From positions 3,769 through 67,768 of the forward strand of contig CAZOYV010000002.1 of the NCBI GenBank assembly GCA_964584075.1: a DNA stretch of 64,000 nt, in the 5' to 3' direction. A model generated the notes under the pieces. The model saw only the letters and a program-made list of their open reading frames with translations, searched no databases and was not told the DNA's origin. This document shows positions 1 to 64,000 of the stretch, in pieces. The position numbers and the translations under genes are program-made. The stretch comes from an uncultured Rickettsiales bacterium (lineage in GTDB: Bacteria; Myxococcota_A; UBA796; UBA9615; CAYRNR01). How positions within the stretch are numbered: the first letter of the stretch is position 1; every line of letters begins with the position of its first letter.

Positions 1-710
1 GATGGCGAGGCGGTCCCGCCTCCCCCTGGACCGATGAAGCGGCGGTAGTCCGCGCTGCTCGCGATGTAGCGGATCACCTCGTAGGGCACCCGCGAGAGGT
101 CGCCGGCGCGGGCCGCGGTGGACGAGGCGTCGAACGCGCCGGGGAGGAACGTCACCGGCAGCGCGGTGGGCACCTCGGGGCCGCGGGGGCCGCGCTCGAC
201 GAACGCCACCCGGATCGAGTGGTGCGCGCGGTCGTGGCCGACGGCGGGATCGGCCAGGTTGCGCTCCAGGCGCGCCAGCGTGTCGGGGCGGCCCTGCGGA
301 TCGGCGGCGCGGTAGTGGTCGGCGCCCGCGAGGTAGGTGGCCTCCACCCGCCGCCCGCGGTGGCGGCGCAGCAGCGCGAACAGGTTGTCCTCCCCGACGG
401 TGGCGCGGCCCCGGCCGACGTCGCAGTACTCCGCCAGCGGGGCCAGCACGGACAGGACGCGGGGCGCCATCGCGTGGCGGTGGTCGTGGGTCGCCTCGGA
501 GAGCGCCCGCTTGCGCTCGTCGAGGCCCTGGATCACGAACGCGACGCGGTCCAGCCGCAGCGAGGTGATCGCCTGCAGGGCGCCCAGCAGGTGGCCCCAG
601 TGCAGGGGGTTGCCCGCCACCGGGTAGACACCCAGCCGCAGGGGGGCGCCGGCCCCGGCGGGCGGGCGCGCGGCGATCTGGCCGAGCAGGTGCCCGGCGC
701 GGCTCCGCAC
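1..710 (-). CDS. Nucleotidyltransferase of the NadD-like family with an HxGH motif. The 3' end runs off the window start, and the 5' start (GTG at 710) is uncertain.
   Basis: Hand translation of the minus frame (codon tops at positions congruent to 2 mod 3) gives ...PLRLGVYPVAGNPLHWGHLLGALQAI...AFVIQGLDERKRAL...DASSTAARAGDLSRVPYEVIRYI.... The HWGH motif and an SST..R...VP..V..YI C-terminal motif resemble nicotinate-nucleotide adenylyltransferases. There is no stop before position 1, so the ORF is absent from the ORF track. The only in-frame start candidate upstream of the motif is GTG at 710, and it has no clear RBS. Confidence 0.45.
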   Translation of the reverse strand, partial: MRSRAGHLLGQIAARPPAGAGAPLRLGVYPVAGNPLHWGHLLGALQAITSLRLDRVAFVIQGLDERKRALSEATHDHRHAMAPRVLSVLAPLAEYCDVGRGRATVGEDNLFALLRRHRGRRVEATYLAGADHYRAADPQGRPDTLARLERNLADPAVGHDRAHHSIRVAFVERGPRGPEVPTALPVTFLPGAFDASSTAARAGDLSRVPYEVIRYIASSADYRRFIGPGGGGTASP

Positions 711-1149
711 GTCGGCGAGGGGCGAGGCCCGGAGGTCCAGCCCGAGGACCCACGCCGAGCGGCGCAGCTGCTCCTCGACGCGCAGCCCGATGGCGGCCGC
801 GGCGGCCCTCGGCTCCGCACGGCGCGGCAGGTCGGGCGGCGGATCGGAGCGGACGCCTCGCCGGGCGGCGATCCCGGCGGTGGGGATGGGCACGGGGGGC
901 TGGTGGACGGCCTTGCCGGTGTGGAACACGGACTCGATCTCCCGTCGACGGCACCCGGAGGATGGCAGCCTGCGGGCGTGGTTCCCATCGGCCCGGCCCC
1001 CAACCGGGGATCGGGGAAAGTCCGAGGCCGGTGGACCTGGGCGTCGCCCCGGCCGGTCGGTGGGTCTCGCCCCCGGAGCGCGGGCAGGAGATCCCCGGTG
1101 GCGGCCCGAGGCGGTCCAGGGCGAGACTCGGGGCCGAGGAGGTTCCACG

Positions 1150-2307
1150 ATGGAGAGCGAGCGCGAACCACCGGACCGGGCCGGCGGAGACCCGGCGCGC
1201 CCGCGGGAGCCGCGGCTCCCGGACACCGAGACCCTGGAGGCGTACCTCTCCTCGCTGTACGAGTGCGAGGTGACGGTGATCGCCACCCGCGAGCTGGGCG
1301 GCGACGCGGACGACGGGGCGCTGAAGTCCTTCGGCTACGGCGACCCGGTGCTGATCGAGTTCCACTACGCCGGGGGCCGCGGCCGGGTGGTGCTGCACAC
1401 GATGACCGGCGACGGCTTCGGCCACGAGCGCCGCTCCGACCGGGCCCGCGACCTGCTGCTGGACTACGACACCTTCAACGAGCTGCCCCGCCACGTGCGG
1501 GCGCTGGACGTGGGAGCCTTCGGCGATCGCGGCGAGCTGGTCTCGCTGGGCCGCACCGGCGAGTTCTTCCTCGTGACGCGCTTCGCCGCGGGGGAGCCCT
1601 ACGCCGGCGATCTGGAGCGGATCGCCCGGACCGGGGAGGAGTCCCGGCAGGACCACGACCGCGCCGCCGCGCTGGCGGCGTACCTGGCCGGGATCCACGA
1701 GTCCAAGCACGCCTCGGAGCTGCTGTACCGCCGGCGCGTCCGCGACCTGGTGGGCCACGGCGAGGGCATCGCCGGGATCCTCGACAGCTACCCCGACGAC
1801 GATCCCGTGGCGCCGCCGGAGCGGCTGCAGGCCATCGAGCGGCGCTGCCTCGCCTGGCGCTGGCGTCTGCGCGGCCAGGGACACCGGCTGTGCGAGGTCC
1901 ACGGGGACTTCCACCCCTGGAACGTGCTGTTCCGCGAGGGCGACGACTTCGCCCTGCTGGATCGCAGCCGGGGACGCTGGGGCGAGCCCGGCGACGACGT
2001 GTCCTCGATGGCGATCAACTACCTGCTGCACTCCCTGCGCGCCGGCGAGCCCGGCGAGGGCCCGTTCGGCCGGCTGCACGACACGTTCTGGTTCCACTAC
2101 CTGCAGCGGACGCAGGACCAGGAGCTGCTCCGCACGATCCAGCCGTTCTTCGCCTGGCGGGCCCTGGTGCTCGCCAGCCCGGTCTGGTACCCGGACCAGC
2201 CGGAGACGGTCCGGGAGCAGCTGTTCTGTTTCATGGAACAGGTGCTGGAGCGGGATCGGTTCGAACCGCGCCGGCTGGAGGAGTGCCTCCCGCGAGGGGA
2301 CGCGTGA
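1150..2307 (+). CDS. Phosphotransferase-family protein (APH or choline-kinase-like kinase fold).
   Basis: The internal start MESEREPP at 1150 is preceded by a GAGGAGG RBS. The HGDFHPWNVLF catalytic-loop motif and the DFALLDRSRGRWGEPGDDV motif are typical of the aminoglycoside phosphotransferase-like superfamily. The upstream part of the ORF (790..1149) is compositionally non-protein-like. Confidence 0.7.
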   Translation: MESEREPPDRAGGDPARPREPRLPDTETLEAYLSSLYECEVTVIATRELGGDADDGALKSFGYGDPVLIEFHYAGGRGRVVLHTMTGDGFGHERRSDRARDLLLDYDTFNELPRHVRALDVGAFGDRGELVSLGRTGEFFLVTRFAAGEPYAGDLERIARTGEESRQDHDRAAALAAYLAGIHESKHASELLYRRRVRDLVGHGEGIAGILDSYPDDDPVAPPERLQAIERRCLAWRWRLRGQGHRLCEVHGDFHPWNVLFREGDDFALLDRSRGRWGEPGDDVSSMAINYLLHSLRAGEPGEGPFGRLHDTFWFHYLQRTQDQELLRTIQPFFAWRALVLASPVWYPDQPETVREQLFCFMEQVLERDRFEPRRLEECLPRGDA

Positions 2308-2855
2308 GCCCGCCGCCGGGGCGGGCGATCTGGCTGACGGGGCTGCCCGCCTCGGGCAAGTCGACGCTGGGCCGCTCGCTCGCCGAGACCCTGCGGGAGC
2401 GCGGCGAGGTGGTCCAGGTGCTCGACTCCGACGAGCTGCGGGATGTGCTCACGCCGGACCCGGCCTACACCGAGGAGGAGCGCGACTGGTTCTACGGGGT
2501 GATGGTCCACGTGGCCGGCCTGCTGACGCGCTGCGGCGTGGACGTGGTGCTCGCCGCCACGGCCCACGCCCGCCGCCACCGCGACCGGGGCCGGGCGAGC
2601 CTCGAGCGCTTCGTCGAGGTCCACGTGCGCTGTCCCCTCGAAGCGTGCATCGAGCGCGACCCCAAGGGGATCTACCGCGCGGCGCTGGAGGGCCGCGCGA
2701 CCCGCGTGCCCGGGGTCCAGGTGGCCTACGAGCCGCCGCTGCAGCCCGAGGCGGTGGTCGACACGGCGCGGGACACGGTCGCGGAGTGCGTCGAGCGGAT
2801 CCTCGCGGCGCTCACTTCCCCACGGGGAAGATCGCCTTCGCCGGGCACTGGTTGA
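2304..2855 (+). CDS. cysC: Adenylyl-sulfate (APS) kinase.
   Basis: The GTG start at 2304 overlaps the stop of the upstream gene (GTGA), with a GAGGGGA RBS. The sequence LTGLPASGKSTLG is a P-loop, and the rest matches the APS-kinase fold (DSDELR...HARRHRDRGR). Length is 183 aa. Confidence 0.85.
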   Translation: MSPPPGRAIWLTGLPASGKSTLGRSLAETLRERGEVVQVLDSDELRDVLTPDPAYTEEERDWFYGVMVHVAGLLTRCGVDVVLAATAHARRHRDRGRASLERFVEVHVRCPLEACIERDPKGIYRAALEGRATRVPGVQVAYEPPLQPEAVVDTARDTVAECVERILAALTSPRGRSPSPGTG

Positions 2856-3009
2856 TCGCCTGGGCCACCTTGCCCTCGAGCTGGGGCGGTACCTCGTCGA
2901 CGATCACCTTCGCCCGCTTGCTCCCCTCCTGGAAGCGGAACACCTCGGGACACAGCTGGACGCAGATCCCCGCCGTGTTGCACAGCTTCTGGTTGACACC
3001 GACCTTCAT
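2812..3009 (-). CDS. Small single-cluster ferredoxin.
   Basis: The internal start MKVGVNQKLCNTAGICVQLCPEVF...QCPAKAI gives a 65-aa Fe-S ferredoxin with a Cys pattern typical of 3Fe-4S/4Fe-4S ferredoxins. There is a strong RBS, GGAGGAGG, upstream. Its ATG overlaps the upstream stop as ATGA. Confidence 0.8.
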   Translation of the reverse strand: MKVGVNQKLCNTAGICVQLCPEVFRFQEGSKRAKVIVDEVPPQLEGKVAQAINQCPAKAIFPVGK

Positions 3010-3479
3010 CGGACCTCCTCCTGGTCTCCACGCAACAGCCTGCGGTGCTCGGCCCGGGCGCACGCCCCGGCCACCACCTCGAGCCCCGCGGCGCGGGCGC
3101 GGGCCTCGCTCTCGTCGTTCCCGGCGCCGGGCTGGAACCAGATCACCGGCGCGCCGGTGGCCGCGGCCTGCTCCACGAGCGGGCCGTGGCGCGGCCCGGC
3201 GACGAACACGTCCACGACATCGACCTCCACCTCGTCGGGGACGGCGTCGAGGTCGGGGTAGACGGCCATGCCGTCGATCTCCTCGGCCTCGGTGTGCACC
3301 GGGATCACGAAGTACCCCTGGTCGCGCAGGTAGCGCCCCACGCCGTGGCTGTCCCGTTCGGGGTCGGGCGACATGCCGATCACCGCCACCACGCGGGCGT
3401 CCTCGAGGATCCTCGTGAGCCGCGCGTCTCGATCTCGTTGCGGCATCGAGCGCACGGCGGGCTCGGACGGTCGACTCAT
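3006..3479 (-). CDS. CoA-binding domain protein (YccU/YneT family).
   Basis: Start MSRPSEPAVRS at 3479 overlaps the pcm stop as ATGA. The sequence ARVVAVIGMSPDPERDSHGVGRYLRDQGYFVIPV...VDVVDVF is a typical CoA-binding Rossmann-like domain. The first 111 codons of the ORF are low-complexity and were rejected. Confidence 0.75.
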   Translation of the reverse strand: MSRPSEPAVRSMPQRDRDARLTRILEDARVVAVIGMSPDPERDSHGVGRYLRDQGYFVIPVHTEAEEIDGMAVYPDLDAVPDEVEVDVVDVFVAGPRHGPLVEQAAATGAPVIWFQPGAGNDESEARARAAGLEVVAGACARAEHRRLLRGDQEEVR

Positions 3480-4159
3480 GACGGACCTCCCGATCGCTGG
3501 ACGCCGGCGGGCCACCCCTCCACGCCGCGCAGCGGCACGAAGCGCACGGCCCCGAGGGGCTCCTCGCGGAGCCGGCCGCGGGGATCGTGGGTGACGAGCC
3601 GCAGCCGCTGATCGCGGGGGCCCGGGCCCACCGGGATCACCATCCGGCCGTCCGCCGCGAGCTGGTCCGCGAGGCTGCGGGGCACCCTCGGCCCGCTGGC
3701 GGAGACCAGGATCGCGTCGAACGGCGCCGCCTCCGGCCAGCCCAGCGACCCGTCGCCGAGTCGGAGCTCGACGTTGTCGTAGCCCAGCCTCAGCAGCCGC
3801 TCGCGCGCCCACTGGAACGGGGCCTCCTGGATCTCGACGGCGTGGACCCGCTCCACGATCCGGCTCATCACCGCGGAGGTGTAGCCCGAGCCGGCCCCCA
3901 CGTCGAGGACCCGCTGGGACGGCCGCAGGCGCAGCGCCTCGATCATCGCGGCGACGACGTAGGGCTGGGAGATCGTCTGGTCGCGGCAGAACGGCAGCGG
4001 CTCGTCCGCATAGGACCGACGGCGCAGCGCCGCGGGGACGAACGCCTCGCGGGGGACCTCCCTCATCGCCCGCAGCACGCGCTCGTCCTCGATCCCGCGC
4101 CGCTCCAGCTGGTACCGCACCATCCTCTCGCGCCTGGCCTCGTAGGAGTAGCTCAGCAT
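3476..4159 (-). CDS. pcm: Protein-L-isoaspartate O-methyltransferase.
   Basis: Start MLSYSYEARRERMVRYQLERRGI is at 4159. The SAM-binding motif VLDVGAGSGYTSAVM and the PCMT family fold are present. Confidence 0.8.
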   Translation of the reverse strand: MLSYSYEARRERMVRYQLERRGIEDERVLRAMREVPREAFVPAALRRRSYADEPLPFCRDQTISQPYVVAAMIEALRLRPSQRVLDVGAGSGYTSAVMSRIVERVHAVEIQEAPFQWARERLLRLGYDNVELRLGDGSLGWPEAAPFDAILVSASGPRVPRSLADQLAADGRMVIPVGPGPRDQRLRLVTHDPRGRLREEPLGAVRFVPLRGVEGWPAGVQRSGGPS

Positions 4160-4376
4160 CCTTCCGCTCCCGTCATCCTCGCCCGTGACGCTAGGCCGCC
4201 CACGGCGCGGATCGCCATCGGGGGCGGCGCCAGCCGGCCATGGAGGCATCCCCCAGCGCGCCCGGGGGGATCCGCTCGCGCCCCCCTGCGTGTCGCCCCG
4301 CTTGACTCGCGTACGCCGGTGCCGAGGTCCGGGAGGACCGCTGGGAGGAGGGGCGCGCCGGAGAGCAGGAGGTCAG

Positions 4377-4973
4377 ATGTCGGGAACAGCGCTACGGAGG
4401 ATCACGGTCGGCTGGTGGATCGCGGTGGGGTGCCTGGCGATGCCGGGCGCGGCCCGGTCGGTGCCCATCGACTCGGGCGCGATCGTGTACCACGTCGAGC
4501 ACCCGCTGAAGTCGGTGCGGGGCGTGATGGAGGCCAGCGACGCCGAGCTGGACCTGACCTGGGACCCGGACGCGCTGGAGGAGCTGCGGTTCGAGGCGGT
4601 GATCCCGCTGGGGGCCTTCGACAGCGGCAACCGGCTGCGCGACGAGCACGCCGCGGAGGCGCTGGAGCTGTTCCTCCACCCCGACGCGACGTGGACCGTC
4701 GAGCGGGTGGACGTGGAGGACCGCCAACCGGAAGACGGGCCCTGGAGCGAGGCGACCCTCCAGGTCCACGGGCCGCTGACGCTGCACGGCGTCACGGCGG
4801 ACCAGACCGTCGTGGTGCAGGCCAAGCGCTCCGGGGAGGGGGTGTCGCTGCGCGGGAGCTTCACGCTGGCGCTGTCGGCGTTCGACGTCGAGCGGCCGGC
4901 GCTGCTCGGCCTCGCCGTCGAGGACACGGTGACCGTCGAGGTCGACCTGGAGGCGCCCCCGCCCGGGGGCTGA
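4377..4973 (+). CDS. Periplasmic protein of the YceI-like family.
   Basis: Internal start MSGTALRRITVGWWIAVGCLAMPGAARS gives a signal peptide, preceded by a GGAGAGCAGGAGG RBS. YceI-like beta-barrel motifs follow (IVYHVEHPLKSVRG, LQVHGPLTLHGVT). Confidence 0.75.
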   Translation: MSGTALRRITVGWWIAVGCLAMPGAARSVPIDSGAIVYHVEHPLKSVRGVMEASDAELDLTWDPDALEELRFEAVIPLGAFDSGNRLRDEHAAEALELFLHPDATWTVERVDVEDRQPEDGPWSEATLQVHGPLTLHGVTADQTVVVQAKRSGEGVSLRGSFTLALSAFDVERPALLGLAVEDTVTVEVDLEAPPPGG

Positions 4974-4996
4974 CCCGGGCGGCCCCGCGGCCGCCG

Positions 4997-6853
4997 TCAG
5001 AACGGCCACACCAGCGGGACCAGCACCGTGGCCAGGGCGCACACCAGCAGGTTCAGCGGCAGGCCCGCGCGGACGAAGTCGGCGAAGCCGTAGCTGCCCG
5101 GCCCGAACACCAGCAGGTTGGTCTGGTAGCCCACCGGCGAGGCGAACGCGGCCGACGCACCCAGCGCCGTGCCGACGACGAACGGCCGGGCGTCGACGCC
5201 CAGCGAGGAGGCCATCGACAGCGCCAGCGGCAGCACCAGCACCGCCGTGGAGTTGTTGCTGACGAAGTTGCTCATCACGCTGGTGAACAGGATCACCGCG
5301 CCCAGCACCACGTGGGGACCGGCGCCCTCGATCAGCCCCAGCACCGTCTCGGCGTAGAGCTCGGCGGTGCCGCTGCGCTCCATGGCGTTGCCCAGCGCGA
5401 TGGTGCCGATGATCAGCAGCAGCACGTGGGCGTCCACCGAGCGCAGCGCGACCCGCAGCCGCACGCAGCCCGTGAGCAGCATCGCCACCGCCGCGGCCAT
5501 CGACGCGGCGCTCATCGGCAGCAGCCCCGTCGCCACCGACGCGATCATCGCGCCGAGGATCAGCAGCGCCACGGGCGCGCGCTCGCGGTTGTGGACCGTC
5601 CGCGTCAGGTCGCCCGAGACGATCAGGTCGCCGGACTTGCCCAGCTGCTCGTGACACGGCTCGGCGCAGTGGGCGAGCATCACGTCCCCGGCCTCCAGGT
5701 GCAGCTCGGCCAGGCTGCGGCCGCGGTAGTGGGTCGCGCGCCGCTTCAGCCCCAGGACCTCGACGCCGGCCGCGAGGCCCTGGATCGCCTCCTGCAGCCG
5801 GGTCCCCACGTGGACGGACCCGCCGGGCACGATCAGCTCGACCAGCTGCCCGCCGCGGCCGCCGGGCAGGATCGCCAGCGGGTCGTCCAGGGGCTCGCGG
5901 CTGGGTGACACGGGGGTCAGCCCGTCGGCGCGAGCGAGGGCGAACAATGCCTCCCGGGGGGCGGTCAGCAGCAGCACGTCCCCGCCCGCCAGCTCCACCG
6001 CCTGCTCCTCCGGGTCGCAGATCGAGCCGTCCCGCCGGAGCACCTCCAGGGCCTGCACGCCCTCCGGCACGCCGGGCAGCGCGGGCCGGTCGCAGGTCAT
6101 CCCGTCGTACGCCCCTCCCTCGACCACGATCCACTCGCTGAGGTAGGTCCCGGCGCCGCTCTGCTCCGCCTCTGGATCGGCCACGTGGCTCCGGTGCCGC
6201 GGCAGCAGCCTGGGCGCCACCAGCAGCAGGTACGCCCCGCCCGCCAGGGCGATGGGCAGCCCCGCCGCGGCCAGCTCGAACATCCCCAGCGGCTCGTGGC
6301 CGAGGTCCTCGGCGACGTTGCTGACGATGATGTTGGTGGACGTGCCCACCAGGGTGCAGGTGCCGCCCAGGATCGAGGCGAACGACAGCGGGATCAGGTG
6401 GCGCGAGGGCGAGAACCCGTGGACCCGCGCCGCGTGCATCACCACCGGCACGAACAGGATCACCACCGGCGTGTTGTTGACGAACGCCGACAGCACCCCG
6501 ACGGTGGCGAGCAGCAGCAGCGCGAACCGCCAGGCCTGGCCACCGGAGAGCCGCGCGATCCACTCGGCGATGGGCTCCAGCGCGCCGGTGCGCATCACCC
6601 CCGCCGCCACCAGGAACAGGGCGCCCACGGTGATGGGGGCCGGGTTGCCGAACGCGGCCAGGGTCTGCTCCGGGGTCAGCACCCCGGTGAGCATCAGCGC
6701 GGCCAGGATCCCCAGGGCGGTCACGGCGTACGGCAGCCACTCGGTGACCAGCAGGACGATCACCGCGACGAGCACGATGCTGACGATCAGGACCTCCACG
6801 GGCTCTCCTCGGCCTCCCTCACTCCTCGCCGGCGTCTCCTCCACCGGCGTCAC
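4997..6853 (-). CDS. SLC13/DASS-type (ArsB/NhaD superfamily) anion permease with two central TrkA-C domains.
   Basis: Multi-TM N- and C-terminal halves (VNNTPVVILFVPVV...; SNNSTAVLVLPLALS) flank two RCK-C/TrkA-C-like cytoplasmic domains. The start is uncertain: the annotated start overlaps DedA by 35 bp, and an alternative GTG lies near 6799. Confidence 0.75.
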   Translation of the reverse strand: MTPVEETPARSEGGRGEPVEVLIVSIVLVAVIVLLVTEWLPYAVTALGILAALMLTGVLTPEQTLAAFGNPAPITVGALFLVAAGVMRTGALEPIAEWIARLSGGQAWRFALLLLATVGVLSAFVNNTPVVILFVPVVMHAARVHGFSPSRHLIPLSFASILGGTCTLVGTSTNIIVSNVAEDLGHEPLGMFELAAAGLPIALAGGAYLLLVAPRLLPRHRSHVADPEAEQSGAGTYLSEWIVVEGGAYDGMTCDRPALPGVPEGVQALEVLRRDGSICDPEEQAVELAGGDVLLLTAPREALFALARADGLTPVSPSREPLDDPLAILPGGRGGQLVELIVPGGSVHVGTRLQEAIQGLAAGVEVLGLKRRATHYRGRSLAELHLEAGDVMLAHCAEPCHEQLGKSGDLIVSGDLTRTVHNRERAPVALLILGAMIASVATGLLPMSAASMAAAVAMLLTGCVRLRVALRSVDAHVLLLIIGTIALGNAMERSGTAELYAETVLGLIEGAGPHVVLGAVILFTSVMSNFVSNNSTAVLVLPLALSMASSLGVDARPFVVGTALGASAAFASPVGYQTNLLVFGPGSYGFADFVRAGLPLNLLVCALATVLVPLVWPF

Positions 6854-7565
6854 CCTCGTCCCCGGTCCGTTCGCCCAGCCAGCGTCGGGCGCGGCGGGCC
6901 ACCGCGGCGCCGGCGACGGCGACCAGAACCACCGCCGCCGCGGCCAGCGAGAGGTTGCCGGCCGAGGGCTGCGCCACCGCGTTGCGGACCTGGACCGTGG
7001 CCAGCGACATCGCCAGGATCCCGGGGGTCATCGCCAGCGCCGAGCCCACCACGAAGTCGCGCAGGCGCAGCCGGGACGACCCGGCCACGAGGTTGACCAC
7101 GGTGAACGGCGCCAGGGGGACCAGCCGCACCAGCGCCGCCACCGGGATGCCATGGCCCCGCAGGCCGCGCTCGAGGGCCTCGGCGCGGCGGCCGGCGAGG
7201 CGGTGGACCAGGTCGGGCCACAGCACGCGGCCGAGGCCGTAGCCCACCAGCGCGCTGGACAGGGAGCCCGCCAGGGAGTACAGGGCGCCCAGCCACGGCC
7301 CGAACAGCAGGGCGCTGGCCACGATCAGCGCCGTGACCGGCACCATCAGCACGCCGCCGACGACGAACACGGCCACGGTCACCGGGCCGCCGGCCGCGCT
7401 GTCCCGCAGGGGGGCGGCCAGCTGCTCCAGCCGCTCGGGGCGCAGCCACTCGCCCAGCGGGGTCCCGTGCCACGCCGCCGCCAGTGCCCCCAGGACCGCC
7501 AGCACGATCCCGACGCGCACCGCGATCCGCCCGGGGCCGGGGTCCCGCGCCGCGTCGCTCGCCAT
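6819..7565 (-). CDS. Membrane protein of the DedA/TVP38 family.
   Basis: Multi-TM protein with a DedA-like core (GGVLMVPVTALIVASALLFGPWLGALYSLAGS...VPLAPFTVVNLVAGSS). Confidence 0.75.
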   Translation of the reverse strand: MASDAARDPGPGRIAVRVGIVLAVLGALAAAWHGTPLGEWLRPERLEQLAAPLRDSAAGGPVTVAVFVVGGVLMVPVTALIVASALLFGPWLGALYSLAGSLSSALVGYGLGRVLWPDLVHRLAGRRAEALERGLRGHGIPVAALVRLVPLAPFTVVNLVAGSSRLRLRDFVVGSALAMTPGILAMSLATVQVRNAVAQPSAGNLSLAAAAVVLVAVAGAAVARRARRWLGERTGDEGDAGGGDAGEE

Positions 7566-7587
7566 CGGCCCCGCTCCGGCGCTCCGC

Positions 7588-8510
7588 TCAGGCCAGCATC
7601 CCGGCGATGATCAGGTCCACCGCGTCGTCCTCGCGCAGCCCGCGGCTCATCAGGGTCTCGAGCTGCCGGGAGTCCACGCTGCCGATCGCCGCCTCGTGGG
7701 TCACGTGGGCCCGGGGGTGGCGGACGTCCACCACCGGCACCGCCGACGCGGAGGCCGCGTCCTGCACGATCTCCTTGCAGTCCACGTGGCCGCGCGCGTC
7801 CGCGCCGGTGGCCAGCAGCGTGTTGCGGATCTCGGCCCGGGCCTCGTCGCGAAGGGCGACGTAGCTCTCCAGCACGCCCCGCGCCCGCTCCCCGGCGAGC
7901 TCGCCGCGCTCGTCGATCTCGATGCGGTCGGTGCCGCGGCCGAGGACCCTGGCCAGCATCTCCAGCACGCCGTCGTCGTGTACCGTGGTCTCGTAGGCGA
8001 TCTCGAGCCGCCCGACCCGCCCCTCGGTCAGCGCGAACTCGGTGCGGAAGCGACCGCGGGGCTGGACCGTGACCCGGGCGCGGGGCACCACCACCACGCC
8101 CCCCTGGGGGCCGTGCAGGTGGTTCTCGGTGTACTCGTAGGTCGCCCCGGGGCCCACCTCGATGGCGGCCTCCATCGAGTGGCGCACGTCGATCGCGTTG
8201 GGGAACGCGCAGTGGGCCAGGAACGAGCCGTGGGCGTCCTCGCCGACGCCCACGTCCAGCTCGATGTGCTGCCGCCCCTCCTCGGGGAGCACGCCGAAGC
8301 ACAGGTGGACCGGCCCGTCCAGCCGCACGCCCGGCTCGACGCGCACGCGGGCCTCGATCCCGTCGGGGCGCGAGCCCGCGTCCACGTGCAGGCCGGGGAT
8401 CTCCCGCGACGCGAGGATCTCGTTGCCGTGGACCACCAGCTTGGCCGCGCCGGGGCCCGGCTCGGGCAGGCGGATCGACTCGTACAGGCGCGCGACGGTG
8501 GGGTCTCCGC

Positions 8511-8514
<4 letters not shown>
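7588..8514 (-). CDS. sufD: Fe-S cluster assembly protein of the SufB/SufD family (SufD-like).
   Basis: Real start MSGDPTVARLYES is at 8514 and overlaps the sufC stop as ATGA. At 308 aa it is short for SufD, with a SufBD beta-helix core. The upstream ~560 codons of the long ORF 7588..10197 are low-complexity antisense of sufC/atpD and were rejected. Confidence 0.7.
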
Positions 8515-11274
<2,760 letters not shown>

Positions 11275-11332
11275 GCGGCGGCGGTCGCCCGAGCGGCGGG
11301 GGACGCCCCGCGGGGACGACCTGGAGCAGGTC

Positions 11333-11590
11333 GTGGCGCGCCGGGTGCGGCGCCGGCGGGAGGCCGAGCGAGCGCGGGGCCGCCGGATCTGGAGCTGGCT
11401 CGGGATGTTCGGGCTGGTGGGCTGGGCGGTGGTGCTGCCGACGCTGGCCGGGATCGCCCTGGGCCTCTGGCTCGACGCGAGCTTCCCGGGGCGTCCGTCG
11501 TGGACGCTGACGCTGCTGGTGGCGGGGCTCGCCGTCGGGTGCCTGAACGCCTGGTACTGGGTCCGGCGGGAGCTGGCTCGCCGGCCCTAG
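11333..11590 (+). CDS. atpQ: N-ATPase accessory membrane protein AtpQ (AtpZ/AtpI-like, 2 TM).
   Basis: The ORF track begins at TTG 11243. A GTG at 11333 gives an 85-aa protein, RRVRRRREAERARGRRIWSWLGMFGLVGWAVVLPTLAGIALGLWLD...LLVAGLAVGCLNAWYW, which is typical of AtpZ-family proteins. The start is ambiguous. Confidence 0.55.
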   Translation: MARRVRRRREAERARGRRIWSWLGMFGLVGWAVVLPTLAGIALGLWLDASFPGRPSWTLTLLVAGLAVGCLNAWYWVRRELARRP

Positions 11591-11610
11591 GGGGAGGACG
11601 AGGAGGCAGG

Positions 11611-11913
11611 ATGGAGTGGCATCTCGGCACTGCCGCGCTCGGCGCCGGCCTGGGCCTGCTGCTCGGCACGCTGTACACGGCGGCGCTGTGGAGTACGGTG
11701 CGCCGGGCCACCGCGTCGGCCCACCCGGCTCGGTGGCTGGTGCTGGGCGCGGTGACGCGGCTGGCGGTGCTGTTCGCGGTGCTGGCGGCGCTGGCCGCCC
11801 GGGGGTTGCCGGCGCTGCTGCCGGCGTTCGCGGGGTTCCTGGTGGCGCGCGTGGTCCTGGTGCGCCTGTTCGGCGACGGTCGCCGGACGGCGCGCGGTGC
11901 CCGGGGCGGTTGA
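11611..11913 (+). CDS. atpR: N-ATPase subunit AtpR (small polytopic membrane protein with buried Arg).
   Basis: Internal ATG MEWHLGTAALGAGLGLLLG is preceded by GGAGGACGAGGAGG. 100 aa with 3 TM segments, positioned between atpQ and atpB as in N-ATPase operons. Confidence 0.6.
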   Translation: MEWHLGTAALGAGLGLLLGTLYTAALWSTVRRATASAHPARWLVLGAVTRLAVLFAVLAALAARGLPALLPAFAGFLVARVVLVRLFGDGRRTARGARGG

Positions 11914-11922
11914 GGGCGGCCG

Positions 11923-12594
11923 ATGGAGATCAGCACGGACCAGCACGTCTTCGCCCAGTGGGGCTTCGTGACGATCAACGCCACGCTGGTCTACTCGTGG
12001 GCCGTGATGGCGCTGCTGGTGGGCGGGGCGTGGCTCGCCGGGCGGCGCCTGACCGGGGGCCGCGACGTGGGCCGGCTGCAGGTGCTGCTCGAGACCGTGG
12101 TCTCCACCATCCGCGGCCAGATCGCCGAGATCACGATGCAGGACCCGCGGCCGTTCCTGGGGTTCCTCGGGACGCTGTACCTGTTCATCGCCACGGCCAA
12201 CCTGCTGGCGTTCGTGCCGGGCTACCACCCGCCGACGGCGTCGCTGTCGACGACCTCGGCGCTGGCGCTGTGCGCCCTGGCGGCGACGCTGATCCACGGC
12301 GTCCGCCGGCGAGGCGTGATCGGATTCCTGCGGCACTACACGGAGCCGACGCTGCTGGCGCTGCCGTTCAACGTGATGGGAGAGATCTCGCGCACCGTGG
12401 CGATGGCCGTGCGGCTGTTCGGCAACGTGATGAGCGGGATGGTGATGATCGCGATCCTGCTGATGCTGGCGCCGCTGCTGCTGCCGGTGCCGCTGCACGT
12501 GCTGGAGCTGCTGATCGGCCAGGTGCAGGCCTACATCTTCGCCGTGCTGGCCACGGTCTACATCGGCTCGGTGTCGCGCACCGAGGACGAGTGA
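11923..12594 (+). CDS. atpB: ATP synthase F0 a subunit.
   Basis: Carries the conserved RLFGNVMSG arginine region and the LIQAYIF-like C-terminal helix (LIGQVQAYIFAVL). Confidence 0.85.
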   Translation: MEISTDQHVFAQWGFVTINATLVYSWAVMALLVGGAWLAGRRLTGGRDVGRLQVLLETVVSTIRGQIAEITMQDPRPFLGFLGTLYLFIATANLLAFVPGYHPPTASLSTTSALALCALAATLIHGVRRRGVIGFLRHYTEPTLLALPFNVMGEISRTVAMAVRLFGNVMSGMVMIAILLMLAPLLLPVPLHVLELLIGQVQAYIFAVLATVYIGSVSRTEDE

Positions 12595-12616
12595 GTGGAC
12601 GGGAGGAGCAAGACCC

Positions 12617-12883
12617 ATGGACGACACGACCCTGATCGGGACGATCTCGATCCTCGCCGCCGGCTTGACGATCGCCGTCGGCTCGATCGGCCCGGCGCTG
12701 GCCCAGGGGCGGGCGGTGGCCGGCGCGCTGGAGGCCATCGCCCGGCAGCCGGACGAGTCCGGCACGCTGAGCCGCACGCTGTTCGTCGGGCTGGCGATGA
12801 TCGAGTCGTTCGCGATCTACTGCTTCGTGGTGGCGATGATCCTGGTGTTCGCCAACCCGTTCTGGAACCACCTGACGTCCTAG
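12617..12883 (+). CDS. atpE: ATP synthase F0 c subunit with a Na+-binding-type signature.
   Basis: GGGAGGAG RBS upstream. The helix-1 Gln (ALAQGRAVAG) and the helix-2 ES...Y motif (AMIESFAIYCFVV) match the Q/E-S/Y ligand set of Na+-translocating c rings (compare Ilyobacter tartaricus). Confidence 0.85.
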   Translation: MDDTTLIGTISILAAGLTIAVGSIGPALAQGRAVAGALEAIARQPDESGTLSRTLFVGLAMIESFAIYCFVVAMILVFANPFWNHLTS

Positions 12884-12893
12884 GGGGGAGCCG

Positions 12894-13688
12894 ATGCAGA
12901 TCGACTGGTTCACCCTCGTGGCGCAGGTGGTCAACCTGCTGATCCTGCTGGTGCTGCTCAAGAAGTTCCTGTTCGACCCGGTGATGGAGGCGATGGAGCG
13001 GCGGGAGCAGACCATCGCGGGTCGGCTCGACGACGCCGACGAGCAGCGCCGTGACGCGGAGCGACAGCGCGAGGAGCTCCTCGGCGAGCGCCGGGAGCAG
13101 CAGCGGCGCCGCGAGGAGGAGCTGCAGCGGGCCCGCCGCGAGGTGGACGAGCGCCGCGAGCAGTGGCGCGAGAGGGCACGCCGCGAGGTGGACGAGCGCA
13201 GGCGCGGCTGGGTCGAAGGGGTCCGCCGGCAGCGGCAGGCGTTCCTGCGCGACCTGCGGCGGCGGACCGCCGAGGGGGTGGTTCGGGCCACCCGGCGGGC
13301 GCTGGGCGAGATGGCCGATCGCGAGCTGCAGGCCCAGATGGCCGCCACGTTCGCCCGGCGGGTGGGCGAGCTGCCCGACGAGCAGCGCCGGCGGCTGGCC
13401 GAGGCGCTGGCCGGCGGCGGAGGCGGCCTCACCGTCCGCAGCAGCTTCGACCTCGGAGAGCGGGAGCGCGCGCGGCTGAGCGAGGCCCTGGAGGAGGTGA
13501 TCGGCGCCCCCACCGACCCGGCCTGGGAGCGCGCCGACGATCTGGTCTGCGGCCTGCAGCTGCGCGCCGGCGGCCACGAGCTGGCCTGGAGCCTGGACGG
13601 CTACCTCGAGGACCTCGCCGAGGACCTGGACCGGCGGCTCGACGAGCTCGCCGAGGGGGACGGACCCCGGCAGGAGGCCCGGCCGTGA
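12894..13688 (+). CDS. atpF: ATP synthase F0 b subunit (long, highly charged).
   Basis: N-terminal TM helix [22 protein letters not shown] is followed by a long Arg/Glu-rich coiled coil. 264 aa, which is long for a b subunit. No separate delta gene is present. Confidence 0.7.
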
Positions 13689-15220
13689 GCGCGGCGCCCG
13701 CCGACCTGCGGGGCGGCACCGCGGAGGTGCTCGCCGCCCTGGGCGAGGCGCTCGACGCGCGCGACCCGCGACCCGAGCTGCGCGAGGCCGGGACCCTGAC
13801 GCGGGTGGGGGAGGGGATCGCGCTGGTGGACGGGCTGCCGGGCTGCCGCGCCGACGAGCTGCTGCGCTTCCCCCGCGGGGTGCGCGGGCTGGCGTTCAAC
13901 CTGGACCCCGGCCGCATCGGCGCGATCCTGCTGGACGACCACGCCGGGCTGCGGGCCGGCGACCGGGTGCGGCGCTCGGGGGCGGTGCTGGACGTGCCGG
14001 TGGGCGAGGGCCTGCTGGGCCGCACCGTGGACGCCCTGCTGCGGCCGCTGGACGGCGGCGGACCGGTGCACGCCGACGAGCGCTCCCCGGTGGAGCGCGA
14101 GGCGCCGGCGATCATGGATCGGGCGCCGGTGACGGTGCCGCTGGTGACCGGGATCAAGGCCGTCGACGCGATGGTCCCGATCGGCCGCGGGCAGCGCGAG
14201 CTGATCCTCGGCGATCGGCAGACCGGCAAGACCGCCATCGCCGTGGACACGATCCTCAACCAGCGCGGCGAGGGCGTGCGCTGCGTGTACTGCGCCATCG
14301 GCAAGCGCTCCGCGGCGGTGGCCAAGGTGGCCGCCGACCTGCGGCGCGGCGACGCGCTGCCGTACACCGCGCTGGTGGTCACCACCGAGGAGGACCCCCC
14401 GGGGCAGCGCTACGTGGCGCCCTTCGCGGCGATGGCGGTGGCGGAGTGGTTCCGCGACCGGGGCCACGACGCGCTGGTGGTGCTCGACGACCTGACGCGC
14501 CACGCCCGCGCCTATCGCGAGCTGTCGCTGCTGCTGCGCCGCCCGCCGGGGCGCGAGGCCTACCCCGGCGACATCTTCTACCTGCACTCGCGGCTGCTGG
14601 AGCGCTCGACCCACCTGCGCGACGAGCTCGGCGGCGGCTCGCTGACCGCGCTGCCGATCATCGAGACCGAGGCGCAGGACATCTCGGCGTACATCCCGAC
14701 CAACCTGATCTCCATCACCGACGGGCAGATCTACCTGTCGCCGGAGCGGTTCCAGAAGGGCGAGCTGCCCGCCATCGAGATCGGGCGCTCGGTGTCGCGG
14801 GTGGGGGGCAAGACCCAGCTGCCGGCCTACCGCGGGATCGCCGCGGACCTGCGGCTGAGCTACGCGCAGTTCGAGGAGCTGGAGTCGTTCTCGCGGTTCG
14901 GCACCCGCCTGGACGACGAGACCCGCCGGCGCCTGCACCGCGGCCGCCTGGTGCGCGAGGTGCTCAAGCAGGACCAGTACGACCCGATGACCGTGCCCCA
15001 GCAGATCGCGGCGCTGTTCGCGGTGGGCGACGGCCTGCTCGACGACCTCGAGCCCGAGGCCGTGCGGCCGCTGGAGCGGCGGCTGCGGCGGCGGGTCGAG
15101 GATCGCCTGTCCGACTGGGGCGAGCGGGTGCTGGCCGGCGAGGAGTCCACCGAGGCGGACCTGGACGCGCTGCGCGAGCTGGTCGACGAGCTGGTCGACG
15201 AGGATCCGGAGACCGGCTGA
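13685..15220 (+). CDS. atpA: ATP synthase alpha subunit.
   Basis: GTG start at 13685 overlaps the atpF stop as GTGA. P-loop [11 protein letters not shown] and the alpha-subunit core are present. The 174 codons upstream in the ORF-track entry 13163..15220 lie in another frame relative to atpF and were rejected. Confidence 0.9.
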
Positions 15221-16140
15221 TGGCGACACTGGAGCAGCTGCGGGGGCAGATCGAGAGCACCGGCGAGCTGCGCTCGGTGGTCAAGACGATGAAGGCCCTC
15301 GCCGCGGTGCACATCCGCCAGTACGAGCGGGCGGTGGACGCCCTGCGCGAGTACGAGCGCAACGTGGAGCGGGGGCTGCAGATCGTGCTGCGCCAGCTGC
15401 CGCCCGACGCGCTCGCCGCGTGGGACCCCGGCGGTGGCGCGGTGGTGGCGGTGGTGCTGGGCAGCGACCAGGGGCTGGCGGGCCCGTTCGACCAGCGGGT
15501 CGCCGCCCGCGCCGCCTCGGTGTTGCGGCCGCGGGTGGAGCAGGGCGACACGCTGCGCCTGCTGGCGGTGGGCGAGCGGGTGGCGGGGGCGCTGCGCCAG
15601 GAGGGCCTGCCGGTCCACGAGCGCCGCGAGCTGCCGCGCTCGCTGGAGGGCTTCCCCGCCGCGCTGGGCCGGCTGCTGCCGTGGATCGAGGACACCCGCG
15701 AGGCGATCGACGCCGGCGAGGTGGTGGTGCTGTTCAACCGCCCCGCGTCGGGCGCCTCGTTCCGGGCCACCGCGCGCTGGCTGTGGCCGCTGGACCCGCG
15801 GCGGCTGCGGGAGCTGCGGCGGAGGTCATGGGAGGGCGGCAGCGAGCCGGTGGCGCTCGGCGACCGCCGCGCGGTGCTGCGCGACCTGGTGCTGGAGTCG
15901 TTCCACGTCCTGCTCCACGGCGCGCTGGCCGCCTCGCGCGCCGCCGAGAACGCCAGCCGGATCGCCTCGATGCAGGCCGCCGAGGACAACATCGAGGCGC
16001 GGCTCGAGGAGCTCGACGCCCGCTTCCGCCACTCGCGCCAGAGCCAGATCACGTCCGAGCTGCTGGACATCGTCTCGGGCTTCGAGGCGCTGCGCGAGCC
16101 CGGCGGGGAGGACGGGGAACGCGGGTCGACCCCGCCGTGA
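15220..16140 (+). CDS. atpG: ATP synthase gamma subunit.
   Basis: Start [29 protein letters not shown] overlaps the atpA stop as TGATG. It has conserved gamma N- and C-terminal helices (ENASRIASMQAAEDN). Confidence 0.8.
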   Translation: MATLEQLRGQIESTGELRSVVKTMKALAAVHIRQYERAVDALREYERNVERGLQIVLRQLPPDALAAWDPGGGAVVAVVLGSDQGLAGPFDQRVAARAASVLRPRVEQGDTLRLLAVGERVAGALRQEGLPVHERRELPRSLEGFPAALGRLLPWIEDTREAIDAGEVVVLFNRPASGASFRATARWLWPLDPRRLRELRRRSWEGGSEPVALGDRRAVLRDLVLESFHVLLHGALAASRAAENASRIASMQAAEDNIEARLEELDARFRHSRQSQITSELLDIVSGFEALREPGGEDGERGSTPP

Positions 16141-16429
16141 CCGGCACAGGCCTGGGGGTATCCCCCATTTTGTCGAGGACCGGTTGACGCTTCGCGGTTC
16201 GATTCCGAACCCAAGGACAGGACGGGGTGCAATACGTGGTGGACGGCTCGCCGGGTTCGGAAGGGGACACGGGGGGGGGTCTTCCAGGGCGCTGATCGCC
16301 CCACCCATCGAGTGCGGGGCGTCAAGGCGTCCCGGTTCCCCGTGAACGGCTGTGCGGACTGCACGAGTGGGTCGAGGAACGACCCGCCGGGCAGACGGAT
16401 CTGGAGAGCGGGACAGGAGGACCCAGGAG

Positions 16430-16744
16430 ATGAGCGACAAGACGAGAGACAGGCTGCCCGACGGCATCGACGGGGCGATGGAGCTGAAGGACCTGCGGAG
16501 CGCGGAGCGGCGCTCCGAGGCCGCCGCGGCGTGGCCGGCGCTGAGAGCCGTCGATCGCCTCCTGGCGAGGCGCGACGCGCCCCGCCCGGGGCGGTACGAC
16601 CTCGGCGGCGGGCCCGCGCGCGAGATGAGCGTGGAGGTCACGAGCGTGGCGCCGGACGGCGACGGATCGGACCGGCACGGCGACGACGAGCCGGTTCGCG
16701 GAGCCAAGCAGCGCAAGCGTGTCCCGGTCGGGCCGCTGGGCTGA
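16430..16744 (+). CDS. Small protein, possibly BcsR-like (DUF2629), encoded upstream of bcsQ.
   Basis: Start MSDKTRDRLPDG has a GGACAGGAGGACCCAGGAG RBS. The segment ERRSEAAAAWPALRAV resembles the E. coli BcsR C-terminus (REQLAAALKRWPLLAEF). Its position immediately 5' of bcsQ matches the bcsRQABZC arrangement. The similarity is weak. Confidence 0.4.
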   Translation: MSDKTRDRLPDGIDGAMELKDLRSAERRSEAAAAWPALRAVDRLLARRDAPRPGRYDLGGGPAREMSVEVTSVAPDGDGSDRHGDDEPVRGAKQRKRVPVGPLG

Positions 16745-16787
16745 TCCCCAGGACGCTGGATCAGGTGGTGACAGGAGGAGCACGACG

Positions 16788-17606
16788 ATGAAGACCATCG
16801 CGGTGTTGTCGGGCAAGGGCGGGACCGGCAAGACGACGCTGGCCGCGCACCTCGGCGCGGTGCTGCAGGCCGGCCAGCGGCGCTGCGTGCTGGTCGACGC
16901 GGACCCCCAGAACGCGCTCGGGCAGTGGTTCGGCATGGCGCCCGACGAGCGCGTCGGGCTGGCGCGCAGCAGCGTGCGCCACGCCGAGCTGATGGAGTAC
17001 ACGCGGCGGAGCCAGCCGCTGGTGGCGTACCTGCCGTTCGGGCACACCAGCGTCGACGAGCGCGCCGAGCTCGACGGTCGGCTGCGCGCCGAGCCCGAGT
17101 GGCTGGTCCGCCGCCTCGGCGAGCTGACGCGCCACGAGGTGGACGTGGTGCTGCTGGACACCCCGTCCGGTCTCGGGGAGTGGACAGCGCAGGCCTGCCG
17201 GGCGGCCGACCTGGTGGTGTCGGTGCTGACCCCCGACAGCGCCTCGTACGCCACCCTGCCCGCCCAGCTGGACCTGCTGGAGCGCCACGCCGCGAGCCGG
17301 CAGTCGTTCCTGGGCAGCTACTTCGTGCTCAACCAGCACGACCCGCGGCGCAAGCTGCACCGCGACGTACGCGAGGCCCTGCTCAACCTGCTGGGGGACG
17401 CGGCCGTGCCCGTCGCGGTCCCCCTGGACGAGTCGATCCGCGAGGCGGCGGCCCACCACGAGACCCTGGTCCACCGCTACCCCGACTCCCAGGTGCTGGT
17501 GGCCCTGCGCCAGATCGCCCAGCTGCTGCTGCAGCGGCTGGACGGTGGCGCGCGCCAGGGGGACCTCGAGCCGTTCCTGCACGCGGTCGCGGGAGGAAAG
17601 GAATGA
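16788..17606 (+). CDS. bcsQ: Cellulose synthase operon protein BcsQ (MinD/ParA-like ATPase).
   Basis: Start MKTIAVLSGKGGTGKTT carries a deviant Walker A and has an ACAGGAGGAG RBS. The stop overlaps the bcsA start as ATGA. Confidence 0.8.
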   Translation: MKTIAVLSGKGGTGKTTLAAHLGAVLQAGQRRCVLVDADPQNALGQWFGMAPDERVGLARSSVRHAELMEYTRRSQPLVAYLPFGHTSVDERAELDGRLRAEPEWLVRRLGELTRHEVDVVLLDTPSGLGEWTAQACRAADLVVSVLTPDSASYATLPAQLDLLERHAASRQSFLGSYFVLNQHDPRRKLHRDVREALLNLLGDAAVPVAVPLDESIREAAAHHETLVHRYPDSQVLVALRQIAQLLLQRLDGGARQGDLEPFLHAVAGGKE

Positions 17607-19771
17607 CTGCGACCGGATCGAGGCGATCCCGCGGGCACGGGGACGATCGGGCGGGCCGGCGCGGGCCCTCGCGGCCGTCGCGGATCGGCACCGCGCGGGA
17701 CGTGCTGCTGCTGCTGCTGGCCCTGGCGCTGGCCGTCCCGGTGATCGTGATCCCGCTGGACCTGCGCGCCCAGGCCATCCTGGGGCTGTCGGTGTTCGCC
17801 CTGGCGTGGCTGATGAACCGCTTCCAGGCGCGGGGGGTGACGCTGGCGCTGATGGGGGTGTCGATCGTCGTGTCGTCGCGCTACATCCACTGGCGCCTGA
17901 CCTCGACGCTGGACCTGGAGTGGTCGCTGGACGGGGTGCTCGCCGCGACGCTGCTCGCCGCCGAGCTGTACACCTTCGCGACGCTGCTGCTGGGGTACTT
18001 CCAGACCGCGTGGCCGCTGGCCCGCAAGCCGGTGCCGCTGCCCGACGACCCGGCCCGCTGGCCCACGGTGGACGTGTTCATCCCCACGTACAACGAGCCG
18101 CTGAAGGTGGTCCGCGCCACGGTGCTGGCCGCCAGGGCGATGGAGTGGCCCGACGCCAAGCTGCGGGTGACGATCCTCGACGACGGCAACCGCGGAGAGT
18201 TCCGCTCGTTCGCGGCCAACGCCCGCGTGGGCTACATCGGGCGCCAGGACAACCGCCACGCCAAGGCCGGCAACATCAACAACGCGCTGCAGCACACCGA
18301 CGGGGACTTCGTCGCGATCTTCGACTGCGATCACGTCCCGACGCGGTCGTTCCTGCAGGTCGCGATGGGCTGGCTGGTCCGCGACGAGCGGATGGCGATG
18401 GTGCAGCTGCCGCACCACTTCCACTCGCCCGACCCGTTCGAGCGCAACCTGGGCGTGTTCCGCAAGATCCCCAACGAGGGCAAGCTGTTCTACGGGCTGC
18501 TGCAGCCCGGCAACGACCTGTGGAACGCCAGCTTCTTCTGCGGCTCGTGCGCCGTGCTGCGGCGCAGCGCGCTGGAGGAGGTCGGCGGGATCGCGGTGGA
18601 GACCGTCACCGAGGACGCCCACACCGCGCTGCGGCTCCACCGCCAGGGGTACCGCACGGCGTACCTGGGGGTCCCGCAGGCCTCCGGTCTGGCCACCGAG
18701 TCGGCCGCGGTCCACGTGGGGCAGCGGATCCGCTGGGCCCGCGGGATGGTCCAGATCTTCCGCGTCGACAACCCGCTGCTGGGGCGCGGCCTGAGCCTGG
18801 GCCAGCGGCTCTGCTACACCAACGCGATGGTGTACTTCCTCAACGCGCTGCCGCGGCTGGTGTTCCTCACCGCGCCGCTGTACTTCCTGTTCTTCGGCGC
18901 CCACATCTTCAACGCCGCGCCGGCGCTGGTGGTGGCCTACGCCGCCCCGCACCTGGCCCACATCCTGATGACCAACGCCCGGACCCAGGGCCGCTTCCGG
19001 CACGCCTTCTGGGGCGACGTGTTCGACACGGTGCAGGCGTTCTACATCCTGCTGCCGACCCTGCTGGCGCTGGTCAACCCGCGGCTGGGCGAGTTCAACG
19101 TCACGGCCAAGGGCGGGCTGGTGGAGCGCCCCTACTTCGACCTGAAGCTGGCCGCGCCGCTGCTGGTGCTCGCGGCGGCGAACCTGGGCGGGCTGGCGGT
19201 GGCCGGCTGGCGGGTGCCGCTGGACCCCCAGCACCTGGACGCGCTGGCGATGAACGCGTTCTGGTGCGTGCTGAACCTGATCGTGCTCGGCGCGGGGATC
19301 GCCGTGGCGCTGGAGCGGCGCCAGGTGCGCACCTCGATCCGCGTCGGCGCGGGCCTACCGGCGGTCCTGCGCACGGACGCGGGGCGGACGCTGGCCTGCC
19401 GGACGGTGGACCTGTCCCTGGGCGGCGCGCAGCTGCGCGTGCCCGCGGACAGCGCCTTCGCCCACGACGAGCGCGTGACCGTGGGGGTCGTGGTCAACGA
19501 CGAGGAGCTGCCGCTGTCGGCCCGCGTGGTCTCCGGGCGGCCCGGCGGCCTGCGGGTCCGCTTCGACGACCTGACGGTCGAGGAGGAGGGCTGGCTGGTG
19601 CGGGCGCTGTACGCGCGGGCCAACGCCTGGGAGGACTGGGACGAGGCCCTGCGGCCGGACCGGGTCGCCTTCGGGCCGCTGCGGCTGCTGGGCGACGCGG
19701 CGCGCGCGGTGTGGACCACGCTGGTGCGCTCCCCCCGTCGGCTGCGCCGGCAGAGCGAGGAGGCGTCGTGA
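17603..19771 (+). CDS. bcsA: Cellulose synthase catalytic subunit BcsA (GT2 plus C-terminal PilZ).
   Basis: Motifs D,D,D,QxxRW: DVFIPTYNEP, ILDDGN, FDCDHVP, QRIRWARG. Multiple TM segments. The C-terminal PilZ carries RTSIR...DLSLGG, a c-di-GMP binding site. Confidence 0.9.
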   Translation: MTATGSRRSRGHGDDRAGRRGPSRPSRIGTARDVLLLLLALALAVPVIVIPLDLRAQAILGLSVFALAWLMNRFQARGVTLALMGVSIVVSSRYIHWRLTSTLDLEWSLDGVLAATLLAAELYTFATLLLGYFQTAWPLARKPVPLPDDPARWPTVDVFIPTYNEPLKVVRATVLAARAMEWPDAKLRVTILDDGNRGEFRSFAANARVGYIGRQDNRHAKAGNINNALQHTDGDFVAIFDCDHVPTRSFLQVAMGWLVRDERMAMVQLPHHFHSPDPFERNLGVFRKIPNEGKLFYGLLQPGNDLWNASFFCGSCAVLRRSALEEVGGIAVETVTEDAHTALRLHRQGYRTAYLGVPQASGLATESAAVHVGQRIRWARGMVQIFRVDNPLLGRGLSLGQRLCYTNAMVYFLNALPRLVFLTAPLYFLFFGAHIFNAAPALVVAYAAPHLAHILMTNARTQGRFRHAFWGDVFDTVQAFYILLPTLLALVNPRLGEFNVTAKGGLVERPYFDLKLAAPLLVLAAANLGGLAVAGWRVPLDPQHLDALAMNAFWCVLNLIVLGAGIAVALERRQVRTSIRVGAGLPAVLRTDAGRTLACRTVDLSLGGAQLRVPADSAFAHDERVTVGVVVNDEELPLSARVVSGRPGGLRVRFDDLTVEEEGWLVRALYARANAWEDWDEALRPDRVAFGPLRLLGDAARAVWTTLVRSPRRLRRQSEEAS

Positions 19772-21978
19772 GGCGTCCGGCGACCGTGGCGGCGACCTTC
19801 CTCGCGCTGGCCAGCGGAGCCCTCGCGCAGGAGCCCGAGACCGCGGCCGGGGGCGGCGCCGGGCGGGAGGCACCCCCCGTGGCGGGCGAGCTGATCGCGA
19901 CCGCCCAGACCCTGGAGGAGCTCGGCTTCGACGACGCGGCCCAGCGCTACAGCACCGACCCGGCGCAGCAGCTGTGGTTCCACACGCGGGACGACCAGGT
20001 GCCGGTGCAGGCCCGGCTGTCGCTGGACCTGGACGAGGACCGGGCGGCGTGGGAGGGCATCGAGGCCCTGGAGGTGGCGATCAACGGCGAGCCCGTGGCG
20101 CGCATCTCGGCCGGGGACGTGATCGTCGACGACCGGCCGCGGTTCGATCTCGACGCGCGGCTGCTCGGCGACGACAACGCCCTGACGATGCGGCTGGAGG
20201 AGACGAGCACCGGCGTGTGCCTCGACCGCATCCCCCGCGGGAGCTGGTCGCTGGTGGAGGGCGGCTCGGTGGAGATCGAGGGTACGTCGCTGGGGCTGGC
20301 CGCCGACCTGGCCCTGCTGCCGCTGCCGTTCCTCGACGTCGAGACCGACCGCGAGGTGGTCGTCCCGGTGGCGTTCGCCGCGCCCCCGGACGCCGGGACG
20401 GTCCGCGTCGCCGGGCTCCTGGCGGGCTACTTCGGGACCCGGACCAGCGCGCCGGTGGCGTTCGAGGTCCACATCGAGGAGCTGCCGCCGCGCAGCGCGG
20501 TGGTCCTCGACCTCGGTGACGCCGGCGAGCAGCGGTGGGGGCTGGAGCCGGCCGGCGGGCCCACGCTGGCGATGGTGGACCACCCCGGGGAACCACGGGG
20601 CCCCCACGCGCTGCTGCTGATCCGCGGTCGGGACCTCGCCGAGCTGGAGACCGCGATGCTGGGCCTGCTCGAACCCGCGGAGCCGCTGCAGGGCCCGCGG
20701 GTGGTGGTCGAGGATCGGCCCTCGCTGCCCGACCGGGTGCCCTACGACGCGCCGCGCTGGCTACCGCCGGAGCCGCGCGTGCAGTTCGCCGACATCGAGG
20801 GCGGCGGGGAGCTGGTCCACCGCGGCCTGAGCGACGGGACGCTAGAGGTCGACTTCCGCATCGCCCCGGACCTGTTCGCCTGGCCGGACGAGACCCTGCG
20901 GCTCACCGTGGACTACACCCACGTGGCGCCCAGCGACGACTTCGTGCCGCGGATCGACGTGGAGCTCAACGGCCGCTACGTGGAGACCCTGCGGCCGCCG
21001 GCGATCCAGCAGGGCATGGGGATGCGCAGCGCCGAGCTCCCGATCCACCGCACCTGGCTGCGGGGCTTCAACCGGCTCGAGTTCCACGTCTCGTGGCCCG
21101 ACCCCGCCGCGGTCTGCGACCGCGATCCGGACCTCGCGGCGACCATCGAGACGCGCATCGAGCCCACGTCGACGCTGCACCTCGAGGGGGTCCCGCACTT
21201 CACGACCCAGCCCGACGTGGCGTCCTTCGTCGAGGACGGGTTCCCGCTGACGCGGATGGCCGACCTGTCCGACACCGTCCTGGTGCTCCCCGACGCCCTG
21301 GCACCCGGGGACGTGGCCAGCGCGCTGTCGGTGCTGGCCCACCTGGCGGCGATCACCGGCGTGGCGGGCCACGGGCTCGAGGTGGCGACCGAGGGGGAGC
21401 TCGCGGAGCGCGCCCCGGCCGGGGCGGACCTGCTGGTCGTCGGCAACGGGCAGGACCTCCTGCTGCTGCGAGAGGCGGAGACGTGGCTGCCGCTGACCCG
21501 CCGCTTCGACCGGCTGGAGGCGCGCGCACCCGGATGGCCGGAGCGCCTGGCGGGCTGGACCGCCGGCCGCCGGATGGCCCGCGAGGCCTCGCAGGTGCAG
21601 GAGCTGCTGTCGCGCAACGCCGGGATCATGGCCGTGATGGGCACGCGATCGCCCTACGACGAGCGGCACACCCGGTTCGTGATCACCGCCCCGCGCCCGG
21701 AGGACATGCCCCGCGCCGACGAGCTGCGCGGCTTCACCGTCGCCGACGAGGCGGTGGGGGACGTGCTGCTGGCCCGCGCCGACCGCCGCTGGAGGTTCGC
21801 GGTGGGGCCGCGCTTCGACACCGGCGAGCTGGCCTGGCCGGAGCGCGCCCGCTGGCTGGGCGCGCGCCACTGGCTGCTACTGCTGCCGTCGTGCCTGCTG
21901 GCGGCCCTGGCGTTCTCGTCCGGTACGCGCTCGTACCTCTCCCGCCGGGCGCGCGCCCGGCTCGACGGGAAGCGGTGA
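19768..21978 (+). CDS. bcsB: Cellulose synthase periplasmic subunit BcsB.
   Basis: GTG start overlaps the bcsA stop as GTGA. It has a signal peptide (VRRPATVAATFLALASGALA), a BcsB-size periplasmic body, and a C-terminal TM anchor (WLLLLPSCLLAALAF). Confidence 0.8.
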   Translation: MRRPATVAATFLALASGALAQEPETAAGGGAGREAPPVAGELIATAQTLEELGFDDAAQRYSTDPAQQLWFHTRDDQVPVQARLSLDLDEDRAAWEGIEALEVAINGEPVARISAGDVIVDDRPRFDLDARLLGDDNALTMRLEETSTGVCLDRIPRGSWSLVEGGSVEIEGTSLGLAADLALLPLPFLDVETDREVVVPVAFAAPPDAGTVRVAGLLAGYFGTRTSAPVAFEVHIEELPPRSAVVLDLGDAGEQRWGLEPAGGPTLAMVDHPGEPRGPHALLLIRGRDLAELETAMLGLLEPAEPLQGPRVVVEDRPSLPDRVPYDAPRWLPPEPRVQFADIEGGGELVHRGLSDGTLEVDFRIAPDLFAWPDETLRLTVDYTHVAPSDDFVPRIDVELNGRYVETLRPPAIQQGMGMRSAELPIHRTWLRGFNRLEFHVSWPDPAAVCDRDPDLAATIETRIEPTSTLHLEGVPHFTTQPDVASFVEDGFPLTRMADLSDTVLVLPDALAPGDVASALSVLAHLAAITGVAGHGLEVATEGELAERAPAGADLLVVGNGQDLLLLREAETWLPLTRRFDRLEARAPGWPERLAGWTAGRRMAREASQVQELLSRNAGIMAVMGTRSPYDERHTRFVITAPRPEDMPRADELRGFTVADEAVGDVLLARADRRWRFAVGPRFDTGELAWPERARWLGARHWLLLLPSCLLAALAFSSGTRSYLSRRARARLDGKR

Positions 21979-21979
21979 C

Positions 21980-23182
21980 GTGGGCTGGAGGCTGCCGGCG
22001 ATGGGGCTGCTCCCGCTGCTGCTGCTGGGCTGCGCGGCGGTGGGTCGGGCCGCGACCGGGCGGCCCGCGACGCACCCGGCGCAGTCCCCCGCGGACGGGT
22101 GCGGAGAGCCGGACCCGTGGCCGCTGTGGGAGGCCTACCGCGCGCACTTCATCACCTCCGAGGGGCGGGTGATCGACCACACCGGCGGCGGCCACTCCAC
22201 GTCGGAGGGCCAGGCCTACGCGATGGTGCTGTCCCTGATCGCCGGGGACCGCCAGACCTTCGAGCGCGTCCTGCGCTGGGCCACCGACAACCTGGCCGGC
22301 GGGGATCTGGCGGAGACGCTGCCGGCGTGGAAGTGGGGCCGCCTCGAGCCGGGGGAGTGGGGGGTCGCGGACCCCAACCCCGCCAGCGACGCCGACCTGT
22401 GGATGGCGTACGCGCTGATCGAGGCCGGCAGGTCGTGGGAGGAGCCCGCGCACGGGGAGCTGGGCCGGGCCATCGCGGCCAACGTCGCGGAGCGCGAGGT
22501 GGCGGACCTGCCGGGCCTGGGGCCGATGCTGCTGCCGGCTCCCGAGGGCTTCGTCCTCGACGAGCGGACCTGGCGCCTCAACCCCAGCTACCTGCCGCTG
22601 CAGGTGCTCGACGGGCTCGCCGCCTCGGGCGCCCGGGGACCGTGGGCCCGGGTCCGCGAGGGGGCCGTCGAGGTGCTGCGCGCCAGCGCGGCCGGCGGGT
22701 TCGTGCCGGACTGGATCGCCTACCGCGAGGGCTCCGGCTTCCTGCCCGATCCGGTCAGCGGCCCGGTGGGCAGCCACGACGCGATCCGCACCTACCTGTG
22801 GGCCTCGACGCTGCACGACGACGCCGCGGACAAGGCCGCGGTCTGTAGCCGGCTGCTGGGGATGGTGCGGCACTTCGACCGGCATGGCACCGTGCCCGAG
22901 CGGGTGGACGCCTTCGCCGGCGAGGTGCAGCAGGACCACGGACCGGTGGGCTTCCTCGGCGTGCTGCTGCCCGAGCTGGAGGCCGTCGGCGACGCCGAAC
23001 AGCTGGGGCGCCTGCGCGCCGAGATCGAGCTGTACCGCAACGGGGAGCTCTACGGCTCTCCGCCGACGTACTACGACCAGAACCTGCTCCTGTTCGCGAC
23101 CGGCTTCGACGACGGACGCTATCGCTTCGGCCCCGCCGGTCGCCTGCACACGAGCTGGGAGGGATCATGCGACGAGCCGTGA
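21980..23182 (+). CDS. bcsZ: Endo-1,4-beta-glucanase BcsZ (GH8), probably a lipoprotein.
   Basis: GH8 catalytic region SEGQAYAM and an overall GH8 fold. The N-terminal lipobox LLLLGC suggests a lipoprotein. Start is either GTG 21980 or ATG 22001. Confidence 0.75.
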   Translation: MGWRLPAMGLLPLLLLGCAAVGRAATGRPATHPAQSPADGCGEPDPWPLWEAYRAHFITSEGRVIDHTGGGHSTSEGQAYAMVLSLIAGDRQTFERVLRWATDNLAGGDLAETLPAWKWGRLEPGEWGVADPNPASDADLWMAYALIEAGRSWEEPAHGELGRAIAANVAEREVADLPGLGPMLLPAPEGFVLDERTWRLNPSYLPLQVLDGLAASGARGPWARVREGAVEVLRASAAGGFVPDWIAYREGSGFLPDPVSGPVGSHDAIRTYLWASTLHDDAADKAAVCSRLLGMVRHFDRHGTVPERVDAFAGEVQQDHGPVGFLGVLLPELEAVGDAEQLGRLRAEIELYRNGELYGSPPTYYDQNLLLFATGFDDGRYRFGPAGRLHTSWEGSCDEP

Positions 23183-26100
23183 CGATCATGCTGGGGACCG
23201 CCGTCCTGGCGGGCCTGCTGCTGGCGACGCCCGCGCCCCGGGCCCGCGCGGAGGACTCCGCGGCGATCCAGCGGCTGCTGGACAGCGCGGCGTACTGGGA
23301 GGAGCGCGGGCGGACCGACAAGCTGCTGGAGATCTACGCCAAGATCCTGCGGGCCGATCCGGACCACGTGGAGACGCTGGCCGCGCTGGCGCGCCACCAC
23401 GCCGCGGCGGGGAACGCCGCGGAGGCCGCCGAGTACCTGCGGCGGCTGGAGGAGGTGGACCCCGACCACCCGGCGGTGTCCTCCGTGGAGCGGTCGGTGA
23501 CCGCCACGCCCGGGGACGACCGGGCGCTCACCGAGGCCCGCCGGCTGGTGGCCCTCGACCGGGTCGCCGACGCCATCCCGCACTACCGCGAGTACTTCGG
23601 CGACGGCACCCCCAGCGGTCCCGTCGCCATCGAGTTCTACCAGACCCTGGGGGGCGTCTCCGACGAGGGCTGGGAGGAGGCGCGCGCCGGCCTGGAGCGC
23701 ATCGTGCAGCACAACCCCGGCAGCGTCCGGGCCCGGCTGGCGCTGGCCAAGCACCACACCTACCGCGAGTCGACGCGCCGCGACGGGATCCGCGAGATCG
23801 AGGAGATCGCGGCCGACGACGCGGTCTCCGGGGAGGCGGAGCAGGCCTGGCGCGACGCGCTGATGTGGCTCAACGCGGGGCCCGACGACGTGGCGCTGTT
23901 CCGCACCTACCTGACCGAGGTGGGCGAGGACGAGGATCTGCGCGCGCGGATGGACGCGCTGGGCTCGGTCGCCGCGGCCCGCTCCCAGCAGCTCGACCGC
24001 CTCGACCTGGGGTTCACCGCGCTGCAGGACGGGGACCTGGAGCGGGCCGAGGCGGTGTTCGACCGGGCCCTGACGCGCAACGGCAACAACCTGGACGCCG
24101 TGGTCGGACTGGCCACCGTGGAGATGGAGAAGGAGGACTTCGCGCGCGCCCGGGATCTGTTCGAGCGCGCGAAGGAGCTGGCACCGGGCCGCCCGGAGAA
24201 GTGGCGGCAGCCGCTCCGCAGCGCCTCGTTCTGGGAAGAGCTCCACGAGGCCGAGCGCCTCACCCGGCTGGGGGAGTTCGAGCGGGCCCGGACGCTGCTC
24301 GAGGCGGCGCGCGGGCGAGAGGTGGACGAGGTGGTGCACGCCGACGTGGCGCTGGGCAACCTGCTGATGGAGATGGAGCGCTTCGGCGAGGCCGAGCAGG
24401 TCTTCGCCACCGTCACCGAGGAGCACCCGGACAGCACCGCGGCGCTGTCGGCGATGGTGCACCTGAAGCTCCGCGAGGGGCGCCACGACGAGGCCGACGC
24501 GCTCAACCAGCGGCTGGCCGCGCTGGACGCCGGTGAGGCGCTGTCGCCGGAGCGCATCCAGTCCGAGATGATCCGCCACCGCGCGGAGTTCGAGCGAGAG
24601 ATCGGGGACCTGCGCCGGGCCCGCGGCCTGCTGGCCGAGGCCCACCGGCTGGACCCCGAGAGCGAGTGGCTGCTGTTCGAGCTGGCCGCCGTCCACGTGG
24701 AGCTGGGGGAGGTCGGCGAGGCCCGCGAGGAGCTGGACGAGCTCGTGGAGATGCGGCCCGACGAGCCGGAGTTCCGGCTGGCCAGCGCGAGGCTGTACGC
24801 CGAGCAGGGGCTGCTGGCCCAGGCGCTGCGCGAGATGCGCGCCGTACCCGAGGACCGGATGGGCGACGAGGCGCGCTCGTTCAAGACCCTGCTGGAGACG
24901 CGCGCCACGGCCCGCCTGGCCGTGGAGCGGGGCACCGTGCGCGGACAGCCCAAGGTCGCCCGCGACACGCTGCGCCGGCTGGAGCGCGAGGCGCGCAGCA
25001 CCCCCGAGGCGCTGGCCGAGGTGGCGCTGGCGTGGTCCGACCTGGGGGACCACGAGCGGGGCCTGTCGCTGATCCGCTCGGCGGCCGCGCAGAGCCTCTA
25101 CGAGGACCTGGGGGTCCAGCTGCAGCTGGGCGCGATCCTGCTGCGCGCCGGCGAGTACGAGGAGCTGGCCCAGCTGATCGCCGAGGTCCGCGAGGACCCG
25201 TACCTGACGCCGCGCCAGGAGCGGGACGTGGACGACCTGCGCATCGCCACGGCGGTGCGCCGCGCCGACGACGCCGCCGCCCGCGGCGAGCACGACGCCG
25301 CCCTGGGCCACCTGGCGCCGATGCTGCGAGAGTTCCCCGACGAGGAGCGGTTGATCAACGCCGTGGGGCGGCAGCTGATCGCCGAGGGCAACTACGCCGA
25401 GGCCGAGACGGTGTTCCTGGAGGTGCTGGAGCTCTCCCCCGACGACGTCGAGGCGCGCCAGGGGGCGATCGTGGCCTCGCTGAAGATGGGCCGCAAGAAG
25501 CAGGCCCGCACCATGCTCGCCGAGGGCCTGGAGCGATCGCCGGACGACCCGCGGATGCACCTCGCCGCCGGGCGAGCGCGGGCGATGATGGGCAACGACG
25601 GCAAGGCGGTACAGCACCTGCGCCGGGCGCTGGCGCTGCAGTCCGAGGCGCTCCCGGAGCCGCCGGAGGGGGCGGAGCAGGACGACGGACGCCTGGCGAT
25701 GCGCGACGACAGCGAGCAGGCGGGCCGGGTCTACGAGCAGATCCTGCGAGGCGCGATGGAGGGGACGGCGGGCCAGACCGCCGCCGAGGAGCCCGACCTG
25801 GACGCGACGCTGTACGGCCAGGTGCTGGTGGAGATCGACCGGATCCACGAGCGGCACCGGGCCGAGATCTCCGGGGGTCTGCACGTCCGCAACCGCGGGG
25901 GCGAGGGGGGCATGAGCCAGCTCGTCGAGCTGGGCGTGCCCGTGCAGGTGCGCCTGCCCACCGGCTACCGCGGTCACTTCGAGATCGCGGCGACGCCGCT
26001 GTACGTCTACGCCGGCGCGCTGGACGCCAGCGAGGTCGCCGTGGCCGAGCGCTTCGGGACCTACGGCACCGCGTCGCTGGTGACCGACGAGGACTCGGTG

Positions 26101-26982
26101 TACCAGCAGTTCGGGGTGGAGCTCCAGGGCGGGTACGCGATCCGCGGGTACCGCTTCTGGGTCGGCTCGACCCCGCTGGGCTTCGAGCGCATGACGGTCA
26201 CCGGCGGGATCGTGCTGGCCGACCGCATCGATCACTTCGGCTTCCGCCTCGAGGGCTTCCGCGAGGCCAAGCGCGACAGCCTGCTGACCTACGCCGGGCT
26301 GGAGGACCCGCTCACCGGCGAGGAGTGGGGGGGCGTGACCCGCAACGGCGGGCGCCTGGACCTGTCGGTGGACCGCCGGCCGATGCTGGTCTACGTCTTC
26401 GGCGGCTACGAGTTCCTGCTGGGGCGCCACGTCCCGATGAACCGCCGCTGGCAGGGGGGCGCCGGCCTGAAGTGGACGCCCGTGGAGACCGGCAAGCTGT
26501 CGCTGACCACCGGCGTCAGCGGGATGGGCATGGGGTACGTGGAGAACCTGCGGTTCTTCACCTTCGGCCACGCCGGGTACTTCAGCCCGCAGCTGTTCTT
26601 CAACGGCGGCGTTCCCCTGGAGTTCCGTGGCGACACCGGTCCGTTCGAGTTCGCGGTGGAGGTCCACCTCGGGCTGAACTGGTTCCGCGAGGAGTCGATG
26701 CCATACTACCCGGTGGACGAAGACCTGCAGGGCGCGCGCGAGGAGGTGCTCGACGCCGAGGGCCAGCCGGTCTCCCCCGTCTACGAGGGGCGGGACACGC
26801 TGTCGTTCGCGCTGACCGCGGGCCTGCTGCTGGACTACGAGATCACCGACCACGTCACCGCCGGGCTCGATGTCCGGCTGCACACCGCCGCCGAGTACAC
26901 GGAGCTCGTGGGTGGCCTCAACGTGGGCTACTCGTTCGGCAGCCCCAGCCCCGGCAACCGGGCCGCGAGGGGACGCAAGTAG
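23167..26982 (+). CDS. bcsC: Cellulose synthase operon protein BcsC (TPR array plus C-terminal outer-membrane beta-barrel).
   Basis: 1271 aa with a signal peptide, many TPR-like repeats, and a C-terminal approximately 350-aa beta-barrel with an aromatic terminal residue region (...GLNVGYSF). Confidence 0.8.
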   Translation: MRRAVTIMLGTAVLAGLLLATPAPRARAEDSAAIQRLLDSAAYWEERGRTDKLLEIYAKILRADPDHVETLAALARHHAAAGNAAEAAEYLRRLEEVDPDHPAVSSVERSVTATPGDDRALTEARRLVALDRVADAIPHYREYFGDGTPSGPVAIEFYQTLGGVSDEGWEEARAGLERIVQHNPGSVRARLALAKHHTYRESTRRDGIREIEEIAADDAVSGEAEQAWRDALMWLNAGPDDVALFRTYLTEVGEDEDLRARMDALGSVAAARSQQLDRLDLGFTALQDGDLERAEAVFDRALTRNGNNLDAVVGLATVEMEKEDFARARDLFERAKELAPGRPEKWRQPLRSASFWEELHEAERLTRLGEFERARTLLEAARGREVDEVVHADVALGNLLMEMERFGEAEQVFATVTEEHPDSTAALSAMVHLKLREGRHDEADALNQRLAALDAGEALSPERIQSEMIRHRAEFEREIGDLRRARGLLAEAHRLDPESEWLLFELAAVHVELGEVGEAREELDELVEMRPDEPEFRLASARLYAEQGLLAQALREMRAVPEDRMGDEARSFKTLLETRATARLAVERGTVRGQPKVARDTLRRLEREARSTPEALAEVALAWSDLGDHERGLSLIRSAAAQSLYEDLGVQLQLGAILLRAGEYEELAQLIAEVREDPYLTPRQERDVDDLRIATAVRRADDAAARGEHDAALGHLAPMLREFPDEERLINAVGRQLIAEGNYAEAETVFLEVLELSPDDVEARQGAIVASLKMGRKKQARTMLAEGLERSPDDPRMHLAAGRARAMMGNDGKAVQHLRRALALQSEALPEPPEGAEQDDGRLAMRDDSEQAGRVYEQILRGAMEGTAGQTAAEEPDLDATLYGQVLVEIDRIHERHRAEISGGLHVRNRGGEGGMSQLVELGVPVQVRLPTGYRGHFEIAATPLYVYAGALDASEVAVAERFGTYGTASLVTDEDSVYQQFGVELQGGYAIRGYRFWVGSTPLGFERMTVTGGIVLADRIDHFGFRLEGFREAKRDSLLTYAGLEDPLTGEEWGGVTRNGGRLDLSVDRRPMLVYVFGGYEFLLGRHVPMNRRWQGGAGLKWTPVETGKLSLTTGVSGMGMGYVENLRFFTFGHAGYFSPQLFFNGGVPLEFRGDTGPFEFAVEVHLGLNWFREESMPYYPVDEDLQGAREEVLDAEGQPVSPVYEGRDTLSFALTAGLLLDYEITDHVTAGLDVRLHTAAEYTELVGGLNVGYSFGSPSPGNRAARGRK

Positions 26983-27011
26983 TCGAACATAGGTCGATTT
27001 CGATCGACTAG

Positions 27012-30323
<3,312 letters not shown>

Positions 30324-30368
30324 CACCACCAGGAGCCTCCCGTTCCCGTGCCACCTTCGCGGGAACAC

Positions 30369-30420
30369 CCCCCCGGGGCCGGCCCCGATGGGCCCCGGGG
30401 GGAACCCCCATTTCCCCCCT
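30369..30420 (+). terminator. GC-rich hairpin followed by a T-containing tract, downstream of the GH9 gene (putative intrinsic terminator).
   Basis: The sequence ccCCCCGGGGCCggccccgatgGGCCCCGGGGgg forms a 10-12 bp stem, followed by aacccccatttcccc. Confidence 0.4.
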
Positions 30421-30525
30421 TCCCCTGCGGTGATTCGCTGCGCCGCATTGACTGCGCCTGGGCTCATTCGTAGCGCTGGATCGTGGACGCTCCCCGACAG
30501 GGGAGCCACAGGACGAGGTGCAGCG

Positions 30526-32382
30526 ATGTCGGAGGCCCGGTCCCGCGAACGACTGGTGTGGGTGGGCTCGCTGGCCGTGGTGCTGTCGCTCGGATGTGCC
30601 GGCCTCGACGACGACGGGGGGCCGCCGGAGGAGCAGCCCACGCCGGAGCCCCAGGAATGTGACGAGGGCGAGCTGTGGGACGCCACGCTCGCGGCGTGCG
30701 TCCCGGAGGCGTGCGGCGCAGCGCGCTACCCCGCGGCCCCCGATCCCGAGATGGCCGCGGTGTACGTGGACGCCGGCTTCGAGGGGGGCTCCAACGGCAC
30801 CGCCGAGAACCCCTACACCTCGCTGAGCGAGGGGCTGTGGAACGCCGGCCCCGAGACGGCGGTGCTGGTGGCGGCCGGCGACTACGAGGTGGAGGGGCTG
30901 CAGGACCTCTCGCGGCCGGGCATGGCCCTGGTGGGCCGCTGCCCCGAGCTGACGACGGTGCAGGCCGCCGACGGGGGGCGCGTGCTGCGCATCGGTCAGA
31001 CCGAGCGGGCGCTCGTGGAGGGGCTGGCGTTCCTCGGCGACGGGGGGGAGCCCGGCGAGGACGACGCCGTGCCGGAGCCGCTGGTCGAGCTGTTCAACTC
31101 CACCGAGCTGACGATCCGCCGCTGCGCGTTCCGCGACGGCCGCTACGACGGCCTGCTGGTGTGGCAGTGCGGGCAGGTCGAGATCGCGGACAACGCGGTC
31201 TCCGGCTGCGCCCGGGCCGGCATCAGCGCCGCGCTGTCCACGGACGTGGTGGCCCGGGGCAACCGCGTCGAGGGGACGCGGGCGATGGCCACGGGCTCGA
31301 TGGGCCACGGGCTGTACGTGCTGCACGCCACCGGCGCGACGGTGGAGGACAACGTGCTGGCGGACAACGAGGGCGGCGGCGTGTGGATCTCCGACGGCGA
31401 GCCGGTGGCCGTCCACGACAACACGGCGCGGGACAACGCGGGCCCCGGCATCGACGTGCGCTACTGCGCCGGGCTGACGGTGGAGGACAACGTCGCGGAG
31501 GGCAACCGCCGCTTCGGCCTGGCCGTGCGCAGCAGCGCCGGGACGGTGACCGGCAACGAGGTCGCCGGTACCACCGCGGGGGCGGACGGCGCCTACGGCT
31601 GGGGGCTGTACCTGGGCGACGTGGCCGGCGTCGAGGTCCGGGACAACACCATCGAGGACAGCGTCGAGGCCGGGCTGGTGGTGGCGTATGCCACGGGCGC
31701 GGTGGAGGACAACGAGGTGCGCTCCGTGGCCCCCAACGCCGGCGGCACGCTGGGCCGCGGGATCGAGCTGGCGGACGTGGACGACCTGGTCCTCGCCGGC
31801 AACCGGGTCGAGGACGCCGCCGAGATCGGCATCGCGGTGCTCGACAGCATCGTGGAGGTGCGCGACAACGAGGTCCACGCGACGCAGCCGGTGGCCGCCG
31901 GCGACGACGGCTACACCTTCGGGCACGGGATCCACGTCCAGGACTCCACCGATGTCCTGTGCGAGGGCAACGCGGTCACGGAGGCGACCCACCACGGCAT
32001 CGTGTACCTGGACACCCTGCGCGGGGAGGTCGCCGGCAACGTCGTCAACGGCACGCTCGCCGGCGGGGCGCCCGGGTGGCCCCACGGGGACGGCATCGCC
32101 GTGCTGACCGTCGACGAGTCGGTGTGGGTCCACGACAACGCCGTCGCCGACAACGAGCGCTGCGGCGTGCTCGTCGACCACGCCACGGCCTCGGTCACCG
32201 GCAACACCGTGACCGGCAACGAGCTGGCGGTGGTGGCCCAGAACCAGGCCCAGCTGACCGCCGAGGACAACGAGATCGAGGGGAACGCGCAGGACGAGGT
32301 GGTCGAGTACCCCGGGGCCCAGCTGCCGGTCCACGCCGGCGGAGTCGAGCCGCTGGACGGTCCCTCGCCCTCCGGGGACTGA
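30526..32382 (+). CDS. Lipoprotein with right-handed parallel beta-helix repeats (NosD/CASH/pectate-lyase-like).
   Basis: Internal start MSEARSRERLVWVGSLAVVLSLGCAG has a lipobox. About 20 or more degenerate 22-25-aa repeats follow (xGNxVxxNxxxGIxV...), typical of PbH1 beta-helix repeats. Its stop overlaps the start of the sigma factor gene as TGATG. Confidence 0.65.
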   Translation: MSEARSRERLVWVGSLAVVLSLGCAGLDDDGGPPEEQPTPEPQECDEGELWDATLAACVPEACGAARYPAAPDPEMAAVYVDAGFEGGSNGTAENPYTSLSEGLWNAGPETAVLVAAGDYEVEGLQDLSRPGMALVGRCPELTTVQAADGGRVLRIGQTERALVEGLAFLGDGGEPGEDDAVPEPLVELFNSTELTIRRCAFRDGRYDGLLVWQCGQVEIADNAVSGCARAGISAALSTDVVARGNRVEGTRAMATGSMGHGLYVLHATGATVEDNVLADNEGGGVWISDGEPVAVHDNTARDNAGPGIDVRYCAGLTVEDNVAEGNRRFGLAVRSSAGTVTGNEVAGTTAGADGAYGWGLYLGDVAGVEVRDNTIEDSVEAGLVVAYATGAVEDNEVRSVAPNAGGTLGRGIELADVDDLVLAGNRVEDAAEIGIAVLDSIVEVRDNEVHATQPVAAGDDGYTFGHGIHVQDSTDVLCEGNAVTEATHHGIVYLDTLRGEVAGNVVNGTLAGGAPGWPHGDGIAVLTVDESVWVHDNAVADNERCGVLVDHATASVTGNTVTGNELAVVAQNQAQLTAEDNEIEGNAQDEVVEYPGAQLPVHAGGVEPLDGPSPSGD

Positions 32383-33725
32383 TGGCGTGGCGATCCCGAC
32401 CCGGAGGCCCCGCGCGACGGCGTGACCGCGCCCTGGAGTCCGCCTACCTGCGGGCCGTGCGCAGCATCCCCCCGCTGACCCCCCTGGAGGAGCTGGACCT
32501 GGCGCGCCGCCTGGAGTGGGCGCAGATCGGACGGCGGCTGGAGGTGTGGGCCTCGTCGTGGAGCACCCGGGACCTGCTGCAGCTGCTGCTGGCGCGCGGG
32601 GAGGGGCCGGCGGTGCTGCCCGGGGGCGTGCGGGGGGAGCGGCGGCTGGACCGGCAGCGGCATCACCTGCGGAGGCAGCGGCAGCGCTGGCGCGACCTGA
32701 CGGCGCGGCGCGTCGCTCGCCGGGTGCCCGACGGCGACGTGGAGGGGGCGATCCACGAGCTGCAGGACGATCTGTACGATCAGGAGGACCTGCTGCCGGC
32801 GCCCCGCGAGGCCGTCGACGAGCTGGCCCGCCGGCTCCTGCGCTGGCTCGCGCGGGCCCGCGCCATGCCGTCGGGGGTGCCGGGGCGGGAGGTCGCCGCC
32901 GGAGCCCTCGACGAGTTGGAGCAGCTCGAGGCCGAGTCGCGGTCGACGCGGGACGCACTCCTCGCCGAGGGGCCGGCGCTGGAACACGCCGAGGCGCTCG
33001 TCGAGGCGGCCCGCAACGAGCTGGCGGCGGGCAACCTGCGGTTGGTGGTCCACGAGGCGCGCCGGTATGCCAGCAGCGGGTTCTCGCTGCTGGACCTGGT
33101 GCAGGAGGGGAACCTGGGGCTGCTGCGCGCGGTGGAGCGCTTCGACCACCGGCGGGGCTACCGGCTGGCGACGTACGCGCGGTGGTGGGTGCGCCAGGGG
33201 ATCCTGCGCTCGATGGACGAGGAGCGAGGCACCATCCGGGTGCCGCCCCGGGCGAGCGGCCGGCGCGCCCGGCTCCAGCGGGCGAGCCAGGGGCTGGCCC
33301 TGCGGAGCGGACGGGCCCCGACCGACGAGGCGCTGGCACGGCGCCTGGAGCTACCGGTGGAGGTGGTCCGCGAGCTGCAGCGGATGCCGCGCGTCACGGC
33401 CAGCCTCGACGAGCCCGTGGACGGCGAGGGGGAGGAGAGCGTCGGGGACCGGCTCTCCGACGACGAGGGCAGCGATCCGTCCGCCGAGGCGGAGGCCCGC
33501 GACCTGCGCCGCCTGACGCGGGCGGCGCTGGACACGCTGACCCCGCGCGAGCGGAGCATCGTGGAGATGTGCTACGGGCTGGGACGGCCGCGGCGGAGCC
33601 TCGCCGAGATCGGCCGCGACGTGGGGCTGAGCAGTGAGCGGGTGCGCCAGATCCTGGGGGAGGCGATGGACCGGCTGCGGCGGCAGGAGGAGCTCGCCGA
33701 GCTGTCGGAGTCGACCGGGGGCTGA
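32382..33725 (+). CDS. RNA polymerase sigma factor of the sigma-70 family (regions 1.2, 2, 3 and 4 present).
   Basis: Region 2 GNLRLVVHEARRYASSGFSLLDLVQEGNLGLLRAVERFDHRRGYRLATYARWWVRQGI. Region 4.2 SLAEIGRDVGLSSERVRQI. 448 aa with a long non-conserved insert after region 1.2. Confidence 0.8.
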   Translation: MAWRSRPGGPARRRDRALESAYLRAVRSIPPLTPLEELDLARRLEWAQIGRRLEVWASSWSTRDLLQLLLARGEGPAVLPGGVRGERRLDRQRHHLRRQRQRWRDLTARRVARRVPDGDVEGAIHELQDDLYDQEDLLPAPREAVDELARRLLRWLARARAMPSGVPGREVAAGALDELEQLEAESRSTRDALLAEGPALEHAEALVEAARNELAAGNLRLVVHEARRYASSGFSLLDLVQEGNLGLLRAVERFDHRRGYRLATYARWWVRQGILRSMDEERGTIRVPPRASGRRARLQRASQGLALRSGRAPTDEALARRLELPVEVVRELQRMPRVTASLDEPVDGEGEESVGDRLSDDEGSDPSAEAEARDLRRLTRAALDTLTPRERSIVEMCYGLGRPRRSLAEIGRDVGLSSERVRQILGEAMDRLRRQEELAELSESTGG

Positions 33726-33798
33726 CGGAGCACCGGGCGCCGGGCGACGGCGAGCCGCCGGCCGGGCGGGCCGCGCGGCCGGGTGGTCGTCGGCCCCG

Positions 33799-34323
33799 TC
33801 AGGAGCCGATCGCCCCGGGCGGGATCGCGACGCCCCGGAGCAGGGCGCCGAGGTAGCGTGCCCGCACCAGCGCGCGGCCCAGCCTTCCCGGGTCGGACCT
33901 CGGCGGCGCCGGGCGCGCGCGGCGGAGCTCGCGACCGAGGTACCGCACCACGGTGCCGGCCACGTCGACCTCGTCCGAGATCCGCAACGTGACGGCCCGG
34001 TCCGGTATGTCGTCGCCGGCCTCGAAGACCGGCTCGCGGTTGAGCCGGAGCCGGCCGTCGCGGGCGCGGTCCAACAGCACCACCAGCCCGTCGGAGCGCT
34101 GGTGGATCACGGCCAGCAGGTCGGCGGTCCCGGGGTCTCCGGCCTGGATCGCGGCCCGGGTGCCGCGGCCCACCCCGACGTACTCCTCGCCGCTCCACAG
34201 CTCGTAGGGCGGGTTGCCGTCGACCCTCACCTCCAGGTGCAGGTCGTACCGCGCGCGGCGGCGCCGTTCCCGTGCGTCGCGCGCGTCGCGACGCCCGATC
34301 TCGTCGGGGTACCAGCGTCTCAT
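33799..34323 (-). CDS. Hypothetical protein with a degenerate FHA-like domain.
   Basis: Start MRRWYPDEIGRR has a GGGAGA RBS. The segment VGVGRGTRAAIQAGDPGTADLLAVIHQRSDGLVVLLDRARDGRLRLNREPV...DIPDRAVTLRISDEV aligns loosely to the FHA consensus (GR...D..L....VSR.HA......L.D..S.NGT.VNG....L..GD.I.LG). The opposite-strand ORFs here look antisense-like. Confidence 0.4.
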   Translation of the reverse strand: MRRWYPDEIGRRDARDARERRRRARYDLHLEVRVDGNPPYELWSGEEYVGVGRGTRAAIQAGDPGTADLLAVIHQRSDGLVVLLDRARDGRLRLNREPVFEAGDDIPDRAVTLRISDEVDVAGTVVRYLGRELRRARPAPPRSDPGRLGRALVRARYLGALLRGVAIPPGAIGS

Positions 34324-34465
34324 GGTGGGTCTCCCAGTTGGATCGACGCTAGCGCGACGCTCCCGGCCCGAGCACCGGGCGCGCACCGTGCGCGTGGTGG
34401 TGGCGCGCCGGAATCACGGGTCGGGGAATCTCCGATGGCTCCCGGCCAGCCGGGCGGCCACCGTC

Positions 34466-36322
34466 TCACCTCCCGGCGATCAGCTCGCGCACCGCGGCGG
34501 CGATCGCCCCGCGGTCGATGCCGGCGTACGCCAGCAGCTCGGCGGGCTGGCCGCTGCGCGGGATGCGCCGCACCGCCAGCGAGCGCAGCGGCACCGGCGC
34601 CTCGCTCAACGCCTCGCGCACCGCGTCGGCGATGCCGCCGGCGGCGGCGTGGTCCTCGACGGTGACGATCCGCCCGGTCTCGTCGGCGGCCCGCCGCAGC
34701 GTCTCGCGATCCACCGGGCGCACGCTGTACAGGTCCACCACCCGGGCCGAGATCCCGTCGCGGTCCAGCTCCTCGTGCGCGGCGAGGGCTTCGTGCAGCG
34801 TCACCCCCGCGGCCACGATCGTCGCCCGGTCGTCGGGCCCGCCGTGGAGCACCCGGGAGCCGCCGACGGCGAACTCGTCGTCGCGGTCGTAGATCACCGG
34901 CGTGGCGTTGCGGGACAACCGCAGGTAGCCGATCCCGGGCTCCCGCGCCAGCAGCTCCACCATCCGGTCCGCCGACACCGCGTCGCAGGGGTACAGCACG
35001 GTGGAGCGCAGCAGCGAGCGGAACAGCGCCAGGTCCTCGAGCCCCATCTGGGACGGGCCGTCCTGGCCGATGGAGACCCCGGCGTGGCTGCCGACGAACT
35101 CGATGGTCGCGTCGGAGTACTGGCACATCCGGATCTGGTCGTGGGCGCGGGTGAGGAACGCCGCGAACGTGGAGACGAACGGCAGCTTGCCCCGGCGGGA
35201 GAGCCCCAGCGCCGCGCCCACCATGTTCTGCTCGGCGACGTACATCTCGAAGAAGCGATCGGCGTGCCCGGCCGCGAAGTGCCTCGCGCGGGTGGAGTCG
35301 CTCACCTCGCCGTCGAGGGCGACCAGCGCGGGGAACGCCGGGAAGATGCGGTGGAGCGCCTTGCCGTAGGCGTCCCGGGTGGCCACCTGCTGGCCGCGCA
35401 CCCAGCCCGGCGCGGCGATCTCCGCCGGCGGGCGGGGCCGGGGCGCGGCGGCGTCGGGCGGGGAGATCTCGCCGCGCAGCGAGGGGTCCACCTCGCCGAT
35501 CTCGGCCAGCGCGCGCTGCAGCTCGTCGCCGTCGGGGGCGGCGCCGTGCCACCCCTCGCGGTCCTCGAGGAACGACACGCCCTTGCCCTTGATCGTGCGG
35601 GCGACGATCATCGCGGGGCGACCGTCGCCGCGCGCCACCTGCTCGTAGGCGTCCACCACGGCGGCCAGGTCGTGGCCGTCCTCGAGGGTCAGGGTGCGCC
35701 AGCCGAAGGCGCCCACGCGCCGCGCGTAGGCGTCGACGTCGTGGCCGTACATCGTCTCGCCGCGCTGGCCCAGGCGGTTGACGTCGAGGACGCCGACGAG
35801 GTTGTCCAGGCCGTGGTGGGCGGCCAGCTGGATCGCCTCCCACTGCGACCCCTCGGTCATCTCGCTGTCCCCCAGCAGCACGTAGGTGCGGTACGGCAGA
35901 TCGTCGATCTCCCGCGCAGCCAGCGCCATCCCCAGGCCCGCGGAGAGGCCCTGGCCCAGCGAGCCGGTGGCCACGTCGACGTAGGGGAAGCGCGGGGTGG
36001 GGTGCCCCTCCAGCGTGCTGTCGAACTCGCGGTAGCCCCGCAGCTCGCTCCGGGCCACCCGGCCCGCCGCGGCCCACAGCGCGTACAGCAGCGGCGTGGC
36101 GTGGCCCTTGGAGAACACCACGCGGTCGTTGCCCGGGTGGTCGGGCCGCTCCGGGTCGTACCGGAAGGTGCCGCCGAAGAACAGCCCGGTGCACAGCTCG
36201 ACGGCCGACAGCCCCGACGTGGGGTGGCCCGAGCCGGCCTCGCTCGTGGCCACCAGGATGTGGCGGCGGATCAGGCGGCACAGCTCGCCCAGGTGGTGGA
36301 GTCGTTCGCCGGTGGTGTCCAT
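34466..36322 (-). CDS. tkt: Transketolase.
   Basis: Real start MDTTGERLHHLGELCRLIRRHILVATSEAGSGHPTSGLSAVE is at 36322 with a GGCGAGGAGGG RBS. 618 aa, with the thiamine diphosphate motif GDSEMTEGSQWEA and transketolase pyrimidine-binding and C-terminal domains. The upstream 360 codons of ORF 34466..37411 were rejected. Confidence 0.9.
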   Translation of the reverse strand: MDTTGERLHHLGELCRLIRRHILVATSEAGSGHPTSGLSAVELCTGLFFGGTFRYDPERPDHPGNDRVVFSKGHATPLLYALWAAAGRVARSELRGYREFDSTLEGHPTPRFPYVDVATGSLGQGLSAGLGMALAAREIDDLPYRTYVLLGDSEMTEGSQWEAIQLAAHHGLDNLVGVLDVNRLGQRGETMYGHDVDAYARRVGAFGWRTLTLEDGHDLAAVVDAYEQVARGDGRPAMIVARTIKGKGVSFLEDREGWHGAAPDGDELQRALAEIGEVDPSLRGEISPPDAAAPRPRPPAEIAAPGWVRGQQVATRDAYGKALHRIFPAFPALVALDGEVSDSTRARHFAAGHADRFFEMYVAEQNMVGAALGLSRRGKLPFVSTFAAFLTRAHDQIRMCQYSDATIEFVGSHAGVSIGQDGPSQMGLEDLALFRSLLRSTVLYPCDAVSADRMVELLAREPGIGYLRLSRNATPVIYDRDDEFAVGGSRVLHGGPDDRATIVAAGVTLHEALAAHEELDRDGISARVVDLYSVRPVDRETLRRAADETGRIVTVEDHAAAGGIADAVREALSEAPVPLRSLAVRRIPRSGQPAELLAYAGIDRGAIAAAVRELIAGR

Positions 36323-36496
36323 GGGGCCCTCCTCGCCGGGTGTGCACGTTCGCCAGGACACCGTCCGAACCGCCGGCCGCCGGTACCATCGGGGAGGCTC
36401 CCAGGGCGGGGTGGTGCCGTTCCCGGAGAAGGGGACGCTCAAAAAAAGACGGCGCCCCCCTTGCGCCTCCGATCGCGGTGCCGAGTGTCGGTCGCC

Positions 36497-37369
36497 ATGG
36501 GAGCACCCTCGTCGGCCCGCCGCGCTCCGCCGGGAGCCGGGGCGACCGCCGCCCGTGCGCGGCGGCTCGCCTCGCTCGCCGTCCTGCCGTGGCTGCTCGC
36601 GGCGGCGCCCGCGGCCCGCTCGCAGGAGCCGGCGGAGCCGCCCGCCGCGGAGAAGGCGGGGAGCGGGGAGGAGCCCGTCGACGAGACCGCGCGGTTCTAC
36701 GTGCGGCGCTGCACCGGCTGCCACACCATCGGCGAGGGAGAGCTCGACGGTCCCGACCTGCAGGACTCCACCACCTGGCCGGTGGCCGACCTGGTGCCCG
36801 CCATCGAGCGGATGGAGAAGAACGTGGGGCCGATGAGCGACGCGCGCGTGACGGCGCTCGCGGAGCTGCTCCAGGACCCCCGGGTGCAGGAGCGCATCGG
36901 GACCGCCGGGGAGCGGCTGGCCGGAGAGCGGGCCGCCGACCTGCCGCCGGCGCGGGCCGAGGCCGGCCGGGCGCTGTTCTTCGGCGAGCGGGCGTTCGCC
37001 GAGGGCGGGCTGGCCTGCGCGGCGTGCCACTCGGCCGAGGGCCGCGGCGGGAACCTCGCCGCCCCGCTGCACGACGCGGCCTCGCGGCTGGGCCACTCCG
37101 CGCTGGTCTCCGCCGGCGCCCGCCCCGGCTACCCGCTGATGAAGGCCAGCTACCGGGACGAGCCGCTGCGCGAGCAGGAGGCGCGCCACGTGGCCGCGTA
37201 CCTGGAGTCGCTGCAGGGGCCGCCGCCCCCCGGCGCCGAGCCGGTGGCCGCCATCGGCTGGTCCGGGACCCTGCTGGCGCTCGCCGCGGTGGGCGCCGGC
37301 GGCCTGGCGGCCCTGCGCCGCGCCAGCGGGGTGAGGCGGCGCCTCGTCGAGCGCGCCAGGAGGAGCTGA
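36497..37369 (+). CDS. narC: Dihaem c-type cytochrome with an N-terminal signal peptide and a C-terminal TM anchor (NarC-like).
   Basis: Two CxxCH motifs (CTGCH, CAACH). Signal peptide RRLASLAVLPWLLAAAPAARS. C-terminal hydrophobic helix AAIGWSGTLLALAAVGAGGLAAL. Its stop sits 1 nt before the narG ATG. The arrangement resembles Thermus thermophilus narCGHJI. The RBS is weak, so the start is uncertain. Confidence 0.7.
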   Translation: MGAPSSARRAPPGAGATAARARRLASLAVLPWLLAAAPAARSQEPAEPPAAEKAGSGEEPVDETARFYVRRCTGCHTIGEGELDGPDLQDSTTWPVADLVPAIERMEKNVGPMSDARVTALAELLQDPRVQERIGTAGERLAGERAADLPPARAEAGRALFFGERAFAEGGLACAACHSAEGRGGNLAAPLHDAASRLGHSALVSAGARPGYPLMKASYRDEPLREQEARHVAAYLESLQGPPPPGAEPVAAIGWSGTLLALAAVGAGGLAALRRASGVRRRLVERARRS

Positions 37370-37370
37370 G

Positions 37371-41006
<3,636 letters not shown>

Positions 41007-41026
41007 CCGCCGCGAGCCGGAGGACG

Positions 41027-42519
<1,493 letters not shown>

Positions 42520-42523
<4 letters not shown>

Positions 42524-43059
42524 GCCGGCCCGACCCCAGGACGGCCGTGGCGGCGCTCGCCGGGCTGCTGCGCTACCCGGACGGCTCGCTCGAGGGCCGC
42601 GTCCGCGACGCGCGCGCGAGCGTCGGGACGGTCGACGCCGGGCTCGCGGGCGCCCTCGACCGCTTCGTGGACGAGACGAGGCGGCTGGGCCCGGCGAGGC
42701 ACGAGGAGCTGTACACCCGCACCTTCGACCTCTCGCCGTCGTGCGTGCCGTACCTGTCGGTGTACCTGTTCGGCGCCGGCAGCCTGGAGCGAGGCCGGCT
42801 GATGTCGGGCCTCGCCGGGGCCTACCGCCGCACGGGCCACGACCCGGGCGGCGAGCTGCCCGACCACGTCGCGGTGGTGCTGGCGTGGGCGCCCCGGGCC
42901 CCCCGCGAGGAGTGGCGGGAGCTGGTGGACCATGCGCTGCGGGGTCCGCTGCGGCAGATGGGCAGGACCCTCGAGGAGGCAGGCAACCCCTACCGCCACC
43001 TGCTGGCCGCGGCGGCGACGGCGGTGGAGCTCGCCCGCGGGGGGGGCGGCGATGGCTGA
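42520..43059 (+). CDS. narJ: Nitrate reductase assembly chaperone NarJ.
   Basis: Start overlaps the narH stop as ATGA, with a GCGGAGG RBS. 179 aa with a NarJ/TorD-like fold motif (ELYTRTFDLSPSCVPYLSVYLFG). Confidence 0.8.
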
Positions 43060-44371
43060 GACCTTCCTGTTCGTGGGCATGCCCTACCTGGCCGTGGTGT
43101 TCCTGATCCTCGGCTCGTACCTGCGCTACCGGTCCGACCGCTTCGGGTTCTCGGCGCTGTCGTCGCAGATCCTCGAGAGCCGCCTGCTGCCGTGGGGTTC
43201 GATCCCGTGGCACGCCGGGATCCTGATCGTGCTGGTGGGGCACCTGCTGCCGCTGCTGGCCCCGGGCCCCTGGCAGGCGCTGGTGTCCGAGCACGCGGTC
43301 CTGGTGGTGGTGGAGGCCGTGGGGCTGGGTGCGGCCCTGGCCGCGGGCATCGGGCTGACCCTGCTGCTGGTGCGCCGCGTGCTCGGCGCCCCGCTGCAGC
43401 GGGTGACCTCGGTGCTGGACCTGGTCGTGGTGGGCCTGCTGCTGGCCCAGGTCGCGCTGGGCATCGGCGTGGCCCACGCCCACCGCTGGGGGGCCTCGTG
43501 GTCGGCGGGGACCACCACGCCGTACCTGTGGAGCTTGCTGACGCTGCAGCCGCGGCCGGCGCTGGTCACCGGCCTGCCGGCGCTGGTCCAGGTCCACCTC
43601 GTCGTCGCCTGGCTGATCTTCCTGCTGGTCCCGTTCTCGCGGCTGGTCCACCTGTTCTCGATCCCCGTCGGCTACCTGGTGCGCCCGTACCTGAAGGTGA
43701 TCTGGGCCAGCCGGCGTCGGCTCGACCTCGCGGTCGAGGAGCACCCTCCCGACGCCGGCCGGCGCCTGCTGGTCCAGGGCCTGGCGGGGGCGGGCGCCGC
43801 GGTCGCCCTGCTGGGGGTGGGCGTCGCCGAGAAGCTGCTGGGGTTCTTCTCGGGACCGGAGATGTCGCTCCGGGAGGAGGCCGATCTGCTGGGCCGCAAG
43901 ATCGAGCGGCTGGAGCAGACCGCGCAGCAGCGGGAGCTCCAGCTCGAGCGGCTGCACTCGGAGCGGATCCTCGTGGCCCGCCTGGGCGACCTGTCCCCGA
44001 CGGAGGGGCACTACTTCATCGACTACGAGATGCGGCCGGCCCTGGCGTTCCGCGGCCCGGACGGCCTGCCGCTGCTGATCTCGGCGGAGTGCACCCACCT
44101 GGGCTGCACCGTGTCCCGCGAGGTGGACTCCCGCGGACGGCTGTTCTGTCCGTGCCACGTCTCCTACTTCGATCTGGAGACCGGCGAGCCGGAGCCGGGG
44201 TCGCCCGCCGACGCGCCGCTGCCCCGCATCGGCTGGGAGCTCGTCGACGCCGGCGGCGAGACGGTGGCGTCGGCGCGCCCCGGCGGGCCGGTGACCGGCG
44301 ACGTGGACCCGCAGGCCCTGGAGGGCCACGACGTGTACATCGCGCGGCGCTTCGCCGGGGGGCCGGTCTGA
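43052..44371 (+). CDS. narI: Fusion protein: nitrate reductase gamma subunit NarI (dihaem b, 5 TM) fused at its C-terminus to a Rieske [2Fe-2S] protein.
   Basis: Residues 1-225 are NarI-like (MAETFLFVGMPYLAVVFLILGSYLRYR..., with His ligands such as WHAGILIVLVGHLL and VQVHLVVAWLIFLLVPFSRLVHLFSIPVGYLVRPY). The frame continues without a stop into an RR-containing TM linker (RRLLVQGLAGAGAAVALLGVGVA) and a Rieske domain with box I CTHLGC and box II CPCHVS. The fusion is a single uninterrupted 439-aa ORF. Confidence 0.8.
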   Translation: MAETFLFVGMPYLAVVFLILGSYLRYRSDRFGFSALSSQILESRLLPWGSIPWHAGILIVLVGHLLPLLAPGPWQALVSEHAVLVVVEAVGLGAALAAGIGLTLLLVRRVLGAPLQRVTSVLDLVVVGLLLAQVALGIGVAHAHRWGASWSAGTTTPYLWSLLTLQPRPALVTGLPALVQVHLVVAWLIFLLVPFSRLVHLFSIPVGYLVRPYLKVIWASRRRLDLAVEEHPPDAGRRLLVQGLAGAGAAVALLGVGVAEKLLGFFSGPEMSLREEADLLGRKIERLEQTAQQRELQLERLHSERILVARLGDLSPTEGHYFIDYEMRPALAFRGPDGLPLLISAECTHLGCTVSREVDSRGRLFCPCHVSYFDLETGEPEPGSPADAPLPRIGWELVDAGGETVASARPGGPVTGDVDPQALEGHDVYIARRFAGGPV

Positions 44372-45459
44372 TGGGTCGGCTCGCGGGCTGGCTGGGGGAG
44401 CGCTTGCCGCTGCAGCGGCTGAGCTGGCAGACGCTCGTCGAGGACAAGGAGGTCCCGCGGCACCGCTTCAGCTGGGCCTACTACCTCGGCGGGCTGGCCC
44501 TGTTCGCGTTCGCGATCCAGCTCGTGACCGGGCTGATGCTGCTGTTCTACTACGAGCCGACGGTCTCCGACGCCCACGCGTCCATCGACCACATCTCGCA
44601 CCACGTCCCCGGCGGCTTCCTGGTGCGCAACCTGCACACCTGGACCGCGTCGGCGATGGTGCTGTTCGTGCTGCTGCACCTGCTGACCACGTTCGCGATG
44701 AAGGCCTTCGACCGGCCGCGCGAGCTGACCTGGCTGACCGGGATCGTGCTGCTGCTGGTGACCTTCGGCTTCGGCTTCACCGGCTACCTGCTGCCGTGGC
44801 ACCAGGTGGCGGTCAACGCGACCAAGGTCGTGCTGCAGTCCATCGAGGAGGTCGGGCGCTACCTGCCCGGCTCGCTGGCGGAGCTCCCGGCGCAGCTGGC
44901 GGAGCTGATCCAGGGCGGCCCGTCGGTGGGCCAGTCCACCCTGTCGCGGTTCTACGCGCTCCACGTCGTGGTGCTGCCGCTGGTCGTGCTCGCGACGCTG
45001 GCCGTGCACCTGCTGGTGGTGCAGCTCCACGGGATGTCGCCCGGCGTGGACCGGCCCACCGGCCGCGCCGACCGGTTCTTCCCGTTCTTCGTGCTCGAGG
45101 ACCTCTCGCTGTGGGGCGCGGTGTTCCTGGTGCTGTTCGCGCTGGCGCTGCTGGTGCCGTTCGAGGCGCTGTACTCCTACCCCCTGTTCGCGGCCTACGA
45201 GCCGATGGGCGCGACGCCGGACGGGATCAAGCCCGAGTGGTACTTCTACTGGATCTACTACCCGCTGGAGCTGCTGCCGTTCTGGCTCGTGACCCTGGCG
45301 GCCGGCGCCGCCCTGGCGGTGATCGTGGCGTCCCCGTGGATCTTCCGCCGCACCGGCCGGCGCACGGCGGCCATCCTCGCCGCCGGCGCCGGGGCGTACC
45401 TGCTCGTGATGACCGCGCTCGGCCAGCGGATCCACGAGCTGTTCCGGGGGGGTGGCTGA
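44371..45459 (+). CDS. Cytochrome b of the bc/b6f type (b6 plus subunit-IV-like fused, 362 aa).
   Basis: Start overlaps the fusion-gene stop as TGATG. Haem-ligand His region ...SIDHISHHVPGGFLVRNLHTWTASAMVLFVLLHLL. Motifs TGYLLPWHQ and PEWYFYWIYYPLE are characteristic of cyt b6/subunit IV. Confidence 0.85.
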   Translation: MGRLAGWLGERLPLQRLSWQTLVEDKEVPRHRFSWAYYLGGLALFAFAIQLVTGLMLLFYYEPTVSDAHASIDHISHHVPGGFLVRNLHTWTASAMVLFVLLHLLTTFAMKAFDRPRELTWLTGIVLLLVTFGFGFTGYLLPWHQVAVNATKVVLQSIEEVGRYLPGSLAELPAQLAELIQGGPSVGQSTLSRFYALHVVVLPLVVLATLAVHLLVVQLHGMSPGVDRPTGRADRFFPFFVLEDLSLWGAVFLVLFALALLVPFEALYSYPLFAAYEPMGATPDGIKPEWYFYWIYYPLELLPFWLVTLAAGAALAVIVASPWIFRRTGRRTAAILAAGAGAYLLVMTALGQRIHELFRGGG

Positions 45460-46082
45460 TGCGCGTGCTCGCCACCGCGATCGTGCTGCTGCTCGCCACG
45501 CCGGCCGGGGCCCACCCGGAGTTCGAGGCGTGGATCGAGCAGCGCTCCGGCGCGTGGGTCGACTGCGCGATGTGCCACACCCACCCGGAGGGGCCGGAGG
45601 GGGTCAAGCCGGGCCAGATCCGAAGCCTCGGTCCGGACGAGCTCGACGCTCTCAACCGCGCGCGGAGCGCATTCGAGCCGGGCGCGGGGGTGGACAGTCC
45701 GATCCTCAACGACTTCGGCGACCGGATGCTCGACGAGCTGGGCAAGACCGAGATCCTGCGGCTGCGCCACGAGGACCCGGGCCAGGTGGCCGAGGCGCTC
45801 GGGGCCGAGGGCGACCTCGACGGCGACGGGATCGCCGACGCCCGGGAGTACCTCGACGGCACCCACCCCCTCGACGCGCACAGCGGCGAGCCGCTGGCGC
45901 TGGCCCGGCAGCGGCTGCGCGACCGCACCTTCGACCTGCTGATGATCGTGCTGGCCACCCTCGCCGGGGTGTGGGGCCTCAACCGGCTGATCTCGTCCCG
46001 GCGGGCCGGCCCCGGCGGAGGGGCCGCGACGCCGCGCGACGCCGCGCAGACGTCGTCGCGCGAGGGCAGGAGCGCGAGGTGA
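45459..46082 (+). CDS. Membrane-anchored monohaem c-type cytochrome.
   Basis: Start overlaps the cyt b stop as TGATG. Signal peptide MRVLATAIVLLLATPAGA. Single CAMCH haem-binding motif. Asp/Gly-rich Ca-binding-like motif DLDGDGIADAREYLDGTHPLD. C-terminal TM helix LLMIVLATLAGVWGL. Confidence 0.6.
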   Translation: MRVLATAIVLLLATPAGAHPEFEAWIEQRSGAWVDCAMCHTHPEGPEGVKPGQIRSLGPDELDALNRARSAFEPGAGVDSPILNDFGDRMLDELGKTEILRLRHEDPGQVAEALGAEGDLDGDGIADAREYLDGTHPLDAHSGEPLALARQRLRDRTFDLLMIVLATLAGVWGLNRLISSRRAGPGGGAATPRDAAQTSSREGRSAR

Positions 46083-47389
46083 GCGGCTCCTTCCGCGGTA
46101 CGCCCCGTTCGGGCCTGATCGGCGCCACGCTGGGGTTCTTCGTCGGCTTCGCCGCGGTGGCGCTGTTCGGCCCCACGGCGCGGCGCTTCCAGGAGGTGAT
46201 GGAGCTGACGCCGCTGATGGTCGGCTTCCTGGTGGCGATGCCGGCGCTCTCGGGCTCGATCCTGCGCATCCCGTTCTCGGCCTGGGTCGACACCACGGGG
46301 GGCCGCAAGCCGTTCCTGGTGCTGCTGGCGCTGTCCGTGGTGGGGATGGCCGGGGTGCTCGCCGTGGTGTGGCTGCTGTACCCCGACCGCCTGACCGCCG
46401 CGACCTACCCCCTGCTGCTGCTGCTGGGGGTGCTCTGCGGCTGCGGCATCGCCACCTTCTCGGTGGGCATCAGCCAGGTCTCCTACTGGTACCCGCAGGG
46501 CTCGCAGGGCCGGGTGCTGGCGATCTTCGCGGGCTTCGGCAACGTCGCCCCGGGGATCTTCTCGTTCCTGATCCCGGTGGCCCTGGGCAGCATCGGCCTG
46601 GCCGGCTCGTACCTGGCCTGGCTGGCCTTCCTCGCCGCCGGCACCGCCGTGTACGTCCTCACCGGGCGCAACGCCTGGTACTTCCAGCTCCGCCGCCGCG
46701 GCCTGGATGACGCCGCGGCGCGCGAGCGGGCCCGGGAGCAGGGCCAGGAGCTGTTCCCGGCCGGCAGCCTGCGGGAGAGCCTCGCCCGCTCCGCCCGCGT
46801 GTGGCGCACGTGGGCGCTGGTGGCGGTCTACTTCACGACGTTCGGCGGGTTCATCGCGATGACCGCCTGGCTGCCGACCTACTGGACCGAACTGCACGGC
46901 ACGCCGGAGCTCACCGCCGGCCTGCTCACCGGCGTGTACTCGATCCTGGCGTCGCTGATCCGGATCCCCGGCGGCTTCCTGGCCGACGCCCGGGGCGGCG
47001 CGATCACCGGCGCGGTGGCGCTCGTGGTGCTCCTCGCCGGCGCGCTGGTGGCGAGCCTCTCCGCCGGACTGGGGCCGGCCGTCGCCGGGATCGTGCTGAT
47101 GGCCATCGGCATGGGCGTGACCAACGCCGCGGTGTTCAAGCTCGTCCCCCAGGTCGTCCCCGACGCCGTCGGCGGAGCCGTGGGCTGGGTCGGCGGCCTC
47201 GGCGCCTTCGGCGGCTTCGCGATCCCCCCGGTCCTGGGCTGGGCGGTCCGCGCCTGGGGAGACGCCGGCTACGCCCGCGGCTACCTGGTGTTCGTGGCGC
47301 TGGCGGCGCTGTCGCTGGGGATGGTGTGGCTGGCGCGGCGCGGCCTGCGGACCCAGGCCTCCCCGGGAGGACGCGCGGACGAGGGATGA
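46079..47389 (+). CDS. narK: MFS nitrate/nitrite transporter.
   Basis: GTG start overlaps the upstream stop as GTGA, with an AGGAG RBS. 12-TM MFS with a NarK-like Gly-rich signature (GFGNVAPGIFSFL, GGLGAFGGFAIPPVLG). Confidence 0.8.
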   Translation: MSGSFRGTPRSGLIGATLGFFVGFAAVALFGPTARRFQEVMELTPLMVGFLVAMPALSGSILRIPFSAWVDTTGGRKPFLVLLALSVVGMAGVLAVVWLLYPDRLTAATYPLLLLLGVLCGCGIATFSVGISQVSYWYPQGSQGRVLAIFAGFGNVAPGIFSFLIPVALGSIGLAGSYLAWLAFLAAGTAVYVLTGRNAWYFQLRRRGLDDAAARERAREQGQELFPAGSLRESLARSARVWRTWALVAVYFTTFGGFIAMTAWLPTYWTELHGTPELTAGLLTGVYSILASLIRIPGGFLADARGGAITGAVALVVLLAGALVASLSAGLGPAVAGIVLMAIGMGVTNAAVFKLVPQVVPDAVGGAVGWVGGLGAFGGFAIPPVLGWAVRAWGDAGYARGYLVFVALAALSLGMVWLARRGLRTQASPGGRADEG

Positions 47390-47504
47390 GGAGAGTCCCG
47401 GACCCTGGAGCGCGAGTCTGGAGAGGCGCCGGGCCCGGGGATCTGGGCGCCGGAGCCCGGCGGCGAGCGCGGCGGCGGGGAGGGGGACCTGCCGCCGGAG
47501 GGGA

Positions 47505-48170
47505 TCAGGCCTCCGTCTCCGTGCGGCCCCGGATCATCGTCAGCGCGTGGCGCCAGCGGCCCTCGCGGAGCCCGGGGATGCACCACAGCATGCACAGCGG
47601 CTCGATGGCGCGGGCCGACTCCTTGCCCCCCATGTCCTCGATGTCCCAGCCGAACTGCACCAGGACCTCCCGCACCTGGGACTTGGCCGCGTCGTCGTCG
47701 CCGCAGATGAACATCGTGGGCTGCCAGCCGCCGAGGTCCGGGTCGACGAAGTAGGCGTTGCCGACGCAGGAGAACGCCTTGACGAAGCGCGCCTCCGGCG
47801 CCGCCTCCTGCAGCCGCTCCATCAGCGAGTGGTTGATGTCGGTGAAGTACCGCAGCACGCCGTTGTCGGCCGGCTCCTCGGCGATGGGGTTGGTGGTGTC
47901 GATCACGGTCTTGCCGGCGAGGGCCTCGGGGCCACACAGCGCCAGCGCCTGCTCCGCCGCCCGCCCCTGGACCGCCAGCACCACCAGGTCGCCCCAGGCC
48001 GCCGCCTCGGCGAAGGTGCCCGTGCGCGCCCTGGCTCCCGCGGCCGCGTCCCAGTCGTCCAGCTTTCGGGGGTCCCGCGACGATCGCATCACCTCGTACC
48101 CGCGGTCGAGGAACCCCGCCGCGAGGGCCTCGCTGACCACGCCCGAGCCGATGATCCCGATCTTGCTCAT
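47505..48170 (-). CDS. NADP oxidoreductase of the F420-dependent family (Npd/P5CR-like dinucleotide-binding protein).
   Basis: MSKIGIIGSGVVSEALAAGF is a Rossmann GxGxxG motif. 221 aa. GGAGGAGA RBS. Confidence 0.7.
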   Translation of the reverse strand: MSKIGIIGSGVVSEALAAGFLDRGYEVMRSSRDPRKLDDWDAAAGARARTGTFAEAAAWGDLVVLAVQGRAAEQALALCGPEALAGKTVIDTTNPIAEEPADNGVLRYFTDINHSLMERLQEAAPEARFVKAFSCVGNAYFVDPDLGGWQPTMFICGDDDAAKSQVREVLVQFGWDIEDMGGKESARAIEPLCMLWCIPGLREGRWRHALTMIRGRTETEA

Positions 48171-48236
48171 GTCTCCTCCTGACCGACGCCGCCAGCGCGG
48201 ACGAGGGGCGTCGCTTATTAGATTCCACCAATCAAT

Positions 48237-51200
48237 CTAGTCGCTACGAATTCCCTGGCAAGATCCGGAACCGGCCGAGCTGGGCGCGGCCCACGCCCGA
48301 GGGGGGGGGCGGCCTCGGGGGGCAGGGAGCCGCTTCTTGAAGTGCAGCTCCAGCCCGCCGTTGCCCGCGTCGCCGTACCGTACCTCCAGGTACAGCTCCC
48401 GGGCCAGCTGGAGCTCGATCTCGCCCTCGAACTGGTTCTCGTCCTCCTCGACGCCCACGCGGTAGCGGGTGATCAGGAAGATGCGCTCGGTGATCGACTT
48501 GCCGATCTCGATGCCGTAGCTGCCTGGCCCGGCGGGGTTGGTCTCGATGTTGACCAGGTCCACCAGATCGTGGCCCACCACCCGCCCCAGGGCCTGGTTG
48601 GCCTGGGTGGTCAGCATCCCGGCCACCGCGGTGAGCGCGTCCTCGCCCCCGGTGGACTCCCCGGGGCGCAGCTCGTCCACCGGCGAGCCGAACAGCAGCA
48701 CGCTGACGATGTCGGCGTCCGCCCCGATCTCCTCGCTGCCGAAGCTCAGCTCCGGCTCGGATGTGCGCCCCGCGACGCGCACCCGGATCTCGCCGTGGCG
48801 GCTGTGGTGGACCGCGGTGACGTCCAGCCGCGGATCGGGCGGTCGCGCCCCCGTGAATCGAACCCGGCCCTCCTCCACCTCGAACTGCTTGCCCAGCACC
48901 GAGATGTTGCCCCGCACGGCGCGCACCTCTCCCTCGCCGTGGAGCTGGCCCGAGCGGTACGTCAGCGCCATCTCGCCCTCGAGCTGGATATCGGGGCGGA
49001 TCCGGCCCAGCCCGGGCGCCGCGGCCACGTCCAGGTGGATCCAGCTGTCCCGCTGCAGCTCCAGGTCGACCTGGACGTCGAGGTGGTCCAGCAGCGCCGG
49101 GCGCTCCCCGCCCTCCTCCCGCTCCCCGCCCTCGCGCTCGTCCTCGCGGTGGACGGCCACGTGCGGATCGCGCTCCAGCGGCCAGGCCTCGCGGCGCAGC
49201 TCGTCACCCATGTCCACGTCGAGCTGCTGCACGACCACGTCGCCGCGGACCTCCACGTCGGGGTAGTCCCCCTTCGCGGTGAGATCCAGGTTGGCGCGAG
49301 CCCGGAGCTGGGGCGTGTACGAGAGCCAGAAGTCCTCCGCATCGACGGACAGGTCCACCATCCCCAGCCCCTCGCGGAGGACCACCGAGCCCTCGGCCTC
49401 GACGTGTCCCCCGCGCTCCGGGGGGGCGGGCAACAGCGGGGGGGGAGCGCCCTCCTCCTCCGCCTGGCGCCGCTGCAGCCGCGTCAGGTGGTCCCCGGCC
49501 GGCTGGCTGTCCGCCTCGCAGCGTCGCAGCACCAGCTTGCGCAGGCTGGAGCGCACCTGCACCTGGATCCGGTCGTAGCACACCCCCAGCGCGGCGTGGC
49601 ACAGCGCGCCGTCCTCGACGGAGGCCCGCAGGTCCGGGTCGGGCTCCAGCAGGCTGCCGCGCACCGAGCCGTCGAGCTGCAGCGTCCCGTCGGAGTGGGA
49701 CGTCCCGTCGATGAACGCGGTCACGAGCCCCAGCGGCAGGTCGTCGCCGGTGAGCGTCCCGTCCAGGCCGTCCTGCCCGAAGCGCTGCTCCCGGCTGCGC
49801 CCGCCGGACAGCGACAGGTCGATCGGCGAGGACGCCTCCACGCTGAGGGCGCCGCCGTCGCGGGTCCGCAGCTCCAGCGCCAGCTCCAGCTGCCGCTGCT
49901 CCACGCTGCCCTCCAGCGAGAAGTCGGTCAGCGTCACCTCGCCGAGGCGGGCGCCCCGCAGCGTCAGGTCGGTGGCCACGACCGGGTCGGAGAGCAGCTC
50001 CGCGGCGCTCAGCTCCCCCACGAGCTTGCCGTGCAGCGCGTCCAGGGCGTCGCCGTAGAGGCGCACCGTCTCCACCGGCAGCCCGGTGAGGCCCAGCTGG
50101 AGCTGGACATCCTCCAGGTATGCCCGCGGCTCGCGATCCGCCCCGCCGAGGGTGTCGTCCAGCAGCCGCCCGAGCTCGAACGACCCCTCGATCGTCCCCT
50201 CCGCGAGCTGGCTCTCCAGGTCGCGGACCCGGCCCTCGACGGTGAAGCGCTCGTCCTCGAGGCGACCGTCCACGTCGGCGGCCAGCGCCGGCAGCTCTCC
50301 CATCGCCACGTCGCGCACCCGCACCTCGGCCCGGGCGTCGGGCCGGGCGCCGGTACCCGACACCGACAGCGTCAGGCCGACGTCCAAGGCCGGCAACCCC
50401 TCGGCGCCCGGCAACACCGCGGCGAGGTCCCCCGCGGCCTGCACGGGCAGCTCGGCGAACAGCTGCAGCATCCCGTCGCGCTCCCACCGGATGCCGTCCT
50501 GCGCGATGCGGTAGGGCACCACCCCCTGCACCTCGAGGGGCTCCAGCTCCGCACCGCCCACGGTGGCCACCACGCTGGTGGAGTCGCCCGCGACCACCAG
50601 CCCCACGTCCACCGCGAGGGGCCCCACCTCGCCGTAGCGGACCCCCTCGCCGTCGAGCTGCACGTTGCCCTCCGGCGCCACCGTGCGGCCCCGCAGCGAG
50701 GCGTCGAGGTCCACCACCCCCCGCAGCGCCCTGGCCCCGGCCGGGAGCACCGGCTGGAGCACCCCGAGCTGCAGCTCGCGGGCGGTGACCGACAGGTCCG
50801 ACGAGCCCGAGAGCGCAAGCGTGCCCTCCACCGCCAGGGAGCCCCGCTCGCCCGAGATCGCCAGGTCCGCGAAGGTCAGCTCGCCGCCGGCCCCGATCTC
50901 CAGCGTGAACGGCTGCGCGCTCTGCCACGCCGCGTCGTGGGTCTCCAGCTGCAGCTCCTCGGCGTGGATCCGCAGCGGCCGCTCCGACCAGTCCACCGTC
51001 GCCAGCGCCCGGGCCGAGACCTCCGGCTCCACCGACAGCTGCAGCATCCCGTCGAGGCCCTGGCCGACGAACTCGAGGTCGAACGTGGCGCGGCCGGCGG
51101 AGGTCCCGCCCAGCGCCAGCCGGTGGGCGTCGCCCTGCACCCCGCCGTGCAGGCCGCCACCGCCGTAGCGGCCGTCGAAGGTCGCGGCGAGGCGGGCGGC

Positions 51201-52676
51201 CTGCACCGACCCGACGCCCACCCCGGCGCCGCCCACGTCGCCGCTGGCCTCGGCGAAGAACCCCGAGGCCCCGCCCCAGCCCCCGTCGAGGGTCAGCGTG
51301 CCGTCCGCCCTCCCGGTGAGCCCCGCGACGCCGGCGAGGTCCCCGATCCAGGCCAGGTCGACCCCCTCGAGCGTCCCGTCCGCGGCGAGGCGCCGGTCCC
51401 GCACCGCGACGCGGCCCTGCAGGTCGGCGTGGCCCATCGCCGAGGCCACCTCGAGGCGGTCGACGCGGGCGCGCAGCTCGGGCTCCAGCGCGCCCTCGAG
51501 GCGCAGCCGCTCCACCTCGTACTCGCGGAAGGACGAGGCCTGCAGCGCCACCGTCGCTGCGCCGGCCAGCTCCCCGGGCACGAGGCCCGCCCCGTCCACG
51601 GTGACCCGCCCGCTCAGGGAGCTGGCCAGGTCCGCGACGGTGAGGAACGACCCCAGGTCGACCCCGTCCAGGTCGACGGCGGCCCGATACGGCAGCGGGC
51701 GGGTGTCCAGCTCCAGGGTCGCGTCGAGCCCGGCCTCGCCGGTGGGCAGCCGCAGCGTGCCGGCGGTGTGCACGGCCTCGAGCGGGCCGGTGACCCGCGC
51801 GTCGAGGCCCACCACGCCGGTCAGCGGCAGCTCGGCGACGGGCCGCAGCGAGTCCAGGTCGAGGCGGACCACCGCCAGCTCCAGGTCCAGCTCGGGCGCG
51901 GCGGTGGGGCCCACGTCGCCGCTCGCCCGTAGCTCGTCCTTGCCGCGACGCAGCCGTACCGACGCGTCCCACAGCGCGCCGTCGTCCAGGACCGCGTCCG
52001 CGGCGAGCTCGACGGGGCCCAGCCCCGGCTCGGTGGCCAGCGCGGCGAGCCGGTGGACCGTGGGGTGGATGCGGCGCCCGCGCACCTCGAGGGCCCCCGC
52101 GAGGGCCAGGTGCTCCAGCCGGAAGGGCGCCTCGGCGCCCTCGGTCGCCAGCGACACGGCCCCGTCGAGGCCCACGTCCTCGACGACGATCGCCACCGGC
52201 AGCTCGGGGGGTTCGGCGTCCGGGTCCCGCGGCGGCAGGATCGAGAACAGATCCAGCCCCTCGGGCCCGACGGCCAGGTCGGCGTCGAGGCCGCGCACGC
52301 GCACCCCGGTGACGTGCACCACGCGGCCGGGCAGCGCCAGCGGGCTCCACGCCACCGCCAGCTCCTCGGCGGCCAGCAGCTGCGCGCCGGCGGGGTCCAG
52401 CACCCGCACCCCCACCAGCGTGAACGACGACAGCAGGTGCCCCCGCGCGTCCTCGACCTCGACGGTGCCCTCCAGGGCGCCGTTGGCCGCGGTCAGGCCC
52501 CGCCGCAGGGCGAAGTGCAGCCCGGCCTCGCTGTCGATCCACAGCAGCGCGGCCCCCAGCGCCAGCACCCCCAGCCCCGCCAGTGCGCCCAGCGCCAGCC
52601 CGGCGCGCCACAGCCACCGCGTCCACCGGCGGCGCCGGCCTCCCTCCGGAGGAGGGGTCGTCGGCGTGCGGGCCAT
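48237..52676 (-). CDS. tamB: Translocation and assembly module subunit TamB (DUF490 C-terminus).
   Basis: 1479 aa with an N-terminal signal-anchor (WLWRAGLALGALAGLGVLALGAALLW), a long beta-rich body, and a C-terminal DUF490 (GKSITERIFLITRYRVGVEEDENQFEGEIELQLARELYLEVRYG). It lies directly downstream of tamA. Confidence 0.75.
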   Translation of the reverse strand: MARTPTTPPPEGGRRRRWTRWLWRAGLALGALAGLGVLALGAALLWIDSEAGLHFALRRGLTAANGALEGTVEVEDARGHLLSSFTLVGVRVLDPAGAQLLAAEELAVAWSPLALPGRVVHVTGVRVRGLDADLAVGPEGLDLFSILPPRDPDAEPPELPVAIVVEDVGLDGAVSLATEGAEAPFRLEHLALAGALEVRGRRIHPTVHRLAALATEPGLGPVELAADAVLDDGALWDASVRLRRGKDELRASGDVGPTAAPELDLELAVVRLDLDSLRPVAELPLTGVVGLDARVTGPLEAVHTAGTLRLPTGEAGLDATLELDTRPLPYRAAVDLDGVDLGSFLTVADLASSLSGRVTVDGAGLVPGELAGAATVALQASSFREYEVERLRLEGALEPELRARVDRLEVASAMGHADLQGRVAVRDRRLAADGTLEGVDLAWIGDLAGVAGLTGRADGTLTLDGGWGGASGFFAEASGDVGGAGVGVGSVQAARLAATFDGRYGGGGLHGGVQGDAHRLALGGTSAGRATFDLEFVGQGLDGMLQLSVEPEVSARALATVDWSERPLRIHAEELQLETHDAAWQSAQPFTLEIGAGGELTFADLAISGERGSLAVEGTLALSGSSDLSVTARELQLGVLQPVLPAGARALRGVVDLDASLRGRTVAPEGNVQLDGEGVRYGEVGPLAVDVGLVVAGDSTSVVATVGGAELEPLEVQGVVPYRIAQDGIRWERDGMLQLFAELPVQAAGDLAAVLPGAEGLPALDVGLTLSVSGTGARPDARAEVRVRDVAMGELPALAADVDGRLEDERFTVEGRVRDLESQLAEGTIEGSFELGRLLDDTLGGADREPRAYLEDVQLQLGLTGLPVETVRLYGDALDALHGKLVGELSAAELLSDPVVATDLTLRGARLGEVTLTDFSLEGSVEQRQLELALELRTRDGGALSVEASSPIDLSLSGGRSREQRFGQDGLDGTLTGDDLPLGLVTAFIDGTSHSDGTLQLDGSVRGSLLEPDPDLRASVEDGALCHAALGVCYDRIQVQVRSSLRKLVLRRCEADSQPAGDHLTRLQRRQAEEEGAPPPLLPAPPERGGHVEAEGSVVLREGLGMVDLSVDAEDFWLSYTPQLRARANLDLTAKGDYPDVEVRGDVVVQQLDVDMGDELRREAWPLERDPHVAVHREDEREGGEREEGGERPALLDHLDVQVDLELQRDSWIHLDVAAAPGLGRIRPDIQLEGEMALTYRSGQLHGEGEVRAVRGNISVLGKQFEVEEGRVRFTGARPPDPRLDVTAVHHSRHGEIRVRVAGRTSEPELSFGSEEIGADADIVSVLLFGSPVDELRPGESTGGEDALTAVAGMLTTQANQALGRVVGHDLVDLVNIETNPAGPGSYGIEIGKSITERIFLITRYRVGVEEDENQFEGEIELQLARELYLEVRYGDAGNGGLELHFKKRLPAPRGRPPPRAWAAPSSAGSGSCQGIRSD

Positions 52677-52677
52677 C

Positions 52678-54681
52678 TCAGAACGCCTCGCCGAGGCCGA
52701 AGTGGACCAGGAACTTCGGGGCGCCCTCGAACATCTCGGCGCTGTTCAGCCGGCCGGCGGCGTCGAGGCGGATGATGCCCACCGGCGAGACCACCCGCAG
52801 GCCACCGCCGACGCTCCACATCAGCCCCTCCCAGGAGACCTGCTCGGTGGTGGCCCACACGCGGCCCACGTCCAGGAACACCGCCCCGCCGAACCGCCAC
52901 TGCTGGACCTGGACCGGGTAGAACCGCACCTCGGGTCCGCCTGCCAGCATCACGTGGCCGCCGAGGGGGAACGGGTCGCACTCGCGGCGCCCGCAGCTGT
53001 CGCTCCCGCAGGGATCGCCGCTCTCGCAGGTGGTGGGGTAGTAGCGGGGGCCCAGCAGGTCACGGGTCCAGCCCCGGACGCTGGCGCTGCCTCCGGTCTT
53101 GAAGCGCTGGCTCAGCGGCGCCGAGTCGGTGTCGGCCAGGGGGAGGATCAGCCCGCCCTGCACGCGCAGCGCGAGGATCAGCACGTCGCGGACCGGGTCC
53201 ACGTAGCCGCGCAGGTCGGCGGAGAACTTGAGGTACTCGAAGCTCCCCCCGAGGCCGGCCTCGGAGACGCTGCCGCGCGCGAACACGCCCCGGCGGGTGA
53301 ACAGCGGGTCCTCGCGGGCGTCCCACGTGATCTGCTGCGAGAGGTAGCTGAGCGTGTACAGCCCGTCGGTGTCCACCTCCGGGACCCGGTGTCGCAGCCG
53401 CTCGTGGAACAGCTCGGGGTCCCGCTGGTACAGCCAGTAGAACTTGAAGTTGTAGCTGACGTTCAGTGACAGCCGGCGGTGCAGCCGGAAGGTCGTGCCC
53501 GCCGTGACCTGGGGGGACAGGTAGCTGTACCCGCTCTCCACGTCGGCGAGGAACGTGACCCGCTGCCGCAGCTGCAGCCAGGTCAGCGGCGTGGGCTCGA
53601 TCACGGCCAGCTCCCCCTGGCCGATGGGACCGTGGCTGCGCGGCGAGAACACGTCGGGGACCACCGCCCAGCCGAACTCGTTGTAGCTGTGCAGCTGCAC
53701 CAGCAGCCCCCCCACGTTCTGGTGGTTGAACAGGAACGAGGCGTGGGCGTCGTCGCGGCCGCGCTCCAGCCCCACGCCGCCGCCGAGCTCCACCGTGATC
53801 GGCGGCGCCTCGCGCAGGGTCACGAGCACGTCGATCACGGCCGGCGTGCCGTCCTCGAGCCGCGGGGTGACGGTCACCAGCGAGAACACCCCCAGGCCGA
53901 ACAGGTCCGCCTGCAGCTCGCGCAGGTCCGACCGGGCGTACTCGTCGCCCGGCCCGAAGTCGATCTCCCGCTCGACGCGCGGGCGCGGGACGTTCTCGAG
54001 CCCCTCGATCTCGATGCGGCCGTAGTGGCACAGCGGGCCGGAGTCGATGGTGTACGTCAGGTCCACGGCCCGCTCGTCGGGGTACACGTCGGCCTGCCGC
54101 TCGACCTCGGCGTGGGCGTAGCCGCCGTCGAGGAGCACGCCGCGCAGCGCCTCCTGATCGTCCCGCTGCCGGGGCAGCTCGAACGGATCGCCCCGGGACA
54201 GCCGGGGCGTGTCCTCGAGCCGCTCCCGGAGGTCCTCGTCGAGCCCGTCGGTCCCGAGGATCCGCACCTCGCGGACCTCCGAGCGAGGCCCCTCCTCGAC
54301 GGTGAAGGTCACCACCGCCCAGCGGCGCGTGTCCCCGACCTCCTTGCCCCTGTACTCGATGCCCAGGCCCACGGCGCGCGCGTCGAAGAACCCCATCGCC
54401 TCGTAGAACCGCACCAGCCGCGTCTGGTCCTCCAGCACCAGCTCGCGATCCAGCGGGACCCAGAACCGGCGCAGCTGCAGTGGGATCGCCCACCACGGGG
54501 TCCGGGTGGTGGCCAGGGCGTCGCGCACCCTGGGGCCGCGCAGCTCCTCGTTGCCCTCGACCGCGACCCGCCGCACGTGGGTCCGCGTCGGGTCGGCCAG
54601 TGGCTGGCGGTGGGCGCACCCGGCGCCTGCCCCCAGCAGGGCCACCAGAGCGAGCAGCAGGGCGGGCCAGCGTGTCGGCAT
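52678..54681 (-). CDS. tamA: Omp85-family outer-membrane protein TamA (POTRA plus 16-strand barrel).
   Basis: Signal or lipoprotein-like N-terminus (LLLALVALLGAGAGC), POTRA-like repeats, and a C-terminal bacterial surface-antigen barrel ending ...HFGLGEAF. Confidence 0.75.
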   Translation of the reverse strand: MPTRWPALLLALVALLGAGAGCAHRQPLADPTRTHVRRVAVEGNEELRGPRVRDALATTRTPWWAIPLQLRRFWVPLDRELVLEDQTRLVRFYEAMGFFDARAVGLGIEYRGKEVGDTRRWAVVTFTVEEGPRSEVREVRILGTDGLDEDLRERLEDTPRLSRGDPFELPRQRDDQEALRGVLLDGGYAHAEVERQADVYPDERAVDLTYTIDSGPLCHYGRIEIEGLENVPRPRVEREIDFGPGDEYARSDLRELQADLFGLGVFSLVTVTPRLEDGTPAVIDVLVTLREAPPITVELGGGVGLERGRDDAHASFLFNHQNVGGLLVQLHSYNEFGWAVVPDVFSPRSHGPIGQGELAVIEPTPLTWLQLRQRVTFLADVESGYSYLSPQVTAGTTFRLHRRLSLNVSYNFKFYWLYQRDPELFHERLRHRVPEVDTDGLYTLSYLSQQITWDAREDPLFTRRGVFARGSVSEAGLGGSFEYLKFSADLRGYVDPVRDVLILALRVQGGLILPLADTDSAPLSQRFKTGGSASVRGWTRDLLGPRYYPTTCESGDPCGSDSCGRRECDPFPLGGHVMLAGGPEVRFYPVQVQQWRFGGAVFLDVGRVWATTEQVSWEGLMWSVGGGLRVVSPVGIIRLDAAGRLNSAEMFEGAPKFLVHFGLGEAF

Positions 54682-54819
54682 CGTCGGGTACCGTCCGGAT
54701 ACGAACCCGGCCGCGGCTGTCCAGCCCGCTGGCCGCTCCCGGAGGCGGGCAGGGGCTCGTGGGGTTGCCAGCCGCCGCCGCGGTGTCTAGGCCCGGTGGG
54801 CCCGCTGGAGGGTTGCGCG

Positions 54820-55875
54820 ATGTCCCAGGTGCTGATCTACGGAGCCTACGGCTACACCGGCGAGCTGATCGCCCGGAGGGCGGTGGACCGCGGGCTGGAG
54901 CCCGTGCTGGCGGGGCGGGACCCCGAGCGGCTCGGGGCGCTGGGCCGGGAGCTGGATCGGCCCACCCGGGTGTTCCCCCTGGACGCGCCCGGCGGGGTGG
55001 ACGAGGGGCTGCGCGGGGTGGACGTCGTGATCCACGCCGCGGGCCCGTTCATCGACACCTACGAGGCGATGGCCGAGGCGTGCATGCGGACCGGCGCGCA
55101 CTACCTGGACATCACCGGCGAGGTGGGCGTCTTCGAGGGGCTGGCGCGGCGCGACGCCGAGTCCGCGGCGGCCGGCGTGATGCTCCTGCCGGGGGTGGGC
55201 TTCGACGTGGTGCCCTCGGACTGCCTCGCGGCGCACCTGGCCCGGCGGCTGCCCGGCGCCACCGCCCTGGACCTGGCGATCTCCGGGGTCGGCGGCCGGC
55301 CCTCGGCGGGCACGCTGAGCACGATGATCGAGGGCCTCGAGCAGGGGGCCGTGGTGCGCCGGGGAGGACGGCTGACCCCCATCCGCCTGGGGTCGCTGCG
55401 ACGATCCGTCGATCTCGGGGACGGCTCCCGGGAGGCCGTCGCCATCGCCTGGGGCGACGTCAGCAGCGCCTACCACTCCACGGGGATCCCCGACATCGCG
55501 GTGTACCTGGCGGTGGGGCGGCGCGGGTCGCTGGCCCTCCGCACGCTGGGACGGTTCACGTGGCTGCTGGCGCGCCCCGCGGTGAAGCGCGTGCTGCAGC
55601 GGCGCGTCCGCAGCGGCGAGCCGGGCCCGGACGCCGCGGAGCGCGTGTCCGCGTACTCGGTGCTGCTGGGCGAGGCCCGCGACGACGACGGCGGCACCGC
55701 GGCGGCCCGCTTGCGCACCCCCGGCGGCTACTCGCTGACCGCGATGACCGCGGTGGACATCGCCGCGCGGGTCCTCGACGGCGAGGCCGAGCCCGGCTTC
55801 CGCACCCCCTCGGCGGTGTTCGGTCCGGACTACGTCCTGGGGATCGACGGGGTCCAGCGCGACGATCTGGACTGA
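54820..55875 (+). CDS. NAD(P)-binding protein related to saccharopine dehydrogenase.
   Basis: MSQVLIYGAYGYTGELIARRAVDRG is a Rossmann motif, and the overall organisation is saccharopine-dehydrogenase-like. Confidence 0.75.
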   Translation: MSQVLIYGAYGYTGELIARRAVDRGLEPVLAGRDPERLGALGRELDRPTRVFPLDAPGGVDEGLRGVDVVIHAAGPFIDTYEAMAEACMRTGAHYLDITGEVGVFEGLARRDAESAAAGVMLLPGVGFDVVPSDCLAAHLARRLPGATALDLAISGVGGRPSAGTLSTMIEGLEQGAVVRRGGRLTPIRLGSLRRSVDLGDGSREAVAIAWGDVSSAYHSTGIPDIAVYLAVGRRGSLALRTLGRFTWLLARPAVKRVLQRRVRSGEPGPDAAERVSAYSVLLGEARDDDGGTAAARLRTPGGYSLTAMTAVDIAARVLDGEAEPGFRTPSAVFGPDYVLGIDGVQRDDLD

Positions 55876-55915
55876 GCGGGGAGCCGGACCTCGCGCCCCG
55901 CGACCACCCTCGCGG

Positions 55916-57877
55916 TCACGGGCCTCCTGGCCTGTTCCCTCCTCGCTCCCGCTGGAACACCACCAGCGCCAGGGGGGGCAGGGTGACCATCAGGGACTGG
56001 TCGTGGCCGTGGGCGGCGGCGGGGTTGGTCTCCACGGCGCCGAGGTTGCCCTGGCCGCTGCCGCCGTACAGCGGCGCGTCGCCGTTGAGCCGCTCCAGGT
56101 AGCGCCCCGGGGCGGGCACGCCGATGCGGTAGCCGTGGCGCGGCACGGGGGTGAGGTTGCAGGCGCAGATCAGCTCGCGGCCGGTCTCGGGGTCGCGGCG
56201 CAGGTAGGTCAGCACGCTCTGATCGCTGTCCTGGCAGTCGATCCAGGCGAACCCCTCGGGATCGAAGTCGCGGCGGTACAGCGCGGGCTCGCCGCGCAGC
56301 AGGGTGTTCAGGTCGCGCACCCAGCGCTGCAGGCCGGCGTGCGCGGGGTCGTCCAGCAGGTGCCACGACAGGCTGGCGTCGTGGTTCCACTCCTCCCACT
56401 GGCCGAGCTCGGCGCCCATGAACAGCAGCTTCTTGCCCGGGTGGGTGAACATCAGGCCGAACAGCAGCCGCAGGTTGGCGCGCTGTTGCCAGGGGTCACC
56501 GGGCATCTTGCCCAGCAGCGAGCCCTTGCCGTGCACCACCTCGTCGTGGGACAGCGGCAGCACGAAGTTCTCGTGGAAGGCGTACAGCAGCGCGAAGGTC
56601 AGCTTGCCGTGGTGGTACTTGCGGTGCACCGGGTCCTCGGCGAAGTACGCCAGCGTGTCGTGCATCCAGCCCATGTTCCACTTGAGCCCGAAGCCCAGCC
56701 CGCCCAGGTAGGTGGGCCGCGACACCGCCGGCCAGGCGGTGGACTCCTCGGCGAACGTCAGGGTGTCGGGGTGGTGCTCGTAGACCAGCTCGTTGAGGCG
56801 CCGCAGGAACGCCACCGCCTCGAGGTTCTCGCGTCCGCCGTGGGTGTTGGGCACCCACTGCCCCTCCTCGCGGGAGTAGTCCAGGTACAGCATCGAGGCC
56901 ACCGCGTCGACCCGCAGGCCGTCCAGGTGGTACTCCTCGAGCCAGAACAGCGCGCTGCCGAGCAGGAAGCCGCGCACCTCGCTGCGGCCGTAGTTGTACA
57001 CCAGGCTGCCCCACTCGCGGTGCTCCCCCTGGCGCGGGTCGGCGTGCTCGTACAGGTGGGTGCCGTCGAAGTAGCCCAGCCCGTGTTCGTCGCGGGGGAA
57101 GTGGGCCGGCACCCAGTCGAGGATCACGCCGATCCCGGCCTGGTGCAGCGCGTCCACGAGGTGCTTGAAGTCGTCGGGGGTGCCGAAGCGGCTGGTGGGG
57201 GCGAAGTAGCCCACGGTCTGGTAGCCCCACGAGCCGTCGAAGGGGTGCTCGGTGATCGGCAGCAGCTCCACGTGGGTGAACCCCATCTCGCGGCAGTGGT
57301 CGACCAGCTGCTCGGCCAGCTCGCGGTAGGTCAGCCAGCGGTGGCCCTCCTCGGGGACACGGCGCCACGAGCCCAGGTGCACCTCGTAGATCGAGATCGG
57401 CGCGTCGAGGGCGTTGCGCTCGCCGCGTCGGGCCATCCACGCCCCGTCGCCCCACGCGTGGCCGCCGCGCTCCCAGACCCGCGAGGCGGTCCCCGGGGGG
57501 CGCTCGCAGGCGAACGCGTAGGGGTCGGCCTTGAGCACGCGGTGGTCGGACCGGGCGGAGCGGATCGCGTACTTGTACAGCGCGCCGTGGCCCACGCCGG
57601 GGACGAAGCCCTCCCAGATCCCGGAGTCGCCCACGGTGTGCAGCGGGGCCGCCCCGTCCTCCCAGCCGTTGAACTCGCCCACCACCGACACGGCGCGGGC
57701 GTTGGGCGCCCATACGGCGAACCAGGTGCCGGGGACGCCGCCCTCCACGGCGGGGTGGGCGCCGAGCTTCTCCCACGAGCGCAGGTGGGTGCTCTCGCCG
57801 AGCAGGTACAGGTCGTCGTCGGTGAGGCGCTGGCGCGCCCCCCCGGTCGGGCCGGCGGCGGGCTGCGGCTCGCTCAT
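55916..57877 (-). CDS. glgB: 1,4-alpha-glucan branching enzyme.
   Basis: Real start MSEPQPAAG is at 57877 with a GAGGAGGA RBS. GH13 branching enzyme motifs: [40 protein letters not shown]. The upstream portion of ORF 55916..60820 was rejected. Confidence 0.9.
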
Positions 57878-60800
57878 GTCGTCCTCCTCGTCGCCATCCG
57901 CGCCAGGCCAGCCAGGCCGGTCAGCGGGACCTGGACCCAGTCGGGACGGTTGTTCAGCTCGTAGATCAGCTCGTACAGGGCCTTGTCCAGCAGTTGCGCG
58001 CGCAGCAGCCGCGCGCGCTCCGCGGGGTCCGGCGGGACCAGCCGGCTGCCCTCGACGAGCCGCAGGTAGGTGCCGAGGAAGGCGGCCCCGGCCCAGCGCT
58101 CCCACTCGTCGATCCAGCCCCGCGCGAGGGGCTCCTCTGCCAGCCCCCGCTGGACCAGCTCGCGCAGCCCCTCGTTGGCCGCGTAGCTCAGCGAGCGCAG
58201 CATGCCCGCGACGTCCTTGAGCGCCGGCTGCGGCTCGCCGCGCCGGACCAGCTCGCGCTGCGGCTCCCCCTCGAAGTCCAGCAGCACGAAGTCGTCCTCG
58301 GCGCGCAGCACCTGACCCAGGTGGTAGTCCCCGTGGCAGCGGATGCGCACGGCGTCGAAGCGTCGCCCGGACAGGTCCCGCAGCTCGGCGATCAGGTCGC
58401 CGCCGGCGGCGAGGACCTCGTCGGCCAGCCCGCCGCTGCCCTCGGGCAGCCCCCCGCGGGCGGCCTCGAGCAGCGCCAGCGCGTGCTGGGCCTGCGCGAC
58501 CATCTCGCCGGCCATCGATCCGGTGAAGTGCTCGTCGAGGGGCCGCGGGCGGAAGGCGGCGAGGCGCTGCTCCCCGGCCATCGCCAGGTGCAGCTCGGCG
58601 GTGCGCCGGGCCAGCACCTGCAGCGCCTGCACGCTGCCCGCCATCGTCTCCGGCGGCTCCCCCCCGGGGGTCGCCTCGCCGGCGATCCCCGGAAGCGAAC
58701 GGCCCGGATCGGGGTCCACCGCCTCGTGGCCCTGGCGCGCGCACTCCTCGAGGTGGTGCCGGATCGTGCCCAGCACGTAGCTCCAGCCGTCGCCCTGGTT
58801 GGGCACGAAGGCCTGCAGCATCGCCAGCGTGGACGGCTCCTCCCCGGCGGCGCGGCGGTACTCCATGCCTCCGGCCACCGGGGCCAGCGCGTCGAACGCG
58901 GTGCGCTCGGTGAGGAAGCGGCCGATCTCCAGGTCGGGGTTGGGGCCGGCCTCCACCACGCGGAAAGCCTTGAGCACGAAGCGGTCGCCGAGGATCATCG
59001 AGGTGTTGCTCTGCTCGGCCCGCAGGGGCCGGATGGTCAGCTGCCCGGCCTCGTCGGCCTGCTCCTCGCCCAGCGCGCGGGTGGGGAAGAACCGCACCTC
59101 GCCGCCCGCCGGGGTCGCGAACCGCCGGCCGTCGGCGAACGCCCGGAACAGGGCCACGCACGAGGTCCGGTCGGCCAGCGCGTCGCAGATCACGCCCTCG
59201 CCGCGGGGCGTGCGGAGGTGGGCCATCACCGCCCCGGGGATGGTGCGGGCCAGCCGCCGGGCCGCGTCGCCCATCGCCACGAGCAGCGGCACCGAGTAGG
59301 TCTCCGCCCCACCGTCGTCGTACTCGGCCCGGGCCAGGACCTGGTAGAAGCCCGCGCCGAGCTTGCACCAGTCCTCCACCTCGACGCGGGCCAGCCCGCG
59401 GGCCTTGCCGCGGAACCAGCGCTGGCGGGGTAGGTACGCGGGCAGGACCGTGTCGCCGAGCGCGCGGCGGGCCTCGTCGGGCACCAGCACGCGCCACTCG
59501 CGGGACAGCTCGACGCGGGGGACCGCCGGGTCCGCCCCGCGGTCCCCCGGCTCGCCGGCGCCCACCGGCTCGGGCTGGGGGTCGAGGTGGAACCAGCAGA
59601 AGCTGTGCGGGCCGAGGCTCAGGAAGAACGGCTGGTCGCCGAGGGTGGGGAACTCGGCGCGGCCGATCATCTCCACCGGGGTCAGCCCGGCGTGCTCCCG
59701 CAGGTCGAGCTCCACCGGCTGGACGTAGCGCGAGAGGTTGGCCACCACGAGGATCACCTCGCCGCGGTAGCGCCGCAGGTAGGCCAGCACCGCGCGGTTC
59801 TCCGGGTGCAGCACCTCCAGCGTCCCCCGCCCGAAGGCCTTGTGCTGGCGCCGCAGCCCCAGCATCCGGCGCATGAAGTGCAGCAGCGACGAGGGGTTGC
59901 GCTGCTGGGCCTCGACGTTGATCGCGGTGTAGCCGTAGACCGGGTCCATGATCACCGGCAGGTACAGCTGCGCGGGGTCCGCCGAGGAGAACCCCGCGTT
60001 GCGGTCGGGCGACCACTGCATCGGGGTGCGCACGCCGTCGCGGTCTCCGAGGTAGATGTTGTCCCCCATGCCGATCTCGTCGCCGTAGTAGATGATGGGG
60101 GTGCCGGGCAGCGAGAACAGCAGGCTGTTGAGCAGCTCGATGCGACGCATGCTGTCGTCCATCAGCGGCGCCAGGCGGCGGCGGATGCCCACGTTGAGGC
60201 GCATCCGTGGATCGGTCCCGTACTCGCGATACATGTAATCGCGCTCGGCGTCGGTGACCATCTCCAGGGTCAGCTCGTCGTGGTTGCGCAGGAACAGCGC
60301 CCACTGGCAAGCGGGCGGGATCTCCGGGGTGGCGGCGAGGATCTCGGTGATCGGGTGGCGGTCCTCCTGGCGCAGCGCCATGAAGATCCGAGGCATCAGC
60401 GGGAAGTGGAACGCCATGTGGGTCTGATCGCCGTCGCCGAAGTAGGGACGCACGTCCTCGGGCCACTGGTTGGCCTCGGCGAGCAGCATCTTGTCGTCGT
60501 AGCGCTCGTCGACCGCGCGGCGGAAGCGGCGGATCACGTCGTGGGTCTCGGGCAGGTTCTCGTTGCTGGTGCCGTCGCGCACGCACAGGTAGGGCACGGC
60601 GTCGAGGCGCATCCCGTCGACCCCCATGTCGAACCAGTAGCGCATCACGCGGATGACCTCGCGCACCACGCGGGGGTTGTTGTGGTTCAGGTCGGGCTGG
60701 TGGGAGAAGAACCGGTGCCAGTAGTAGGCCCCGGCCACCGGGTCCCAGGTCCAGTTGGAGCTCTCGGAGTCGGTGAAGATGATGCGCGTCTCGGGGAAGC

Positions 60801-61218
60801 GGCGGTCGTCGTCGCTCCACACGTACATCTCGCGGCGGGCCGAGCCGGGCCGGGCGCGGCGGGCCGCCTGGAACCAGGGGTGCTGGTCCGAGGTGTGGTT
60901 GACCACCAGCTCGGTGATCACCCGCAGCCCGCGGCGATGGGCCTCGCGGATCAGGGCCTTGAAGTCGCGCCGTGTCCCGTAGGCGGGGTGGATGCCGCGG
61001 AAGTCGGCGATGTCGTAGCCGTCGTCCCGCATCGGGGAGGGATAGAACGGGAGCAGCCAGATGGCGGTGATCCCCAGGTCCTGGAGGTAGTCCAGCTTCT
61101 CCATCAGCCCGCGGAAGTCGCCGACACCGTCGCCGTCGCTGTCGCGGAAGGCCTTGACGTGCAGCTCGTAGATGACGGCGTCCTTGTACCAGTGCGTCGG
61201 CGTGTCGTGCGCGCCCAT
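57874..61218 (-). CDS. treS: Trehalose synthase fused to maltokinase (TreS-Pep2/Mak fusion).
   Basis: N-terminal GH13 TreS ([26 protein letters not shown]) followed by a C-terminal maltokinase-like kinase domain (..[21 protein letters not shown]). 1114 aa. Its stop overlaps the glgB start as ATGA. Confidence 0.85.
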
Positions 61219-61252
61219 GCCGTGACCTCCCGTCTCCTCCCGATCCCTCCAG

Positions 61253-63268
61253 TTACATGTAATAATCGAAGTCCCGCTCGGTGCGCACGCGGCGGCGAAC
61301 CCGGTAGACCTGCGCCGGCATCGATCGGGGGTCGATCTCGACGTAGTTCCGGGAGCCCTGCCACAGGTAGCGCCCCTCGCCGATCAGGTCGTGGACCTGG
61401 AAGCTGTCGTGGGGCGACAGGTCCAGCAGGGTCAGCGGGACCTCGACCCACCCCGACTGGGTGTGGTGGGGGTCGAGGTTGACCACCACGAGCACGATGC
61501 TGGAGAGGTCCTCGGTGACCTTGCTGTAGAACAGCAGCAGATCGTTGTCCACGGGGTGGAACCGCAGGGTGTCGTTGCGCTGCAGCGCCGGGTTGTCGCG
61601 GCGGATGCGGTTGATCCGCGTGATCAGCGGGGAGAGGTTGCCGGGGGCGTCGTAGTCGCGGTGGACGAGCTGGTACTTCTCCGACCCGGCGTACTCCTCG
61701 CGGCCGGGCAGCGCGTGGTCCTCGCACAGCTCGAAGCCGCTGTAGATCCCGTAGCTCGCCGACAGCGTGGCGGCCAGCACCAGCCGCGCCTGGAACCCCG
61801 GCCGCCCCGAGAGCTGCAGGTACTCGGGGAGGATGTCGGGGGTGTTGGTGAAGAGGTTGGGGCGGAAGAACTCCGACACCGGGGGGCGGGTCAGCTCCTC
61901 GAGGTAGCGCGTCAGCTCGCGACGCGTGTTGCGCCACGTGAAGTAGGTGTACGACTGGTCGAACCCGACCTTGGCCAGCGCGTACATCAGCCTGGGGCGG
62001 GTGAAGGCCTCGGAGAGGAACACCACGTCGGGGTGGCGCCGCCGCACCTCGGCGATCAGCCAGCGCCAGAACCGCAGGGGCTTGGTGTGGGGGTTGTCCA
62101 CGCGCAGCACGGTCACCCCGCGCTCGACCCAGAACAGCACCGTGGCCAGCAGCTCGCCCCACAGCCGGCGCCAGTCGTCGCACGCGAAGTCCAGCGGGAC
62201 GATGTCCTCGTACTGCTTGGGGGGGTTCTCGGCGTGGCGGATGCTGCCGTCGTGGCGCCGCACGAACCACTCCGGGTGCTCGCGGACCCAGGGGTGGTCG
62301 GGGGCGCACTGCAGCGCCAGATCGAGGGCCAGCTCCATCCCGTGCGCGCGGGTGGCGGCCACGAAGTGGTCCAGGTCATCCAGGGTGCCGAGGTCGGGGT
62401 GCACGGCGGTGTGGCCGCCCTCGTCGGAGCCGATCGCCCAGGGGCTGCCGGGATCGCCCGGGCCGGCCGTGAGGCTGTTGTCGGGCCCCTTGCGGTGGAC
62501 CCGCCCGATGGGGTGGATCGGGGGCAGGTACAGCACGTCGAAGCCCATCGCCGCGATGGCGGGGATGCGGTCCTCGGCGTCACGCAGGGTGCCGTGGCGG
62601 CCGGGCTCGGGGCCGTGGGAGCGGGGGAACATCTCGTACCACGCCCCGGTGCGGGCCCGCGGGCGGGCGACCTCGAGGCGCAGCTCGGGCTCGTGCTCGG
62701 TGGCTCGGGCGCGGTCGGGGTGGCGCGCGGCGAGCTCGGCCAGGTCGGGGGCCAGGGCGCGGGCGATCCGCTCGGACACGGGGGCGTCCCCGCGCAGCAC
62801 CGCGGCGATCTCCCGCAGGCGGGCGGCATCGTCACCGCCGGCGCGACCGGCGACGGCGTCCACCAGGGCGGCGCCGTCGATCAGCTCGCCGGCCACGTCC
62901 TGGCCCGCATCGCGCTTGACCGCCAGGGCCTCCTGCCAGGTGGCGAGGCGGTCGATCCAGGCGATCACGGTGAAGCGATGGAGGCGCCGGGCGGCGATCT
63001 CGAACGAGCCCTCCCAGCGGTCGTTCTCCACGCGACGCAGCGGCACCTCGCGGGGGGGCTCGTCGTCGCCGGTGCGGACGCGCGCCACGGCGGCGATCCG
63101 GTCGTGGCCGTCGGCGAGGATGTCGGCGCGCACCACCACCCGCTCGCCGACGACGCGCTTGGCGGGGTGGCGGCCGCCGTCGACGCTGGGCTGTACGTTC
63201 TCGATCCACACGCGGCGCGCGGTGCGGTCGGGGAGGTCGTCGGCGGGCCGATGGGGCGGGTTGCTCAT
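61253..63268 (-). CDS. glgE: Alpha-1,4-glucan:maltose-1-phosphate maltosyltransferase.
   Basis: Real start [11 protein letters not shown] is at 63268 with a GGAGGG RBS. GlgE features: N-terminal domain [22 protein letters not shown]13 catalytic motifs ([23 protein letters not shown]), C-terminal domain. The upstream 171 codons of ORF 61253..63781 were rejected. Confidence 0.85.
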
Positions 63269-64000
63269 GGTCCCTCCGGGGCGCGGCGGGCGGCGGCGAC
63301 GGTGGCGTAGAGGTCCAGCGTGCGCCGGGCGACGGCCGCCCAGGTGAAGTGCTGCAGCACGCGCTCGCGGCCCCGACGGCCCATCCGCGCGCGGCGCCCG
63401 GGATCGGCGGCGAGGGCGTCGATGGCGCGGGCCAGGGCGCGGGCGAAGTCCCCGGGCTGCGCCGGCTCGGGATCGTCCGCCGCCGCCCGCTCGAGGGGCA
63501 CCAGCAGGCCCGTCTCCCCGGGCACCACCACGTCGGGGATGCCCCCCACCGCGCTGGCCACCACCGGCGTGGCGCAGGCCATCGCCTCGAGGTTGATGAT
63601 GCCGAACGGCTCGTACACCGAGGGGCAGCAGAACACCGCGGCGTGGGAGAACAGCTCGACGGCGGCCTCGCGGGGCAGCATCTCGCGGATCCACACCACC
63701 TCGCGTCCCCGGCGGCGCAGGGCGGCCACGCCCCGCGCGAGCTCGTCGGCCACGGCGGCGGTGTCCGGCGAGGCGGCGCACAGCACCGCGGCGAGCCCGG
63801 GGTCGGCGTGCTCCATCGCGCGCAGGAAGTGGCCGGCGCCCTTCTGGCGGCTGGCGCGGCCCAGGAACAGCACGAAGGGGCGGTCGGGGTCGACGCCGCG
63901 GGCCCGCAGCGCGGCGGTGCTCGCCACCGGGCGGAACGCGTCGGCGTCCACCCCGTTGGGGATCACGTGGACGCGACCGGGGTCCACCCCGGGCACGTGC
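63265..64000 (-). CDS. GT4-family glycosyltransferase, only the C-terminal domain visible (possible alpha-glucan/maltose-1-phosphate synthase, GlgA/GlgM-like). The 5' end lies beyond the window.
   Basis: GT4 C-terminal Rossmann motifs (FCCPSVYEPFGIINLEAMACATPVVASAVGGIPDVV, E..G). Its stop overlaps the glgE start as ATGA. The gene continues past position 64000. Confidence 0.6.
   Translation of the reverse strand, partial: HVPGVDPGRVHVIPNGVDADAFRPVASTAALRARGVDPDRPFVLFLGRASRQKGAGHFLRAMEHADPGLAAVLCAASPDTAAVADELARGVAALRRRGREVVWIREMLPREAAVELFSHAAVFCCPSVYEPFGIINLEAMACATPVVASAVGGIPDVVVPGETGLLVPLERAAADDPEPAQPGDFARALARAIDALAADPGRRARMGRRGRERVLQHFTWAAVARRTLDLYATVAAARRAPEGP

Follow-up and report, generated by a model that had tools for sequence, protein, structure and literature searches.

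An operon of eight genes occupies positions 36497-47389 on the plus strand of the window, i.e., the whole 64,000-nucleotide stretch of DNA that was analyzed. The genes, the region upstream of them and the functional elements within them are as follows.

34466-36322, minus strand: transketolase-family gene, divergent from narC (gene calls, Pfam)
36323-36496, no strand: intergenic region between the divergent transketolase-family gene and narC, presumed promoter (gene calls, Pfam, sequence)
36497-37369, plus strand: narC, periplasmic dihaem cytochrome c with a membrane anchor, 290 aa (Pfam PF13442 and PF00034, motifs, hydropathy, homology to Thermus NarC)
37371-41006, plus strand: narG, catalytic Mo-bisMGD subunit, 1211 aa (TIGR01580, 1444 bits against a cutoff of 1084; tree)
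41000 (ATG) or 41003 (GTG) to 42523, plus strand: narH, iron-sulfur subunit (TIGR01660, 588 bits against a cutoff of 524)
42520-43059, plus strand: narJ, assembly chaperone, 179 aa (PF02613, 39.5 bits against a cutoff of 22.2)
43052-44371, plus strand: narI::Rieske fusion, 439 aa (PF02665, PF00355; TIGR00351, 128 bits against a cutoff of 105.6)
43052-43720, plus strand: NarI domain of the fusion, residues 1-223, with haem histidines H54, H64, H182 and H200
43760-43765, plus strand: R237-R238 of the internal Tat motif GRRLLVQG, between NarI and Rieske
Residues 233-267 of the fusion, plus strand: sixth transmembrane helix, followed by a long tether helix at residues 273-302 (AlphaFold2 model)
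43964-44344, plus strand: Rieske domain, residues 305-431 (PF00355)
44090-44107 and 44147-44158, plus strand: Rieske cluster boxes CTHLGC and CPCH, respectively (motif)
44371-45459, plus strand: cytochrome b, 362 aa, in which four helices resembling b6 are joined to a part resembling subunit IV (PF00033, PF13631, PF00032)
45459-46082, plus strand: monohaem c-type cytochrome, 207 aa, with a signal peptide, one haem motif (CAMCH, residue 36) and a transmembrane anchor at the C-terminus
46079-47389, plus strand: nitrate/nitrite MFS transporter, probably of NarO type (PF07690)

The window has a GC content of ∼75%, with long spurious open reading frames in all frames, such as one of 2355 aa on the minus strand that spans narC and narG. 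That the operon is genuine, and not a set of mis-called frames, is established by a plot of GC content by codon position, in which the plus-strand coding frames are unbroken from ∼36450 to 47400, and by domain searches that support every gene. The fusion gene starts at 43052 (MAETFLF...), giving the 439-aa product already on record (P0013), and not at an in-frame ATG upstream at 42932. A spacer of 1 nt separates the stop codon of narC from the ATG of narG. narG and narH overlap by 4 or 7 nt, narH and narJ by 4 nt, narJ and the fusion gene by 8 nt, the fusion and cytochrome b genes by 1 nt, the two cytochrome genes by 1 nt, and the cytochrome c and transporter genes by 4 nt. The genes therefore form one tightly packed unit, as originally predicted; overlaps of 1-4 nt were claimed throughout, which is correct for most junctions but not for the spacer after narC or the longer narJ overlap. 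A TTGA-N6-TCAA site of the FNR/CRP type is absent from the presumed promoter region (36323-36496); the six matches with one mismatch in the window all lie outside it.

The ordered cassette narC-narG-narH-narJ-narI::Rieske-cytochrome b-cytochrome c was found at 53 further loci, all in metagenome-assembled genomes (MAGs) or metagenome assemblies. These are labelled with at least 12 phyla, and range in GC content from 33 to 75%. The recurrence of the same gene order in 53 independent loci shows that the cassette has not arisen by chance. It was previously viewed as a local curiosity, but is conserved and widespread. Found with an unchanged gene order in at least 53 genomes besides this one, the module is ancient or has been widely transferred. 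The hosts belong mostly to uncultured phyla, and include a non-photosynthetic sister lineage of Cyanobacteria.

The first gene had been identified as encoding a Thermus-type NarC, with two haem motifs (CTGCH and CAACH) and a C-terminal membrane anchor, and this is supported. The motifs are located at residues 72 and 174, a spacing of 102 residues compared with 111 in Thermus. The hydropathy profile has a hydrophobic N-terminal leader and a C-terminal hydrophobic stretch (∼250-272) followed by a basic, Arg-rich tail, and this anchor aligns with that of Thermus NarC. Met106 and Met215 are invariant in the family alignment, and are the likely axial haem ligands. Homology to Thermus NarC was detected by BLASTP (E = 2e-14, with 41% identity over domain 2) and by hhalign (99.6% probability, E = 9e-24, 172 columns across both haem domains), and a tblastn search of 72,556 plasmids with NarC gave 13 Thermus NarC genes as its sole matches. 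Two CxxCH motifs are present in 84 of 85 NarC open reading frames in the fetched loci, Thermus included, and narG lies downstream of narC wherever the contig continues, with the exception of loci L081 and L082.

The T. thermophilus NarCGHI operons (narCGHJIK/T or narCGHJI-narO) likewise have the gene for a dihaem, C-terminally anchored cytochrome c directly 5′ of narG. In Thermus, NarC is a fourth subunit of the enzyme that interacts strongly with NarI in two-hybrid assays, and is required for the maturation of NarG and its attachment to the membrane (PMC7694296). The Thermus operon differs in lacking the Rieske, cytochrome b and monohaem cytochrome c genes, and Thermus NarC lacks an RMEKNVGP motif in the first haem domain that is specific to the cassette family.

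NarG, NarH and NarI all score above their NCBIfam equivalog cutoffs, while NarJ falls slightly below that of TIGR00684 (56.9 bits against 59.35). The N-terminus of NarG, MAWIQDLFDPQQ...HGVNCTGGC, is without a twin-arginine leader, indicating that the active site faces the cytoplasm as in Thermus; this orientation also fits the presence of a nitrate/nitrite transporter in the operon. In the phylogenetic tree NarG groups with Thermus NarG, its sister (59% identity), in 100/100 bootstraps, apart from the NarG of E. coli, other proteobacteria, Bacillota and actinobacteria. The assignment is thus Thermus-type and not proteobacterial, and the NarG sequences of loci with the fusion form a single clade (100/100 bootstraps). 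The NarGHI of E. coli and Paracoccus has the same four proteins NarG, NarH, NarJ and NarI, but its NarG shares only 45-48% identity and belongs to another clade, and its operon has no NarC. The last gene, originally called narK, does encode a nitrate/nitrite MFS transporter. Its score against TIGR00886 (148 bits) is under the cutoff of 312. It is probably of NarO type, with 59% identity to the nar-operon transporter of T. thermophilus JL-18, which has been named NarO (PMC6394727).

Might such an enzyme operate in reverse? Nitrobacter has a very similar cluster with a NarC homologue, the enzyme of which oxidizes nitrite (PMC7694296). A nitrite oxidoreductase of this kind would oxidize nitrite in the cytoplasm; NarI and NarC would pass the electrons outward, to cytochrome c and an oxidase, with the Rieske/cytochrome b proteins serving reverse electron flow. 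We consider this highly improbable for the present operon, because NarG exceeds the narG equivalog cutoff and clusters with the Thermus nitrate reductase (in a tree that covered NarG of the cassette, Thermus, proteobacteria, Bacillota and actinobacteria), and because the operon carries a nitrate/nitrite antiporter, probably of NarO type. In addition, another locus with the cassette (L002) is flanked by genes for a Crp/FNR-type regulator, a ScdA/hemerythrin (RIC-type) protein and two MFS transporters, which are typical of anaerobic nitrate/NO regulons. The host lineages are not known to be nitrifiers.

The fifth gene of the operon is a fusion. At 56 of 57 loci the NarI and Rieske domains are encoded in a single frame, and the best 120 database relatives are all two-domain NarI-Rieske proteins of ∼440 aa. 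Between the domains, placed internally after the five NarI helices, is a Tat motif with the consensus (S/G)RRx(F/L)L(K/R)G. The arginine pair of the motif is found in all 120 relatives, and a hydrophobic helix comes next. Both Rieske boxes, including the disulfide cysteines, are equally invariant (120/120). The best PDB match of the Rieske domain is the Rieske protein of the Thermus bc complex (1NYK/3FOU, E = 5e-9), and the fusion was modelled by AlphaFold2 with a pLDDT of 85.9. The operon encodes a cytoplasm-facing NarGH with its chaperone NarJ, and a dihaem b NarI that is covalently continuous, through an internal signal-anchor helix of Tat type, with a Rieske [2Fe-2S] domain on the periplasmic side.

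The four haem histidines of NarI, aligning with H56, H66, H187 and H205 of E. coli, are invariant in the 120 fused relatives. The classical NarI of E. coli and Paracoccus, which is unfused, has these histidines too and a lysine at position 86. We take E. coli Lys86 to be a functional quinol-site residue, a role reportedly described by Bertero et al. in J Biol Chem in 2005. The corresponding residue is Val83 in the fused NarI of the window, and is apolar (F, A, V, I, L or M) in 113 of the 120 relatives. In contrast, it is K, R or Y in all 12 stand-alone NarI sequences, including all five of Thermus type; Thermus NarI itself is a stand-alone protein with Arg there. At this one position the fused NarI would appear to have lost the polar quinol-site residue, and so to differ from quinol-oxidizing NarI. 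The argument is weakened by its dependence on a single position, and by the occurrence of Arg at the site in four of the 120 and two residues upstream of it in 51.

The cytochrome b gives its best PDB matches with cytochrome b6 (E = 7e-50), and alignment to b6 reveals the four haem histidines, with a 14-residue spacing in helix D. The PEWY motif of the Qo site is conserved in 53/53 orthologues. Cys35 of b6 is replaced by Tyr, pointing to the absence of haem cn. The monohaem cytochrome c is retained in 52 loci, with exactly one CxxCH in each, and has no sequence match to curated families, Pfam or the PDB; its 293 database clusters are mostly named 'hypothetical protein'. A Foldseek search of the PDB with its AlphaFold2 model (pLDDT 90.2) also gave no match. 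It contains a motif resembling a DxDxDG calcium loop at 119-130, and lacks a conserved side-chain sixth ligand to the haem. Like NarC it is anchored in the membrane, and neither protein is a member of the c1 or f family. In the bc module, the monohaem protein presumably takes the place of c1 or f. Its mature N-terminus, (Y/H/F)PEF...SGR.V.CAMCH, is reminiscent of cytochrome f.

Each part of the operon, taken alone, resembles a complete conventional module. It might accordingly specify two independent enzymes, a normal NarGHI quinol:nitrate reductase and a general Rieske/cytochrome b complex, with the fusion being a neutral accident that was fixed early in the lineage. Over so many phylum labels and so wide a range of GC content, the fusion has been conserved together with the gene order and the two accessory cytochromes, which makes this improbable, as do the single clade of fused-type NarG, the strong constraint on the Tat motif and tether helix, and the family-specific change at the quinol site of NarI. 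Nor would a neutral accident predict that NarC and the orphan cytochrome c are always there.

We favor a reading in which the products of the operon assemble into a single nitrate-reducing supercomplex coupled to a Q cycle, to which we would assign a probability of about one half; a point against it is that all the homologues come from MAGs or metagenomes. The Rieske/cytochrome b module, and not NarI, would oxidize quinol, at its Qo site. The high-potential electron would pass from the Rieske cluster to the monohaem cytochrome c, then to the two His/Met haems of NarC, and on to haem bD and haem bP of NarI; from there it would reach the Fe-S clusters of NarH and the molybdenum site of NarG. The second electron would be recycled through cytochrome b in the Q cycle. 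NarI would then serve chiefly as a wire across the membrane, from the periplasmic to the cytoplasmic side. The fusion would set a 1:1 stoichiometry and hold the Rieske anchor beside NarI; once Sec/YidC had inserted the five helices of NarI, the Rieske domain would have to be exported by the Tat pathway. Combining a Q cycle with cytoplasmic reduction of nitrate would translocate ∼4 charges per 2 electrons, compared with 2 in the classical NarGHI redox loop.

Several observations lead us to the supercomplex. The components are obligately associated, as seen in the 53 ordered cassettes and the near-universal fusion at the loci and in the database relatives. The bc module looks functional, with its invariant Rieske boxes, RR motif, cytochrome b histidines and PEWY sequence. 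Retention of the four haem histidines of NarI, together with the apolar Lys86 position, suggests the role of a wire, and transfer from NarC to NarI is consistent with the two-hybrid interaction in Thermus (PMC7694296). NarC also resembles the dihaem c of bc complexes, its best NCBIfam match being a weak one to actinobacterial QcrC (33 bits against a cutoff of 200). The original prediction envisaged three separate electron-entry modules around one NarGH. A single serial chain fits better, since the modules co-occur in 53 loci, NarI and Rieske are fused, and the fused NarI is apolar at the Lys86 position yet keeps both haems. One difficulty concerns the haem potentials. Haem bD of E. coli NarI lies at ∼+20 mV, and c-type haems are typically at +200 mV or more. 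If the potentials here resemble those of E. coli, transfer from a c haem to bD would be uphill, which would be tolerable only because of the large overall drop to nitrate.

There is a precedent in spores of Streptomyces coelicolor, where the activity of Nar1 depends on an active bcc-aa3 supercomplex, with which it co-purifies (Falke et al., 2021; PMC7931247). These authors proposed that dihaem QcrC donates electrons to haem bD of NarI, so that 4 H+ instead of 2 are translocated per 2 electrons (PMC7931247). The route, from a Rieske/cytochrome b Q cycle via a dihaem c and NarI bD to a cytoplasmic NarGH, is the same as we suggest. In Streptomyces, however, the partners are encoded at separate loci, with a loose association inferred from co-purification and genetic dependence. 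Here a single operon encodes all the partners, NarI and Rieske form one covalent chain, and the cytochromes c are NarC and the orphan monohaem protein instead of QcrC.

The genetics of Thermus count against a supercomplex, in that NarC passes electrons outward to nitrite and NO reductases. Under repression of complex III, Thermus that has lost NarC does not grow on nitrite or NO; it has been proposed that NarC bridges the flow of electrons to Nir and Nor (PMC7694296). NarI of our operon could similarly oxidize quinol and feed NarGH, while NarC, the monohaem cytochrome and the Rieske/cytochrome b proteins send electrons to periplasmic acceptors (nitrite, NO or N2O reductases, or oxidases). The operon would then bundle complex III for later steps of denitrification, with the fusion achieving co-localization. 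The Thermus-type character of NarG and NarC and the retention of both haems in the fused NarI agree with such branching. We nevertheless think it unlikely, because the Lys/Arg/Tyr position kept in the five Thermus-type NarI proteins has become apolar in 113/120 fused ones, and because a generic complex III has no need of a covalent tie to NarI that is almost universal. Moreover, a Pfam search revealed no nir, nor or nos genes near the operon within the window.

In haloarchaeal Nar, NarG is exported by the Tat pathway and NarI is not known to occur; the Rieske/cytochrome b genes are called narB and narC, the 'NarC' being the cytochrome b. A haloarchaeal-type pNar was rejected for the present operon, as its NarG has no Tat leader and NarI is present. 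The haloarchaeal enzyme faces outward, into the periplasm, and receives electrons via a b-type cytochrome; the dedicated Rieske/cytochrome b complex encoded with narGH has been proposed as its feeder (PMC3509893). The cassette shares the encoding of a Rieske/cytochrome b module with narGH, but its NarI is fused and it uses c-type cytochromes.

We found no paper in the literature on this nitrate reductase-bc cassette. It may, with a little less than an even chance, represent a type of respiratory enzyme that has so far gone unrecognized: a nitrate reductase:bc supercomplex (NarC-NarGH-NarI::Rieske-cytochrome b-cytochrome c) with covalent hard-wiring, spread over more than a dozen mostly uncultured phyla, in which NarI has given up quinol oxidation to become a wire fed by a Q cycle. 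If this is true, the charge yield of nitrate respiration would be roughly doubled, with ∼2-fold more energy possibly available to the cell.

Actinobacteria have an obligate supercomplex, bcc-aa3 (QcrCAB-CtaCDEF), whose bc complex is connected directly to the terminal reductase by a dihaem cytochrome c anchored in the membrane, with no soluble carrier. Its Rieske subunit has extra N-terminal helices before the Tat-dependent last helix. The cassette is similar in the weak match of NarC to QcrC and in having additional helices before the Tat helix of Rieske. It differs in that the terminal enzyme is a molybdenum nitrate reductase rather than a haem-copper oxidase, and in that the helices preceding the Rieske Tat helix constitute an entire dihaem NarI.

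GC content is about 75% over the entire window, and long open stretches are found in all frames. Real and spurious frames were told apart by plotting the GC content at each codon position. In this plot, plus-strand coding frames run unbroken from about 36450 to 47400, and a simple GC3-based gene caller placed eight neighboring plus-strand genes there. Using Pfam and NCBIfam to identify them, we obtained the following operon.

36497-37369, plus strand: narC, dihaem cytochrome c
37371-41006, plus strand: narG (TIGR01580, 1444 bits against a cutoff of 1084)
41000 or 41003 to 42523, plus strand: narH (TIGR01660, 588 against 524)
42520-43059, plus strand: narJ (Pfam/NCBIfam)
43052-44371, plus strand: narI::Rieske, a single protein with a NarI domain and a Rieske domain
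44371-45459, plus strand: cytochrome b (Pfam/NCBIfam)
45459-46082, plus strand: monohaem cytochrome c, 207 aa with one CAMCH and without a family match
46079-47389, plus strand: MFS transporter (Pfam/NCBIfam)

A spacer of 1 nt at the first junction is followed, in gene order, by overlaps of 4 (or 7), 4, 8, 1, 1 and 4 nt. The original prediction had its coordinates right (36497-47389), as well as the haem motifs of NarC (CTGCH, found at residue 72, and CAACH, found at 174) and the C-terminal anchor. It also described overlaps of 1-4 nt between all eight genes; the tight packing holds, except that narC and narG are separated by the spacer and narJ and narI overlap by 8 nt. The start that it gave narI, an ATG at 42932, is rejected, as it would create an overlap of 128 nt with narJ, and the recorded 439-aa product (database protein P0013) begins at 43052. 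We also reject the possibility that narC is a mis-called frame; between about 36450 and 37300 the codon-position GC pattern agrees with plus-strand coding, and homologs exist. Two minus-strand open reading frames that overlap narC, of 981 and 2355 aa, are high-GC artefacts. The longer (34320-41387, minus strand), antisense to narC and narG, is a non-gene that is open because GC content is 75% and third codon positions are about 99% GC. Searches for an FNR/CRP box 5′ of narC and for an intrinsic terminator 3′ of the transporter gene found neither.

The product of narC is of the Thermus type, as had been proposed. When 72,556 plasmids were searched with the protein by tblastn, only 13 records matched, all from Thermus thermophilus and annotated as c-type cytochrome, cytochrome c or hypothetical protein. 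In strain JL-18 the homolog is an open reading frame of 262 aa directly 5′ of narG, in an operon of order narC-narG-narH-narJ-narI-transporter. Pairwise BLASTP gave 41% identity to Thermus NarC in the second haem domain (E = 2e-14), and hhalign aligned the NarC family profile with Thermus NarC over 172 columns that include both haem domains (probability 99.6%, E = 9e-24). The two proteins share a layout of leader, haem domain 1, linker, haem domain 2, transmembrane anchor and basic tail, with the haem motifs spaced by 102 residues in the window protein and 111 in Thermus. The family comprises 214 clusters at 50% identity (E ≤ 1e-30). Met106 and Met215 are invariant in it and are the likely axial ligands, which points to two His/Met haems.

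NarG of the window is 59% identical to that of Thermus and 45-48% identical to those of E. coli, Paracoccus, Niallia, Embleya and Rhodococcus. A neighbor-joining tree (69 sequences, 1206 columns, 100 bootstrap replicates) unites NarC-linked NarG in a single clade (100/100), in agreement with the Thermus-like operon of the original prediction. Inside this clade the Rieske-fused type is monophyletic (100/100), as is the Thermus type (97/100), which contains Thermus, three Chloroflexota MAGs and one Sphingomonadaceae MAG. The nearest neighbors of the window NarG are from Acidobacteriota MAGs. The N-terminus of NarG carries no Tat leader. The active site therefore faces the cytoplasm, and a periplasm-facing Nar of the haloarchaeal kind is ruled out.

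The anatomy of the NarI::Rieske fusion was taken from an alignment of 120 sequences, the best 120 of 343 clusters. The NarI haem histidines H54, H64, H182 and H200 are invariant, as are the Rieske boxes CTHLGC and CPCH. The linker that follows NarI contains a canonical Tat motif, (S/G)RRx(F/L)L(K/R)G, in which the arginine pair is present in 120/120 sequences; in the window this is R237-R238 (43760-43765), midway along a membrane protein of six helices. It is followed by a hydrophobic helix, a conserved helical tether and the Rieske domain, the best solved relative of which is the Rieske protein of the Thermus bc complex. An AlphaFold2 model (pLDDT 85.9) comprises the NarI helices, helices at 233-267 and 273-302, and a β-rich domain at 305-431. 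The C-terminal end of NarI lies in the cytoplasm, and therefore the sixth helix brings the chain back to the periplasm, where a Rieske domain is required to be. The topology is thus self-consistent. As read from the sequence, it implies that Tat exports a folded domain behind five Sec-type helices, and the internal position of the motif implies combined Sec/YidC and Tat insertion, the route taken by actinobacterial three-helix Rieske proteins. The fusion would be a clear example of a domain that depends on Tat and follows five helices of the Sec type.

The fused NarI keeps both haems, including bD on the periplasmic side. We take Lys86 of E. coli NarI to lie at the quinol site, beside haem bD; Bertero and colleagues reportedly placed it there in 2005. 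In 12 stand-alone NarI proteins this position is Lys in Proteobacteria, Tyr in Bacillota and Actinomycetota, and Arg in all five of the Thermus type. In the fused proteins it is F, A, V, I, L or M in 113/120, and Val83 in the window. The argument that the quinol site may have been lost turns on this one position, at which Arg is found in 4/120 fused proteins, with an Arg two residues upstream in 51/120.

The cytochrome b is b6-like (best PDB matches E = 7e-50). It has all four histidines, with the b6-type spacing of 14 residues in helix D, and Tyr replaces the Cys that binds haem cn. The PEWY motif is found in 53/53 orthologs. The monohaem cytochrome c has exactly one CxxCH in each of the 52 orthologs extracted, and the histidine of this motif is the only His, Met or Lys that is conserved among them. 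The protein also has a DxDxDG loop and is anchored at its C-terminus. By sequence it matches no entry of Pfam or the PDB; AlphaFold2 modeled it with confidence (pLDDT 90.2), and a Foldseek comparison of the model with the PDB gave no match. The N-terminal sequence predicted for the mature protein is (Y/H/F)PEF...SGR.V.CAMCH, in which the haem motif comes after about 17 residues. This is reminiscent of cytochrome f, in which the haem is ligated by the N-terminal amino group. Profile searches for cytochrome f did not detect it in this protein.

A NarC-family pattern scan of one genome per GTDB species gave 164 relatives, from which 80 loci were kept, all from MAGs or metagenome assemblies. These and four metagenome contigs were compared by tblastn of the eight window proteins. 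The order narC-G-H-J-I::Rieske-cytochrome b-cytochrome c was found in 53 distinct loci, labeled Acidobacteriota, Hydrogenedentota, Verrucomicrobiota, Planctomycetota, Melainabacteria/Obscuribacterales, Omnitrophota, Sumerlaeota, Alphaproteobacteria, Gemmatimonadota, Calditrichota, Eisenbacteria and FCPU426, with GC contents from 33% to 75%. Four loci, and Thermus, have narCGHJI but lack the genes for Rieske, cytochrome b and cytochrome c. The NarI and Rieske matches share one open frame in 56/57 loci. The sole exception is at 16528-17842 of L007, the closest relative found (a 75%-GC Acidobacteriota MAG; 57% identity in NarC, 71% in NarG), where the two are out of frame with each other, perhaps through an indel introduced in sequencing or assembly, perhaps through a genuine split. 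A search with the fusion protein gave 343 clusters, the best 120 of which are all proteins of about 440 aa in which PF02665 and PF00355 both occur; those that have a name are called just 'nitrate reductase gamma subunit'. The monohaem cytochrome c gave 293 clusters, most of them 'hypothetical protein'. That the operon merely co-encodes independent enzymes is improbable, as this fits poorly with a fusion so conserved.

The apolar residue at the Lys86 position, the retention of both haems, the constant presence of NarC (which in Thermus binds NarI, PMC7694296), the intact Qo-site apparatus and the covalent tie of NarI to Rieske together suggest that quinol would be oxidized at the Qo site of the Rieske/cytochrome b module. 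Electrons would then pass from Rieske to the monohaem cytochrome c, NarC, NarI haem bD, haem bP, NarH and finally NarG, with NarI acting as a transmembrane wire. The gene identities, the fusion and the conservation are shown by the data, and this direction of flow is what we infer from the features listed. Its main rival is that the c-haems and bc module have a branching or outward role. Thermus genetics suggest that NarC sends electrons outward to Nir and Nor (PMC7694296); for the cassette we regard such a role as rather unlikely. With inward flow through NarI, the Q cycle would give about 2 charges per 2 electrons, and the crossing of the membrane by electrons to a proton-consuming cytoplasmic site about 2 more, a total of about 4 versus 2 for the classical loop. 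The step from the His/Met c-haems to bD may be uphill.

The enzyme might also run in reverse as a nitrite oxidoreductase. The operon transporter is 59% identical to that of the T. thermophilus JL-18 nar operon, named NarO and placed in a third subfamily of nitrate/nitrite antiporters (PMC6394727). The original prediction called it narK, and it falls below the NarK-family NCBIfam cutoff. A match lies downstream of the cassette in 22 related loci and upstream in 5; in the rest none was seen within the fetched flanks. A transporter of this type fits a cytoplasm-facing NarG, and fits poorly with nitrite oxidation. So do the neighbors in the metagenome relative L002, where a ScdA/hemerythrin (RIC-type) gene, a Crp/FNR-family regulator and two tandem MFS transporters lie 5′ of the cassette (5442-9973), and we consider the reverse reaction very improbable. 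Unlike L002, the window has no regulator or FNR-type box next to narC.

In the textbook account of bacterial nitrate respiration, NarGHI draws on quinol directly and bypasses complex III, and a review devoted to Rieske/cytochrome b complexes says explicitly that Nar of Bacteria is supplied with electrons without that complex (PMC3509893). The sole contrary hint is indirect biochemistry on Streptomyces spores, where thermodynamic arguments support Nar-bc coupling (PMC7931247); in the cassette, that idea appears to be hard-wired in the genes. The cassette combines Nar with a bc complex and is of high bioenergetic interest, and the conserved fusion operon provides genetic evidence for the repeated evolutionary retention of a Q-cycle module linked to a nitrate reductase that faces the cytoplasm. 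NarC itself and the order narC-G-H-J-I-transporter are already known from Thermus. In full-text literature with few subscription journals, we encountered neither a NarI-Rieske fusion nor a bacterial nar operon that includes Rieske/cytochrome b; an earlier description of the cassette is possible. A review states that the nar operons of mesophiles lack NarC (PMC7694296), which the cassette NarC contradicts. If the proposed route through the Qo site is true, the energy yield of nitrate respiration is underestimated about two-fold in many environmental lineages, including Acidobacteriota, Verrucomicrobiota, Planctomycetota, Hydrogenedentota, Obscuribacterales and Omnitrophota, and the cassette is missed by annotation pipelines, which label the fusion 'nitrate reductase gamma subunit' and the cytochrome c 'hypothetical protein'. 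The cassette would also be a natural test system for the disputed role of Thermus NarC.

The NarC family extends beyond the cassette. Five database proteins of 512-580 aa (P0255, P0256, P0257, P0308 and P0392) align with the profile three or four times, and look like tandem duplications with possibly four or more haems. Distant NarC-like genes (32% identity) occur in two fetched loci, L081 (3310-8291) and L082 (10001-14631), with no true narG adjoining. In a Myxococcales MAG the neighbor of the NarC-like gene shares just 34% identity with NarG, suggestive of a different member of the DMSO reductase family; in a MAG of Thermoanaerobaculaceae, a NarI-like gene of 28% identity comes directly after the NarC-like gene. 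The family may also serve other molybdoenzymes.

The flanks of the operon in the window contain no nir, nor or nos genes. Its neighbors are a transketolase-family gene, a sigma factor, a NosD-like β-helix protein, a GH9 cellulase, BcsC, TamB and Omp85, of which TamB, Omp85 and BcsC mark the host as Gram-negative. The GH9 cellulase region, the 75% GC content and TamB/Omp85 suggest a cellulose-active Gram-negative soil bacterium. The cellulase (27378-30323) is a secreted protein of 981 aa with seven N-terminal MopE-type metal-binding repeats and a CBM3 domain, and lies between a BcsC-like protein upstream (23179-26982) and the NosD-like β-helix protein downstream (30556-32382).

Follow-up and report, generated by a model that had tools for sequence, protein, structure and literature searches.

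A NarI-Rieske fusion gene in a recurrent nitrate reductase operon with cytochrome b and cytochrome c genes

Known nitrate reductase systems and the operon in the window

In Escherichia coli nitrate reductase A (NarGHI, 1Q16), the NarI subunit takes electrons straight from quinol, with a yield of 2 charges per 2e-. According to Baymann et al., Nar bypasses the Rieske/cytochrome b complex in the characterised bacterial denitrification chains. Several systems are closer to such a complex. In the haloarchaeal pNar (NarB/NarC) and Methanoperedens-type Nar clusters, Rieske and cytochrome b genes lie inside the nar cluster, and a Q-cycle electron supply to NarGH was proposed (PMC3509893). In Streptomyces coelicolor, the activity of the cytoplasmic NarGHI enzyme Nar1 needs the bcc-aa3 supercomplex. 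Electrons are proposed to reach the NarI haem bD from QcrC, a dihaem cytochrome c, and the authors considered Q-cycle coupling thermodynamically feasible, with about 505 mV between menaquinol and nitrate (PMC7931247). In the cultured planctomycete Thermogutta terrifontis, bc1 genes adjoin narGHI (THTE_1506-1512), and its authors suggested a role of complex III in nitrate respiration (PMC5673643).

The window, that is the whole stretch of 64,000 nucleotides analysed here, contains an eight-gene operon, narC-narG-narH-narJ-narI::Rieske-cytB-cytC-narK, at 36497..47389. The genes are as follows.

36497..37369, + strand: narC-like gene, dihaem c-type cytochrome of 290 aa (translation; Pfam)
37371..41006, + strand: narG, 1211-aa catalytic subunit, cytoplasmic (nNar) type (TIGR01580)
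41027..42523, + strand: narH, iron-sulfur subunit, 498 aa, translation opening with MDIRAHTSVVFHLDKCIGCHTC
42520..43059, + strand: narJ chaperone, 179 aa (Pfam Nitrate_red_del, TIGR00684)
43052..44371, + strand: narI::Rieske fusion gene, 439 aa, six TM helices, stop-free translation
44371..45459, + strand: cytB, cytochrome b of 362 aa, b6-like N-terminal half fused to a subunit-IV-like half (Pfam PF00033, PF00032)
45459..46082, + strand: cytC, membrane-anchored monohaem cytochrome c of 207 aa (signal peptide, CAMCH)
46079..47389, + strand: narK-like MFS nitrate/nitrite transporter (Pfam MFS_1), exact start uncertain

Cytoplasmic NarG with the FS0 motif, NarH and NarJ are shared with E. coli NarGHI, whereas NarC, cytochrome b and cytochrome c are additions. 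The gene order narC-G-H-J-I-K, with a gene for a membrane-anchored dihaem cytochrome c directly 5' of narG, is shared with the narCGHJI-K operon of Thermus thermophilus. The Thermus operon, however, is without Rieske, cytochrome b and monohaem cytochrome c genes, its NarI is unfused (229 aa), and a dedicated Nrc NADH dehydrogenase operon lies nearby. In the haloarchaeal and Methanoperedens-type systems NarG is exported and nitrate is reduced extracellularly, whereas the window has a cytoplasmic NarG together with a NarI, which is fused. Those systems are not known to have a NarI, and their NarH is fed via a periplasmic b-type cytochrome. In Streptomyces, the genes are neither linked nor fused, the putative association is a non-covalent one, and the bcc complex involved is that of aerobic housekeeping respiration. 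Thermogutta shares a bacterial cytoplasmic-type Nar with adjoining complex III genes, but the gene order is different, a separate narI was reported, NarC was stated to be absent, and no fusion was described.

The initial annotation had held that Rieske/cytochrome b modules beside Nar are known only from haloarchaeal pNar. The pNar precedent stands, but the restriction to it has to be loosened in view of Streptomyces Nar1-bcc and Thermogutta bc1 (PMC7931247, PMC5673643). For the NarI-Rieske fusion itself, no description was found in the literature searched, which offers partial precedents only.

NarG scores 1444 bits against TIGR01580 (cutoff 1084), and its N-terminus reads MAWIQDLFDPQQRTW...HGVNCTGGCSW, the FS0 motif. 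The open frame 5' of the narG start spans only 12 codons, so that there is no Tat signal peptide. Thus, NarG is by its sequence the cytoplasmic type, as had been proposed. NarH shares 56-72% identity with the NarH frames at related loci. The narJ frame overlaps both the narH stop and the narI::Rieske start, and the putative GTG start of narK overlaps the cytC stop. The best NCBIfam match of narK is the TIGR00886 NarK family, under the cutoff.

The narC gene, the eighth gene of the operon, was overlooked in the initial annotation. Its end lies 2 nt ahead of the narG ATG. The product has a signal peptide, the haem motifs CTGCH and CAACH and a C-terminal TM anchor, and it matches Pfam Cytochrome_CBB3 and Cytochrom_C in two stretches each. 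Its best NCBIfam match is actinobacterial QcrC, under the cutoff. The PLSDB matches are solely 13 Thermus thermophilus megaplasmids, where the match falls on the cytochrome c gene that immediately precedes narG in narCGHJI-K. Aligned pairwise with Thermus NarC, the product is 41% identical across the second haem domain (E 2e-14). As judged from these alignments, the NarC-like protein is homologous to Thermus NarC, the fourth Nar subunit. Two-hybrid assays showed binding of Thermus NarC to NarI, and the protein has been implicated in passing electrons between Nar and periplasmic partners (PMC7694296). This binding gives a precedent for a contact between c-haem and NarI haem, and the NarC-like cytochrome is the most likely interface to NarI.

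Architecture and recurrence of the fusion protein

The fusion gene is divided as follows.

43061..43705, + strand: NarI domain, residues 4-218, five TM helices (Pfam Nitrate_red_gam, E 1.2e-59)
43757..43849, + strand: internal twin-arginine motif G-R237-R238-L-L-V-Q and Tat-type TM6, residues ~235-266
43868..43957, + strand: long periplasmic helix from TM6 to the Rieske head, residues 273-302
43964..44344, + strand: Rieske [2Fe-2S] domain, residues 305-431 (Pfam PF00355)

The Pfam Rieske match covers residues 308-386 of the 439 (E 9.8e-7). Both this match and that to Nitrate_red_gam exceed the model cutoffs, and TIGR00351 narI gives 127.5 bits (cutoff 105.6). The single uninterrupted reading frame of the initial annotation was thus borne out, and the domain-boundary HMM searches it had proposed matched NarI, Rieske and both the N- and C-terminal parts of cytochrome b.

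Residues 6-220 of E. coli NarI align with the NarI half, and the superposition on 1Q16 chain C gives a TM score of 0.82 (Foldseek). The two proteins share five helices and two haems with the same four ligands: His54, His64, His182 and His200 correspond to H56, H66, H187 and H205 of E. coli. All four are unchanged in 66/66 aligned fusion sequences, so that the predicted haem pairs are present on alignment. E. coli NarI, however, has no Tat motif, sixth helix or Rieske extension. In the Rieske half, the two boxes expected from the initial annotation, CTHLGC and CPCHVS, are present and invariant in all 66 sequences; the ligands are C347, H349, C366 and H369, and C352 and C368 make up the disulfide pair. 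Among solved structures, the best relatives are the Rieske protein of Thermus thermophilus (1NYK, 3FOU), the source of the closest one, and Corynebacterium QcrA. Thermus and Corynebacterium are menaquinol users with low-potential Rieske centres.

By sequence criteria, the RR-containing linker carries a canonical internal Tat motif. The family consensus is E-[SA]-R-R-x-F-[LI]-[KR], and the RR is kept in 65-66 of 66 sequences. TM6 has the lowest mean Kyte-Doolittle hydropathy of the six helices (1.16, others 1.41-2.24) and is followed by positive charge. AF2 predicted a helix at residues 235-266, and pLDDT is 82-88 over the helix 273-302; the run was a monomer with pTM 0.54, at which the relative domain placement is unreliable. 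Residues 273-302 are also matched by the stand-alone Rieske proteins of three other loci (L070-L072). The superposition of the NarI half on E. coli NarI fixes the topology. A coherent arrangement is supported, with the NarI C-terminus cytoplasmic, then the Tat motif and TM6, then the Rieske domain in the periplasm. This predicted topology requires TM6 to bring the Rieske domain across to the periplasm.

The actinobacterial polytopic Rieske protein QcrA and other dual Sec/Tat proteins likewise have an internal twin-arginine directly before a last, weakly hydrophobic helix, then positive charges and an exported C-terminal domain with a cofactor. The known dual Sec/Tat families have 3-5 helices, the survey of Tooke et al. 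(2017) began from an N-in topology, and the term NarI is absent from that paper (PMC5449189). The fusion differs in its six helices, its N-out start and its haem-binding NarI as the Sec-dependent part.

The same gene might arise as an artefact if separate narI and Rieske genes were joined by a frameshift or misassembly. The operon closest to that of the window, in an Acidobacteriota MAG (L069), does have a one-base frame change in the linker. Its NarI frame, however, runs 1.7 kb without a stop, which is the pattern that an indel error would leave in a long contig. Over 42624..45062, a span that includes the fusion junction, the window agrees at 100% identity with an independent Logan assembly (L001) of run SRR7048225; this answers the junction check that the initial annotation had called for. 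NarI and Rieske form a single ORF at 69/71 other genome loci, which come from at least 11 phyla, many projects and assemblers, and are labelled MAGs in all cases except one. At least 120 protein clusters of ~440 aa bear both Pfam domains, and the linker holds a conserved functional Tat motif. The probability of an artefact is therefore negligible, and this reading is refuted by the recurrence data. The features of the fusion are far beyond chance, and these results support a real, ancient and recurrent fusion.

The gene order is invariant wherever the flank suffices. The neighbours are kept in all such loci, namely narC directly 5' of narG (48/48), narG (49/49), narH (59/59), narJ (67/67), cytB directly 3' of the fusion gene (61/61) and cytC (effectively 57/57). 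The linkage to cytochrome b in relatives, about which the initial annotation had asked, was thus found. The host lineages include Obscuribacterales, Verrucomicrobiota, Planctomycetota, Chitinophagaceae and Acidobacteriota, and the fused string diversifies mostly by phylum. Stand-alone Rieske-cytB-cytC modules without the nar fusion (L070-L072) and closely related unfused narI genes (P0123, P0129) are found separately. The persistence of the fused string despite these separate parts implies probable selection for the link, and the invariant string argues strongly for a predicted physical Nar-bc assembly.

Cytochromes, electron route and alternative readings

The cytochrome b matches Pfam Cytochrome_B (E 1.5e-44) and Cytochrom_B_C, and its best PDB matches are cytochrome b6 (E 7e-50), in agreement with the b6/subunit-IV type first assigned. 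It has four haem histidines and a PEWY Qo motif; H89, H103, H198, H213 and P288-E-W-Y291 are kept in 65-66 of 66 sequences. The b6-like N-terminal half, the PEWY motif and the helix D His pair with b6-type spacing (14 residues between) are shared with the cytochrome b6f and Firmicute-type bc complexes. In contrast to these complexes, the b6 and subunit IV parts are joined in a single polypeptide, Tyr takes the place of the haem ci-binding Cys, which is absent, and the c-type subunit shows no relationship to cytochrome f or c1. PEWY goes with high-potential quinones in some lineages (PMC4122944). The TGATG stop/start overlaps noted initially lie at 44369-44373 (fusion/cytB) and 45457-45461 (cytB/cytC). 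In cytC, the reported CAMCH motif and C-terminal hydrophobic TM helix were seen together with a signal peptide and an EF-hand-like DxDxDG...E loop. No sixth haem ligand is identifiable in the cytC sequence and no match to a known fold was obtained; the family is undescribed.

The cofactor ligands are intact in NarI, the Rieske domain with its disulfide pair, cytochrome b with PEWY, cytC (one CxxCH) and NarC (two). We propose, with about an even chance of being right, a hard-wired Nar-bc supercomplex in which Q-cycle quinol oxidation would feed the NarI haems. Firstly, Sec/YidC would insert the five NarI helices and Tat would then export the folded Rieske domain, as in actinobacterial polytopic Rieske proteins; this order is suggested because the weakly hydrophobic TM6 and the following positive charge match the rule of Tooke et al. 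(PMC5449189). Secondly, the covalent tether would hold NarGHI against the cytochrome b dimer. Thirdly, and this is the core of the proposal, menaquinol would be oxidised at the cytochrome b Qo site. The first electron would pass from Rieske via the monohaem cytC and the dihaem NarC to the distal NarI haem, then via the proximal haem, the NarH clusters and the NarG Mo to cytoplasmic nitrate, while the second would return through both b haems to the Qi site. Per 2e-, 2 charges would come from the Q cycle and another 2 from the P-to-N transfer via NarI, giving ~4 compared with 2 for the classical NarGHI redox loop. If so, the energy conserved per electron in nitrate respiration would be roughly double the usual amount. 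With ubiquinone instead, 4 charges per 2e- would be marginal.

The NarI quinol site bears on a different arrangement, in which NarI would keep its own quinol-oxidising site and feed NarGH classically. The bc module, cytC and NarC would then serve mainly other periplasmic acceptors (nitrite, NO or N2O reductases, or oxidases), and the fusion would serve only joint assembly, stoichiometry and co-regulation; it might also permit a switch between nitrate and acceptors further downstream. As a sign of loss of the NarI quinol site, we compared the column of the basic E. coli NarI residue Lys86 in 66 fused and 78 unfused NarIs. The residue is hydrophobic in 66/66 fused proteins, that of the window included, whereas Arg occupies the column in 34/78 unfused NarIs and in the Thermus protein. 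A basic residue is also absent from the nearest unfused NarIs in ordinary narGHJI operons, and 19/66 fused proteins have Arg or Lys two positions before the column. The Gly/Ala residues around haem bD (E. coli columns 65, 69 and 94) are similar in both sets, which favours a retained site, and the alignment gives no clear sign that the pocket is destroyed in the fused proteins. The stand-alone Rieske-cytB-cytC modules show a bc module working with non-Nar acceptors, and Thermus NarC was proposed as an electron carrier from Nar to Nir/Nor, a complex III surrogate (PMC7694296). However, nir, nor and nos genes are absent from the conserved string; only narK recurs there. A covalent NarI-Rieske link in about 70 loci of at least 11 phyla exceeds the needs of co-regulation, and a periplasmic exit through NarI and NarC would make the bc module of the operon redundant unless it acts in series. 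We thus consider this side-by-side arrangement possible but rather doubtful.

The enzyme might also run backwards as a nitrite oxidoreductase, like the Nar-like NXR of Nitrobacter. Electrons released by nitrite oxidation in the cytoplasm would exit through NarI and the c-haems, and some would be driven uphill into the quinone pool by a backward bc module, spending proton-motive force. A reverse-running bc complex is part of nitrite-oxidiser bioenergetics, and narK is usable in either direction. The Nitrobacter NXR clusters resemble the narC-containing Thermus cluster (PMC7694296). The conserved string, however, holds no oxidase genes, and NarG matches the narG equivalog model, a model that does not itself exclude NxrA. 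Most host lineages of the fusion are menaquinone users, and moving nitrite electrons to menaquinone (about 0.5 V) costs more than about 4 charges per 2e- pay. These lineages are not known to be nitrite oxidisers. On these grounds, reverse operation is very improbable.

In the supercomplex proposed above, electrons would enter Nar through NarC. Thermus NarC is proposed to take electrons away from Nar, the opposite direction.

The narI::Rieske gene and its operon

The window has a G+C content of about 74% and contains many spurious long ORFs. An eight-gene operon extends over 36497..47389 in the order narC-narG-narH-narJ-narI::Rieske-cytB-cytC-narK. The genes are as follows.

36497..37369, + strand: narC, dihaem cytochrome c of 290 aa with a signal peptide, two CxxCH motifs and a C-terminal anchor
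37371..41006, + strand: narG (TIGR01580, 1444 bits; cutoff 1084)
41027..42523, + strand: narH
42520..43059, + strand: narJ
43052..44371, + strand: narI::Rieske, stop-free translation of 439 aa
start at the TGATG overlap 44369-44373, + strand: cytB, cytochrome b of 362 aa with PF00033 and PF00032
45459..46082, + strand: cytC, monohaem cytochrome c of 207 aa with a signal peptide, CAMCH and a C-terminal hydrophobic helix
46079..47389, + strand: narK-like MFS gene downstream of cytC

The genes narG, narH, narJ and narI are separated by overlaps or by gaps of at most 20 nt, and their order is kept in all loci with flank. As described in the initial annotation, the ATG of cytB and that of cytC each share one base with the preceding TGA (44369-44373 and 45457-45461). 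The N-terminus of NarG is MAWIQDLFDPQQRTW...HGVNCTGGCSW, which contains the FS0 His/Cys motif, and only 12 open codons are present upstream. NarG thus has no export signal and is of the cytoplasmic type, in agreement with the initial annotation.

The frame chosen there for narI::Rieske is also correct, and 43052..44371 is a single uninterrupted ORF. According to the HMM searches, the proposed domain boundaries are sound: Nitrate_red_gam (PF02665, E 1.2e-59) covers residues 4-218 of the fusion and Rieske (PF00355, E 9.8e-7) covers residues 308-386, both above the Pfam gathering score, and the two cytochrome b domains lie in the next gene. The fusion protein also exceeds the NCBIfam cutoff for the narI equivalog TIGR00351. 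An independent assembly (SRR7048225) is 100% identical over 42624..45062 with the junction included, and the junction is therefore not a frameshift.

The same architecture recurs in other genomes. Among 5.8 billion proteins 311 matches were obtained, and each of the top 120 clusters has a length of about 440 aa and both Pfam domains. Homologous loci numbered 75 in a scan in which every GTDB species was represented by one genome, and all but one of them carry a MAG label. Since the peptide patterns of the locus scan were derived from the window's own fusion protein, distant members are under-sampled in it. NarI and Rieske form one ORF in 69 of the 71 loci holding both halves. In the locus L023 the two halves are in the same frame. 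In L069, an Acidobacteriota MAG whose operon is the closest to that of the window, a one-base frame change is present in the NarI-Rieske linker (8672..8707). The NarI frame has no stop, the contig is 2 Mb long, and the frame change is probably an indel error and not a genuine split. An assembly artefact or frameshift is ruled out by the independent assembly and the 69 single ORFs. The explanation that separate narI and Rieske genes were joined by frameshift or misassembly is refuted by the recurrence, and we assign it a negligible probability.

The fusion protein of 439 aa differs from a separate NarI subunit of about 225 aa in that a twin-arginine (Tat) motif, a sixth transmembrane helix (TM6) and the Rieske domain are added at the C-terminus. 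The haem ligands of the NarI half, His54, His64, His182 and His200, are invariant in the 66 aligned fused sequences, and they align with His56, His66, His187 and His205 of E. coli NarI, the two His pairs of the five-helix cytochrome b. In the AF2 model, the NarI half (pLDDT 83) is superposed on E. coli NarI with a TM score of 0.82. The superposition fixes the topology, with the N-terminus outside and the C-terminus inside. The Rieske boxes (347CTHLGC352 and 366CPCH369, the latter within CPCHVS) retain the full CxH...CxxH ligands as well as the bc-type disulfide cysteines, and all of these are invariant in the same 66 sequences. Thus, both sets of ligands named in the initial annotation are intact. 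The nearest solved Rieske sequences are those of Thermus thermophilus and Corynebacterium, and the structure search found no PDB chain spanning both halves. In the model, TM6 is joined to the Rieske head by a 30-residue helix (273-302). The model is a monomer with a pTM of 0.54, so that the relative placement of the domains is unreliable, and it was not used for haem-to-cluster distances.

The absence of a basic residue at the quinol-oxidation site of NarI was considered as a sign that the fused NarI has lost this site and serves as a wire. At the column of E. coli Lys86 (QD site), where the loop alignment is uncertain, the residue is hydrophobic in all 66 fused sequences, whereas Arg is found in 34 of the 78 unfused NarI relatives and in Thermus. 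The nearest unfused NarIs also have no basic residue at this column, which is the same state as in the fused proteins.

The twin-arginine motif of the Rieske signal anchor, usually N-terminal, is internal here. The consensus E-[SA]-R-R-x-F-[LI]-[KR] is located directly before TM6, and the RR is kept in 65-66 of the 66 sequences. TM6 (residues 235-266) is rich in Gly and Ala. Its hydropathy is the lowest of the six helices (mean Kyte-Doolittle value 1.16 versus 1.41-2.24), and a net positive charge follows it. The Rieske anchor thus fits a putative Tat-dependent signal-anchor helix. Low hydrophobicity of the transmembrane domain and the positive charge after it govern how polytopic Tat substrates are passed on from Sec to Tat (Tooke et al., PMC5449189); the term NarI is absent from the text of that paper. 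Judged from its sequence, the fusion has the features of polytopic proteins inserted by both Sec and Tat, namely the RR, a weakly hydrophobic last transmembrane domain, the positive charge and a predicted exported cofactor domain. It is a candidate addition to the few known proteins that need both pathways for insertion.

NarC, cytochrome b and the monohaem cytochrome c

The narC gene, which ends 2 nt 5' of the narG ATG, was overlooked in the initial annotation. A search of the plasmid collection matched only 13 Thermus thermophilus megaplasmids, and on these the matching gene encodes the cytochrome c immediately 5' of narG in narCGHJI-K. The position of this match indicates that the window protein is a NarC homologue, and a gene for a membrane-anchored dihaem cytochrome c precedes narG in both systems. 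A weak resemblance of NarC to QcrC scores below the NCBIfam cutoff. In Thermus, Nar has NarC as a fourth subunit, which interacts with NarI in two-hybrid assays and is required for maturation (PMC7694296).

The N-terminal half of the cytochrome b is closest to cytochrome b6 (E 7e-50), and the spacing of helix D is of the b6 type. The b6-like and subunit-IV-like parts are one polypeptide. The haem ligands His89, His103, His198 and His213 are invariant in 66 of 66 sequences, and the Qo motif PEWY (288-291) is kept in 65-66 of them. For the quinone type this motif is not decisive, since PEWY is also found in lineages using menaquinone.

The Cys that binds haem ci covalently in the b6 of the b6f complex is replaced by Tyr (...FYCLGG in b6 versus ...AYYLGG here), and Tyr37 and Tyr38 are invariant. 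Just after the second helix-D ligand, the region 213-225 (about 45007..45045) contains the invariant residues Gln218, His220, Gly221, Met222 and Gly225 and the nearly invariant Ser223; the corresponding residues of b6 are R-K-Q-G-I-S-G. The Qi-site His of bc1 falls in the same region. The invariant residues and the missing haem-ci Cys suggest that a scaffold resembling b6 carries a Qi site of the bc1 type.

No Pfam or NCBIfam model scores above its cutoff for the cytC product. Apart from an EF-hand loop, no solved relative of its profile was found in the PDB, and its AF2 model, which is all-alpha, has no match there either. In the loop (D119-x-D-x-D-G-x-I-x-x-x-E130), which is of the Ca-binding type, the acidic positions are invariant. 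These results suggest a cytochrome c fold for which no related structure has been solved. In 64 sequences no conserved Met or His distal ligand was found besides the His of CxxCH. The predicted signal-peptidase site, in the window and in the homologues from the loci L002-L076, has A-x-A before and (Y/H)-P-E-(F/Y)-Q after the cleavage point. After the predicted cleavage, the mature protein would begin with Tyr in most members and with His in that of the window, about 17 residues before CxxCH. This N-terminus resembles that of cytochrome f, whose alpha-amino group ligates the haem. A relationship to cytochrome f was considered for the similar N-terminus and CxxCH spacing, but it was rejected because the model is all-alpha and has no PDB match. 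The likeness of the protein to cytochrome c1, cytochrome f or QcrC is analogous, i.e. one of topology and not of homology.

Conservation, related architectures and surroundings

The gene string around narI::Rieske is conserved. Counting only loci with enough flank, narJ (67/67), narH (59/59) and narG (49/49) are upstream of the fusion gene, and a narC homologue is upstream of narG (48/48). Downstream, cytB is present in 61 of 61 loci, and cytC follows cytB in effectively 57 of 57. A narK gene on the same strand follows cytC in about half of the loci. The loci are labelled Planctomycetota, Melainabacteria/Obscuribacterales, Myxococcota, Sumerlaeota, Omnitrophota, Verrucomicrobiota, Calditrichota, Acidobacteriota, Bacteroidota, Hydrogenedentes and Eisenbacteria, with a few bins labelled Proteobacteria or Clostridia, and such MAG labels may be wrong. 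In a neighbour-joining tree of the cytochrome b, the sequences are grouped largely by phylum. This grouping indicates that the operon has resided in the carrier lineages for a long time rather than spread recently.

The two halves are also found apart. Unfused near relatives of the NarI half (P0123, 58% identity, and P0129) belong to ordinary narGHJI-narK operons, and stand-alone Rieske-cytB-cytC modules with no nar genes are present in the loci L070 (7938..10314), L071 (8055..10386) and L072. The hosts of these modules are labelled Cyanobacteria or Obscuribacterales, and Oligoflexia. A gene for a DOMON-domain protein is directly upstream of the module in L071, and a cbb3-type cytochrome c is nearby on the opposite strand in L070.

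Three divergent NarI::Rieske fusions have Tat motifs of their own. P0135 (locus L080) follows narJ and is itself followed by a cytochrome b of 33% identity, and P0146 (L083) has narG-narH-narJ upstream. P0178 (L082) is not in a nar context and adjoins a cytochrome c and a UbiA-family gene. Other partners of NarI were observed: an N-terminal monohaem cytochrome c with a transmembrane region (P0141 and P0175), a similar extension with no CxxCH (P0153), a C-terminal multihaem cytochrome c (P0186) and a NarK-like MFS transporter (P0183). Judged from these sequences, fusion of NarI to redox modules of the periplasm seems to recur.

The flanks of the operon are unrelated to it: an opposite-strand transketolase-family gene, an F420-type oxidoreductase, TamB and Omp85. 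A minus-strand ORF (34466..37423) seemingly overlaps narC and narG. It is real only in its C-terminal part of about 640 aa, which is the transketolase-family protein and likely starts near 36379. The scan of 36300..47700 gave no promoter-like site, and terminator-like matches were only at the chance level. In the 117-bp divergent intergenic region (36380..36496), no obvious FNR-type palindrome and no regulator site were identified. This region contains an A7 tract and a G+C-rich hairpin (36451..36467), unusual for a sequence of 74% G+C.

The context genes in 22849..32382 and 48237..61383 encode a BcsC-like TPR outer-membrane protein, a NosD-like beta-helix protein, TamB and an Omp85/BamA-like protein. 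A GH9 cellulase with seven MopE-type metal-binding repeats and CBM3 is also encoded. Another protein has alpha-amylase catalytic and maltokinase N-terminal cap domains and is possibly a trehalose synthase-maltokinase fusion. The predicted functions of the context genes indicate a diderm, polysaccharide-degrading organism.

Known systems and the proposed electron path

The operon shares with NarGHJI of the nNar type a Mo-bisMGD/FS0 NarG lacking an export signal, a dihaem five-helix NarI and co-operonic narGHJI. It shares with the bc1, b6f and bcc complexes the Rieske ligands and disulfide cysteines, the four cytochrome b His and the Qo motif, whereas a c-type subunit homologous to cytochrome c1, cytochrome f or QcrC is missing. 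Haloarchaeal pNar has an exported NarG with a Tat signal and no NarI, whereas the window operon has an unexported NarG and a NarI. We rate the operon as a combination of known kinds, nNar and a Rieske/cytochrome b complex, and not as a categorically new system.

According to the initial annotation, Rieske/cytochrome b modules next to Nar are known only for haloarchaeal pNar. This holds for the characterized bacterial denitrification chains, in which Nar is cytoplasmic and bypasses Rieske/cytochrome b, unlike haloarchaeal pNar (Baymann et al., PMC3509893). Partial bacterial precedents qualify the general statement: Streptomyces Nar1 depends on bcc-aa3 (PMC7931247), and in the cultured Thermogutta terrifontis bc1 genes adjoin narGHI, unfused, and an involvement of complex III was suggested (PMC5673643). 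A further one is Campylobacter, in which Nap and Tor receive their electrons from Qcr (PMC6195509). In agreement with the initial annotation, no description of a NarI-Rieske fusion or of the eight-gene operon was found in the full-text literature outside subscription-only papers.

The sequences show that the cofactor ligands are all intact, that the topology is coherent and that the string of genes does not vary. In the proposed mechanism, NarI helices 1-5 would be inserted by Sec and the Rieske domain would be exported by Tat. The 17-residue cytoplasmic linker would force NarI beside the Rieske anchor and, as a consequence, into contact with the cytochrome b dimer, and a Nar-bc supercomplex would result. 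Quinol would be oxidized at Qo. One electron would pass from the Rieske cluster through the cytC product, NarC, the distal and then the proximal haem of NarI, and NarH to NarG, and the second would be recycled to Qi.

The Q cycle contributes 2 charges per 2e-, and electron transfer from outside to inside via NarI contributes 2 more. The yield of such a path in series would be about 4 charges per 2e-, versus 2 for the classical enzyme, and the menaquinol-to-nitrate gap of about 0.5 V would suffice for it. The same energetic argument was made for Streptomyces Nar1 (PMC7931247). We give the series path, in which Q-cycle electrons reach NarGH through the c-haems and NarI, an even chance.

Alternatively, NarI may still oxidize quinol, and the branch of bc module and c-haems may serve other periplasmic acceptors. 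An outward role was proposed for Thermus NarC as an electron bridge from Nar to enzymes of the periplasm (PMC7694296), and the stand-alone Rieske-cytB-cytC modules are also in favour. The conserved string, however, contains no nir, nor or nos gene, and the NarI route and the bc branch would be redundant unless arranged in series. We consider this branched arrangement rather unlikely. Operation in the reverse, NXR-like direction fits poorly both to the host lineages and to menaquinone energetics, and is very improbable.

With the electrons running in series, the loci would represent a phylogenetically widespread Nar class in which cytoplasmic NarGH is connected to a Q-cycle bc module of its own, covalently via NarI::Rieske and electronically via three c-haems, with a doubled charge yield. 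This class, which would include a monohaem cytochrome c with no known fold and a new six-helix class of proteins inserted by both Sec and Tat, is proposed tentatively, at slightly short of an even chance.

Nitrate respiration by NarGHI is taught as a simple redox loop with 2 H+/2e- that bypasses the bc complex. If the proposal is true, the textbook rule of this bypass by bacterial Nar would be contradicted, and many uncultured bacteria of sludge, lakes, soils and groundwater would gain about twice the energy per nitrate. Their competitiveness, the growth-yield assumptions in nitrogen-cycle models and the evolutionary link among Nar, NXR and bc complexes would be concerned. Genetic, hard-wired support would also be obtained for the requirement of Streptomyces Nar1 for the bcc complex, for which there is as yet no explanation. 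In pipeline annotation the fusion is called 'nitrate reductase subunit gamma', and the monohaem cytochrome c, throughout its family, is called solely 'hypothetical protein'. With these labels the system is invisible in metabolic reconstructions.
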